Below are positions 1 through 64,000 of a DNA stretch of 64,000 nt, one piece after another. Source of the stretch: Okamejei kenojei (taxonomy: Eukaryota); assembly GCA_035221665.1 (NCBI GenBank), contig CM069154.1:14074001-14138000 (forward strand), read 5' to 3'. Position 1 is the stretch's first letter. Every line of letters starts with the position of its first letter. The position numbers and the translations under genes were made by a program. Under the pieces are notes generated by a model that was not told the origin of the DNA, made no database searches, and saw only the letters and a program-made list of their open reading frames with translations.

Positions 1-149
1 TAAGCTCTTTTGCTTGCTTATAAGCTCCTCTCCTTTGCTCTATAAGAAATGTCCATCTGTTTGCGCTTCTTACTCTGGATCTTTGGCTGCACTTCTTTAC
101 CTCAGAGTCAGAGGCTTCGGAGCTTCATCCCACTCTGCTGAGGCAGAGG

Positions 150-600
150 GAGGGAGTCAAACAGGAGGAGGTATTGCAATGTTTCCCGAAGACTGTATTG
201 ACCAGTATTGAGCGGGGATGTACTGGAAGGTTTCTCAAATGTGGCCATGTGAGTGGAGAATAGAAACAAAAACGGCGTTCTCACTTTGCTGCCGTTGGAT
301 TACAGAGCTCGTAACAGTCAACAGGACATAGAACGGATATGTAGGCAGATATCAGAGATGCAATCAGAGAAGGGTTATCATATTGGGCCTTCTCCCAAGT
401 AGTAACTGGGCTTGCCTTTGTGTTAAAGGCTCAGAGGGGATCGTATTTTTGATGTGAGTCCAGGAGAGCTCTTTGATGCAGTATGTAGATAGACCAAGGA
501 GAGTACGGACATTAATGGGCCTTATCTCAGGGAATATAACTGGTCAAGTGCAGGTAGTGTCAGCAGGGGAACATTTGGAGAAAGCGACCATAACTCCATA
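150..600 (+). mobile_element. Degraded CR1-type LINE fragment (ORF2 endonuclease region)
   Basis: Resembles the endonuclease part of the CR1 copy at 49234-50341 (e.g. GAGCATTTGG..AGCGACCATAAC-like 'HLGxSDHN' region near 570-595). No open frame. Confidence 0.45.
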
Positions 601-604
601 TAGT

Positions 605-1120
605 GAGGCCAAATGCAAATTGTAGGAACAGCACCTCATATTTAACTAGGGCGGCTTATAAACCAGCGGTATGATCCTTGGTTTCTCTACCTTCAAATAA
701 CCCTTGCATTCCCTCTCTCTCTCCATCTCTCCCCCACCCTAGTCATCCTGCTAGTTTCACTGTTGTCCTGCTTAGTTTCACTCATTAGTTCCACTTGTTA
801 ACACCTACTCCAAACCAACAATGGACCATTGTGGGCTCCACCTTTCCTTGGTCATCGTTGCTGGCTTTGATTTGTCAAAGGAAAGGTGGAGCCCACAATG
901 GTCCATTGTTGGTTTGGAGTAGGTGTTAACAAATGGAACTGAGTGAAACTAAGCAGGACAACAGTACCTTGCATACATTTGTTCTTTATACCTCTTCATA
1001 TCTCTAGTTTCCCGCTCCTCTGACTCTCAGTCTGAAGAAGGGTCTTGACCCGGAACGTCACCTATTCCTATTCTCCAGAGATGCTGCCTGACCCGTCGAG
1101 TTGCTCCAGCATTTTGTGTC
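605..1120 (+). mobile_element. Penelope-like 3' fragment (GIY-YIG C-terminus remnant, 3' region, hammerhead-like motif, conserved tail)
   Basis: GGAACAGCACCTCATATTT matches the 'EEQHLVF' end of the GIY-YIG ORF at 15758-16261. It is followed by CTGAAGAAGGGTCTTGACCCGGAACGTC (1032-1059) and the GATGCTGCCTGACCC..CTCCAGCATT tail. Confidence 0.7.
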
Positions 1121-1179
1121 ATTCCAATATTTCCAAGCGGCTATGCAAAAGGACAGAGATGGATAGCAGAGAGGGTTAA

Positions 1180-1520
1180 GTGGAGGCACGATTGAGCTAC
1201 ATAAAATTATGAGGGCTATAGAGAGGGTAGACTGCAGGAAACTGTTCCCCATATCAGAGGTAGATAAAACTAGAGGAGACAGGTTTAGGGTTGTGGCAGA
1301 GGGGATTTGAGAAGGATATTTTTCACACAGAGAATGGTGAGTACCTGGAATGCAGCGCCGGACCATGGTTGAAGTTGAGTTACTGACAGAATTTTGGAAA
1401 AGTCAGTGTTAGGGAGCTAAGTGGTGGGCGGTGGGATTAACATGGATGGGTGCCCACTGTAGTTGGGCCGAATTAATGAGTTGGGCTGAATGGCCTCTTT
1501 CAATGTGGCATGCTTCTATG
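1180..1520 (+). mobile_element. CR1-type LINE 3' end fragment
   Basis: Similar to the 3' ends of other CR1 copies in the window (TATAAAATT..AGGGTAGAC, TTTTTCACACAGAGA..TGGAAT, TGGGCTGAATGGCCT). Confidence 0.55.
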
Positions 1521-1972
1521 AATCTAGATTACTGACCCCAAATGTAAGCCAACCCATCAATGCAGCAGTAAGAACATTTCTTCTCAGATAGTCCCGTGGC
1601 CTTGAGGACTTGCTTTCACTGCTGTTCTTTGGCATCTGGCATGACTAATGATGTTCACAGACTATCACAGATGGCGTGAATGGGTCAAGTCAAGTTGAGT
1701 TTATTGTTATATGTCCTAGTACGCCAAGGTACAGGTTGAATTAAAATATTAAGATTAAATGAGAACTTACCAGTTTGAAGTTCAATCTGTATTTTATGAG
1801 GAGTTACGATGAGGGGTTACGTGAAGACCCCGTCCAGCATGCATGCGCGACATTCTTCAAAGCAGCGGTGTGGATTCACAGAAAAAACACAACGATTTAA
1901 ATAAATATAGTAAAGAAAAAATAAGAACTAAATTACCAGTTGATCTGTTTAATAGAGGGTGGGAGCGGAGGG

Positions 1973-2086
1973 CACGTAATCCCTCATCATAACTCCTCAT
2001 AAAATACAGATCAAATTTCGAACTGGTAAGTTCTCATTTAATCTTACTATTTTATTTCGGAGTCACGTGAGTGATTACGTGAAGAC
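1973..2086. repeat. DIRS internal complementary region (ICR)
   Basis: 1973-2046 is the reverse complement of the left end (about 1750-1823). 2049-2086 is the reverse complement of the right end (about 6063-6100). Confidence 0.9.
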
Positions 2087-2208
2087 TTCAAAGCTCTGTG
2101 AATCCAAACCGTGTACCAGCTCATGCTTTACTCACAGTCTGAAGACCTTAGAGGGAGGAAGTATGTTATCACAATCAGCAATAACCTGTTTGTGAACAAA
2201 AAGGTTTA

Positions 2209-3234
2209 TTAATGACAACAAAAAACAGAGAGCTCCCCAAGGCTTAAATTAAACATTACTGCAGACTCTAAAATTCTGTCTGCAAATGTAGCAGGTTCCG
2301 CCAGCGGCTTATTATAAAACCTTTGGAAAGTTCTTTCCGAGGACCATCCTGCTCTTGCCGGAATATGGTCCGTAGGCACGTTCATTCGCCTAGCCGCCGA
2401 CGTAGATGCAGCCCTGGTGGAGTGAGATTTGTAAACATTAGTATTGACTCCCGCGAACTTAAACACCTGCTTGAGCCAGCTTGAAATGGTTTGGTTCGTC
2501 ACCTGACCATGAGGCTTCTTGTGGCTTATCCATAAGGCTTTTTCTCTCCCTCTTAAGTTGTATGTTGTGTCTATGTAATTGGCAAGATGGGTCTTGGCAC
2601 ACAGCCGTGGGTCAGATGAATATGCCCAGAACTCCATGACTGGAGGCGTGGCACCTGGTCTAGTTTGTTTGACCAGTCCCTGAATATGAAATGTGAAACA
2701 GTCCAATGACTTTGTCATGCTGTCCAGCCTCAGAAGGTGGAGGGACTGTACCCTTTGAGCTGACACTAGTGCCATGAGCATGATGGATTTCAGAGTAAGT
2801 TGTTCCAGCGTGAGTGCCCTAGGTGGTGGCCATCCCCTAAGGTATGTCAGCACAATGCTGACATCCCAGATCTGTGTGTACCTAGGTCTGGGGGAATTAG
2901 TGTTAAAAATGCCCCTCATGATTTTGACCACTAGTGGATGGGACCCCAAAGCCAGTTGTCCTGCTGCTGGAACCAAATAAGCTGACAACGCACTCCTGGC
3001 TGTATTGATGGCGCTGCAGCTGAGTCCTTCTTGATGTAATCCAACCAGGAACTCCACAACACTGGTGGCTGTAGGAGTAGTGTAGGTAGTTCCTGTTTTG
3101 GAGCAATACCGTTCCCATTTCCTTATGTTGGTTAGGTATTGTCTCCTGGTGGACTCCCGGTGGGATGCGGTCATCATGTTGATGGCGTTCTCAGACAGTC
3201 CCAGGCCCAGTAGAGATCTTTTTAGAATCTGCAA
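2209..3234 (-). CDS. DIRS tyrosine recombinase (uninterrupted 341-codon ORF)
   Basis: Motifs SAQRVQSL (catalytic R), KSHSTRAAS (HxxR) and AGWSSERTFQRFY (W..Y nucleophile), plus N-terminal 'AINTARSALS'. Confidence 0.9.
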   Translation of the reverse strand: MQILKRSLLGLGLSENAINMMTASHRESTRRQYLTNIRKWERYCSKTGTTYTTPTATSVVEFLVGLHQEGLSCSAINTARSALSAYLVPAAGQLALGSHPLVVKIMRGIFNTNSPRPRYTQIWDVSIVLTYLRGWPPPRALTLEQLTLKSIMLMALVSAQRVQSLHLLRLDSMTKSLDCFTFHIQGLVKQTRPGATPPVMEFWAYSSDPRLCAKTHLANYIDTTYNLRGREKALWISHKKPHGQVTNQTISSWLKQVFKFAGVNTNVYKSHSTRAASTSAARRMNVPTDHIPARAGWSSERTFQRFYNKPLAEPATFADRILESAVMFNLSLGELSVFCCH

Positions 3235-3267
3235 GCCAGGAGATTGACTCTGTCATGGCACGTGTGA

Positions 3268-4046
3268 CTAATGCCTGTCACTGGGTGGATTAATAATCCT
3301 GGACTGCTGGGGAATTCCAACGATGTTTCGACAGCCATGTCGAGGGCCACTGGGAATCATGGCTGTGCAGGCCAGTCGGGTATTATCAAGATTCCTGTAG
3401 CGGAATCCAATTGAATCTTGCGTAATACCCGACTGATGAGGCAGAAGGGAGGAAAAGCATAAAAGAACATTTTCCCCCAATGCAGTGTGAATGCATCAAC
3501 TGCTGCTGCCTCACGGTCTGGTTCCCAAGCGACATACGTTGGTACCTGGTGATTCAGCCTGGATGCAAATAGATCGATATCTGGTGTGTCATATTGCTTT
3601 GTAATTTCAGCAAATACTTTGGGATTTAACATCCATTCGATGTTATCGTAAAATATGCGTGACCTGGTGTCCGCCATTATATTTTGCTTACCGGGTAGGT
3701 AAGTTGCTGATAACCAAATATGTATTTCGACACACCATTGCCAGGTTAGGTTGACCAAATTGTCACACGATATCGATTTTACACCACACATGTGGTTGAT
3801 ATAAGCCACCACCGTGGTATTATCTATTGCAACCGGACATGTTCGCGTATTAGATGAATATGCTTTTAAACCATAAAACGCACCCAACATTTCTAAGTAG
3901 TTGATACCCCGTGTCTGTAGGCAAGATGATTCAGAGTTAGTCCATCTGCCCCCTGTGCTGGATTGCATGTTAGTTGCTCCCCAGCCCAAAGCACTGGCAT
4001 CCTTCGGCAGAGTTACAATCATGCGAAGTGTCAATCGTAAATCCAA
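3268..4046 (-). pseudogene. DIRS RNase H plus Dam-like methyltransferase domains (frameshifted)
   Basis: RNase H motifs DASALGWGA, INYLEMLGA, DNTTVVAYINH and NIMADTRSR. DIRS MTase motifs DIDLFASRLN and YAFPPF. Confidence 0.85.
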
Positions 4047-4828
4047 GATAGTCCATGGTAGTGGATAGTGTTAAATTGGATTTATCTGGATGTATGACAA
4101 ACCCCAAAGTTTCAAACAAACGTTTGGTGCCTGCTACTGCCAAAATAGCTGTCTCCAAGGTTTTCCCTACTATTAAAATGTCATCTAGGTACGCCATGTT
4201 TCCTCAATAATGCCAAAGCAGGTTTTAAGATTTTAGTGAACAACCTTGGTGCGGAGGTTGGTCCATTTGGTAAGGCTTTAAATTGCCATAGCTGTATCAT
4301 CCAGATAAACTTTAAGTATTTACGATGCTCCTTATGTATGGGTACTGAGTAGTAGGCATCTTTTAAATCAATGCTTGCTAGAAAGTACCCTCTAAAAACT
4401 AATAGTCTGGCTGTTTCAAAAGTTTCCATCTTTAAATGTATATACTTAACAGACTCGTTTAAAGTAGTTAAGTCAATGATGATGCGACATCCACCATCTT
4501 TTTTTGTTACAGTGAAAATATTAGACACAAATTCCAAAGGTTCGTGTTTAGTTCTGTCAATGACACCTTTTGCTAGTAGCCTCATCAGTTCAGCTTGACC
4601 CTCTTGTTTCTCTTTGACTGAGAGGGTGAATACCCTTTGGGGTGTATGCTGAACTGGCGGCATGTTTTCATGAACAAAGTCAATTTTATAGCCATGAATG
4701 CTGCTGAGTATATACTTGTCATCAGTGATGGATTCCCATGTATCCAAAAACAAGTGCAATCTCCCCCCTGTTAGCATAGAGCCCCCACTGCTCACATGTT
4801 GAGAGGAACCAGACCCACCTACTTCCAT
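3970..4828 (-). pseudogene. DIRS reverse transcriptase (frameshift near 4190)
   Basis: KKDGGCRIIIDL, SIDLKDAYYSVPI and QFKALPNG in ORF 4181-4828. YLDD lies in the next frame (3970-4197). Confidence 0.88.
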
Positions 4829-4953
4829 GGTTACTGGTGCTTCTTCTGCCTCTTCGCTGGACGATGAGGTGTCTGCTGGGCTGTTGATGTTGATGTTGAT
4901 GGGGGTGGTGCATTTTTCATGGAGTCCGCTCTGGGCCCTGGCCTAAAAAAGGC

Positions 4954-5918
4954 TTACGGGGAATGGTTGCGGACCCCGAGCTTTTCACCCGTCCCATATG
5001 GTGGTCGACGACTGGTGGACGCCGTGGGGTACTGCCGCCTGGGTTTGTTAGGTCTGCTCGGTCCCAAACCTGCCCTCACGAGACCAAAGGTCTTGGATTC
5101 TTCCTCTAGGTCTTTCACCTTTTTCGGAAGGTCCTTTCCAAAGAGCAGAATTGGAGGTTCTGAACCCGGTGTTTTGCAAAGTCCCGCAAACTTTGGGTTG
5201 AGGGCAGGCTTGATGATTTCCGTCTGTAAATTGTTTATCTCATATTGAGTGGTGCACTGCAGAGCTAATGTATCTTGCTGATTTGTGGATATGTCCACAC
5301 CATCAATGGACCGAGCATATTAGTTCAAGAGCCTCATTGACCACCTGTTCTTGTAGGGGTTTTGAGGACAGGTGGTCAATGCTGGCTGCAAGTTTCAGCT
5401 CTAACGGCCGACCTGCTCGTGGAATGGCCACGTAGCGGTTGACCACACCCAGCAGCTCTTCCTGATCCTGTACACCCTGCGTACTCCGGACATCTTCAGC
5501 CAGCGACCCCTCTTCTTGACCAGCCCAGACCTGGTCGCCAATGCTGCCTTCAATAGAAGGTGAAGCAATGGCCAGTGCCGTAATGGGCACTGCGGGAGTG
5601 CCAGGGCTCCCTTGGCGAGTCTGCTGCTGCTCTCTCAGCAGATCTCGCTGGAGCAATTGCTTCATAAGCCGTTCCAATTCGGCTTAGGCGGCTGCCTGTG
5701 CCGCTCTCGAGCGGTGAGGCATCTTCATCCGAATCGTCGGACACTACCGCCCGGTTCTGGCTGCAGGTACCTCCAGACCGCTGCTCAGGCTGCACTAGCG
5801 GTGCTGGGCTCGGCTCAGTAGTTATTCCCACTGCCTCTTGCCCCCCCTCCAAAGAACATTCCTCAACGGAAGACGTACGGGGGCGAGCTGCAGATTTCTT
5901 CCCTCTGGTCTTGCTCAT
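4954..5918 (-). pseudogene. DIRS gag-like ORF1 (frameshifted)
   Basis: Position upstream of RT, ATG at 5918, and a DIRS gag C-terminal-like 'IKPALNPKFAGLC...LLFGKDL' segment. Split over several frames. Confidence 0.65.
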
Positions 5919-6779
5919 TCTTCCTGGAACACAAGCAGACCACAGAGAAAAAGACACACGGCCACGGTAAAACTTACCTGTCGGCCGGACTTTTCAATTT
6001 ATAGCGGGAGCGCCTTGAACTCCCATTCGTCGCGCTAATGTCGCGCATGCGTGCTGGACGGGGTCTTCACGTAGTCACTCACGTGATTCCGAAATAAAAT
6101 CTTGTTTTCAGCAGCATTATAGAGAGAATAAGACAACATGCAAAAACATAAATTAACTATATTTTACATATAAATTCAATAGAAAACTGCAAACACAAAA
6201 ACATCAGTGCGAAACACACAATTAGAAAACAAGTCCTTGGTAGTTCAAGAAGTGGTCCACATGGTTCTGTTGCCAAGGTAAGGTTGGTGTTGTAAATGGT
6301 CCATTGTTGGCTGTGGGCCAGGTGAGAACGAGTTATACAGTCAGTGAAACTTAACAGGATGACACTGAAACTAGTGCCACAACTAGGGTGGGCGGGGGTA
6401 AGAGAGAAGGGGGATGCAAAACTTACATTAAGTTAGATGAATCAATATTCATACTGCTGGGTTGGAAGCTCCCCGAGTGAAATGCGAGGTGCTTGGCAGC
6501 ACTCCTACCCAGGTTTGACGTCAGTATGCTTTGAGGAAGCACTTTCAGAAGGAGCTGCTTGGCTGTGAAATGCCGTGGGACGTCCTGAGATGGTTAAAGG
6601 GCTGTGTCGGAGCAACAACTGACACCCCCTCCCTCTAGGGAGACGGGGACTCCTCGCTCCCTGCCTTCTGTCCTAGGCGTCCAGAATGTATTGAGTCAGT
6701 GTTATTTAAAATGGATTTCCAGCGAGGACTTCAGCCTCTTCTGGCTGCGGGTTGTCTGAGGAATATTCCGCTTTGGCCC

Positions 6780-6900
6780 TCCCCCCCATGCAGCGGGCCG
6801 GGCCGGGCCGGGCCGGGCGTGTGTCTGGGGGCGGGCCAGAGTCTCAGCTGATTCTCAGCATCATGCAATGTTACACGAGAGAGGCGGTGCTTTTGACAGC
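6780..6900 (+). promoter_or_regulatory. Probable GC-rich CDKN1A promoter
   Basis: (CGGGC)n run and GGGGCGGGC Sp1/KLF box about 350 bp upstream of the first-exon ATG, at the edge of a CpG-rich region. TSS not determined. Confidence 0.5.
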
Positions 6901-7070
6901 TTCCTAGAGCTGCAGTCGGGATAACACCAGTTCAGTACATCTCCCCGCTCGGGTCTGACCGCTCTTCGAACAGTCTCTCCCAGGACATCCCCCGGGTTCC
7001 GACAGACCCTTCCCGGTCAGGGGCAGACCTCTCCCGGGCCATCTCGCTGTTTGGGGCAGTCGGCTCCGGG

Positions 7071-7101
<31 letters not shown>

Positions 7102-7176
7102 CGCTCCCGGGTGATCTCTCGGTGCGGGACCGACCTCTCCCGGGACACCTGCCCGGGGTTTTATTTGGTGGCCAAC

Positions 7177-7179
7177 ATG
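7177..7179 (+). CDS. CDKN1A: CDKN1A coding exon 1 (initiator ATG only)
   Basis: GCCAACATG|GTAAGT gives a good Kozak context and a consensus donor. Phase 0 matches the acceptor at 12277, and exon 2 has no in-frame ATG. Confidence 0.75.
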
Positions 7180-7699
7180 GTAAGTACCCGGAACGGGGTT
7201 AAGAGCGAGAATGTCGGTGTGTGTGGTAGTGTCGAACCGTATGTGGAAAGGAACTACAGATGGTGATTTAAACCGAAGTGAGAACCTTCATGTGTGGATG
7301 AGTGTTGTGGGTTCGCCGTGAAATGGAGACCGAGCGACCGACTGCTCGCTGACACTCGGCAGCCGGGACCCCTCCCAGTCTGGGACCCGCCGCCCCCGGC
7401 TCTCTGCCCCTCGCCGCCGGCCCGGGGCTGGAGCATTGAACCGCTGCCTGTCCTCATCAACCCGGTCCCAGCGCCCGAGATCTGCCCGGGCAGGTTCCGC
7501 CAGGGATGAGGACTCCCTCGGCCACACCTCCCCCGGGGGCGGGGTGTAGAGGAGCTGCGACCGAGGGAGCCCACACCCCACAGACAGGGGTCGCGGCTCA
7601 GTCCCAACAGCCGCCGGGTCCAGTACCCCCCCCCCCCCCCCCCGTTCAGGGGTCCCGGACTCTCGCCCACACCGGGGAGAGGAGGCGAGGGGGTGATGG

Positions 7700-8470
7700 G
7701 GTGTGCGGATACCAATTCCCCACCAGGACGTCCCGGGACCACCAGAGGTGAGATCTCCACCCGGGGGGTCGCAGAACTCACGGAGCTGAAATCTTTTCCC
7801 AGGGGGTCCTGACCCGCAAAGTTGAGATCCCCCCCACCCAGGGGTCTTGAGATGTCTCCATATCCCACGACAGCCAGAGTTTCCCACCCCCCCACCACCA
7901 CTTCTCCCCATGGGTCTCGGGACCCTGAAAGCTGCGATCCTCACACGGGGGTCCTGAGATGTTTAGTCCCCATATCCCGAGACCCCCAGAACTCACTGCC
8001 CCGCACAAGGGGTCCCGGGACCGTTAGAACCAAGATCCCCACTCGGGGGTCCTGAGATGTTCCCATATCCAGAGACCCCCAGGGCTCAAGCTCATCTTCT
8101 CCTGGGGTCTCGGGACCGTTAGAGCTGAGATCCTCACCCACCGGGGTCTGAGATGTCTGCCCCCCCTCCCCGCTCATCGGGGGTCCCGGGGCCCCAAGAA
8201 CTCAATCCGCACCGGGATCCCAAATGCCCCGACCCTCCCCTCCAGCGGGTCTCGGCCTTCATCACAGAGCTGAGATTCTCCCAGGGGTCTGCTCCCCATA
8301 TCCAGGGACCCCCAGAACTCAATCCCCCTCCTCCTCTGGCATTCCCGGGACCACAAGAGCTCCATCACTAACGGGGTCCCAGAGCCGCCGAGCGGTGCCG
8401 ACCGTGATATCCAGATCCCACATTCCGGGACCCCCAGAGCCCAGATCCCCACCTACCAGGTTCCCGGTAC
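7700..8470. repeat. Degenerate GC-rich tandem repeat (GGGGTCC..GAGAT/GGGACCCCCAG units) in CDKN1A intron 1
   Basis: Recurrent GGGGTC(C/T)TGAGATG, CCCATATCC and GACCCCCAG motifs. Confidence 0.55.
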
Positions 8471-8519
8471 CACTATCCCCACACCCTGGAGGGGGTGTCC
8501 TCCCCTCCATAATATCTCT

Positions 8520-8945
8520 TCACTGTCCTCCCCCCTCACCCCTCCCCCCTCCTCCCCTCCTCCTCCCCTCACCCCCTCTCCCCCCCTCCTCTCCCCCCCT
8601 CCGCCTCCCTCCCCCCTCCTCCCCTCACCCCTCTCCTCCTCCCCTCACCCCTCCTCCCTCCTCCCCTCCCCCTCACCCCTCCTCCCCCTCCCCCTCACCC
8701 CCTCACCCCTCCTCCCCTCCCCCTCACCCCTCCTCCCCCCTCCCCCTCACCCCTCCTCCCCTCCCCCTCTCCCCTCCCCCTCACCCCTCCTCCCCTCCCC
8801 CTCACCCCTCCTCCCCTCCCCCTCACCCCTCCTCCCCTCCCCCTCACCCTCCTCCCCCCTCCCCCTCACCCCTCCTCCCCTCCCCCTCATCCCTCCTCCC
8901 CTCACCCCTCCTCCCCTCCCCCTCTCCCCTCACCCCCCTCCCCTC
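8520..8945. repeat. C/T-rich low-complexity repeat, units like CCCCTCACCCCTCCTCCCCT
   Basis: Almost pure pyrimidine tract visible directly. Confidence 0.9.
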
Positions 8946-8990
8946 CAGAGCGCCGCCAGACTCGGGCGGAAGGCGCTGAAGGTCGCGGTG

Positions 8991-9030
8991 CGGCAAGTGC
9001 GGGCTTGTGCGAACATGTCTGGTCCTGTCC
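8991..9030. promoter_or_regulatory. Candidate p53 response element cluster (CDKN1A intron 1)
   Basis: Abutting decamers CGGCAAGTGC, GGGCTTGTGC, GAACATGTCT (perfect RRRCWWGYYY) and GGTCCTGTCC, with no spacers. Confidence 0.65.
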
Positions 9031-9089
9031 CCACTGACCTACCGACCCGGCCGGGACCCAATTCAATTGTGAGGCTGAATGACCCAACC

Positions 9090-10260
9090 CCTGCCGGCTC
9101 TCTCCCTCCCTCCCTCCCCGCCCACTCTCCCAGGCTCACTTGCTGCTTGCCAAAGATCGTTGCTGCTTGCTGTGTCCCCCCCCCCCCCCCCGCCCTCTCC
9201 CCCAGCCCAGCTCCCACTCCACCCCCCGCACCTTCAGCACATGTCCCGGCTCGTTCACAGCTAATGTCGGGGCTGTGGAGGGGGAGGCTGGCTGACGCAC
9301 GGTATTGCAGAGCCGCCGAGCCCCGTTCTCCACTCCCCCCCCCCCCCCCCCATCCCACCGCCCACTCTCACCCCTCTCCACCTCTCTTCTCCCCTGCCCT
9401 CCCATTCCCCAACACGCACTCTCTCCCCTACTCACACCCCTGCCGACTCTGTCCACACTCCCCACTTTCTCTCTACCCCACCCTCCCATCAGCTGCCCAA
9501 CACCCACTGTCCCCCCTGCCCGCTCTCCCTCCTCCCTTAGCTGCCCACTGCCCCACACCAACTCTCCTCCCTCCCACAGACGCCCACTCCCCAAGTACCC
9601 ACGCTCCCCATCACTGGCTCTTCCCATTCCCCCTCTCCCCTGCCCTGGTCCAATACCCACCCTCGCCCCATTCCCGCTAACACGCCTCTCCGCTCTCTCT
9701 CCCCGTCCACACTCTCCCATCCACTCTCCTACCTATTCACTCCCCATCACCCGTCCTGCCCATTACCCCACCTCACCTGCCCTAGTATCAGTGCACCACT
9801 CCCTGGTACCCACTCTCGCCCCCTCCCCCCTCAACATCCCCACCCACCTTTGCTTCAGCTGCCCAGTACCCACGCCACCACTGCTGCCCTCTCTCTCCCC
9901 TGTCTACACCCCCCCCCCCCACCTCGCTCATTCCCCCATCACCAGTTCTTCTCGTTACTCCCTCTTCCCTGCCCGCTCTCCAACAGCCTCCCTTTAGCTG
10001 CCCACTCCCCAGTACCCACTCATGCCCACCCTCTCTCCTGTCGGCACTCCCCCTCCCTCCCCCTTCCTCCCTCTCCCCTGCCCTCCAGTCAGCTGCCCAC
10101 TCCCCCCCTTCCCACTGTGCTACACACACTCTCCCATTACCCAGTCACTAGCCCCTCATTCTTGCCCTCTCACCCCTTGCTGCTGCCCTCTGCCCCCCCT
10201 CACTAAATCATCCTGACCTCTCACCCCCCCACCTCTCACTCTACACAATGCTGCCATTCT
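9090..10260. repeat. C-rich low-complexity region
   Basis: Strong C/T skew and poly-C runs. Confidence 0.8.
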
Positions 10261-11319
10261 GCCAACCTCAGCCAGCATGATTCTTGTCCCAATATTATAT
10301 ACACTGAACATGCCCTACGCAAAAGATGTGAGCCCCACCCCACTCATCTCCCCCACCCCCCCATGTTGGCCAGGCTGTGGGAAGGGACTCAGTCACTGCT
10401 GAGAACACGTCAGGGCATATCCTGTCAAAACTTCAGGGAGGAGGGGCGGGAGATGATTGAGGGAGAGCGATGGACAGGCGGGGACAATGCAGGGTGTGGT
10501 CTATGGGGTGGGGGCTGCTCACTGATTGTCATCTCAGTTATTGCTGCTGCTCCCCGTCCCCTCTCCTTGCCCCTCACGCTCCCCACTCCCATTCTCCACT
10601 CTCTCTCCATTTCCTCTCCCCACTCCCTCCTGCCCACTCTCCACTCCTTCCCGCCCACTCCCATTCTCTACTCCATCTCTCCCCACCCCTTTCCCACTTT
10701 CCCTCCCTGCTCTACTCCCTCTCCCCGCCACTCCTGGAATCAAGAGTTATGGGGGGAAAAGCAGGAACGGGTACTGATTTTGGATGATCAGCTATGATCA
10801 TGTTGAATGGCCTGTTCCACCTATTTTCTATGTTTTTCTCTTTACTCTCTATCTCCCTTGCAGTGCATGTTCCAGTCTCTACCCCTCTTGCTCCCTCATC
10901 TCTCGGTCGGTCTGTTTAGTTTTGGTTTCTTCCCCGTCATGTTACTTTCTCTTTCTCACCATCTGCCGGGTAGAGGAAAGTGAAACTGTGGTCGTAAGCT
11001 GTGGCTGGTGAAGGAGTTTGGTTCTAGGTTCTACCTTATCCAGAGACTGGATGACTAACAAGGACATTTTTGGTGGATTTTGAACCGCCAAAGGGGATTA
11101 TAGAAGTCTCTGCTTTCCTCCCGTGTTGATTTCTGCTGCCACTATTGATCTCAACCGAGTCCGTCTCTGCTGACTCATTCTCCCTGACCAAACCCTGGCA
11201 CGCCTAGAGTCCGCCCGATCCTCACTCCAGCACACACCAGCAGCCCGATCCAAGTCCCTCCAGCACACACCAGCAAACTCTCTCCTCACTCCCTCCAGTA
11301 GACACCAACAGCCTGGCCC

Positions 11320-12150
11320 CGATTCCCTCTAATACACACCAGAAGACTGCCAGGACCCTAGCAGAGGCCAGTAGCTTGGGTTCTGACCTCTGCCCAGCAG
11401 GGACCAGCAGTATATACTGGACACCTCCCAGAAAAGACCAGTAGCCTAGGCCAGTAGTTTACCCAGTAGAGACTGCAGCCTAGTCCTTCTCCCAGCAGAC
11501 ACTAGTAGGTGAGGAAAATCCTGTGATGAAACCTGTAGCCCAGCCTAAGCTGTGGTCTCCATCCAGCAGAGACCAGTAGGCTATACACTTGGTACCCCCC
11601 CCCCCCCCCCCCCTTCGGCAGAGACCAGTAGCCGAGCCTTTGGTCCCACGCCACCAGATAAAGCAGCCTGGCTCTTCTCTCAGCAGACACCAGTAGCCAG
11701 GATGCTGGACGACCCCTGATAAGACCCAGAGCCTGGCCCTTTCCCCAGCAGAGACCAGCAGTGTGGCCTTTGGTCTCACCCCAGCAGAGAAAGCAGTCTG
11801 GCCTGGCCCTTCCCTCAGCAGAGAACAGTAGCCAGGCCTTTGGTCCCACCCCAGCAGAGACCAGTAACCAGGCCCTTCCCCCAGCAGAGAACAGTAGCCA
11901 GGATGCTGGGCGACCCCTGATGAGACCTAGGGCCTGGCCCTTCCCCCAGCAGAGACCAGTAGCCCGGCCCTTCCCCCAGTAGCCAGGCCTTTGGTCCCAC
12001 CCCAGCAGAGACCAGTAGCCCAGCCCTCCCCCAGCAGAGAACAGTAGCCAGGATGCTGGGCGACCCCTGATGAGACCTAGGGCCTGGCCCTTCCCCCAGC
12101 AGAGACCAGTAGCCTGGCCCTTCCCCCAGCAGAGACCAGTAGCCGGGATG
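11320..12150. repeat. Minisatellite built on CCCAGCAGAGACCAGTAGCC with higher-order duplications
   Basis: Core repeated many times. A larger block (GGATGCTGGGCGACCCCTGATGAGACCTAGGGCCTGGCCC) is duplicated. Confidence 0.85.
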
Positions 12151-12276
12151 CTGGGCAATTCTTGACGAACCGCAGAGCCTGGTCTCTGGGTGCGGGTGTC
12201 TGTGTTTATGTGCGGGATGGTGATCCCTCCTTCAGCTGTGTGCTTGTGTGTCAACACCTGTCCGTGTGGTTTGCAG

Positions 12277-12658
12277 GGCGAGGCTTCATTGTCGGCTTGC
12301 GAGCAGTGGCGGGCGCTGGTCGGCGAGCGCAGGCCGGTTTGCCGGAGCCTCTTCGGCCGGGTGGACGGGCGGCAGGTGCGGGCCGTGTTCAGGGCCGAGC
12401 TCCGGGGCGGCCTGGAGGCAGCGGCCCGGCGATGGGCCTTCGACTTCGAAGCGGAGCGGCCCTTGAAGGGAGACCTCCAGTGGGAAGCCGTGCCGAGCCA
12501 GGACGTCCCGTCCTTCTACCGTCCCGTGTGGGGATCCCAGCAGAGGCAGTTACTCGAGCCCCCGGGGCCGGGGGAGGTAGCCGGGGAGAGGTCCCCGTCG
12601 CCTGAGCAGAAACCAAACTCGCCGCTCAACCGCAAGAGGAAGCAAGCTCTCATCACAG
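12277..12658 (+). CDS. CDKN1A: CDKN1A (p21 Cip/Kip) coding exon 2
   Basis: TTTGCAG acceptor and AG|GTAGG donor. Encodes the Cy motif CRSLFG, CDK-binding RWAFDF..PL.G.LQWE, and the PIP-box start RKRKQALIT. Synteny with RAB44 favours CDKN1A over CDKN1B/C. Confidence 0.9.
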
Positions 12659-12694
12659 GTAGGACAGGCTCAGCGAACTAACCGCCGCTCATGT

Positions 12695-13200
12695 TTGAGT
12701 GGAATGAGTGGGTTAACATATGATGAGCATTTGACAGCAATGTACTCGCTGGAGTTTAGAAGGATGAAGGGGTGGCAGGGGGACCTCATTGAATCTGAAC
12801 AAATAGTGAAAGGTCTGGGTAGTTTGGATGTGGCGAGGATGTTTCCACTGGAGGGAAAGTTTAGGACCAGACAAATCCGAAATCGAAAGAGACTTGGCAG
12901 TGCTGGTGCAGGATTCCCAAAGAGTTAATTTGCAAGTCGAGTCGGTGGTAAGGAAGGCAAATGCAATGCTAGCATTTATTTTAAGATGGCTAGAATACAA
13001 ACACAGGGATGTCATGTTGAGGGTCTATAAGGCACTATTCAGGTGGCATTTGGAGTAGTGTGAGCAATTCTGGGCCCCATATCTGAGGAAGGAAGTGCTG
13101 GCGTTGGTGAGGGTCCAGAGGAGGTCTACGAGAATGATCCCAGGGATGATTGGGTTAACATATGAAGAGGGTTTGACGGCACTGGGCCTGTACTCGCTGG
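12695..13200 (+). mobile_element. CR1 ORF2 3' fragments
   Basis: Peptides ERDLAVLV..VVRKANAMLAFI, RVQRRSTRMIPG and GLYSL. Confidence 0.75.
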
Positions 13201-14099
13201 ACCATTATTCAAAGTCCAAAGACTGGTCAGCTCGCACGCTTGGTGTACTGGAGCAGTTCCTGCGAACCAACGGCCCTCTCCTCGCCTGGACCTCTTTGTT
13301 TCCCGGGGCGCCACCTGCAATTGACCTTGAAGGTGCTGGAGGCATTGTCCTGGTTCATCCTCGTACTGGCCCACTCCTAGCGCCCGTTATCTCCAGCTAC
13401 CTCCAGGCCCCGATTAGCCATGATGCACCTTTATAGGAATTTGGAGTATTGAGCGCGCTTCTGGTCGCCCAATTACAGGACGAGGGTGGAGGATTTGAGA
13501 GGGTGCAGATTAGAAGAGGTTTATCGGAATGATGCCTAGACCTGCAGGTAGTAACTACCACGAGAAGTAGGACAAACACCGATTATTTTCACGATAGTGC
13601 TGCAAATTGTGGGGAGACCTGATAGAACTATATAAGGTTATGAGCCACAGATGGGGTGAACGGTCAGGAGATTATTTTCCAGAGTTGAAATGGTTAACAT
13701 TTGTGGGATAGTTTGAAGGTGAGCAGGGCATAGTTTAAAGGAGATGGGTGGGGCAAATTATTTTTTGACACAAGGTGGTGGATGTCTGGAACCTGCTGCC
13801 AGGGATGGTGCTGGAGGTAGAATCAACCACATGCAGGCAGAGGAGATGAGTTCAACTTATCATCATGTTTAGCATGGAGATTTTGAGCCGTGGGGCCTGT
13901 TCCTGTGATGTACAATGACTAACCATCTTTCTCTGTTGCTTGAAGGAATCTTGGGGTGGATTTTACAGGTCAGGTCAAAGGCCTATGAAACCTTTGATAA
14001 AACAGATTGATTTCGCACCACCACACTTCCCCGTCTCTCCCAACCAAGTCTTCCCTGGGTTATGGACCCTGCATATACAAACAAGCTATTTCATATCCT

Positions 14100-16330
14100 T
14101 TTCATACCCCCATCCTTGCCGCGTGTTCACCATCCCCCCGGACCTCCCCCTCTCCGACACCGAAAGGTCGGTCCTCAGCAGAGGTCTTACCTTTGTCCCC
14201 CTCCGTCCCCACCTCAATGAGTTCCGCGCCCACCACCACTTGGAGCTCTTCTACCGTCGCCTCCACCTCACAGCGATCTTCCACAGGAAGAAGTCCTCGC
14301 CCCCCCACTGATGATCCCTTTTCCTGTCCCCTCCTCGTGGACCCCCCCTCGTGGCTCTCCGGCTTTAGAACTCTTTATCCAGAACTACTGTCGGGACATC
14401 AACCGCCTCGTCTTCTCCACTCCCTTGTCTCACTCCAATCTCTCCCCTCCCCCCGAACGTACTGCATCGACTCATTCCGTAACAACCCAGACTGGGTTAT
14501 CAAACCCGCCGACAAGGGAGGTGCCGTGGTAGTCTGGCGCGTCGATCTCTACAAAGCGGAGGCCACACGCCAACTCTCAGATACCTCCTCCTACTTACCC
14601 CTGGACCATGACCCCACTGACGAGCACCAGGCCACCATCTCGAGCACCATAACCGACTTCATCAACTCTGGCTCCCTGCACCCCCGAGCCTCCAACCTCA
14701 TCGTTTCCCAGCCCCGCATGGCCCGATTTTACCTTCTCCCCAAAATCCACAAACCTGACTGCCCCGGCAGACCCATTGTCTCTGCCTGATCGTGCCCCAC
14801 CGAACACATTTCCACATACCTTGACGCCATCCTATCCCCCTTTGTTAAATCCCTCCCCACCTTTGTTCAAGACACCTCAGACACTCTCCGTCTTCGCCGC
14901 GCATTCCATTCTCCAGGCCCCACATCCTCTCATCTTCACTATGGACGTCCAGTCACTCTACACCTCCATTACCCACCAGGACGCTCAAAGCCCTCTGGTT
15001 CTTCCTCGACCAGAGGAGCAACCCATACCCGTCCACTGACACCCTCCTCCGCCTAGCGGAGTCCTTACCCTCAACAACTTATCTTTTGGCTCCTCCCATT
15101 TCCTCCAAACACAAGGCGTAGCTATGGGCACACGCATGGGCCCCAGCTACGCTTGCCTCTTTGTTGGGTACGTCGAACAATCCTTGTTCTCGGCGTACCA
15201 GGGCCCCATCCCCGACCTCTACCTCCGTTACATCGACGACTGCTTTGGTGTCACCTCCTGCACCCACACACAACTGACTGACTTCATCCATTTCACCACC
15301 AACTTCCATCTGGCACTCAAATACACCTGGACCATTTCCGACACTTCCCTACCATTCCTTGACCTCACCATCTCTATTGCAGGTGATACACTCCTGACCG
15401 ACATCCACTACAAACCAACTGACTCCCACAGCTACCTGGACTACTCTTCCTCCCACCCTGCTTCCTGTAAGGACTCCATCCCCTATTCCCAATTCCTCCA
15501 TCTACGCTGCATTTGCTCCCAGGATGAGGTGTTCCACACCAGGTCATCACAAATGGCCTCATTCTTCAGAGAACGGGGATTCCCCTCCCCCACTATAGAT
15601 GAAGCTCGCACCAGGGTCTCCTCCATACCCTGCAACACTGCCCTCTCTCCCCATTTCCCCACTCGCAACAAGGGCAGAGTCCCCCTGGTCCTCACCTTTC
15701 ACTCCACCAGCCGGCACATACAACACATAGTCCTTCGCCAGTTTCGCCACCTCCAACGTGACCCCACCACTCGCCACATCTTCCCATCTCCCCCCCTGTC
15801 TGCCTTCTGCAAAGACCGCTCCCTCCGCAACTCCCTTGTCAATTCTTCCCTTCCCTCCCGCTCCACCCCTTCCCCGGGCACTTTCTCTTGCAACCGCAAG
15901 AGATGCTACACTTGTCCCTTTACCTCCCCCCCAGGTCCGACAGAGGTTCACCTGCACCTCCTCCAACCTCATCTACTGCATCCGCTGCTCTAGATGCCAG
16001 CGGATCTATATCGGTGAGACCAAGCGGTGGCTTGGCGATCGTTTCGCCGAACACCTCTGCTCGGTCCGCAATAACCAACCCGACCTCCCGGTGGCTCAGC
16101 ACTTCAACTCCCCCTCCCATTCCGTATCCGACCTCTCTGTCCTGTGTCTCCTCCACAGCCAGAGTGAGCAACACCGCAAATTGGAGGAACAGCACCTCGT
16201 ATTCTGCTTGGGGAGTCTGCATCCTTTGGGCCTGAACATTGAATTTTCTCAATTCTGTTAACCCTTGCTGTCTCCTCCCCTTTCCACCTCTCCCTTAGCC
16301 CTCGGGCTCCTCCTCCTTTTTCCTTTCTCC
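14100..16330 (+). mobile_element. Penelope-like retroelement (RT + GIY-YIG), frameshifted, in CDKN1A intron 2
   Basis: IKPADKGGAVVVW, FYLLPKIHK, MDVQSLYTSI, AMGTRMGPSYA, RYIDD, FLDL, and GIY-YIG motifs NLIYCIRC..YIGET..RFAEH. Confidence 0.92.
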
Positions 16331-16600
16331 TGGGAAACTTGGGGAGAACGTGCAAACTCCACATAATTGCAATCTGCACATCTGTAATGTACCTTTAATG
16401 CAGGGATGTGCAGGGAATGGAGGGACATGGATTATGTGTAGACGGATGAGAGTTGTTCGTGGCGTTATGTTCGGCACAGATTTTGTCGGCTGAAGGATCT
16501 GTTTCTGGGCTGTGCAGTTCTATGTGCTATGTCTCTCTCGACAGTAAAATAATGTTTTATTAACCTGTTCTATCTCGCCCTTTCGTGTTTCCATTGGCAG

Positions 16601-16656
16601 ATTTCTACGCTCTGAAGAGGAGGCTCGGTCCCTTGTGTCCTGAGTCCAAACCTTGA
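16601..16656 (+). CDS. CDKN1A: CDKN1A coding exon 3 (DFYALKRRLGPLCPESKP*)
   Basis: Pyrimidine-rich acceptor ..CCATTGGCAG, phase 1. Completes the PIP degron QALITDFYALKRRL; human is QTSMTDFYHSKRRL. Confidence 0.92.
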
Positions 16657-17627
16657 GGCCGACAGGAAGTGGGGGCAGGGCGGACCGTGGCCTTTCATCC
16701 CCTTCACACCCTTGGGCTTTGTAACAAGATGGCTGCCCTGCAAGGCAATATCTCTTTGCTCTGTTTGCCTGTCCCTATTCACGTGTCTGACGGAATCCCT
16801 GGCTCACAAACGGAAGCACTACGGCCGTTCCCCGACCTCCTGATCCCAGGAACGGCAGAGGTGGACCCGCGGGGCAAGATTCGATTACTGACATGGGCTC
16901 GCTGCGAGAGGCGAGCTGTTCCCAGGTGCCGCCACGGTCTGTTCAGGGATTAGCTGCTGCACTTGTACCCCTCCCAATCCGCTTTCCCCTTCCCCGGTGC
17001 ACACAGTTGTACACACTGCACTTCCACACTGCGCAAAACGAGAGGCATAATGTGTGAATGGGTGGGAGAGAGTGCTGAAGGAGTGAATGTGAGTGAGAGA
17101 GTGAGGGAAAGGGATTTAGCAAAGATGAAATGCAAGTGTAGATCAATGATTGGGAAATGCTATAATTCAGGATCATCCATTTGAACGTTTTGATGAGCTG
17201 AGAGAACCAGACAACCTTGTGGGTTGTACCTGATTAATTCCATTGCACCTTTTGATGGAGGTGATTGTGGACATGTATAGGGGGAAATGTCCACGGACGA
17301 TAATCCTGTGTCTAATCCATAGGCGTTGGCTACTGTTCCTCATGAGAGGCTATCTATGTCATGAGGATGGTGAGGTTGTAGGCAAGTTATTGAGCTCCGT
17401 CCTTGGAGAACAGGGATGAAGAGCAGACCAGGAATCTTTGATGAACGTTGTGTGCTGTAGGATAAACAGCCATGTGTCTAAATCAACCAGTGATCAATGG
17501 TGCAGATGCATTCTCCAAATTAAAGAGACATATCAAAACTCAAAGTGCTGGAGAAACTCAGTGAGTCAGGCAGCATCTAGAAAAAATAGACGGGTGATGT
17601 TTCGGATTATATCCCTTCTTCTGACCC

Positions 17628-17920
17628 AGGGTGGCACAGTGGCGCAGCTGGTAGAGCAGCTGCCTCACAGCTCCAGAGATCTGGATTTGATACTAACCTG
17701 GGGTGCTGTCTTCGTGGAGTTAGCATTTTCTCCCTTTGACTGCATGGGGTTCCTCCAAGAACTCCGGTTTTCTCCCATCCCCAAAAACCTGTGAGTTTGT
17801 AGGTTAATTGGCCTCTGTAAATTGCCCCTTATGTGTAGGGAATGGATTAGAAAGTGGGATAACATAGAACAAGTGTAAAAGGGTGATCGATGGTCGGTGA
17901 GGACTCAGTGGGCCGCAGGC
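17628..17920 (+). mobile_element. HE1-like tRNA-derived SINE
   Basis: Head GGTGGCACAGTGGCGCAGCTGGTAGAGC (A box), central GTAGGTTAATTGGC and CR1-like tail. Confidence 0.7.
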
Positions 17921-18179
17921 AGAAACAAACGCAAGAAGCAGTTTTTTTCACCAATGATAGACACAGTGCTGGAGTAACTCAGCGGGTCACGACGCGTATC
18001 TGGACCAGAAAGATGGGTGACATTTTGATTACTCCAGCACTTGTGTTTTGCTCAAGATGATGAATGCAGACCCAAAAAGAATAGATTTTCTAAATAGCAA
18101 AAAGATAAATATAAGGGCAGTTAAAAGTGACTTGAAGGAATCCATTAGGTGTTGTTGGGCAGTCGATTAGAGGGTTATC

Positions 18180-19995
18180 ATATAACCATATAACAATTAA
18201 AGCACGGAAATAGGCCCCCTCGGCCCTTCCAGTCCGTGCCGACCATTTGTTTTCCCCTAGTCCCATCTACCTGCACTCAGACCATACCCCTCCATTCCCT
18301 TCCCGTCCATATACCTATCCACTTTACTTTTAAATGTTAAAATCGATCCTGCCTCCACCACTTCTGCTGGAAGCTCATTCCACACAGCCACCACCCTTTG
18401 AGTAAAGAAGTTCCCCCTCACGTTACCCCTAAACTTCCGTCCCTTAATTCGCATGTCATGCCCTCTTGTTTGAATCTTCCCTACTCTTAATGGGAAAAGC
18501 TTATCCACGTCAACTCTGTCCATCCCTTTCATCATTTTAAAGACCTCAATCAAGTCCCCCCTTAACCTTCTGCGCTCCAAAGAATAAAGACCTAACTTGT
18601 TCAACCTTTCTCTGTAACATAGTTGCTGGAACCCAGGTAACATTCTAGTAAATCTCCTCTGTACTCTCTCTATTTTGTTGACATCCTTCCTATAATCAGG
18701 CAACCAAAATTGTACACCATACTCCAGAATTGGTCTTACCAATGCCTTGTACAATTTTAACATTACTTCCCTACTCCTATATTCAATGCTCTGATTTATA
18801 AAGGCCAGCACACCAAAGGCTTTCTTTACCATCCTATCTACATGCGATTCCACTTTCAGGGAACTATGCACAGTTATTCCTAGATCTCTCTGTTCCACAG
18901 CGTTCCTCAATTCCCTACCATTTACCATGTACGCCCTATTTTGATTTGTCCTGCCAAGATGTAGCACTTCACACTTATCAGCATTAAACGCCATCTGCCA
19001 TCTTTTCCAAATGGCCCAAATCTCTCTGTAGACTTTGAAAATCTACTTCATTATCCACAACACCACCTATCTTAGTATCATCTGCATACTTACTTATCCA
19101 ATTTTCCACCCCATCATCCAGATCATTGATGTACATGACAAACAACAGCGGACCCAACACAGATCCCTGAGGCACCCCACTGGTCACCGGCTTCCAACCT
19201 GACAAACAACCATCTACCATTACTCTCTGACATCTCCCATTCAGCCACTGTTGAATCCATCTTGCTACTCTGCCAATAACACCCAAACATTGAACCTTCT
19301 TAACCAACCTTCCATGGGGAACCTTGACAAAGGCCTTACTGAAATCCATATAGACAACGCCCACTGCTTTACCCTCATCAATTTCCCTAGTAACCGCTTC
19401 AAAAAATTCAAGAAGGTTTGTCAAACATGACCTTCCAGGCACAAATCCATGTTGACTGTTCCTGATCAGACCCTGTTTATCCAGATGTTTATATATATAT
19501 TATCTCTAAGTATCCTTTCCATTAATTTGCCCACCATTGACGTCAAACTAACAGGTCTATAATTGCTAGGTTTATTCTTTGAACCCTTTTTAAACAATGG
19601 AACAACATGCGCAGTACGCCAATCCTCCGGCACTATTCCCGTTTCTAATGACGTTTGAAATATTTCTGTCATAGCTCCTGCTATTTCAACACTAACTTCC
19701 CTCAATGCCCTAGGGAATATCCTGTCAGGACCTGGAGACTTATCCACTTTTATATTTTTCAAAAGTGTCAGTACTTCCTCCTCTTTGAATCTCGTAGTTT
19801 CCATAGCTACTCTACATTTTTCCCTTACCTCACAGAGTTCAATATCCTTCTCCTTGGTGAATACCGAAGAAAATAAATTGTTCAATATCTCCCCCATCTC
19901 TTTTGGCTCTGCAGATAGCTGTCCATTCTGGCTCTCTAATGGTCCAATTTTATCCCTCATTATTCTTTTGCTATTAATATAGCTGTAGAAACCTT
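18180..19995 (-). mobile_element. 5'-truncated CR1 LINE (ORF2 RT C-terminal part)
   Basis: [34 protein letters not shown] and YADDTK. Tail (CCATATAA)n. Confidence 0.92.
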
Positions 19996-20202
19996 TATAA
20001 CATGAAGGCCAGGGATCGTGATGTACGCTGAAGCTATACAAAGCCCTGGTTAGATCGATCAGTACAGTCAGTTGTTCTGTGAAGTCATGCTTGGAAGAAT
20101 ATACTGGATTTGGAGGGGATTTCCCGGAATTATATCCAGTCCCCTCGAATTAAATTAGGAGAGAATTTAGATTAAGAGGTGATTTGATTACAATTTCAAA
20201 GA

Positions 20203-20622
20203 CAGTTCCACCACTGATTTTCTAGCATTTTTGGCTTCAGAGCCTTTTTGAATTATCCATATTACTGGACCAACAGAGGTCACAGCCTATGAGAGGAGTC
20301 CAACGGTACCGGTACGGTCCGCCGAGGAGCCGAGATATTGGCCTGCAAAATCAGCCTTGGAAGTTGGCTATGGGAACGGATCTTCCGGAGCCGGCCCGGG
20401 CTGGAGTTCCTGAGCCCTGGCCACAAGGGGCAAATTTAACCCGCTGAAGCCTGATGAGGTCGAGATTGGCTGACTCACACAACCTAGGTGCCATGTCTTT
20501 TGGTGAGCTACTACGCTTGTGGGCGTTGGGGGAGGTGGGGATTTTAAGAGCCCTCTCGTAATTTTGTCCGGATTAAAGGAAGTGCCGGACCACCAGTTGC
20601 CAGAAAATCGGTGGTGGACATG
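20203..20622. mobile_element. Non-autonomous DNA transposon, possibly Tc1/pogo-type
   Basis: Imperfect TIRs CAGTTCCACCACTGATTTTCTAGCA and TGCCAGAAAATCGGTGGTGGACATG, followed by TA. Interrupts a CR1 remnant. Confidence 0.45.
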
Positions 20623-21929
20623 TAGTATGTGGAATAGATGATGGTTGCAAACTATTTACTCTTCTTGGGGATTCTAACACCACAAAGCTTTGACACATTA
20701 AACGGCTGAATAGAGCTTTATTTATGGGGAGAAGTCAGGAGAATGGGGTTAGGAGGAATAGATCAGCCATGATTGAATGGCAGACTAGATGGGCCGAATG
20801 GCCTAATTCTGTTCTTATCACTTATGATCTCACATACAGACTGTGCCTGAAGAAGGATCCCGACCTGAAACGTCACTTGTACACGTTTTCCAGGGATGCT
20901 GCCTGACTTGCTGAGTTACTACAGCACTCTGTCTTTTTTTTTTAAGTCCACATGAAAAGACTGGTTAAAAAACCCGGAACTCCTGTGTTCTTGCTGGTCG
21001 ATGCTTAGTCACACAGTAAGTTTAAAACTGACGGCTAAGATTGAATTTGTTTATCAAAGGTGGGGAATGCAGGGCAGACTGATTGATGCCGCACAAACAA
21101 CCATGATCTCACAGAACGATGGAACAGGTTTGAAGGGCTGAGTGGCCCCACTCCCCACTCCTGTGTTGCAGTGAATATGGGATGGAGTGACCGATGGGAT
21201 AAGAGAGAGAGTGTGTGTATGTGGGAGTGTGGCTGAGAATGAGTGTGACTGAATGCGAGCGAGACCCTGTGAAATGAGAGTGAAATTGCTGCTGACGTTG
21301 AGATTAAAAATATAAATCCTTTTATTAGAAGTGTAATTAGCATAGGATTTTTTTTCTATTTATTCCACATACAATAGATTCAACATATTTATTAGAATAG
21401 CATATTAGAAATTTAAATATTTTAAATGGTTTAAAACTTGCACAATTTAAATTGATCTTTCTGGCTGTGGACGATGCTGCTTCTTTGAAATTTGCAACCA
21501 TGGATAAGGTTGATCATTCAGGTTGGATGTTGACATGGAGACACTGGAATTGACTGGTTTCTGGACGCAGATACTCGCTCAACACTGCAGAAGTATCTAG
21601 ATGAGCACTTGAATTGCCAAGGCGTAGAAGACTATGGGCCGAGCGCTGTCAAATAGGAATAGATTGGCACTTGATGGCCAGCATTGCATTGGTGGGCCAA
21701 AAGGCCTTTTTCTATGCTGCATGGCTGCATATCTCTGTGTAAGCTATAAATATTATTGTATGTATGTTATTAAAATTGGACCATCTTTCAATTTGAATAT
21801 CTTTGTGAGTTTCTGGCCGGTTGGTTCGTGGATTGTCCATCTTCATTTGAAGGGAGAACATCGACAGACTTGGATTGTTTACCCTGGAACGTTGCAGGTT
21901 GAGGAGAGACCGACCTGTTAGTTTGATTC

Positions 21930-23215
21930 AATGTAGTTCAGAGATACAGGGCGGAAACAGGCCCTTCTGCCCATCGAGTCTGCGCCAACCAGCGATCCCA
22001 GTACACTAATACTACCCTACAGTCACTAGGGGCAATCTACAATTATACCTATAAACCTGCACGTCTTTGGAGTATAGGAGGAAACCCACGGGGAGAACGT
22101 ACAAACTCTGCACAGACAGTATCCATCGTCAGGACAGACTTGGATTGTTTACCCTAGAACATTGGAGGTTGGGGGGAGACCTAATAGTTTAGTTTAGTTT
22201 AGAGTTACAGTGCTGAAACAGGTTTTTCGGCCCACCGAGTCTGCACTGACCAGTGATCACCCGTACACTGGCACTTTTTTAAAAACAATTTACCGAAGCC
22301 AATTAACCTACAAACCAGTAGGTCTTTAGAGTGTGGGAGGAAACCGTATCACCCGACATAACCCAAGCGGTCACGGGGAAAACGCACAAACTCCACACAG
22401 ACAGCACCTGTAGTCAGGATCGAACCTGGGTCTCTGGTGCTGTAAGGCAGCATCTCCAACACTGTTGCACTGTGCTGCAAAAAGAGAGAGGTGCATAAAA
22501 CTATGGGGCATTGTTAGGGTAGGCAGTCAGGACCTTGTTCCCAAAATGGAAATATCCGATAATAGAAGGCCTGGATTTAACGTGAAAGGGGCAAAATTTA
22601 AAGGACAACTGCAGTTTTATCTGGTAAAGCAAATGACTGAGTCCTTTGGGGTGAAACGATCTCAATCTATTCTCAAGCTGTAAATGGGGTTTAAAGTGAA
22701 TGGGTCAAATTTAAAAAGATATCTAGGGGGCACGTTTTTTACAGAGGGTGGTGAATGCCTGGAATCTTCTGCTGGGGTTGGTGGTGCAGGTAGATACGAT
22801 AGTAGCATTTTCGGGGCTTTTGGATAGGCATATACTGTATAGAGGGATATGGATTATGTGCAGGCATATAAGGGTTGGTACTGGTATCATGTTCAGCACG
22901 GACATCGTGGGCCGAAGGGCTTGTAATTTGTGCATCCGTTCTTGCGCTTCACAAGATACAGTGTGGAAACAGGTCCTTCAGCCCATCGAGTCCCTGCCGA
23001 TGCACAATCACCTATACACTTGTGCTATCTTGCACACAAGGGGCAATTTACAGAACCCAATTAACTTACAGGTCTTTGGAATGTGAGAGGAAGCCTGGGA
23101 AAACCCCACGCAGTCACAGGGAGTACGTACAAACTGTTCAGATAGTGCCCGTAGTGAGGATGGAACCTAGGTCTCTGGCGCTATAAGGCAGCAGCTCTAC
23201 CACTGTGCTGCCCTT
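21930..23215 (-). mobile_element. Cluster of three HE1-like SINEs with interspersed CR1 3' fragments
   Basis: Repeated GAAACAGGCCCTT..ACCTACAAACC..GGATCGAACC blocks near 21935, 22190 and 22955. Confidence 0.65.
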
Positions 23216-24379
23216 GTGCTGTTCTATATTCTATACACCATATGGTACAGCATAGGAACAGGCCCCTTTGCCCCGCAATGTCTGTGCCAAACATAATGCC
23301 AAGCTAAACTCATCTGCCTGCATGTGATCCATGGTGGGGTGGGGTGGTGGGGGTAGGATGGACAATATCCACCATTGTTTGGCAGATGAAGGAGTCAATG
23401 AATGCAACCAGCGGGAACTGTTATCAGGCAATGGTGAATGGATGAATGAAATGGCTTGCAGAAAGAGAGTAGGCATAGGTTTGCTGGGCTGAATGGCCTC
23501 TGTATTGTCCAAGTTTAGGCGGCACAGTGGGGCACAGTGCTATTGGCCCTCTCACACCTGCCCTTGGGTGCTGTACATGTGGAGTCTGCACATTTACCCT
23601 GTGACCGTGTGGGTTTCCTCCAAGTGCTCTGGTTTTCTCTCAGGTTCGCTGGACGATCTGGGCGGAGGCGATAGCTGGAGGCCCTGCAGCAGCCTGGGGC
23701 TCGCCTGGATCAGGCACCGCTCCAGAAGGCCGAGCGTGCAGTCCGGGCTGGACTTCACAGATGGCGCCAAAACCTGGCGTCTCTTGCATGCAGTCTCAGT
23801 GGACTATTTCTATGCTCTTTGTACAATCGAGGATGGTGCTTAGGGTATGGCAATACTCTACTGAACTGTATGCAAAGAAAGAAGTTCACTGTAGGTCTGT
23901 ACACATGATAATAAAGAACCATTGAACATCCCAAAGACATGTGGGTTGGTAGTTTAGAAGGTAGACAAAAATGCTGGAAAAACTCAGCGGGTGAGGCAGC
24001 ATCTATGGAGCAAAGGAAATGGGCAACGTTTCGGGTCGAAACCCTTCTTCAGACTCAAATAGGCAACGTTTCAGGTCGAAACCCTTCTTGGTAGGTTAAT
24101 TGGTCTCTGGAAGTTAGTTGCCTTACATGGCAAGCAAGGAGGACCAAGTGCCGGTTAAGTGAATAATCTGACAGCAGTGACTACACGACAAAGAAACCTC
24201 ATTTGCTCCAAAGCTCACTGGGATGATAAAGGGGACTTTACCAATTCATTTTGTTCCTTCACCACTACTCTGTCACCCTGTGGGTCATTTAATGAACTGT
24301 GCTGCCCCCTACTGCCTCAATAGATAATGACCCTGAAGTGTCTGTCCCATTATAATAATTCTGCTTGTATTAATGGATA

Positions 24380-25290
24380 ACAAAACGCAAACTGCTGGAG
24401 GAACTCAGCAGGTCAGGCAGTAGCTCTGGAGAACGTGGATACGTGACTTTTTGGATTGGGACCCTTCTTCAGATTGATTGTATTATGGGGGGAGAAAGCT
24501 GTAAAATGGGTGGGGGTCGACACGTGAAAGATAGATACTGAATAGATAGAAGAGGTGCAGGGGGTGATTGGCAAATGGGTGGACAAAGGCCTGAGATGAA
24601 AAGGAAACGAAAGGCCATGAGATAAGGACTGAATGTGAGGCCAGAGGAAGGGATAAAGGTGAGAAGGGACAGAGGAAGGGCAAAGGGGACAGGATAGTGG
24701 AGAAATGGGTGCACATCCAGGTAGGGCACAGGGAAGACAGGGGGGAGAGAAAAAGTGGGGCAGGTTAGTTGGTTAGTTGGTAAAATTGGAGGATTAATTG
24801 TTCAAATCAATGGGTTGCAAACTATCCAAGCAAAATAAGAGGTGCTGTTCCTCCAGTTTGTGTATAGCCTCTTCCTGACAATGGAGGAGGCCCAGGACAG
24901 AAAGGTCAGTATAGGAATGGGAAGGGGAGTGAAAATTGTTAGCGACTGTGAGATCCAGTAGGCCTTGATAGACCAAGCACAAGTGTCCAACGAAACAGTT
25001 GTCGAGTCTAGGCTTTGGTCTCGTTCATGTACAGGAGGTCAGATTGGGAAGACCGAAGGCAGTAGACGAGTTTAGAGGAGGTGCTCTTGAACCTCTGTCT
25101 CCTCTGGAAGAGCTGCTGAGATCCCTGGGTGGATGTGAGAGAGGAGGTGTAGGGACAAGTATTGCATCTCCTGCAGTTGTAGGGTAGAGTACCTGGGGAG
25201 GCGGTGGTTTGGATGGGAAGGGATGAGTGAACCAAGGAGTTGTGGTCTCTGCGGAAAGCGGAAAGGGGTGGAGAAGGAAAAATGAAAGCA
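24380..25290 (-). mobile_element. Penelope-like 3' fragment with GIY-YIG remnant and hammerhead-like end
   Basis: Peptides CRRCNTCPYT, LVYCLR and HKLEEQHLLFCL. Motif CCCTTCTTCAG at about 24461-24472. Confidence 0.75.
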
Positions 25291-25508
25291 ATTCCGAAGG
25301 AACTTAGTTGGGGGCTTTTCGTGGAGTGTGTGAGGCCTTGAGGGTGAGGCCTCAGTGTACGGAGCATCTGTTGCCGTGGCCAGTCTGAGGTAGAAAGGCT
25401 CTCATGCAGTAATATTTCCTCAGTGATGGCTGCATCTAACCCCGGAGTCATTGACCATGGTTCGGACATGATGTGGGATATTTGGCAGCCACGATAGCCA
25501 CGACCGTG

Positions 25509-25653
25509 TCAGTGCTGAGGAGACACTCCTGCGCTGCCTGGTGAAGTGGAGTCAGCGGTAACCTCCTCCCGTCTGGTTCCGAGCCCCGACAGCTGGACTG
25601 GGTTGAGGTGTCGGAGGGCGAATGACCTCCACACCAGCGATCTTCCGTCAGTC
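25509..25653 (-). CDS. Unnamed CUB-FN3-UPK3-like gene, tentative last coding exon (cytoplasmic tail)
   Basis: TTTTTTCTAAAG acceptor. Phase 2 gives RTDGRSLVW...SPQH*. No homology support, and other tail exons are possible. Confidence 0.35.
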
Positions 25654-25900
25654 CTTTAGAAAAAACAGTCTCTCAGAGCAGCAGAGTTAATTGCAATCAA
25701 GCTCCTTACACGTGGGTCAATGTTTAAAGTCATAGAGTCACATAGCGTGGAAAGAGGGTCTTCAGTCCCACTTGCTCACACCGACCAACATGTCCCATCT
25801 ACACTAGTCCCACGTGTGTGTTTGGCTCATACCCCTCTGAACCAGTCCTATCCATATACCTGTCTAATCGCTTCTTAAATGTTGTGATAGTCCCTGCCTC

Positions 25901-26324
25901 TTCTCCGTGGATTGTCACCTTGTTGTGGTGGAGAAGCTTGTGTGGACCTGAGATCCTGAGAGCGATGCCGTCTGGAGCTATGCTCCTGGGAGGGCCACCC
26001 ATGGCGGTAAGGTCGAGGGGGAGGTCTCTGTCGAAGAGCAATCCAACCAAGACCTCAATGGTGGAACAGGCGGAGGACGATGGCTGCCCTTAGTGGAGCG
26101 TCACAGCGGCTGGTAAGGTGGATGAAGGCTGCAGCAGAAAAGGGTCTTCAGTCGTCTTGGACTCCATGCCACTGGATCCTGACCCAGATCTGTCAAGGAC
26201 TGTGGGGTGGCTGTCTTTGAACCAGTCTCCCCACGTTAAACAAAGTCACGCACAGGCATCCTCCATGTAAGGAATAGCACCCTGGAGACGCCCATGGTTA
26301 GCCATGACCGAAATGAGCCTAAGA
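25901..26324 (+). mobile_element. Short non-autonomous RTE-derived retroelement
   Basis: 12-bp TSD AGTCCCTGCCTC (25889-25900 and 26325-26336). The 5' part resembles RTE (BovB/Expander) 5' UTRs (CACCTTGTTGTGGTGG..GGGCCACCCATGGC). Inserted in a CR1 3' end. Confidence 0.7.
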
Positions 26325-27163
26325 AGTCCCTGCCTCAACTAACTCCACTGACAGCTTGTTCCATATGCCCCCCACACTTTGTGTGAAAAAGTAATCCTTT
26401 AAATTCCTAGAAATTCTTTCCCCTCCACCTTAAACCAATGTCCTCTAGTTCTTGATTGCCCTACTCTGGGCAAGAGACTGTGCATCTACTCGATCTATTC
26501 CTCTCACAATTTTATACACTATGTCCCTCCCTTATTCTCGCTGGAGTTTGGTTCACAATCAGCCAACTATTTTAGGTATGTTTCCATTGCTTCGGTTCAC
26601 ATCCTGTGCAACGGGAGGGAGGGGTGGAGATGAGAATGTGTGGGAGAGAGAGATGGAGACTGGGAGAGGGAGAAGAGGAGAGAGAGAGAGATGCAAACTG
26701 GGAGAGGGAGACTAGGGGAGATGAGAAAGAGAGACGGAGACTGGGTGAAGCGGGAGAGAGTGATGAAGACTGTGGAGATGGGCGAGAGAGAGACTGGGGG
26801 AGGGGAGAGAAAGATGGATATTGTGGGAAGGGGTGAGAGGAAGATGGAGATATGGGAGATGAGAGAGACAATGGGGGACTAAGTGGGAGTGAGAGCTGGA
26901 GAGTGCTGTGGGAAGTGCAGAAATAGGAGGGGTGTTGACTGACACAAAGAATGGACATATCTTAGATAAAGTTCCTGGGCACAGATGCACGAGATTGGCA
27001 TTGGGAGCTCGTAGCACCACTGGCGAGGTGTGTTTGTTGAGTTGACTTTGCAATCTGTTGTCTTCCTCTGGCATCTCCTGGGGCCATCACTGGCTGCCCA
27101 TCAGAGGGTCTAATACCCCAGCCACTCCCTACCCCGTGCCGACAGCTGGTACACTTCACTCAC

Positions 27164-27299
27164 CGTCTCTGCCGCCGGTAAGCAACACCCAGCAAGCCGA
27201 GCAGCAGCAACAGGCAGAGGGCGGTGAGCAAGAGGCTGGCGGTCACTGCCGCAGGTGAGAGCGAGCGCTCTCCGTCCCCGAGATCCTGGTACCGGACAA
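27164..27299 (-). CDS. Unnamed CUB-FN3-UPK3-like gene exon 12 (transmembrane)
   Basis: CTCTGCTTCCAG acceptor, GTGAGT donor. Encodes VVRYQDLGDGERSLSPAAVTASLLLTALCLLLLLGLLGVAYRRQRR, a hydrophobic helix plus basic stop-transfer. Confidence 0.88.
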
Positions 27300-27469
27300 C
27301 TGGAAGCAGAGGGACGGCATCGGAGATGAATGCATGAACGATACTTCATTATCACATGTGACATGTCACAATGAAAGTTTTTGTTTTGAACACCATACAC
27401 AAAGTATGCAAAGAGTCACCACGTATGGGGCGCCCACAAAGTTACAAAGTGCTCGGTGCAGCCAACTTT

Positions 27470-28092
27470 AGTAACTTGTATAAAAATTCAACATTTTTGG
27501 ACAGACATTTTTTAAATTATCTCTGAAGTTATCAATAACCAACTGGACCCAGATCCAAAATTAATAATATTAGGATTATCAGAACATAGCATAAACTTTA
27601 CGATAAGCCAGAGACACTTTCTTGATTACAGTCTAATAACTGCGAAAAAATTAATACTAAAAGTTTGGAAAAAACCAGCAGCCCCCACAATTAAAATGTG
27701 GATTACGGAAATGACTGAGACCTTGCATTTGGAAAAAAATAAGATTTGTCTTAATTGACAAACCAAAATTATTTGTTAGAACATGGCCTCCATTTATTGA
27801 ATTCTTAAAAAAGTGAATTGGTTTAACACAAAATCAGGGTTGAAACCTGAGATTGGGATTGGATGAATATTTCTTCTTAGTATCTCCTGGATCTATCTCC
27901 ACAATCTTGTTATTTGTAATTTTTTTTTTCGTCTTTTTCTCTCTATTAGTTTATAGTTTCTCTTATCATTTTCTCTCTTTATCTTTATTCTTTAAAAAAA
28001 TTAAAAAAGTGAAGCTAGGTAAGAAATCTGTAATTAAATTGTCGCTTACTACTATTTGTATACATGCTTCTAATAAAAATATTTAAAAAAAA
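27470..28092 (+). mobile_element. L1 LINE 3' end
   Basis: Translates to the L1 ORF2 C-terminus (KIQHFW..KKLILKVWK..APTIKMW..RTWPPF), followed by a T-rich UTR, AATAAA and an A-tail. Confidence 0.75.
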
Positions 28093-28803
28093 CCCCAAAA
28101 CAAAACAAAGTGCAATTCCAATGGTCCGTCTACATTCGCGGCATGTTCTCCCACACCGGGTCCCTCTTTGATCTCATGGTGGCCCCTCCCCATGCCAGAT
28201 CCTGCTTTGTTCTGGGCACCCCACACGGTGCATCGTCGACCGACCTCCAGCCCATCCGACTCAGGTCGATGGTCGCTGCCCTCCCCGAAAGCCCACCGTC
28301 TGAAGCCCCTCACCAACGTGGGGGGAAGCTTACCTCTATACCCCTCTCTTGGTCAGCTCTGTAATCCTGAGCCAATCCCTTCCCCCTCTCCACCTGCACT
28401 GGGCAGCGAGGGTGGGGACCAGATGTAAGGGGCAGATGGGGTGGCCAGGAGCAGTTTCACTTGTCCTGCGTACCACCCATATCTCTTGCTCCCCTTTCCC
28501 CTGACTCTCAATCTGAAGAAGCGGCTCGTCCCGAAACGTCGCGCACTCCTTCTCTCCAGAGATGCAGCCTGACCTGATGAATTATATTTTTTTAGTTTAG
28601 TTTAGAGATACAGCGCAGAAACTGGCCCTTCAGCCACTGAATCTGCTGCGGCCATTGATCCCCGCACGCTAATACTATCCTACACACACTAGGGACAAAT
28701 TAGACTTATACCAAAGTCAATTAACCTACAAACCTGTACGTCCTTAGATTACCCAAGATTTGCCTGTCGATAAGAACCTGGGTGGATAATATAAAGTCAT
28801 TAC

Positions 28804-28880
28804 CTGTTCTGGTGGTGAATGGCTCCGACCATTGGCTGAAGAGTATTGGTGACCCGTCACTCACAAGCACGTAACACAGC
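28804..28880 (-). CDS. Unnamed CUB-FN3-UPK3-like gene exon 11
   Basis: Phase 2/1 with AG/GT. Encodes RLCYVLVSDGSPILFSQWSEPFTTRT, matching the UPK3-type 'YR.KY.L.....WS.PI' segment. Confidence 0.85.
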
Positions 28881-29319
28881 CTGAGATCCACAAAAGAAAA
28901 AGCCAGCATTACTCCTCAACCACAGGCCGAATGGGCAGGAAACCCTATGTAGAAACACAAACTCAGCAGGTCAGGCAGCATCTCTGGAGGTCTTGGATAG
29001 GTGACTTTTCGAGTCAGGATCCTTCTTCATGGGCTATCAACGGAATCAAGGGATAGGGGGCGAAAGCAGGAACGGAGTGCTAATTTTGGATGATCAGCCA
29101 TGATCATATTGAATGGAGGTGCTGGCTCGAAGGGCAGAAATGGCCTACTCTTGCACCTATTTCCTATGTTTCTATGTTTCAGACTGGAGTCCAAAGAAGG
29201 GTCCTTCCACAAAACATCGCCAATCCATATCCTCCAGAAATGCTGCCTGACCCGCTGACTTCCTCCAGCATTTTGTGTCCTACGCAAGATTTCTTGTGTT
29301 TTCAGGAAACCCTACAGTG

Positions 29320-29625
29320 GGCAGCACAGCGTTAGAGTTGCTGCCTTACGGAGCCAGACACCCAGGCTCCATCCTGCCCACGGGTGCTGCCTGTGGGGAG
29401 ATTGTACATTCTCCCCGTAACCTGTCAGGGCTTTCTCCAGGAACTCTGGTCTCCTCCCACACTCCAAAGAGGTGCAGGGTTGTAGGTTAAATGGCCTGGT
29501 ATCATTGTAAATTGTGCCTGGTGTGTGCAGGACAGCTTTAGTGGGTGGGGATCGCTGGTCGGCGCGGACTCGGTGGGCCGAAGGGCCTGTTTCCGTGCTG
29601 TGCCTCTAAACTAAACTAAACTAAA
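29320..29625 (+). mobile_element. HE1-like SINE
   Basis: tRNA-like head, central domain, GGGCCGAAGGGCCTGTTTCC and (TAAAC)n tail. Confidence 0.75.
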
Positions 29626-31454
29626 TGTTGGCGGACACACTCACCTGCCACCGGATGGAACGAACCAGAGGTAGTCTTGCCAAGAATTGCTGATGCTAGT
29701 CAATAGGGGGACCTCCGTAATTGTGGGCCCTTGGACTAATTACATCAGGAAGGGTCCACAGAGATATAAGACCAACCACAACCACTCACTTGACCCCTCA
29801 ATTGTGTTACAGGCCATGTGGACAGTCAGTGACGGCTCTTTCACCAGCACTGACCCGGATCCCAACAGGCACGATCCGGAGTCTCAAGTGTTGTCACCTG
29901 ATGAACTCTCCAAAGAGCTGGACTCGGATTGTGTCCTGGAATAAGGAACGCACTGTGAGCCCTTAAAGGATGACCATACCGCCTCGCAAACCAAGTCTCT
30001 GGGCCGTATTGGAATGGCGATGTTTTTGGGTATGTGAATTTTCCCTGCGTTCGAATGAATAAACCCAGTGCACTGTATCAGAACAGCTTTCTTCGCTGTT
30101 CAGGAAGCTCATGGCTGATCTTTTATAATAAAAACAGAGAATGCTGGAGATATTTATCAATCTCTGATTTTTATGGGGAGCAGGCAGGAGAATGGTGTTG
30201 AGAGGGAATGATAGATCAGCCACGGACTAGACTTGATGGACCGAATTGCCTTATTCTGCTCCGAGAACTTGCGAACCGATGAAAGTGCCGTGAATGCTCG
30301 GCAGGTCAGGCAGCGTCTGTGGGAAAAGAAGCCATCAGCGTTTCCAGTCCACGGCCCTTCTTGGCTGTGAACGCCTATGTCGATGGAACTATGTGCATTT
30401 GTTTCCATAGATTTTCTTTCCCGGTAAATAATATATTTAGTTTTGTTTAAAGATGAATCTAAGTTTCACTTTGTGGTTAATTGCAGGGTGCGACCCCAAC
30501 TGCTTCTCTCTGCTGGCAAAGCACTCTTACACTTTGCCCCAATCTCACTTCTGCCTCTCCGCCCGCCCAGCGCCAGTACTTAGCATTGCGGCTATGAGTG
30601 AAAGAGCAACACCCTGGATGTAACTCCTTCCCCTTCAGTGACCGGCACTAGACTCTCATAGCCACAAGGCAGGCAGTTTGCACATCAAGGTCACAAACCT
30701 CCCCAAAGCAGAGGAGAATGCAGAACTCTCACAACACTGAAAGCCACTTCCCCCTCAACCAATCCTCTACATTATGTTGCGCAGTTCTGGCGGCTTTCAT
30801 TGTAAAACATGGGCCGGATTTCGGCCCGGATGCTCTTGCACGTTGTTGAATGGTTACCAATCCGGATGCATTTTCCGGCTCCACAATTGGCAACCTCAGG
30901 CTGGAAATTTGCAGGCCCTGAGGTAGATTAAGGAGCAAGGAGACTGCTTTTTGTATGAACTAAAAAGATCTGCATTTAAGTTGGGTATGCTAAAGTATTC
31001 TAAGACGCTGCGTTCATACTGTGGAAAGTTTCAGGCTGTTCCATTGAAAATGTGAGCTCATTTTAAATGTTCTCTGGATACTCACGAGGGGGCTGGATAG
31101 GGCTCTTATAGCGGGGTCAGGGGATATGGGAAGAAGGCAGGAACGGGATACTGATTGGGGATGATCAGCCATGATCATATTGAATGGCGGTGCAGGCTCG
31201 AAGGGCCGAATGACCTACTCCTGCACATATCGTCTATTGTCTAAAGTATCCCTGACAGAAGGTATCCCTGGAAGCTGCCAAAATGTATCACTTGGCTTTT
31301 TAAAGTTTAAACCCCAGTGTGATCCTCATCCGCCAACCTGCCCTTTCAAAGAACATCACTATCACTATCACCAACATCACTGTTGGCTGCAACTTCAATT
31401 TTTGAGTCATCTGTCCAATTAGAAATTCTGCTTGAGGCCACTAATCCACCTTTA

Positions 31455-32024
31455 GGGCCTGTCCCACTTGGGCGACCTAATATGCAAGTTCTGGCGAGTT
31501 TGCCCTCGACTCACACTCGCAGCATGCTCGACACGAGGTCAAAGGAGGTCTTCGTAACTCTCCTTCATGCTCGAGAGTGGTCTCCGCATACTTGAGGCCT
31601 TAGCTAGGTCGCAGCAATTTTTCAATATGTTAAAAAATGCACGCGAGTAAAAAAAGGTTGCCATGGAAAAAATCGATACTTTTTTTACTCGTAGGTTTAG
31701 TCGTAATAGGTATAGGTAGATTGTAGTAGGTTAGCATGTTAGTCGTAGGTAATCGAGGATAGTCGAAGGTAGTTGTAGATAGTCTTCATCATGGTCGAAG
31801 GGAGGTCGAAGGGAGATGGAAGGAGGTCGTCTTCACTCTCCACTATTCGGTGTCCAATTTTCCCGAAGTTCATCGTAGCTAGTCGTAGCTAGTCGAAGCT
31901 GGTCTTCAACATAGTTGAAGGAGGTCGAAGGAGTTCTTCTACATGGTCGAAGGAGGTCTTCAACATGTCATTTTTTCAAACTCTTCTAAACTCGCCAATT
32001 AGGTCGCCCAAGTGGGGCAGACCT
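31455..32024. mobile_element. PIF/Harbinger-type MITE
   Basis: About 27-bp TIR, GGGCCTGTCCCACTTGGGCGACCTAAT vs ATTAGGTCGCCCAAGTGGGGCAGACCT. TTA at the left flank; internal GTCG(A/T)AG repeats. Confidence 0.7.
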
Positions 32025-33563
32025 TTTAAAGCAGCGGTGCTGGTACTGTTTCTTGGGGATTGCTCTGTGGATCTTAGTCTGATTGGGAAAATGACCACTC
32101 ACCACCAATATTCGGAACAGCTACTTAAAATAAAAACAGAAAAGGCTGTAAACACTCAAAAGGTCGGGTTGCATCTGTGGCGAGAGAAACGGAATATTTC
32201 AGGTCAACAACCCTTCATTAGACTCTCCGCAGGTGCTGCTTGACCTGCTGAGTGTTTACTACTTTACTATTATAATAAATGCACTAAGTCTCTTCATCAC
32301 CTTATTGATAAGGCTCTTTCCAAATAATCTGGACATGCCTGTCTTTCCTGAAGCATTTACTGATACCTGTGAATCACCTGTCCACCTAGGCCTGTCTACA
32401 TAATGGTTCTGGTACCTGCTCTATAGTTTCCCTGTGGCTTCCTTTTGTCAATATCACTTGCATGTAGCACAAAGCTTCAAAAACTACAGTCCAAATACCT
32501 GATAATTCTAATTAATAATTACCACAAATGTGATTAATCACTTACTATATCATGAATTCATGAATACATTCTGTGGTTATCTTTTGCCAACCCATTTTCC
32601 CGTTCCTGTTCCTGTTTCCATGGTCATTTTCTTTCTTTTTGTCCAGTTCTTAAACCTTTCTTTGTTCCCTGTTTGGTACTTTGCTGTGGATCTATCCACT
32701 GCTTCCCTCTGGAGGTGAGTATCTCCACAAGAAGATTCCGCCTCCTGGTCTTTCATGCTGGATGTACTGACTGTATCCCGAGACTGTGCAATGGGGAGCT
32801 CACCAAACTCCATACCCAAAGGAAGGAGACTTCAACTTCCTCAAAAGTACAGACATTCGGACACCCTCTCATGCCCTTGTAGACATCTGCTTGATAATCA
32901 GGAGACTTATCTGCAAATCCTGAGTGTCTCCGTAGCTCTAAGGCACCGTTCTTCACTTTGCGCTGTTCCCGCTCTGTCTGATGCATGTCATGATTCCCCA
33001 ACGGTCATTCCCATTCAGTGGCAGAACACCCGAGTGGCTGGAAGAGTGTTTAGTCCCTTTAAGAGCTAGTGCTACTCAGTGACCAGTGTAAGAGTTAGCA
33101 ACACAGTGCAGCACCTTGGCACAGCTGGTAGCATTGCTGCCTTGCAGCACCAGGGACCTGGGATCGATCCTGACCTCGGGTGCTGTCTTTGTGGAGTTTG
33201 CACGTTCAACCCACGACCGAGTGGGTTTCCTCTGCATGCTCTGGTTCCTCTCACATCAATAAGGGCATGTGGGTTTATAGGTTAATTTGTCTCTGTAAAA
33301 TTGCCCCTAATGTGTGTAGGGAATGGATGAGGAAGTGGGCTCATGTTGGCATGATCGGAGTGGACTTGGTGGGCTGATGGGGCCTGTTTCCATGCTGCAT
33401 CTTTCAATCAGTTAATCAATCAACACATCATCCTGGACAAGGCCCAGGTGGTTGGGGGGGGGGGGGGGGGTAACTCCACACGCCCCCCCCCCCCCCCCCC
33501 CCCACCCCCCCCCCCCCCATTGCCTGGCAGAGCCTGGAGATCCCGAGCGACCGTTCAGCCTAC

Positions 33564-33795
33564 CTGTAGGTTGTGCTGCTGCGGAGCGGCCCATTACATG
33601 TCCAGGTGGGGGAGCACGTCTCCTCACCTCCGACCTGGAATATTCCAAAGTCAGTGAGGGGATCAGACTTGTCCGTGGAGGGGTAGCACGGGAGGTGACG
33701 ATGGACCAAGTGGACACCCCTACGACCGATGTCCGTGTGCCAGTACGTGGCGTTCCAGTCACCAGGGACCATCTCAGAGGGCAAAGCCACTCCAG
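33564..33795 (-). CDS. Unnamed CUB-FN3-UPK3-like gene exon 10
   Basis: Phase 1/2 with AG/GT. Ends FQVGGEETCSPTWTCNGPLRSSTTYR, the uroplakin-3/receptor-PTP juxtamembrane signature (VG...C....CNGPL....YR). Confidence 0.88.
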
Positions 33796-35147
33796 CTGGA
33801 AGAAGTAGAGGTTACAGGTTAGGGTGGAGTTGAACAGTGAAGGGCATTGTTGGGATGGGGTGGACGGGTTGGCAGTTTGATGTTCAGGGGTGGACCTCGT
33901 GGTAGGTAGGGCAACAGGGGCTGGCAATGGGTGACAGGGCAGGAACGTTTTGGTGGGTTGCTGTGTTTGGGGTGGGGAAATTGTCCGAAGGTCCAAGGGT
34001 GGGAGGGGAGGTGATGAACAGTCTCATACTAGGGGGCGAGTCAATGAACAGTCTTGGAGAGGAAAGGGTAGTTGGTGAACAGTCTTGAGTTAGTTTAGAG
34101 ATACAGCGTGGAAACGGGCCCTTTGGTTCACTGAGTCCGCACTGCCCACTAAGCACCTGTTCACTAGTTCTATGTTATCCCAGTTTTGCATCCTACACAC
34201 TAGCGGTAATTTGCAGAGGCCAATTAAACTATAAACCCACATATCTTTGGAATGTGGGAGGAAACCCATGCAGTCACAGGGAGAATGTATACACTCCTTA
34301 CAGATAGTCAGGATTGAACCTGGATCTCTGATGCTGTAAGGCAGCAACTCTACCACTGCGCCACCAAGCCACTTGGTGTTGTGAGGCAGAGTCAGTGAAC
34401 AGTATAGGGGTTGGGGGGAGGGGGTTAGTGAACAGTCTCAGGGTGGGGAGCGGGATCGCAGGCTGGCTGCTCCGATGCCCACCCTACTGATCAAGTGTAG
34501 GCCTCTGGGCCTATCTCAGGACCATGCTCACGGCCAGCGTGGACCAGCTGCTCGAGCTGGAGGACATTGGGCTCAGAAGCAATGCACTAAGTCACAAAAA
34601 CCTGTAGTAATTCAGTGGGTCGGGCAGCATCTCTGGAGAAAAGTATTAGGTGATGTTTTGAGTCGAGACCTTTTTTCAGCGTGAGAGTCAGGGGAGAGGG
34701 AAACAAAGAGACATAGAAGGTACATAGAACAAATGAATAAAAGATATGCAAAAGCAACGATAGTCAAGGAAAGGTGGAGTCCACAATGGTCCATTGTTGG
34801 CTGTGGACGGTGATAATGAGTTATACAGACAGTGAAACTCAACAGGAGGGCAGTGAAACTAGTACGACGACTGGGGTGTGGCGGGAGGGCGTAAAAAGCT
34901 GGAGTAACTGTGGATCAGGCAGCATCTCTGGAGAAAAGGAATAGGTGACTAAGTCACAGCTGAGCTGAGGACTGCTTTCAGCAAGCCAGTCAGAGTCAAA
35001 TACAGTCTCAGAATATTGGTTAGGTTGATGCCGCAATCCTACCAAGGTGTGGAGTTTTACTGCAGGAATGTGATGCTCTGTTAAAAAGTACCCTGATTGG
35101 ATGTATAAACAAAGAACTGGAGTAACTCAGCGGGTCAGGCAACATCT

Positions 35148-35497
35148 TATAACCATATAAAATTACAGGAGAGCACTCAGACCATACCCCTCCATTCCCT
35201 TCAAATCCACTTTAGTCTTAAATGTTATCGATCCTGCCTGCTGGAAGCTCATTCCACACAGCCACCACCCTCTGAGTAAAGAAGTTCCCTCATCCCAAAA
35301 CAATTCTCATGTCATGACCTCTTGTTTGAATCATCCCTACCCTCAATGGGAAAAAGGTATCCACGTCAACTCTGTCTATCCCTTACATCATGTTAAAGAG
35401 TCCCCCCTTAGTAAAGACCTAACTTGTTCAACGTAACATAGGCTGGAACCCTGGCAGTAAATCTCCTCTGTAATTTTGACATCCTTCCTATACTAGG
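35148..35497 (-). mobile_element. CR1 3' end copy with many small internal deletions
   Basis: Colinear with 18180-18700, but about 350 bp instead of about 520 bp. Confidence 0.75.
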
Positions 35498-36361
35498 CGG
35501 GAAAGTTCAGTATGGGAGGTGAAGAACTGGAGGCAAGAAAAGTCCAGAACCAATCGAGTCTGGCTACAAAAGACTTCAGGCAGGGTGGTAAAACGACTAG
35601 GCTGGAGGAAGGAGGAGCGGAGTGTAAGTAGAGGTTACTTAAAATTTGAGATTTCAATGTTCATAGCGCTGGTTTGAAAGTTGCCCAAGCAAAATATTGG
35701 GTGCTGTTCCTCCAAATTGCGTGTGGCTTAGCTCTGGCTCAGCATTATGGTTGTGTGGGTCGGTTCAATAACCTGATAGTTGTAGGAAAGCAGGCGTTCC
35801 TGAACCTGCTGGTGTGGGGTTTCAGGCTTCTGTGCCTCCTACGTAGCCTGTAAGGTAGTGCTGGAGTACGGGGTGATCGCTGGTCGACTCAGACTCGGTC
35901 GGCAGAAGGGTCTGTTTCTGTGCCGTATCTCGAAAGTCAGGTTTATAACTTCATAAGTTATACGAGCAGAATTAGGCTAGTTGGCCCATCAAGTGTACTC
36001 CACCAGTCAATCATGGCTGATCTATGTTGCGCTCTCAACCCTTCCCTTGCCTTCTCCACATAACCCTCTGACACCCATACAAGTCAAGAATCGATCAATC
36101 TCTGCCTTAAAATTTTCCATTGACTTGGCCTCCACAGCCTTCTGTGGCAATGAATTCCACAGATTCACCACACTCTGACTAACGAAATTCCATCCCGTCG
36201 TTCTAAATGTACGTCCTTTTATTCTGAGGCTATGGTCTCTGGTCCTAGATTCTCCCACTAATGGAAAGAACTAAAGTCTCAAGTCTAGAAGGAGGGTGGA
36301 AAGTCATGCCCACTACAACCTCTCCCTCGGTGGATCGATGGTCTTCTCCAGACCCATCTAC

Positions 36362-36517
36362 CTGTACCCTCAGCCAGCAGCACCCACACCGAGAGGTTCT
36401 GCCTCAGCTGCCCAGCAATGCGGTCCAACAGGGTGCAGGAGGGAAGTTGGATCAGGAGGGAGCTGGATCGGACCCTGTACCTCAGCTCCTGGGCCAGGAC
36501 TGGAGTCATGGATGGTG
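36362..36517 (-). CDS. Unnamed CUB-FN3-UPK3-like gene exon 9
   Basis: CTCTCTGTCTTTCAG acceptor, phase 1/1. Encodes APSMTPVLAQELRYRVRSSSLLIQLPSC..LSVWVLLAE, resembling the UPK3 N-terminal 'P.LA....T..L..P.C...VWLVVA'. An alternative donor lies 6 nt earlier. Confidence 0.8.
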
Positions 36518-37587
36518 CTGAAAGACAGAGAGTGAACGGTTAACAGCAGGACCATTGTGGGAAAACCCACTGCCCTTTCACCCCATAGAACTCTCTGCTG
36601 AGAACCCATGTGATTCTGCACTCTGTATCTTCCCCTTTGCTCTACCCATTGCCGTTGAGTTTGGCTGGATTGTATTTATGTACGGTGATATCAGATTTGA
36701 TTGAATAGCATGCAAGAGAAAGCTTTTCCCCGTACCTCGCTACACGTGACAATATTGTGTGGATGTTTTCAATGGCCGTGTAATGGGAGCAAGACGTGAC
36801 CTTTACTGATGTTGGATTGTTGCAACACCAACTCCAGTTTGCAATCATCCGTTAAAATGTTTTAAGACTATAGGCAAATTCTCCCTTGCATTTTGAAAGC
36901 ACTTCTCAAGATAGTGGTAATAATATGTTTATTGGCTCACTGCCTGTTCTCAGGAACGCAAACCTTGCATCACCCATGGACTGCCTGTATTCGTGCAGAA
37001 AGCTCAATCACGGGGTAAGATTTTTTGATGGAGGGTCACGTCAGCCGAATGCAGTGGGGCCAGTGAGTGAGTGATGATGCCAGGGGCGGTGCAATAACAC
37101 AAGGTCTTCCTGAGAGTTTAGTTTCTAGTTTAGAGATGCAGTGCGGAAACCGGCCCTTTGGCCCACCGAGTCCGTGCCTACCAGTGGTCCCCGCACGCTA
37201 ACACTATCTTATACACACTAGGGACAATCTACAACTTTACCGAGCTAATTAACCTACAAAGCTGTACGTCTTTGGAGTGTGGGAGAAAACTGCAGCTTCC
37301 GGAGAAAACCCACGCAGGTCACGAGGAGAATGTACAAACTCCGTACGGACAGCACCCATGGTCAGGATCGAACTCAGACCTCTGGCACTGTAAGGCAGCA
37401 ACATGCCGCCCCACGAGAGCATGACATGCTAACCCCTCTATCTAGCCTGGCTCCAATGCAACACGGCAGGGATGAGGATATCCTTAAAGCATTGCTGGAT
37501 GTGCAATGGATTCTGCAACACAGATCTCATCCCCATCTCAAGCACAAAGTGCGGATAATTGTGGATAATAGTTCAGAAAGATTGTAC

Positions 37588-37771
37588 CTGCTTCTCCTGG
37601 TCTACACCTTGGGAGTCGGATTTTCACCTGGTTGCTTGGCGGGCCTTCTCCTTGAGTGTTGACCACAGTGACGGTGATGTTGTAGTCCTGGTCAGCCCTC
37701 AGGTTCCTCAGAGTAACGTATCTCACCTGGGTTGCTTTGACCTGCATTCCTGCATCAGTCACGATACGCAC
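37588..37771 (-). CDS. Unnamed CUB-FN3-UPK3-like gene exon 8 (FN3-2 C-terminal half)
   Basis: Phase 0/1. Encodes VTLRNLRADQDYNITVTVVNTQGEGPPS. Confidence 0.9.
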
Positions 37772-38149
37772 CTATAGAGATAAGCTGATCTGTTTAAGGA
37801 CTGACCAGAGAGACTTCTCCCTTTTCTCCGTAAGATGCAGCCAAAGTGTCCCACCAAGACCCTTTGAATTTCGCCTGGAAGAGTGGAGACCGAGAGCTAT
37901 CTTAGTTCATTTTGGGGTATGGATGCAGCTGACAAGCCAGGACAATGGACTTTGAAAATGCTTGCACTTTGAAAATGACGACCAGACCTGGTGACTTATA
38001 TACGGTCTCAGTGGGCTATTTCTATACATTTTGTACTTAATCTGGAATTGTGTTTATGTGTAATAATAATTTACTAAACTGTATGCAAAAAAAAGAATTC
38101 CACTGTACCTCGATAATAGAGAACCATTGACCAGTGTCCATTGACCACT

Positions 38150-38560
38150 AACCACCCCCGGTAGCGCGTTCCATGCACTCACCACCCTCCCTGTAAAACA
38201 AACTTGCCCCACACATCTCCTCTACACGTTGCCTCTCTCACCTTAAAGCTATGTCCTCTGGTATTTGATTTTTCAATCCTGCAAAAAAGGTTCTGACTGT
38301 CTACCCTCTCTATTCCTCACATAATGTTATATTCTTCTATCAGGTCTCACTGCAATCAGCAGCGTTTCAGAGAAAGCAATCAAAGTCTGATCAACCTCTC
38401 CCTGTAGCTGATACCACCTAATCCAGGAATCATTCTGGTAAAGCCACTCTGCATCACATCCATCGCCTCCACATCCTCCTTGCGATGGAGCGACCAGAAC
38501 AGCAAGCAATACTCCAAATCCAGCCCAACCAAAGTCCAATCAAGCTGCATCATGACTTCC
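38150..38560 (-). mobile_element. CR1 3' fragment
   Basis: Similar to other CR1 3' ends (CACTCACCACCCTC, GTCTACCCT, TCAACCTCTCCCTGTAGCT). Confidence 0.55.
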
Positions 38561-38873
38561 TGTACTGTTCTATGTTTAGCTTAGTTTATTATTATCACAA
38601 GTACTGAGACACAGTGACACTAACACTACCCTACACACACTAGGACCAAGTTTACAATTCTACCAAGCCAATTAACCTACAAACCTGTACGTCTTTGGAG
38701 TGTGGGAAGAAACCAGAGCTCCCAGAGAAAACCCGGGAGAACGTCACGGGAGAACGTACAAACTCCGCACAAACAACACCCGTAGTCAGGATTGAACCCG
38801 GGTCTCTGGCAGCAACTCCACCCCTGTGCCGCCCACTTCAAGGTTAGAGATATGATACGTGAGCCAGGCTTAC

Positions 38874-38995
38874 CCGATATCCAATATCACTGCTGCCGGC
38901 TGCCTTTGGGGAGTTCCAGCTCACAAAGACAGTGTCGCACTCTACTTCTATCGTGCTCAGCTCCACCCTAGGGTGCAGAGTCTCACCCAGAGAAT
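38874..38995 (-). CDS. Unnamed CUB-FN3-UPK3-like gene exon 7 (FN3-2 N-terminal half)
   Basis: Phase 1/0 with GTAAGC donor. Encodes EVECDTVFVSWNSP....DIGYR. Confidence 0.88.
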
Positions 38996-40712
38996 CTGCA
39001 TGGGGACACAGAGGGGAGACATGTCGAGCACTCCTGTGTGGTTTAACACAGGTTAGGGAAAGGCCAAAACCGCCGCTACACACTTCCCTCAACAAATACC
39101 AGACCAATGTGATATTCGATGATGAGGAGAAAGCAACGTGCTGGAGTAACTCAGCGGGTCAAGTAGCATCTCTGAAGGACATGGATGGGTGACATTTCAG
39201 GTCGGGCCCCTTCTCAGATAGATGCCGCTTGACCCACTGAGTTACTTTGTCTTCTACGCAAAAATCCAACGCCTGCCGTTCCTTGCGTCTACATTTTATT
39301 ACGAGGCACTGATCACAGCTTTTAGTGATCACTTGTCTTGGAGTCTTCCAACAACAATGTAATGGGGGTTCACTAAAGACTACAGTTTAGTTCAGCTTAG
39401 TATAGATTAGAGATACAGCGTGGAAACAGGCCCTTCGGCCCACTCAGTTCATGCCGACCACCCCATACACTAACTACCCGACACACCAGGGCCAATTTAC
39501 AATTTTTACCGAATCAACCTACAAACTTGTATGTCTTTGGTATGTGGGAGGAAACCAGAGATCCCGGAGAAAACCCACATGGTCATACAAACTCCATACA
39601 AATAGCACCCATAGCCAGGATCAAACCCGGGTCTCTGGAGCCTATAAGACAGCAGCTTTACTGCTGATCATGCTGGCTCAAGTGGACTAGCCACGTCAAG
39701 ACTGTGGTGCAAGGGCTGGTCAGGGGCGGGGTATCCTGTGGTGAGTGACTCAACACCCAACACCTCAAAGTCTTTCCACCATTTACAAGACACAAATCAG
39801 GCACATGATGGAATATTTTCTACCTGCCTGGTTGACTGTATCTCCAATTCGCTCAAGAAGTTCAGTACCATCCAGGGTTAGAGGGACATGGGCCAAACAC
39901 GGGCAGGTGGGGCTAGCGTAAATGGGGCATTTTGGGCCGAAGGCCCTGCTTCCCTGCTGGTTGACTCCATGACAATACAACCCATCTAATTAGCACCCCA
40001 TCCACCACCTGAAAGACTCAATCCCTCCATCAACGACACACTGATTGGTGTGCAGCATCTACAAAATGGACCTCTGCATCTTCCCCAGGTTATGATGACA
40101 ATGTCTCACCAAGTTTCGGCCTCTGCCAGCAAGCTCAAGGGCAGCCAGTGCATGGACACACCACCACCTGCAGGTTCCCCCTCCAGGTCCCACATCCTCC
40201 ACAACTGGAAATATATTGTCGTTCCTTCAACACTGGTGGGTTCAGATCTGGTGGGTCCACATCCCACCCTCTGTGGGAACTCGTTCTCCAGAAGGTCTAC
40301 AGCAAATTAAGGAGGAGTCTCACCACCACCTTCTGAAGAGCAATTAGGGATGGCAGTGAATTCCTAGCCTCGATCCCAAGAGATGAAATGAAAAATATCC
40401 ATAACTTGGAGGAGCAGGGATAGGTGATAATTTCTTCATACCGACAGGAGTAAAGGCCTGGATTTGGAGTAAATGTTAGAGTTATAGAGTCACACAGCAT
40501 GGAAACCGGCCCTTCGGCCCAGCTTGCTCATGCTGACCAAGGTGCCCCATCTACACGTCCCACCTACCCATGCTTGGCCCATATCCCTATAAACCTTTCC
40601 TATCCATGTACCTGTCCAAAAGTATTTTAATTGCCTTTGTGGAAGCATATTCTCACAGAGTCCCGTCACCCTCCTCCAGCCTGCCCCAGTTGGGTTACCC
40701 CTCAGTACTTAC

Positions 40713-40811
40713 AGCTTGTGGTGGTGAAGTTGACCAAGCAACCAATGTCCTCTTGCCCACAGCTCATCAGAGCAACAACATAAGCAAAGTACGAGGTGGA
40801 AGCCATCAGCC
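40713..40811 (-). CDS. Unnamed CUB-FN3-UPK3-like gene exon 6 (FN3-1 C-terminal half)
   Basis: Phase 1/1 with GTAAGT donor. Encodes GLMASTSYFAYVVALMSCGQEDIGCLVNFTTTS. Absent from the ORF track. Confidence 0.85.
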
Positions 40812-41625
40812 CTGTCAACAGGTGACGGAGATGTTATACTCGCAATGTAATCGTGCTTGAAAATAAACATTCAACATGCAACGGGCAGCCCAGCTGCCAC
40901 TGGTAACGGCAGCACTGCCGTCTGTCTCTCCGAGACCTCAGGTACTCCCACTAACTTATGGACTGATCGATGGTCCTCCGTTACTCCCACTAACTCACCC
41001 ATTGTGAATGAATTAACTCGGTTACTGATGCTGACTGCACTGACTCACCGACCGTGGTTGAATTGACTCGGTTATTCACATTAGCTCACTGATTGTGATG
41101 GATGGACGGACCTTGGTTGCTCTCACTGATTCACTGGACTGGCTATCGGCTCACTTCACCACAGCCCCTCACAAACTCCTCCCCCAAGGCATAACCAGCA
41201 GTGTTCAGTGGCCTGGGTCCCATAGGGGCTGGTATTGAACGATGGGGGGACCCGGGCCATTGAGAACGAAGGGGGACCCGGGGGTACACGTCGATAATGG
41301 GGGTGGGTGCTGCTTGTGCCCATGTGCAGCGGCAGGCCTGGTTCGATGCTGCGAGCAGAAGATAAAACTGTTCAATGAGGTTTTTTGTAACTTTGTTGGA
41401 GCCAGAATCGTGGCGACTCTTTGTGTATTGCTGAGGTGAGGTCTGCTGCATGATTCCACCAGGTTGAAAGCATTTCACTTTCTGGGTGCTGGGTCTATAT
41501 CATACTCTCTGGGTGTGCATTACTGGATATATCAGTGAGCTGCAAGAATATACAAAATAAACATGTGATGTTAAAGTATTGTGTCAGGTACATGTGACGT
41601 TAAAGTATTGAATCATTGAACCTAC

Positions 41626-41814
41626 CGGTCAAGTTGTATTCAGCTTTGCCGGTGACCAGTCGAGCTCCTGCCAGTGTTGTCTGCTCACCGTACGGCCCAT
41701 GATACACCTTGTAGGTGACGTTGCGCTGGGCTTTGGTCACTAACGGGTCCCACCTCAACAACACCGTGGTGGGAGTCAGCTTCACAACCTGCACTCGACG
41801 AGGTTCCTTGGGAA
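41626..41814 (-). CDS. Unnamed CUB-FN3-UPK3-like gene exon 5 (FN3-1 N-terminal half)
   Basis: Strong polypyrimidine acceptor, phase 1/1. Encodes PKEPRRVQVVKLTPTTVLLRWDP..VTYKVY. Confidence 0.9.
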
Positions 41815-42484
41815 CTGGTTGGAAATGGGAGAAAAAAAATGCCACAGAAACAGTCTTGGGTCTAAAACATTACATCCAGGACAATTAGAGTTTAACGTTG
41901 AAAAGTCCACCCTCAACAAATCAGAGCCGGCCCCGATTACCTAGGAAAGGTGGAGCCCACAATGGTCCATTGTTGGTTGTGGAAGAGCTGATCGGTGCCC
42001 GCTCTGATTTGTTCTGTACCTTTTCATACCTCTAGTTTCCCTCTCCCTTGACTCTCAGTCTGAAGAACCGAAACGTCAGCTTTTCCTATTTTCCGGAAAC
42101 GCTGCCTAACCCGCTGAGTCACTCCAGCATTTTGTGTCTATCTTCTGTGTAAAGCTGCATCTGCAGTTCCTTCCTACACATTATGTATACTCTCTGGGTG
42201 TTGTGTCTATCTGAATCTCTCAGTGTGTTGGGTCTATAACATACTCTCTGGGTGTGCATTACTAGATATACTGTGTGTTGGGTCTATATCATACTCTCTG
42301 GGTGTATACCAGTGAGCTACAGGAATATATAAAATAAATATACTCTTGGGGATCTATAACCTGCAAAATGGTTCCATAATCCAAGCATTATTCCCGATGG
42401 CATTGCCCTATCCGTTTGCTGACCTCTTGAGCAGCTCCTTTGAGGAAGTCCTATCACTGAGATCGGCCGGATGCACACACTTAC

Positions 42485-42712
42485 CCACAGTGTATCTGAA
42501 GCGGAATCCTTTCAATTGGATAGTGTTGTCCGAGTGGAAATGTACATAGACCTGGAAGCCAAAGGAGAAGGGAACTCGGACTGTCTTCCCACGCCTCAGG
42601 ATGCCAGTGAGGGACTCTTGTACCGTGCTGCTGTCCAAGTGGTTCCTGATCCCGATGTTGACCCAGTCATGGTCCTTCTCCAGGTGGAAATCCTCCACTC
42701 GGATCACTACGG
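42485..42712 (-). CDS. Unnamed CUB-FN3-UPK3-like gene exon 4 (CUB C-terminal part)
   Basis: Encodes EDFHLE..DWV and VYVHFHSDNTIQLKGFRFRY, with GTAAGT donor. Acceptor is 42712 or 42706 (same phase). Confidence 0.88.
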
Positions 42713-44379
42713 CTTGGGATCACAGGCATAAGTTCAGTCAACCAGTGACGCATTGTACAGACCCCACTCTGCTGGAGAGAAGCGTCAGCTTTCTCCCCAC
42801 TCAGGCAGCCGCTGGAGGTCCTGGTCATTGATAGAGATGGCTATTGAGGGTGGCACAGTGGTGCAACAGGTACAGCCACTGCCTCACAGCTCCAGAGAGC
42901 TGGGTTCAATCTGTATGGAGTATGTACGTTCTCCCTGTGGTTTTCCACCAGGAGACCTGGAGACTGAGACCGGCACCACAGCTGGGTTGAGGAACATCAA
43001 CCCCAAGGAGATGCGGACTACGTGGACTTAGATAGGCATATGGATACACAGGGAATGGAGGGATATGGATCACGTGCAGACAGATGAGATTAATTTATCT
43101 TGGCATCATGTTTAGCACATACATTGTGGGGCCAGAGGGCCTGTTCATGTGCTGTACTTTTCCAAAGAACCGCAGATACTGGTTTCTGCTGATGATGCTG
43201 ACCTTTTCCATGTTCTCAGTATCCGACTTTCCATAATGGGAATCCATTCTCACAAGCGGAGTTGCATTCCCACAGGAGGAATTTCTCCCAATCGCAATGC
43301 CTCCACTGATGCACGATCCATTGGCAAGGGAATTCTGATTGTAATGTGGGCAGAAGAGAAGGGGATGCTGTTTTAATTGAATGAGAAGTGAATGTTACAT
43401 CATCATTTAATTAAATATCTTTGGAGAAGTTTGAATCCAAAGAATGCCTTGTTAGTTCCTAAAGCAAGCCCCTTCAATGAATGACCTGTTGTGAAGCAGC
43501 AGCCAGCGGTCATTGTTCTTGATAAATACAGCGCGGAACCAGCTTCCCTCCTGGGACAAACAAAGTTCTATCGCATCGTATCATTTTCGTAAATTAGTTC
43601 AGTCCTCTGTGTGCACTTTGCGTTTATTTCTTTACTTGTTTTCACATAAATTTTACAACAGTAAATTTTTATTCCACATCTTAAACCTTTTGGTGGTGAT
43701 TTATGAATTCTGTAAGGGTAATTTTTTTGTCACCTGAACAGAGGGAAAAGACCTTTAGACTAGAGAACCAGGCCCTTCAGCCCTCCGAGTCTGCGCTAAT
43801 CAGCGATCAACCCCGTAATACTAGAACTAGACTTCAGAGATATGGTGCAGAAACAGACCTTTGAGCTCACCGAGCCCGTGCCTGTCAGCGATCACGCCGC
43901 ACGCACTAGCGCTATTCTACACATTAGTCAATTAACCCACAAACCTGCACGTCCTTGGATTGTGGGAGGAAACTGGAGCACCCAGAGAAAACCAACGCGG
44001 TGACAGGGAGGACGTATCAACTACATCCAGGCAGCACCTGCAGTCAGGATCGGTGGAAACTAGAAGACGTGGAGGAAACCCACGTGATCACAGGAGAACA
44101 TATGAACACCACACAGACAACACCCAAGCTCAGGATTGTACCTGGGTCACAGGCGCTGTGAAGCATCAGCTCCACCTGCTGCACCGCTGTGCCACCCCAT
44201 ACTCCAACTAAGACAAAACTATGGATTTACAAAGTTTTAATATAACTTCATTGCTTGTGTATCTCATATTGATATGAGCAACGTGAACAACAGACATTGG
44301 CATTGATGTTGCTCTGAGATTGAGGCAGACGCTAAAGAAGAAGTGGTTTGGCTGGTGCAGTTTCCTGTTGCGTACTCAC

Positions 44380-44514
44380 CATCCACGCTGGTGTTCTTGG
44401 TCAGCTTGAGGAACCAGTAGGCGTCCTGTTTGGCTGGGTAGGGCTTTGGGTAGTTGGGGCTCTGGATGAATGCTGAGTGCAAGGAGCACTGGCTGTCAGG
44501 CAGGCACAAGGGGG
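44380..44514 (-). CDS. Unnamed CUB-FN3-UPK3-like gene exon 3 (CUB N-terminal part)
   Basis: Phase 1/1 with GTGAGT donor. Encodes IQSPNYPKPYPAKQDAYW. Confidence 0.9.
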
Positions 44515-44763
44515 CTAAGAGAGCAAACATAGCCAGTTAACAGAATAAGCAACAGTACCTGCCATTAATTTAGCAGCTTGATTTTAGTTTAGTTTAGAGA
44601 TACGGCGTGGAAACAGGCCCTTCGTCCCATCGAGTCTGTGCCAACCAGCGATCCCCGTGCTGTGTTGTACCTCTCTCCGAGTCTGTGACTCGATGACTCT
44701 GCATTGAAGGAGCAAGTGAGACCACTGTCCTCCGATTTAAAAGGTTGAGTTGTGTGTTCCTAC

Positions 44764-44838
44764 CTGTGCAGTTCTGGACATCTTGATCAACCTGGTCGCT
44801 ACCAAAGCCCCCATTGCCACACTCACTGCGAGTCACGC
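44764..44838 (-). CDS. Unnamed CUB-FN3-UPK3-like gene exon 2
   Basis: TGTTTCACAG acceptor, GTAGG donor, phase 1/1. Encodes GVTRSECGNGGFGSDQVDQDVQNCT. Confidence 0.65.
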
Positions 44839-45504
44839 CTGTGAAACACATCAGAGGGTTAGAGATGGCACCCGAACGCTGCACATTTCACACCCAGACA
44901 GAGAACACTTGTTTGGTTTTCCTCACAGGCTTTTGAGGTCAAATGTTTACAGCTCTGAAGCAGGCAGGAAAATTAGAGTCTGGCGATAAGAAGATAGAGG
45001 CAGCGGTAAACGAATGAGAAGAGGGTAGTGCAGAGATGCGAATGGTAAAAGGGTCGCAGTGGAACTGGGACAATGTCAGTGTTTAGAAGTGCATGGATAC
45101 TGGGATATGGGTATTGAATGGGATAGAGGTGATAGTAAATGAGACATGGGGGGTAGTGAATGAGGTACAGGAGATAGTGAATGGGGCAGGGGGTAGTGAA
45201 TGAGGTACAGGAGATAGTGAATGGGGCAGGGGGTAGTGAATGGGACAAAACAACATCAGTCCTTTCTTTCCACAGATGCGGCATGGCCCGCTGAGATCCT
45301 CCAGCGCTTTGTGTTTTGTTCAAGATACCAGCATCTGCTGTTTCTTGTGTCTCCAATCTCTTACCTCTTGTTTCACCCTTCTATATGGTACTTTATCAGA
45401 TGCCTTCTGGAAAGTGTAGTATAGCCACAGCTCATGTTACTTCTTCAAACAAGTCATACAGAGACTGCACGCGGACAGGCCATTTGGCACACCGAGACTA
45501 GGGG

Positions 45505-45755
45505 CAGTGAATGGAACACAAGGGCAGTGAATGGGTCCCAGGATGGAGCAGTGAATGGTCCCAGGATGGAATAGTGAATGGGTCCCAGAATGGAGTAGTG
45601 AATGGGTCCCAGGATGGAGCAGTGAATGGGTCCCAGGATGGAGCAGTGAAGGGGTCCCAGGATGGAGCAGTGAAGGGGTCCCAGGATGGAGCAGTGAATG
45701 GGTCCCAGGATGGAGCAGTGAATGGATTCCAAGAGGTAGTAGTGAATGGGTCCCA
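45505..45755. repeat. 24-bp minisatellite (GGAGCAGTGAATGGGTCCCAGGAT), about 10 copies
   Basis: Direct inspection. Confidence 0.92.
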
Positions 45756-46291
45756 GTGTTTAAGTGTTAGGTTTTAGTTTAGTTTAGAAAAACAGCGCGG
45801 AAACAGGCCCTTCGGCCCACCGAGTCCACATCGACCAGTGATCACCCTGTACTATCCCACACACTAGGGACAATTTACTTAAGCCAATTAACCTACAAAC
45901 GTGAAGTTAGACACAAAATGTTAGAGAAACTCAGCATCTCTGCCTGTCCCACTGAGTTACTGTAGCATTTAGTATCTACCTTTGATTTAAACCAGCATCC
46001 GCAGTTCTTTGTTACACATTTAACCTACAAACCTGGAGGTCTTTGGAATGCGGGAGGAAATCAGAGCACCCGAGAAAACCCACGCAGTGTGTGCTGCCTG
46101 AGTCAATGCACCTGTGATGCTGCTGTCGGCAGGATTCTCATTGTACCTGTACCTCACCTGTTCTTGTGCAGATGGCAGTAAACCCAATTTGACCTGAGTT
46201 TAAGACGGCTTAGGTTTTCGAGACAGAGAGCTGGAGGAGGGATGGAGAAAGGGATGGAAGTTAAAGAAGAAGCTGGTGACTGTTTCCTTAC

Positions 46292-46364
46292 CTAGAGTGA
46301 ATGTTGCCAGCCACAGACACACATTGAGATGGCACACAGCGCTGAGTTTCGAGATGGTCTCCAT
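46292..46364 (-). CDS. Unnamed CUB-FN3-UPK3-like gene exon 1 (signal peptide)
   Basis: AGAATGG start context. Encodes METISKLSAVCHLNVCLWLATFTL, with G|GTAAGG donor in phase 1. A TATA-like CATAAATA lies about 45 bp upstream. Confidence 0.8.
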
Positions 46365-47274
46365 TCTCCCTCAGCTTTCAGGCAGCTTTGCCTCTGCAGC
46401 CGGTAGTATTTATGTCCTGTGTCAGTCGCCCAGTTTGTCGACGAGGATCTTTCTGAAATACTTCAGCAAAATGTTAAATAAACAGTTTATTCTGGCCAAA
46501 TGTCAGCCTTTTGCTGATACTGCATACAGTCACTAGTTTTGATAACACTGCCCTTTGCAAAACACGGGGGGGAGGGGGAGATTCAATAGTGTGTTATTTT
46601 TTAATAAGCTCTGAAAATTCATTTTCTGAAGAGTTTCAGGCATCCGTGGCTTGGGCTCTTCAGTTTTGATGGTATTTTTAATTTTCGACCCAAGTTCTCA
46701 GCATCTGCTGTGTTATGCATTTGATCCAATATGTTCAAATTCACCACCAGAAAACACCAACCCTGTTCATTGCTGTGAACCTCCACACCCCTCTCCTCTC
46801 ATCTGGGCAGGGTAGCGTAACACAGCTGACTCTGCCCCCCTTTGGTGCGTTTAGTTTAGTTTAGAGATACAGCACGGAAACAGGCCATTCGACCACCGAG
46901 TCATCGCTGACCAGTGATCACCCCGTATACTGGCACTATCCTACACACGAGAGACAATTTACAATTTTTACCGAAGCCAAACTAACCTACAAACCTGTAC
47001 ATCTTTGGCGTGTGGGAGGAAACCAGAGCACTCGGGGAAAACCCACACAGGTCACAGGGAGAGGTACAAACTCCGATGTGTGTGATTTGAATGTGAGTGC
47101 TGTGTTGTGTGGGAGTGGTGAGAAAATATGTTAAAAATATGGCATGCCACATTATATCAGTGTATGGCCAGTGTGGATCACTTTTATCCCCCAAAATAAA
47201 CTTTATTCACAATAATTATGTACCAGATAAGAACAGTGCAAAAACTCTTCTTGACATTCTCAGCAGCTGTACAT

Positions 47275-50200
47275 ATAGAAACATAGAAACATAGAAATTA
47301 GGTGCAGGAGTAGGCCATTCGGCCCTTCGAGCATGCACCGCCATTCAATATGATCATGGCTGATCATCCAACTCAGTATCCCGTACCTGCCTTCTCTCCG
47401 TACCCTCTGATCCCCTTAGCCACAAGGGCCACATCAAACTCCCTCTTCATTATAGCCAATGAACTGGCCTCAACTACCCTCTGTGGCAGAGTTCCAGAGA
47501 CTCACCACTCTCTGTGTGAAAAAAAGTCTTTCTCATCTCGGTCTTAAAGGATTTCCCCCTTATCCTTAAGCTGTGACCCCTTGTCCTGGACTTCCCCAAC
47601 ATGCAGGAACAATCTTCCTGCATATAGCCTGTCCAACCCCTTAAGAATTTTGTAAGTTTCTATAAGATCCCCTCTCAATCTCCTAAATTCTAGAGAGTAT
47701 AAACCGAGTCTATCCAGTCTTTCTTCATAAGACAGTCCTGACATCCCAGGAATCAGTCCGGTGAACCTTCTCTGCACTCTATGGCAATAATGTCCTTCCT
47801 CAGATTTGGAGACCAGAACTGTACGCAATACTCCAGGTGTGGTCTCACCAAGACCCTATACTACTGCAGTAGAACCTCCCTGCTCCTATATTCCAATCCT
47901 TTTGCTATGAAAGCTAACATACCATTCGCTTTCTTCACTGCCTGCTGCACCTGCATGCCTACTATCAATGACTGGTGTACCATGACACCCAGGTCTCGCT
48001 GCATCTCCCCTTTTCCTAATCGGCCACCATTTAGATAATAGTCTGCTTTCCTGTTTTTGCCACCAAAGTGGATAACCTCACATTTATCCACATTATACTG
48101 CATCTGCCAAACATTTGCCCACTCACCCCAGCCTATCCAAGTCACCTTGCAGCCTCCTAGCATCCTCCTCACAGCTAACACTGCCCCCCAGCTTGGTGTC
48201 ATCCGCAAACTTGGAGATATTGCCTTCAATTCCCTCATCCAGATCATTAATATATATTGTAAATAGCTGGGGTCCCAGCACTGAGCCTTGCGGTACCCCA
48301 CTAGTCACTGCCTGCCATTGTGAAAAGGACCCGTTTACTCCTACTTTTTGCTTCCTGTTTGCCAGCCAGTTCTCTATCCACATCAATACTGAACCCCCAA
48401 TGCCGTATGCTTTAGGTTTGTATACTAATCTCTTATGTGGGACCTTGTCGAAAGCCTTCTGGAAGTCCAGATACACCACATCCACTGGTTCTCCCCTATC
48501 CACGCTACTAGTTACATCCTCGAAAAATTCCACAAGATTCGTCATTCATGATTTACCTTTTGTAAATCCATGCTGACTTTGTCCAATGATTTCACCACTT
48601 TCCAAATGTGCTGCTATCCCATCTTTAATAACTATCAGTTTCCCCACTACCGATGTTAGACTAACTGGTCTGTAATTCCCGGTTTTCTCTCTCCCTCCCT
48701 TCTTAAAAAGAGGGGTTACATTTGCTACCCGCCAATCCTCAGGAACTACTCCAGAATCTAAAGTGTTTTGAAAGATTATCACTAATGCATCCACTATTTC
48801 CAGAGCTACTTCCTTAAGTACTCTGGGATGCAGCCTCTCTGGCCCTGGGATTTATCGGCCTTTAATCCATTCAATTTACCCAACACCACTTCCTGACTAA
48901 CTTGGATTTCACTCAATTCCTCCTTTGACCCGTGGTCCCCTGCTATTTCCGGCAGATTATTTATGTCTTCCTTAGTGAAGACGGAACAAAGTAGTTATTC
49001 AAGTGGTCCACCATATCCTTGTTCCCCATGACCAACTCACCTGTTTCTGACTGCAAGGGACCTACATTTGTTTTAACAAATCTCTTTCTCTTCACATAAC
49101 TATAAAAACTTTTGCAGTCAGTTTTTATGTTCCCTGCCAGTTTTCTTTCATAATCTATTTTTCCTTTCCTAATTAAGCCCTTTGTCCTCCTCTGCTGGTC
49201 TCTGAATTTCTCCCAGTCCTCTGGTATGCTGCTTTATCTGGCTACTTTGTACGCATCATCCTTTGCTTTGATACTATCCCTGATTTCCCTTGTTATCCAC
49301 GGATGCACTACCTTCCCTGATTTATTATTTTGCCAAACTGGGATGAACAATTTTTGTAGTTCATCCATGCAGTCTTCAAATGTCTTCCATTGTGTATCCA
49401 CCGTCAACCCTTTTAGAATCAATTGCCAGTCAATCTTGGCCAATTCACGTCTCATACCCTCAAAGTTACCTTTCTTTAAGTTCAGAACCATTGTTTCTGA
49501 ATTAACAATGTCACTCTCCATCCTAATGAAGAACTCAACCATATTATGGTCACTCTTGCCCAAGGGGGCACGTACAACAAGACTGCTAACTAACCCTTCC
49601 TCATTACTCAATACCCAGTCTAAAATAGCCTGCTCTCTCGTTGGTTCCTCTACATGTTGATTTAGATAACTATCCCGCATACATTCCAAAAAATCCTCTT
49701 CCTCAGCACCCCTGCCAATTTGATTCACCCAATCTGTATGTAGATTGAAGTCACCCATTATAACTGTTTTGCCTTTGTCGCACGCATTTCTAATTTCCTG
49801 TTTGATACCATCCCCAACTTCACTACTACTGTAGGTGGCCTGTACACAATACCCACCAGAGTTTTCTGCCCCTTAGTGTTTCGCAGCTCTACCCATACCG
49901 ATTCCACATCCTCCAAGTTAATGTCCTTCCTTTCCATTGCGTTAATCTGCTCTCTAACCAGAAACGCTACCCCACCTCCTTTTCCTTTCTCTCTCTATCC
50001 CTCCTGAATATTGAATATCCCTGGATGTTCAGCTCCCAGCCTTGGTCACCCTGGAGCCATGTCTCCGTGATCCCAACTATATCATAATCATTAATAGCTA
50101 TCAGCACGTTCAACTCATCCACCTTATTACGAATACTCCTTGCATTGAGACACAAAGCCTCCAGCCTTGTTTTTACAACGCTCTTACCCCTTATACAATT

Positions 50201-50345
50201 ATGTTGAAAAGTGGCCCTTTTTGATTTTTGCCCTGGTTTTGTCTGCCTGCCACTTTCACTTTTCACCTTGCTCCCTATTGCTTCTACCCTCGTTTTACAC
50301 CCACCTGCCTCTCTGCTCTTGTACCCATCCCCCTGCCACATTAGT
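47275..50345 (-). mobile_element. CR1 LINE with near-complete ORF2 (endonuclease + RT), frameshifted
   Basis: [51 protein letters not shown] and FADDTK. Tail (CATAGAAA)n. Confidence 0.93.
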
Positions 50346-50399
50346 TTAAATGCTCCCCGACATTCATATTCATTAGCATTATATATTCATTAGCATTAT

Positions 50400-50820
50400 A
50401 TTTGGTAGTGTTCACAAAATTATCATCATACGCAGCACTCTTGCCACTCATGTGACCCCCTGGGGCTGATATCCCTTCCCTCATTCGATACCTGTACCAT
50501 ACCTGTCTCCAATGTGTAACAGCGGAAAGGCCCTCGACTGTGGTCCTCCCCACAGAGCCTTGGTGTTGGCTGCACCAAGCTCCAGACTGTCCCTCAGCAC
50601 GCACTCCTGCAGTCCAGAGTGGGCCAGTCGGCAACATTCCCTTACAGACATCTCACCCTGCTGGGAGATCAACATGTTTCTGGAAGACTAAAGAGCGTCT
50701 TTCACCGAATTGATGACCTTCCAGCAGCACTATATGGCTGTCTCTGAATGTGTCCCTGGGAACAGTCCGTAAATTAGAGAGTCCTCTGTTACGGAGCTGT
50801 TTGGGATAAACTGTGAGAAG
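50400..50820 (-). mobile_element. Tx1-like LINE 3' fragment
   Basis: Translates as LIYGLFPGTH..CWKVINSVKDAL..ECCRLAHS.LQE.VLRD, resembling a Tx1 ORF2 C-terminus. Confidence 0.55.
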
Positions 50821-50828
50821 GGGCAGGG

Positions 50829-51160
50829 GGGGCGGCACAGCGGTAGAGTTGTTGCCTTACAGCGCCAGAGACCCAGGTTCGATCCTGACTACGGGTGCTG
50901 ACTGTGTGGAGTGTGTACGTTATCCACGTGACCACTTGGGTTTTCTATGGGAGCTCTAGATTCCTCCCACATTCTAAAGATGTAGAGGTTTGTAGGTTGA
51001 TTGGCTTTGGGGAAAACTGTAATTTGTCCTTAGTGTGTAGGATAGTGCTAGTGTATGGGGATCGCTGGTCGGCGCAGACTTGGTGGCTGAAGGGCCTGTT
51101 TCTGTTCTGTGTCTCTAAACTAAACTAAACTAAACTAAACTCAACTCAACTCAACTCAAC
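50829..51160 (+). mobile_element. HE1-like SINE (full length)
   Basis: tRNA head with B box GGTTCGATCC and tail (TAAAC)n/(TCAAC)n. Confidence 0.8.
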
Positions 51161-51459
51161 AAGGACCCTTGCATCATTCTCCAGACTCTGCATATCCACA
51201 CTCATCATGTACCTCAATAGATGTTTAAGAAGAAACTGCAGATGCTGGAAAATCGAAGGCAGACAAAAACGCTGGAGAAGCTCAGCGGGTGAGGCAGCAT
51301 CTATGGAGCGATGGAAATAGGCAACGTTTCAGGTCGAAACCCTTCTCCAGACTGAATAGAACTGAATATACCTCAATAGACTTGGTTTGTCTCAGGACTG
51401 TGGATCAGTGGACATGTGGCATGACAAGTGGGAGGCTGATGTGACTCTGGGTCAGAATG

Positions 51460-52710
51460 AGTCAAGTTAAGTCGAGTTTATTGTCATACAGAGGCAGGTA
51501 TCGTAATGTTCGTAATGTTTTAGAAACATTTGGACAGGTACATGGATAGGACAGGTTTAGACAGATATGGGCCAAACACCATCAGGTGGGACTAGTGTAG
51601 ATGGGGCATGTTGGTGGGTGTGGACAAGTTGGGCTGAAGGGCCTGTTTTATGCTGTATGACCCATGTCTGTATGACTCTGTATGCACAAGATATCATGAG
51701 GTACACAATAGAAATCCTGCTTGCAGCAGCATCCGAGGCATGTGGAATCAGATAATGCACAAAAACACCAATTGCACAGAAATTACTCAAATTTGGCAAG
51801 ACAAAGAAAATAAAAAGACTGCAAAAAACAAGGCATTACTGTCGAGCACAATTAGAAAACCAGTCCATGGTAGTGGAAGATGTGGTCTATCATGTTGTAT
51901 TGCTTAGAGGGGATTAGGCCTGTGTAATTGATTAGGGTTGGTTAATGAATTGGATGGTTGTAGGAAAATAGTTGTTCCTGAACCTCGTGGTGTGGGACTC
52001 CAGGCTTCTGTACCTCCTGCCCGATAGTAGCAGTGAGAAGTGGGCATGGCCTGCATGGTGTCGAATCCTTGATGATAATGCCCCATATACTTGAGGCATT
52101 ATCGTGTAGATGCTCTCGGTGGAGGGACGACTGTGCTTGTGATGGGCTGAGCTGAGTCCAACACTCCCTGCAGCCTCTTACATTCTTGTGCATGGAAATT
52201 GCCAAATCGTGCCCTGATACAACCAGTCAGGAAACTTTCTACTGTGTATCCGTAGAGGTTTGTTTGAGTATGCGGTGACATGCTGAATTACTTTACGCGT
52301 TTAAGAAAGTAGAAGCACTGGAACACCTTCCCCATGATTACATCTTTGTGTTAGACCCAGGGCAGGTCATCCAAGATGCTGCCATTTTGGAATTTGGAGC
52401 CACTAACTCTCTGCTCCACCGACGAAAACTGGCACATGGTCTCTTGACCTTTAGCCTTCTGACATCAACACTCAGTTCCTTGGTTTTTGTTAACGTTGTG
52501 GGAGAGGTTGCTGTTGTGGCACGACCCAACTAGCTGTTCTAACTCTCTCCTGTATGCTGACTCATTGCTGCCAACAGTGACGTCTTCGGCGAATTTTTAG
52601 ATGGCATTGGAGCCGTGCTTAGCCACACAGAGTAGAGAAGAGGGCTGAGCAAGCAGCCTTGAGGTGACCCGTGTTGATGGTCATTTGGAAGAAATGCCTT
52701 CCAATGTCCA
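51460..52710 (-). mobile_element. Degraded Rex1/Babar-like LINE 3' part
   Basis: Peptides PQGCLLSPLLYS and NLYGYTVESFLTGCI..GN...ECKRLQGVLDSAQ. Confidence 0.6.
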
Positions 52711-55700
52711 GGAGATGTCTTAGGGGTAGCATGGTGGCGATCCTGACTACGGGTGCTGTCTGTACAGAGTTTGCACGTTCCCCCTGTGACCGCGTGAGTT
52801 TCTTCCGGGTGCTCCGGTTTCCTCCCATATCCCAAAGCTGTGCAGGTTTGTAGGTTAATTGGCTTCTGTAAATTGTCCCCAGTGCATAGGATAGAACTAG
52901 TGTACTGGTGATCGTTGGTCGGTGCGGACTCGATGGGCCGAAGGGTCTGTTTCCACATTGTACCTCTAAAACTAAAGCTGAAACTAAGATGTCCAGTGTG
53001 ACTCTGGGAATGAGTCAGTCAGTTGTGATTGGGTATGAGTTCCTACATGGTCTGGGTCAGTGCGTCATGTGTCATTCTTGATAACACATGAGTCTGGTGT
53101 GACTATGAGTCAGTGAGTCCAGCGTTACTTACTGCCTTGGATCTCAGGTGCCTGTGCTCTGTGTCCCTTGGGCTTATGTTGGTAACCCAGCCCTTCCCAT
53201 AAAGACGTATTTGATCTGTGGCCAACGCTGGCCTGTTTCACACCCTGAACAACCTTCCTGCTTTTTTTCTACTGATGTCATCCTAACTCGACAATAGAAA
53301 CTCTCTTTAGTTCTGCACACATGTCCTCTCTCCTCACTGACATTTCACAGTCAGTGTGCACTTTGCTGAGTTTGTGATGGAGCCTGTAATTATGAGGTGT
53401 TAACTGACAGCCCCCGAGAACAGCTCTGGTATTGTACCTCACACAATGTATCAATATATATACAGATCAAAGTCCATTCCGCCATTCTATCTCTCCCTCC
53501 TAACCTCATTCTCTTGCCTTCTTCCCATAATCCCTGACACCCATACTAATCAAAAATCTATCTCTGCTTTAAAAATATCCATTGACTTGGCCTCCAAAGA
53601 ATTCCACAGATTCACCACCCTCTGACTAAAGAAATTGCAATCCTTCTTCCATGCAAAGACTGTGAGATCGCAACCCTGAGCTTTTGAAGGTGGTGGTTCA
53701 AGTGTGGTAGGAGGGTCAATTAATTTCCAGCAACCTCCTGATCTGTTCTATTGAATTGAATTAAATACTGGCCCAGTGATCTTCAATGGTCTTTGTATTG
53801 GGAGAGTTGCTTATGGTCTTTCTTTCTCTCTCGACAAAAAATAAATATCTTTGCCTGTGTAGTGTTACTGGGTCAGGGAAGGACCTCAGAGCAGAAGGTA
53901 GAGAAAAGCAGAAGTGTAGATATCAATGTTCTGGTAGATCAGGGCGAGTTTCTTGCTCAACTTCCTCTGCAAAATACAAATGTTTAATCTTCCCTTGTCA
54001 GATTATTTTGGTTTAATAAGTCTGAGAACTACAAACTTTCAATGCCTTTTTCCATTCTACATGTTGCCTGGTCCTTGCCCTAGTTCCATATTTCCTTTGA
54101 CATAGGATGGTATTCAAGCCATCATTTATGCCAGAGAAATCCCTTTCCCCACCCCAATAATTTCCCTGCAACCTTTTCTATCCCCATTCCCATCCATTCT
54201 GCACAAAAGAGGAACAATCATGAAGGCACTTCAGTCAGGAACCAAATGGTGCTCCAAATGTCCAAATGTCCAAAGAGACCTCTTGGCCCCACACGTTGGT
54301 GCAGCTGGTTGTTGGGATGGGGATTTACCCACTGTCCAATGTCAGATACATGGCTCTGGACTGGTGGGGCCAATGCTGCAGGTCTGGTAGGACCAGGACA
54401 GTGGATCTGGTATGGCTTCCCTCGTGGCACCACAGATGGCATCTGCCCTAATGTGGTTCATACTGTGGCTCTGTGCTAGAGCTCCTGGAGACCTGGGTTC
54501 GGTTCACTCTCCAGAAACATAGCTCACTTTCCACAATAAAGAGGCTCTGAAGATGTAGTGTGCAATTACAGATGCCATCCTTCATAGGACATGCAGAACC
54601 AAAGACTTCTCAAGTGGATGGTAATGATTCAACAGTGGCAGAAACATCCAAAGAGTCGGCGCGGTGGAGCAGCTGGTGGAACTGCGCCAGAGACCTGGGT
54701 TGGATCCTGACCTCGGGTGCTGTCTGTGCAGAGTTTGAACGTTCTCCCTGTGACTGTGTGAGTTTCCTCCGGGTGCTCTGGTTTTCCTCACAGCCGTGTC
54801 CCTCACAGTTGCCTCTCTTACCGCTGTTTTCCTCACAGCTGTTTCCTTCACAGTTGTTTCCCCCACAGTTGTCTCTCCCGCATCCGTCTCCCTCCGCTTC
54901 CTCAAGCACAGCTGCCTCTGAAGAAGGTCTCGACTCGAAACGTCGCCTATCTCCTTCGCTCCTTAGATGCTGCTGCACCCGCTGAGTTTCTCCAGCCTTT
55001 TGTGTAACCCTGCCTCTATTACAGCTGTTTTCCTCATATCTCCCTCCAATACAGCTGCCTGCCTCTCTCATATCTTTCCCTCATATCTGCCTTACTCACA
55101 GCTACCTCAGAGGGAGAAGGGCTAAGTTTAAAGAAGTCTTGCCAGGCAGGTTTTATACAAAAGCATGGTGGGCGCCTGGAGCATGCTGCCAGGGTGGTGA
55201 CGGAGACAATTAAGAAGCTTTTAGATGGGTGCAAAATGCTGCAATAACTTAACGGGTCAGGCAGCATCTCTGGAGAAAAAGGATGGGTGACATTTCGGGT
55301 CGGGACCCTTCTTCAGCACATGGATACGCAGGGGTGGAGGGATATGGATCACCTGCAGGCGATGAGCTGAGTTTACCTTGGTATCATGTTATGGGTCAAA
55401 GACACTGTTTCTATGGTGTACTGTTCTATGATCCGTGACGCGGCAAAGGCAAGAATAAAAGGCTGACTGGGAAATATGCCCAGCGCTGACTAATCTCCAG
55501 CCTGAGACATTCTGAACATTCATGTTATGAGTAATGGGAACTGAACAAGATCTTGAAAGAGTGAAGTTTCCTCATTAACAAGATATAGGGCTGTAAGAGC
55601 TAGCACTGTTTCAGAGCCATCCATTAGTTTGAATCAGCTGCTATATTGTTCTCATATACCCTGATAGAGTCATAGAGTCATAGAGTGTGTAAGCATGCCC

Positions 55701-56266
55701 TTCAGCCCAACTTGCCCAGACGGACAACATGCCCCATCTACACTAGCACCACCTGCCTGAGTGAGTTTAGCCTATAACTCTCTCAACCTGTCCTATCAAT
55801 GAACCTGTCCAAATGTTTTTTAAACGTTGAAATAGGGACGTTTTTCCTGTAATAAGGAAATTATATTTGCTTATGCGGCAGAAAATGGCCATTTGGGCCG
55901 TCATGTCTGCGTCAGCTCTTGTGCAATCCCATCAATCCCATTCCCCCACTTATTTATCTGTAATCTACTCTCTCTCACATTCCCCACCCAGCATGACTCC
56001 CCCCTCACCCCCCCCCCCCCCCCCCCCCCCCCCCGTTCTCCTGACTCCCACAAATACTGGGGGTAATTTAAAACGATCATTTACCCTACCAACCCAAACT
56101 TCTTTTGGATGTGGGGGGAAACTGGTGCGCTTAGAGAAAGCCCAAGTGGTCACAGGGGGAATGTGCAAACTCCACACAGACAGCACTGTATTGAACTCAG
56201 GTCACTGGCACCGTGAGGAAGTAACATTAACTGCTGCAAACAATGTTGACACTGAGGTCCATTCCG

Positions 56267-56725
56267 TTTAGTTTAGTTTAGTTTAGAGGTACAGCTTGGG
56301 AACAGGCCCTCCACTCACCGAGTCCGCGCCGACCATTCATCACTCGTTCACACTCGTTTACACACTAGGGGCAATTTACAGAGGCCAATTAACCTACCAA
56401 CCTGGATGGACACAAAATGCTGGAGTAACTCAGCGGGACAGGCAGCATCTCTGGAGAGAAGGAATGGGTGACGTCTCGACCCGAAACGCCACGCATTCCT
56501 TCTATCCAGAGATGCTGCCTGTCCCGCTGAGTTACTCCAGCATTTTGTGTCTATCTTTGGTTCAAACCAGCATCTGCAGTTCCTTCCTACACAACCTACA
56601 AACCTGCACGTCTTTGGGACGGGAGGAAACCGGAGCAGAGAAAACGGTCCACGCATTCACGGACAGCACCCGAGGTCAGGATCTAACCTGGGACTCTGGC
56701 GCTGTGAGGCAGCAACTCTACCGCT
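56267..56725 (-). mobile_element. HE1-like SINE interrupted by an inverted Penelope-tail dimer (56409-56590)
   Basis: SINE tail (TTTAG)n at 56267 and head near 56725. The insert is flanked by AACCTAC(C/A)AACCTG. Confidence 0.75.
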
Positions 56726-57299
56726 GACTTAAACTGGATCCTAGGTGCAGAAACGTCCCAGGTGAAGGGAGCAATAAGCAGATGCTCCCAGTCACTCAGT
56801 ACAGCTGCTGGTATACAGTGGAGCTCTCTCCGCCAGAGACATGGGTTCAATCCTGACCATGGGTGCTGTCTGTACGCATGCTGTATGTTCTCCCTGTGAC
56901 CTGCATGGGATTGCTCTGAGTGCTCTGGCTTCCTCCCACATTCCCAATAGATGTGCTGGTCTGTAGGGTAATTGGTTTTGGTTAAAATTGTAGATTGTCC
57001 CTAGTGTGTAGGATGAGGCTAGTGTACGGGGTCATTGCTAGTCGGCACGGACTCGGTTGGCTGAAGGGCCAGTTTCTGTGATGTATCTCTAAAGATACTC
57101 TTGATATCTGCCCATTCCCCGTCTAATGGATGAGTGCAGAGCCCAGGATGTGTCCATGCCTTCTTCATTGGTTGCATGCGCTGGCCCATGTACTCCAGAG
57201 ATCTATCTGTCTATTCACCATCCAATGGCCAAGTGCACAGGCCCAGGTTCTCCACATACCTGTCCTTTCCCACTGAACACAAAGAACTAATGACAACAA

Positions 57300-57380
57300 A
57301 CCATGACCACAACAAATCCTGCCTCCCCCCCGCCCCCTTCACAGGAAGTGTCACTTGCTGCCGTGGTTATTGCTTAAACT
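57300..57380 (+). promoter_or_regulatory. Candidate RAB44 promoter/enhancer
   Basis: ACCACA (RUNX), CCCCGCCCC (Sp/KLF), ACAGGAAGTG (ETS) and TTGCTTAA (C/EBP-like) within 80 bp of non-repetitive DNA. Confidence 0.4.
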
Positions 57381-59131
57381 CAACCCGATAAAATCAACGG
57401 AAAGACTGATGCAAGTCATGACACTGGCATTTCTTTACAGCACAGAATGTGCACGGAGGACGTGGAGTGTGGAGCTGGGCCAGAGTTTCTCTAGATCGGG
57501 GGGGATATCACACACACATCCACACAGTTACTGGGACGGGCTGTCGCCAGCCCCAGGAAAGTAGAGACTGCATCCCCTGACTAACAGAGGAGCACACAAC
57601 TGTGTCTCCAGGAGCATGCGTCTGCACTGAGGGAGTCGTTCCGTGTGTGAGTATAACGACCTGTGGTGGGTCGTGAGATAGTGCGTGCTAAGTGTGTGAA
57701 GCTATATGCATCCATGTGCACAATGATTGTGAGTACTAGGTTGTTCCGAGGATCTTTGGCAGCTTGTTAGTTGTGGGTCTCGTTGTAGAGAGTGTCCCTG
57801 ATCATGTGTGTAGGTGTGCATGTATGTGGATTCGATTGTGCGGTGTGTCTACATGCGTGTCGTGCATGTACGTCTGTGTATAAGCACTTTTGTGTCCATA
57901 TAGGCATGCTTGTGTATATGTAGTATGTGATTGTGGGCTCATGCATGTGGTGTTTATGTGGGGAGCTGATGGTGCGTGTGTGTGTGTGGGTGTGTGTATC
58001 TGTGTGTGGGTGTGTGTGTTTAATTTAGTGAGCCCTTTGGCCCACAAAATCCGCGCACGGCACATCCTGTTGATGGTGGCTATTGGGTTCAATTGGTGAT
58101 ATTTAGTATTGAGACCTGTCAGTAGGTCTTGCAGATGAATCCTATTAATGAGGTCTATTGTTGGGCCTTGTTAATGATTCCTATTGTTGGGACCTATTAG
58201 GGATTCCTATTGCTGGCTACTATTGGTGGTTCTGTTCTAGAAACAAGGAACACACAAAAATTCACAAAATGCTGGAATAATGCAACAGGTCAGGCAGCTT
58301 CTCTGGAGCAGAAAGGGAAAGAGTGCCAGAAGGGTCTCGACTCTTGTCCATGTTTTCCAGAAATGCTGCCTAATCAGCTGAGTTGCTCCAGCATTTTGTG
58401 TCTCTTTGATGACTCCTGTTGTTAGGGCCTGTTGGTTATTCCTGTTATTTCCAGTTGTTGGGACCTGGTGTTGGAACATTTTTATCCCCCTTGAATTGGT
58501 CCAACTGTACGTAGGCCAAATCAAGGGGGATAAAAATGTTCTGAAGAAGGGTCTCGATCCAAAACGTTATCGAAAATGCTGCCTGTCTCACTGAGTTACT
58601 CCAGCATTTTGTGTCTATCTTCTATTTAAACCAGCCTCTGCAGTTCCTTCCTACACAACTGGCATTGTTTCCTGTTTTTGGCCTATGGTTGAATCTTAAT
58701 GACATTGTTCAATAATATTCATACATTGAGTAATAACATTACATGATTCAACTGTTAAAATTCTGCAAATCGAGCCACTTTTTTTTCCATTTTCAAAATA
58801 AAGAATAAAAATATATAAAAATGGTGGTCAAAAATGTCCAATAATAAAAATATACAAAACGTTCCTATTTATAAGTTTGGGCTGGTGTTTTCGATCTTGC
58901 TGTAAAATCGTTCAGTTTGAGCTGGAATACCACCAGTAGGTGGCAGGTATGAGCCATGTCGGCCTTCACTACAGCGGTCCCATCAGAAGGAGAGGAGAAC
59001 AAAATGGCAGCCTGTAGTTCTGGTCTCATTCAGATCTCACAACCTGGCTTCACCAAATCCAAGAATGCATTCTGCCTCGTCTCACAATCATTACATGCCT
59101 CTCCCACCATGGTATGATGAGCTTTCTCAAT

Positions 59132-59641
59132 CTTATAACCATATAACCATATAACAATTACAGCATGGAAACAGGCCCTCTCGGCCCTTCCAGTCCGTGC
59201 CGACCATTTGTTTTCCCCTAGTCCCATCTACCTGCACTCAGACCATACCCCTCCATTCCCTTCCCGTCCATATACCTGTCCACTTTACTTTTAAATGTTA
59301 AAATCGATCCTGCCTCCACCACTTCTGCTGGAAGCTGATTCCACACAGCCACCACCCTCTGAGTAAAGAAGATCCCCCTCACGTTACCTCTAAACTTCCG
59401 TCCCTTAATTCGCATGTCATGCCCTCTTGTTTGAATCTTCCCTACCCTCAATGGGAAAAGCTTATCTGTCTATCCCTTTCATCATTTTAAAGACCTCAAT
59501 CAAGTACCCCCTTAACCTTCTGCGCTCCAAAGAATAAAGACCTAACTTGTTCAACCTTTCTCTGTAACATAGTTGCTGGAACCCAGGCAACATTCTAGTA
59601 AATCTCCTCTGTACTCTCTCTATTTTGTTGACTTATAACCA
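59132..59641 (-). mobile_element. Short CR1 3' end, same subfamily as 18180-19995
   Basis: Near-identical to 18180-18680 and flanked by the 10-bp TSD CTTATAACCA. Confidence 0.88.
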
Positions 59642-60259
59642 AATGGTATGAACATTGTCTTTACTTTATCTCCAGTCAAGCTTCTCAGTCCTTCTACCGC
59701 TGTTGAACTGCCAGCACATTCGAGGCTGAGTGATGTTGCTTGACATCGCATGTGAGTGAGCTCACCACAGCAGTCCCATCAGTCCCACTTCCTCCCTGTA
59801 ACCTATTCTATCTTGCAAGCCTACCACTCTCCCCAAATTCCACCCCTCACCCATACACAACAGTCAAGTAATAGTGACCAATCAACCTACCCATCCCCTT
59901 GGCTTTGGGCTGTAGAGAGAACTGGAGCACCTGGAGAAAACCCACATAGTCATATGGAGAGCATGCAAACTCCAAGCATGGATAACACCCGAGATCAGGA
60001 TCAAACCCAGGTCTCTGGCACTGCTAGAAGCCGCAGCTCTACCAGCTGCACCACCGTGCCACCTGTCTGAGGAAGTCGGCAAATGTGGCTTGAGAGAAGT
60101 TTACCCCATTTGTCTCTGAGAAGTTATTACAGAATATTACTCACTACACTCTCATTTTTGTAATTTTAATTTGAGACGTAGTCATTTCCATAGGAAATAT
60201 ACACTGGGGTCATTTTTCCCGTAAATGGGATCCGCATTTATCTTGAGAATGAAGACACG

Positions 60260-61040
60260 AAGAACTGCAGATGTTGGCTTACAAAATAAATGATACAAGG
60301 TGCTGGAGTAACTCAGCGGGTCAGGCAGAATCTCTGGATAACATGGATAAGGGATGTCTTGGGTCGGGACCCTTCTCCAGACTGGTTGCAGTGAGAGCAG
60401 AGAAAGCTGGAAGTGAGATGGTGGCGAGACAAAGTCTGGCAAGTGATAGTTTTTTTACAGGTGAGGGGGAGTTTGGATTGGCAAATGGTTGGATAAAGTC
60501 CAGAGACGAAAAGTCAAAAAGTGTGAGATAAGGAGATAGGGGTAGCAGTGCAAAATGTGAAGCCGGGGAACTTTCGGTGTAAAGGGTTGGGAGTGGGGGA
60601 AGGAAAAGGGTGTGCATCCTGGCGGGACATGGGGAAGAGACGAGGAGAAAAAGGGGGAGAGAAAAGAGGGGGGGGGGGGGTGGTGTTTGAAGGATAGTTA
60701 CCTAAAATTGCTGAATTCAATGTTCATACCATTGGGTTATAAGTTCCTCAAGTAGAATATAAGACGCTGTTCCTCCAGTTTGTGCGAGGCCTCACTCTGG
60801 CAATGGAGGAGTCCCAGGACAGAAATATCAGTATGGGAATTGGAAAGTGGGTTAACAACCGGGAGATCCAGTGGGCCTTGGCGGAAGTATTTGGCGAAAC
60901 GGTTATTTCTCGCCCTTTGGAAAGAAGGCAACATTGAGAACACTGAACGCAGTAGATGAGGCTAGACAAGGTACAGGTGGACATCTGTTTCACCTGGAAG
61001 GACTGCTGGGGTCCCTGGATGGATGTAAGGGAGGAGGTGT
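60260..61040 (-). mobile_element. Penelope-like 3' fragment
   Basis: Peptides TCTLSSLIYCVQC and HKLEEQRLIFYL, followed by a hammerhead-like motif and the conserved tail. Confidence 0.75.
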
Positions 61041-61189
61041 AGTTTAGTTTAGTTTATTATTGTCAGGTACAGTGTGAAGCTTTTTTGTCATCCAGTCGGT
61101 ATACACAATTACAATCAGGCCGTCTATAGTGACCCACTGTGCTGTCATTTTCATCAGATGGTTTTTGGTCAAACATGCTGACATTGTTG

Positions 61190-61225
61190 AGGTCTGAAGA
61201 AGGATTCCGACCCGAAACGTCACCT
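61190..61225 (+). ncRNA. Minimal hammerhead-ribozyme-like motif (representative of many Penelope-end copies)
   Basis: AGGT-CTGAAGA-AGGATTCCGACCC-GAAAC-GTC-ACCT contains the CUGANGA and GAAA cores, a GUC triplet and helix I AGGT/ACCT. Stem II has a mismatch. Confidence 0.55.
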
Positions 61226-61480
61226 ATCCATATTCTCCAGAGATGCTGCCTGACCCACTGAGTTACTCCAGCATTTTGTGTCCTTTTGTGTAAACCAGCA
61301 TTTCTACACCGACATTGTTCCTTTACTAATCGCCCCTCGGCATATTTATGGAAAGCCCTTTTTAAATTCTCATTTCCTTGACATAATTCGATGAATAATT
61401 TGCATTGAACCAGGCCAGTTAGCTCAGCTCCCTTTCTCTGTCGCCCAGAAAGGTCGGAAGAGAAGGATCATCGCGTTGAG

Positions 61481-61708
61481 ATGGCAGAGCGAGATAACAT
61501 GAATCCCAAGGCCCATAAGTTTTCCCGGGACAGCCGGAGGACGGCGAGGCGCAGGAGGAATTTACCTGAATCCCAGGAGCCCAAGGTCGAGGAGGACAAG
61601 GGGGAGAAGCAGACCTTCGGGGAGAAGTTCGTCCTGGAGAAGGTCCATGAGTTCTTCGAGGAGTGCGGCGTGGGTGAGAGGGGCTTTATCACACGGGAAG
61701 ACATGCAG
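61481..61708 (+). CDS. RAB44: RAB44 (EF-hand large Rab) first coding exon
   Basis: HEFFEECGVGERGFITREDMQ resembles the RAB44 EF-hand (FFQDCGAKERGFVTREDL). Acceptor at 61448, CAG|GTAAG donor, and CDKN1A synteny. Confidence 0.82.
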
Positions 61709-63124
61709 GTAAGATATCTCCACTGCCCTCTCTCCTGTCTCACCCCCCACACCACTGTGTCACCAAGACATGGAGCGCTCCATAACAAATAATTAAATTA
61801 AACTAAATACAGACCCTCCCTGGGTTACAGATGCCCAACTTATGGACACCCCTGCATATGAACAAGCTCCCATAATATTATTAAATTCAAAAGTCCTATC
61901 GAGGTACAAATGTTTGCTCTTATAATCAGCAGAACTAGCTTCTTCCTGTACTCCACCTTTAGTAATTGTTCCTATCAGTATTATTATGGTTCTGGAGCCA
62001 TTCATTACAATACTGTGGAGGTATACAACACTGCCTAGTTGAGGTCTGCTATATGATTTTACGGGTTTCACTGAATCTAGGTACATGTGACCATAAAGTA
62101 TAAAGTATCCTTTATTCAGGTGCGGTTACCCAATCAATTGATCTTTCTGTGTTTTCTAACTGATGGACAAAGTTGACTGACAAAGTTCTGTAAAAACACA
62201 ACCCTTTCATTATCTAGGCAAGGCTGGCTTACACTGCAGCAAATAATAAGTGTGGAGAATTACATTAGTTAACACCAGAAGCTAATAGAAAAACCCCCCA
62301 TCAAAATGCAGACACCAGAACTCTGAAATATAGATAGAAACTGTTTAAATAGGTCAGGCCAGATATGTGGGAAGAAAGGTTCAGGATGAAAAGCCTTCAT
62401 GGGAACAACCCACCTCACCCAATAGCACCATAGAGCTATTTACCTCCTATTGTGTGTTTTCACAATTCTGCGCCTCTTGTCTGATGGGAGAGGGGAGAAG
62501 AGGGAGATTCCGGGGCGAGACCTGTCCCTGATTATGTTGGTGGCCTTGCCGAGGCAACGTGAATTGACCTCAATTCTCTGCAATTCATTGCGGTCTCTGC
62601 CATCTACCATCATTTAGGTAATATGCTTTATATAAAAATGGATTTCCACCAATTTCACTTTTCCCCGGCAATAAACTCAATTTGCCCCTCTGTTAACCTC
62701 TCCATGTCCTCTTGTGGCCTCCTTTTGTCTTCCTCACAACTCACTTTCCCGCTTACCTTGGTGTCATCAGTGAATTCAATTATCATACCTTTATTGCTTT
62801 CAGCAAATAGTGTGAAGTATTGTACAGTTGAGGTCTCAGCTGTGATCCCGAGGGCACAACATTTGCAGCATCCCACCAACCCGAGAAAGATCAAAGAATG
62901 CTTCCCCTCTATCACACCTTATTTGGTCAATCTTCTATCCCCAGGTTAACATGTTGCCTCCTGCACCAGGAGCTTTACTGTTTGCATGTGTGCATGATGG
63001 TAGTTTCTGTGCTTGCACTTGTGTGTGCATGCATGCGTGTATGTGTCAGAGCATCAATGCATGCCTGCGAACATTTTTACAATTATGCATGCCCACACAA
63101 ATGCACGTGCCTGCTTGATTTTAT

Positions 63125-63490
63125 AGACAATAGACAATAAACAACAGACAATAGGTGCAGGAGGAGGCCATTCAGCCCTTCGAGCCAGCACCGCCATTCA
63201 ATGTGCTCATGGCTGATCATCCCCAATCAGTACCCCGTTCCTGCCTTCTCCCCATATCCCCTGACTCCACTATTTTAAAGAGCCCTATGTAGCTCTCTAA
63301 TGAAAGCATCCAGAGAACATGCCTCCACCGCCCTCTGAGGCAGAGAATTCCACAGACTCACCACTCTCTGTGAGAAAAAGTGTTTCCTCGTCTCTGTTCT
63401 AAATGGCTTACTCCATATTCTTAAACTGTGGCCCCTGGTTCTGGACTCCTCCAACATCGGGAACATGTTTCCTGCCTCTAACGTTTCCGA
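63125..63490 (-). mobile_element. CR1 3' end
   Basis: Peptides RTRGHSLRI and FFSQRVVSLWNSLPQRAVEA. Tail (ACAATAG)n. Confidence 0.8.
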
Positions 63491-63612
63491 ACCCATGCGT
63501 TTGTGTACCTGTGAGAGCGTCAATACACCCATGCTAACATTGTTGCAAGCATGCATGTCCCAGTGTGTGCGTGTGGCTGCATGATTCTACCGCTGTCTCG
63601 ATCTATCAACAG

Positions 63613-63724
63613 AAGCTGCAGCAGAAGTTTCCCTTCAGTTCAGAGGAGTTGGAGATGGTGTTTGATAAGCTGGATGTGGACAACATAGGCATTCTGACCC
63701 CTGAACAGCTTACTGAGGGGCTGA
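63613..63724 (+). CDS. RAB44: RAB44 second coding exon (second EF-hand)
   Basis: CAACAG acceptor, A|GTAAGT donor, phase 0/1. Encodes KLQQKFPFSSEELEMVFDKLDVDNIGILTPEQLTEGL. The gene continues beyond the window. Confidence 0.85.
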
Positions 63725-63829
63725 GTAAGTTCAGAATAAAACTCTGTAAACTCTCTTTACTTTACTTTAGAAATACAGTTGGAAACAGGCTCTTTGGCCC
63801 ACTGAGTCCGTACTGAGTGTGGACAATGA

Positions 63830-63930
63830 GGAGAGAGTGTGGAGGATGGGGGGGAGAGTGTGGACACGGGGAGAGTGTGGACACGGGGAGAGTGTGGACA
63901 CGGGGAGAGTGTGGACACGGGGAGAGAGGG
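63830..63930. repeat. 18-bp tandem repeat (GGGGAGAGTGTGGACACG)
   Basis: Direct inspection. Confidence 0.85.
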
Positions 63931-64000
63931 TGTGGAAAGTAGTGTGTGACACTGGAGAATGATGAACCCAGAGCTCGGTTGATCTACTGGGAACCACCAA

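Follow-up and report, generated by a model that had tools for sequence, protein, structure and literature searches.

An undescribed gene of cartilaginous fish that likely represents a uroplakin-family branch with a long arm

The UPK2/3 uroplakins and the R3 PTPRs (PTPRQ, PTPRB and PTPRJ) share a juxtamembrane domain encoded by four exons with flanking introns of phases 1, 1, 2, 1 and 2 (PMC5242461). A PTPRQ origin of uroplakins was proposed on the basis of shared exons, shared cysteines and two tunicate genes, and the ‘Nocat’ PTPRQ-like proteins of Ciona, which combine FN3 domains, the long juxtamembrane domain, a transmembrane (TM) helix and a short tail without a phosphatase, have already been put forward as a phosphatase-less FN3 intermediate stage (PMC5242461). 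FN3 domains are the only domains described for ‘Nocat’, and make up the R3 PTPR ectodomain by definition, which hence has no CUB domain (PMC5242461). The B-C loop of these FN3s is typically 12 residues long in PTPRQ compared to 9 in PTPRB (PMC5336234). Under a strict definition, UPK2/3 proteins have an ectodomain of less than about 200 amino acids that consists of the long domain only. Here, we describe a gene of Okamejei kenojei that, judged from its sequence, is likely a member of the uroplakins, a family of bladder-lining proteins, and within it of an undescribed branch with long arms. In literature lying largely outside subscription journals, we found no description of this gene or of its giant paralog, and no vertebrate phosphatase-less FN3 protein with uroplakin hallmarks.

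The gene lies on contig C24, within the 64-kb stretch of DNA analysed here (the window), and runs on the minus strand from position 46364 to 25509. It is intact, with a 1845-nt frame open over 13 exons and a product of about 614 amino acids, of which the ectodomain accounts for about 510. From the N to the C terminus, the product consists of a predicted signal peptide, a CUB domain, two FN3 domains, a UPK2/3-R3-PTPR juxtamembrane domain, a TM segment and a 50-residue tail. Exon ends are canonical (AG/GT) save for one choice of an AAG acceptor, and all domain boundaries are of phase 1. Exon 1 (46292-46364, ATG at 46364) encodes the predicted signal peptide, and its translation lines up with the orthologs of Hemitrygon and Mustelus from the first residue on; exon 2 (44764-44838, phase 1-1) encodes a short linker with two cysteines. 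The CUB domain, whose Pfam score exceeds the cut-off in orthologs as well as in the window exon, is split between exon 3 (44380-44514; E 6.7e-5) and exon 4 (42485-42712; E 0.005; 75% identity to Mustelus). The exon 4 acceptor at 42712 fits the orthologs, and 42706 is also in frame. The first FN3 domain (FN3a) is encoded by exon 5 (41626-41814, matched by Pfam) and exon 6 (40713-40811), whose sizes of 189 and 99 nt recur in the giant paralog, and the second (FN3b) by exon 7 (38874-38995, phase 1-0) and exon 8 (37588-37771, phase 0-1; Pfam fn3, E 1.7e-8).

The initial annotation concerned positions 27164-36517, which coincide exactly with exon ends and correspond to the membrane end of the gene; it placed a UPK3-like module of four exons behind FN3 repeats and did not mention the CUB domain upstream of them. 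Its reading of the exons agrees with ours. Two Pfam fn3 domains lie directly upstream of the four exons, all seven motif strings searched for are found on the minus strand within these positions, and the exons are AG/GT-ended with an open frame. The domain begins in exon 9 (36517-36368), which carries the first cysteine (C1) and has an alternative in-frame donor at 36362 that adds two residues and fits the orthologs equally well. Exon 10 (33795-33564) carries C2, C3, C4 and CNGPL, and the intron that follows it has phase 2 and interrupts the codon for the Arg of Y-R, as claimed. The third part of the domain, with a uroplakin-type WSxP, is in exon 11 (28880-28804), and exon 12 (27299-27164, ending in phase 2) encodes the stalk, an eroded pre-membrane motif and a TM helix predicted from hydropathy. 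Exon 13 (25653-25509) encodes the cytoplasmic tail, which has no tyrosine past the TM end. A pseudogene or chance chain of exons is ruled out by the open frame and the orthologs, and a mis-assembled fusion with a neighbouring uroplakin by gene models of Mustelus, Mobula, Hemitrygon and Callorhinchus, which share the layout.

The claimed absence of a phosphatase domain was borne out. The last exon bears the stop codon and aligns with the Mustelus C terminus (tblastn, 42% identity, E 0.001), and no PTP exons were found within 100 kb of the gene, which rules out an ordinary receptor PTP. The nearest match to PF00102 on C24 is at least 28.5 Mb away (136 matches, with 150 of 184 candidates scored), and none of 12 PTP exon queries matched in 264 kb around the window, compared to 7 of 12 in the PTPRB control.

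Uncharacterized orthologs are present in sharks, rays and the chimaera Callorhinchus, and a weak test found none outside cartilaginous fish. Identity to four near-full-length orthologs is 55-63%. The CUB domain is the best-conserved part, with 85 of 112 residues identical to Mustelus and 67 of 112 to Callorhinchus, compared to 86 and 62 of 151 for the uroplakin domain. A search of the genome with one ortholog (P0001) recovered only the C24 gene and its paralog on contig C19, besides repeat matches from the mispredicted N terminus of the query. A frog repeat protein (P0005) was dropped as spurious. Three sequencing runs from the same species were DNA-like, with only repeats seen, and are uninformative on expression either way.

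The juxtamembrane domain carries the published family signature, with the intron phases shared by UPK2/3 and R3 PTPRs, four cysteines (residues 396, 455, 479 and 485) aligned with those of the family, and C3-X(n)-C4-NGPL in exon 10; C1 is absent in the ray orthologs Mobula and Hemitrygon. Searched against PDB, an ortholog profile had uroplakin 3A as the best of 119 matches with E<=10 (E 1.2e-10), which supports the proposed UPK3/R3-PTPR homology. An ectodomain-only profile scored 32 bits with UPK3a of the same genome, 27 with PTPRQ and 26 with UPK3b, and at most 4.9 bits over 350 shuffled sequences. Neither the exons nor the full-length orthologs matched the Pfam uroplakin or PTP_tm profiles (PF07353, PF18861). 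Single-exon searches, both insensitive, gave nothing relevant in PDB and no matches among 14 candidates with a word-indexed method that missed known orthologs too. In ESM Atlas, which gave leads only, the clusters closest to the domain were PTPRU/PTPRT/Dep-1 rather than uroplakins, with a PTPRU-type Fn3 at 0.91, and the arm lay near CUB/FN3 fragments at <0.9. A first AlphaFold model from 6 sequences was unusable (pLDDT 40). A second, of the Callorhinchus ortholog (pLDDT 68), matched uroplakin 3A in Foldseek at E 1.8e-7, a partly circular result since 35 of its 42 input sequences were uroplakins; FN3 tandems headed the list and uroplakin 3A ranked 34, although no listed match had higher TM scores. 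Scanning with a looser pattern produced 46 matches compared to 106 in a reversed control, and yielded no further domain at 30 loci or at candidates on C38, C23 and C4.

Among the known systems, the gene resembles UPK2/3 proteins, of which UPK3a is the closest by profile (PDB 8JJ5 chain C). The likeness includes the four-exon cassette with its phases, C1-C4, WSxP, a tail of about 50 residues on a single last exon, the lack of a phosphatase, and a long TM exon (136 nt, compared to 127-133 in three uroplakins of the same genome and 88-106 in PTPRQ, PTPRB and PTPRJ). It differs in about 370 additional N-terminal residues, comprising the CUB and FN3 domains, in the eroded pre-membrane motif and in the missing tail tyrosine motif, and its ectodomain places it outside the strict definition. 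With the R3 PTPRs it shares FN3s directly before the long juxtamembrane domain and the same intron phases, and with PTPRQ also an exact CNGPL and 12-residue B-C loops, but it has no PTP domain, has a CUB domain, only two FN3s and a longer stalk, and falls on the uroplakin side of trees. The terminal FN3 of PTPRQ does not match either of its FN3s. The ‘Nocat’ proteins, as far as the supplement of PMC5242461 presents them, lack WSxP and the uroplakin pre-membrane motif.

The closest paralog in the genome is a giant EGF/CUB/FN3 gene on C19 (about 34.62-34.78 Mb; 30% identity over 404 residues, E 1e-47), with the same eight-exon FN3a-FN3b-UPK-TM cassette, identical intron phases, CUB-like exons upstream and no PTP exon found nearby. 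It differs in having at least 44 EGF-like exons (44 EGF-like matches in 200 kb), repeated CUB-like units and a tail on at least two exons. Its pre-membrane motif is one residue off the uroplakin form, compared to the eroded form in the C24 gene, and scores 36.9 bits with a mixed-family profile and weakly with Pfam Uroplakin_II. The two genes are sisters in the tree (support 100/99), and the C24 gene is the reduced member of the pair beside a giant mosaic. The paralogous contigs C24, C19 and C18 all have CDI-family genes, which on C24 lie inside the window, and RAB44-family exons; on C19 these are separated from the giant gene by 6 and 14 Mb. On the basis of these two neighbouring families, the pair likely arose by whole-genome duplication, after which the C24 copy would have come to have a short arm and an eroded motif.

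In the domain phylogeny, both genes group with uroplakins rather than with PTPRQ, PTPRB and PTPRJ, with support for the C24 gene of 95/95 (14 rows), 98/96 (37 rows), 97/98 (TM exon removed) and 94/92 (giant gene included). AU tests of a grouping with PTPRQ gave p values of 0.023, 0.066, 0.051, 0.071 and 0.071, rejecting it (p<0.05) in one of five. The R3 side is represented by just three sequences, all taken from a single genome and some with long branches, so that long-branch attraction is possible. These results bear on the claim that the gene is an intermediate between PTPRQ-type receptors and uroplakins. The combination of FN3 and uroplakin domains without a phosphatase stands, and a position as sister to all uroplakins is not rejected (p-AU 0.30 and 0.38). 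A literal intermediate is less certain: in the best trees the lineage falls within a uroplakin polytomy, a placement that lacks support (72/30 to 82/67), it has a CUB domain, FN3s unlike the terminal FN3 of PTPRQ and a giant mosaic sister, and a phosphatase-less FN3 stage was already described in Ciona.

One interpretation, plausible though short of even odds, is that the two genes are a surviving sister lineage of all compact uroplakins, whose FN3 repeats, inherited from a PTPRQ-like ancestor, outlasted the loss of the phosphatase and the gain of the pre-membrane motif. A clade of compact uroplakins that leaves the lineage out costs only 0.45-0.47 log-likelihood units, a single loss of FN3s accounts for the compact forms, the FN3 intron types 1:1:1 and 1:0:1 both occur in the mix of PTPRQ, and the intron position of FN3a recurs in 2 of 9 split PTPRQ FN3s examined. 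The B-C loop has the PTPRQ-typical 12 residues in 12 of 13 FN3 domains counted; however, loops of this length are common in other FN3 proteins. The nested position in the best trees also argues against this interpretation, as do the CUB and EGF modules, which indicate that shuffling occurred anyway, and a lamprey uroplakin (P0077) that has the motif without a Pfam FN3. The terminal FN3 of PTPRQ, moreover, has another intron position, and neither FN3 profile ranks it among its 14 best matches.

Alternatively, and nearly as likely, exon shuffling secondarily joined the cassette of a compact uroplakin, which may have come from the UPK3a side, to the end of a mosaic CUB/EGF/FN3 arm, and the PTPRQ-like layout is convergent. 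The uniform phase-1 boundaries and the active module duplication in the giant gene are consistent with this, and the AU test allows the lineage to join UPK3a (p-AU 0.25), although no tree favours it. The motif T-[YFHP]-x-x-T-x-[GA]-G-x-x-G-x-Y, picked after viewing the alignment, is present in 4 of 7 orthologs and 13 of 20 UPK3a sequences, compared to 0 of 17 UPK3b, 0 of 42 UPK2 or other and 0 of 3 R3 PTPRs, but the window gene and the orthologs of rays have it in degenerate form, and it was not seen in the giant gene. Such a fusion also requires FN3s to be regained at the ancestral position. An independent phosphatase-less offshoot of PTPRQ, like ‘Nocat’, with a uroplakin likeness produced by convergence and long-branch attraction, seems very unlikely. 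The four AU tests above 0.05 allow it, and CNGPL is exactly as in PTPRQ, compared to CNAPL in UPK3a and UPK3b of the same genome; against it are the bootstrap values of 94-98 for the uroplakin side, the uroplakin-type stalk length and WSxP, and the pre-membrane motif of the giant sister. It may be, at somewhat less than even odds, that the C24 and giant genes are a living vertebrate stem lineage of uroplakins, which would have lost the phosphatase, gained the membrane hallmarks, kept PTPRQ-derived FN3s, been duplicated at the vertebrate genome doubling and survived in cartilaginous fish.

The C24 gene, common to sharks, rays and the chimaera, likely codes for a protein of the cell surface that has no catalytic activity and serves in recognition or adhesion. 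By a mechanism to which we give somewhat less than an even chance, the conserved CUB domain would bind an extracellular partner while held off the membrane by the two FN3s, and the uroplakin domain, with its disulfide bonds, would determine where the protein sits at the membrane and what it contacts laterally, by analogy with uroplakins probably in apical microdomains. The tail has no enzyme or UPK3a-type tyrosine motif, so partners would have to relay any signal.

That the protein depends on pairing with the tetraspanins UPK1a/1b is doubtful, and it is unlikely that it forms an obligate barrier complex with them in urea-retaining epithelia, where the initial annotation suggested that it might partner with tetraspanins. 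Cartilaginous fish retain urea, and the orthologs found are all from this group, a restriction only weakly tested. The position on the uroplakin side and the retained C1-C4 and WSxP favour pairing; contacts between uroplakins in the pig structure involve the C1-C2 disulfide and a Trp (PMC10560298). However, the conserved pre-TM stretch of 12-19 residues is absent in all five sequences that reach the TM segment (window, Mustelus, two Mobula and Callorhinchus), but kept in 4 of 4 ordinary uroplakins of the same genome. Its presence in 75 of 79 database uroplakins is circular, those sequences having been retrieved with that stretch. In addition, uroplakins outside mammals are linked with fertilisation and not with plaques (PMC6340209). 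Because UPIIIb-UPIb pairing is unaffected by mutation of the conserved motif (unpublished data cited in PMC2173100) and mammalian UPK3c lacks it (PMC3922775), its erosion is compatible with tetraspanin binding.

These findings are relevant mainly to specialists in uroplakin, tetraspanin and receptor evolution. The C24 and C19 genes, with the motif lost in one and kept in the other, offer a natural experiment on the role of the pre-membrane motif, a question left open by PMC2173100, and show that a uroplakin unit can serve as the anchor of large adhesion-type arms. A vertebrate lineage that groups with the uroplakins yet has FN3s is a kind of data point that was missing, and allows the order in which domains were lost to be tested. 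If the stem-lineage interpretation is true, it would fix this order as loss of the phosphatase, gain of the motif and then loss of the FN3s.

The gene under study lies on the minus strand, and its 13 exons join into a single open frame of 614 amino acids with eight N-glycosylation sequons. All seven of the uroplakin-like motif strings searched for were found on the minus strand within 27164-36517, the limits given in the initial annotation. Four exons with AG/GT ends and an open frame (36517-36368, 33795-33564, 28880-28804 and 27299-27164) encode the juxtamembrane domain and transmembrane (TM) segment; their flanking introns are in phases 1,1,2,1,2, and a phase-2 intron does cut the arginine codon of the Y-R pair. 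The FN3 repeats expected ahead of the uroplakin-type domain are two FN3 domains, accompanied by a CUB domain, each CUB and FN3 domain being split over two exons. These exons and a short linker exon are preceded by the ATG exon (46364-46292), and the last exon, with the stop (25653-25509), was placed by alignment to the Mustelus C-terminus. The protein has one hydrophobic TM stretch followed by a tail of about 50 residues, and we infer an N-terminal signal peptide from its position, the alignment with orthologs and a helix predicted at the N-terminus. Decayed reverse-transcriptase retroelement fragments, which we take to be LINE- and Penelope-like, flank the gene at approximately 13900-16300 (plus strand), 18200-20200 (minus) and 47500-50400 (minus).

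PMC5242461 describes the domain shared by UPK2/3 and the R3 receptor phosphatases (PTPRs) through three features: introns in phases 1,1,2,1,2, the four cysteines C1-C4 and the signature C-X(n)-CNGPL. All three are present here. A profile search bore out the proposed UPK3/PTPR juxtamembrane homology: the best PDB match of a six-ortholog profile was uroplakin 3A (E 1.2e-10, profile positions 413-563). The gene belongs to the UPK2/3-R3 juxtamembrane superfamily. In the same genome we located four ordinary uroplakins (contigs C19, C26, C29 and C37), named from the database proteins with which they grouped in the tree, and three R3 PTPRs (two on C19, one on C18), which we take by their motifs to be PTPRQ, PTPRB and PTPRJ. 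The PTPR names also draw on the PTPRQ rows of the PMC5242461 supplement and on same-strand PTP exons downstream. The proposed comparison of introns showed that all seven paralogs share phases 1,1,2,1,2. The WSxP of our gene is of the uroplakin type, and its TM exon is 136 nt long, compared to 127-133 nt in UPK3a, UPK3b and UPK2a and 88-106 nt in the PTPRs. The conserved uroplakin stretch before the TM segment (described in parts of PMC2173100 and PMC3922775) is present in all four uroplakins of this genome and in none of the five TM-reaching sequences of the new lineage. Separately, the third domain exon of UPK3b (L048:2037-2126, minus strand, C26 at ~18.552 Mb) carries a one-base frameshift, which reflects either a fault in the assembly or an allele that is broken. 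A lamprey uroplakin-family protein (P0077, Petromyzon, 558 aa) lacks a tail, and its juxtamembrane domain is interrupted by a low-complexity insert of ~300 residues.

The predicted lack of a phosphatase was upheld: the last exon bears a stop, and no PTP exon that would make this an ordinary receptor PTP was found downstream. Of twelve PTP exon queries, none matched within a 264-kb region spanning the window, compared to 7 that matched the PTPRB control. A PF00102 scan of the 2.76-Gb genome yielded 136 matches (150 of 184 candidates scored), with those on C24, the contig of the window (C24:14074001-14138000), only at 28.5 and 41.2 Mb.

A one-exon HMMER query against 1.84 billion representatives gave five matches, four of which are orthologs (Heptranchias, Mustelus, Rhincodon and Hemitrygon); the fifth, a frog repeat protein, was dropped as spurious. 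With the full Mustelus protein as query there were 4 matches among 7326 candidates, and Mobula and Callorhinchus were added. All orthologs are "uncharacterized" or unnamed, and we found no description of the gene in the literature searched on uroplakins, cartilaginous fish and the neighbouring genes. Four orthologs share 55-63% identity with our model across near-full length, the CUB domain being best conserved. Sequence similarity marks the source of the window as a ray-like cartilaginous fish. Neither the one-exon HMMER search nor the word-indexed protein search, which finds only sequences sharing five-residue words with the query, returned orthologs beyond cartilaginous fish, a weak test because the one-exon search missed even Callorhinchus. 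The annotated Mustelus isoforms X2-X4 (P0002, P0006 and P0007) omit either one CUB exon or both, and FN3a is missing from the Callorhinchus model (P0010), which suggests either variable arm length or gaps in gene models.

A weak FN3 match on C19 belongs to a giant paralog on the plus strand (C19:34,620,001-34,778,000; L143-L158). It contains at least 44 EGF-like exons in the 200 kb covered, which stop short of the 5' end, together with repeated CUB-like exons and extra FN3s, and then the same eight-exon FN3a-FN3b-uroplakin domain-TM cassette as the window gene. The cassette exons measure 189/99/128/187/165/241/80/133 nt in the giant gene, with one GC donor, and 189/99/122/184/150/232/77/136 nt in the window gene; phases are identical, with 30% identity across 404 aa (E 1e-47). 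The giant gene's TM exon is one residue off the uroplakin pre-membrane motif and weakly matches Pfam Uroplakin_II (E 0.037), compared to no match for the TM exon of the window gene. The motif was therefore probably present in their common ancestor and would then have eroded in the window gene. The same one-residue variant occurs in a gar model (P0023), one of three database models (with P0063 of Coregonus and P0089 of Clarias) that appear to join two uroplakin units, or a uroplakin and a neighbouring gene. The giant gene's tail spans two or more phase-2 exons and includes an S-Y-S-T stretch reminiscent of the phosphotyrosine motif that PMC6340209 gives for UPK3a. PHD and bromodomain exons, presumably TRIM24/33-like, lie downstream of the giant gene on the minus strand (L162, C19:34.81-34.82 Mb).

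The window gene sits between CDKN1A and RAB44, the neighbours being named from motifs and Pfam. A CDI-family (CDKN1A-like) exon lies at 12166-12678 (plus strand), a RAB44-like gene runs from 61449-61708 (plus strand) past the right end into L008/L009, and an RRM gene read as SRSF3 (L016/L015) lies ~19-26 kb to the left of the window; CDKN1A and RAB44 are adjacent in human. CDI-family genes and RAB44-family exons occur on C24, C19 and C18 alike, a pattern of two families that fits paralogy by genome duplication. Contig C19 also carries two CDI-family genes ~30 kb apart on opposite strands (48.80 and 48.83 Mb) and, in the 16.38-16.40 Mb region, a further PTP gene that precedes the PTPRB-like gene by ~100 kb and shares its strand.

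Phylogenies of the domain (IQ-TREE, LG+C20+F+G4 PMSF; three sequences on the R3 side, no invertebrate outgroup) favour the uroplakin side for the window lineage, without proof. In a 14-row tree the lineage and the uroplakins were separated from the PTPRs at 95/95 (87/84 without the TM exon). A 37-row tree, with 24 of 79 database uroplakins picked for spread, Hemitrygon and one Mobula omitted, the lamprey insert taken out and columns at least 40% filled, gave 98/96 (97/98 without the TM exon). Including the giant gene paired it with the window gene (100/99), the uroplakin side receiving 94/92. AU tests rejected grouping with PTPRQ at p<0.05 in only one of five cases (p = 0.023, 0.066, 0.051, 0.071 and 0.071); grouping with PTPRB and PTPRJ gave p = 0.10 and 0.029, with UPK3a p = 0.25, and compact uroplakins as a clade without the lineage p = 0.28, 0.30 and 0.38. 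The initial annotation had called the gene a possible intermediate. Its architecture, FN3 plus uroplakin domain without phosphatase, stands, but PMC5242461 has already described FN3-bearing Ciona genes that lack a phosphatase as resembling an intermediate stage, so the architecture is not new as an idea. The trees are compatible with both a sister and a nested position. The gene differs from strict uroplakins in having more than the long domain in its ectodomain and in lacking the pre-membrane stretch, and from R3 PTPRs in lacking both a cytoplasmic PTP domain and an FN3-only ectodomain. Together with its giant sister, it is best classed on the uroplakin side, as a branch with a long arm and no phosphatase.

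Whether the FN3s were inherited from a PTPRQ-like gene is a question on which the evidence points both ways. A 12-residue B-C loop, typical of PTPRQ (PMC5336234, in part), occurs in 12 of 13 FN3s counted. PTPRQ also has FN3s of both intron types seen here, 1:1:1 and 1:0:1, and in two of nine split PTPRQ FN3s examined the intron sits where it does in FN3a. However, the terminal PTPRQ FN3 differs in its intron and falls outside the 14 best FN3-profile matches; the top score, 37 bits, goes to an internal repeat, compared to 27 bits for an unrelated FN3-rich ORF on C7. A UPK3a-like motif, picked after the fact, also weighs against such inheritance, since 4 of the 7 orthologs carry it, as do 13 of the 20 UPK3a sequences, compared to none of 59 other database uroplakins or three PTPRs. 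That the window and giant genes represent the vertebrate stem lineage of uroplakins, retaining PTPRQ-derived FN3s after phosphatase loss, is a tentative reading, from which we lean slightly away.

The protein combines a modular ectodomain and a single TM segment with a short tail that has no enzyme or tyrosine motif. Conservation of the CUB domain suggests that it would be the binding module; the FN3 pair may act as a spacer, and contacts at membrane level would be governed by the uroplakin domain, in which disulfides probably link C1 to C2 and C3 to C4. These disulfides have been proposed for the shared domain (PMC5242461), and a C47-C110 disulfide was seen in pig UPK3a (PMC10560298), both in the portions consulted. 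Our preferred reading, to which we give just under an even chance, is that the protein serves non-catalytically in recognition or adhesion at the cell surface, probably on the apical side. Obligate partnership with UPK1 is rather unlikely, although loss of the pre-membrane motif is compatible with it. Non-mammalian uroplakins act in fertilisation (PMC6340209, in part), and the urea barrier is therefore just one candidate role for this protein.
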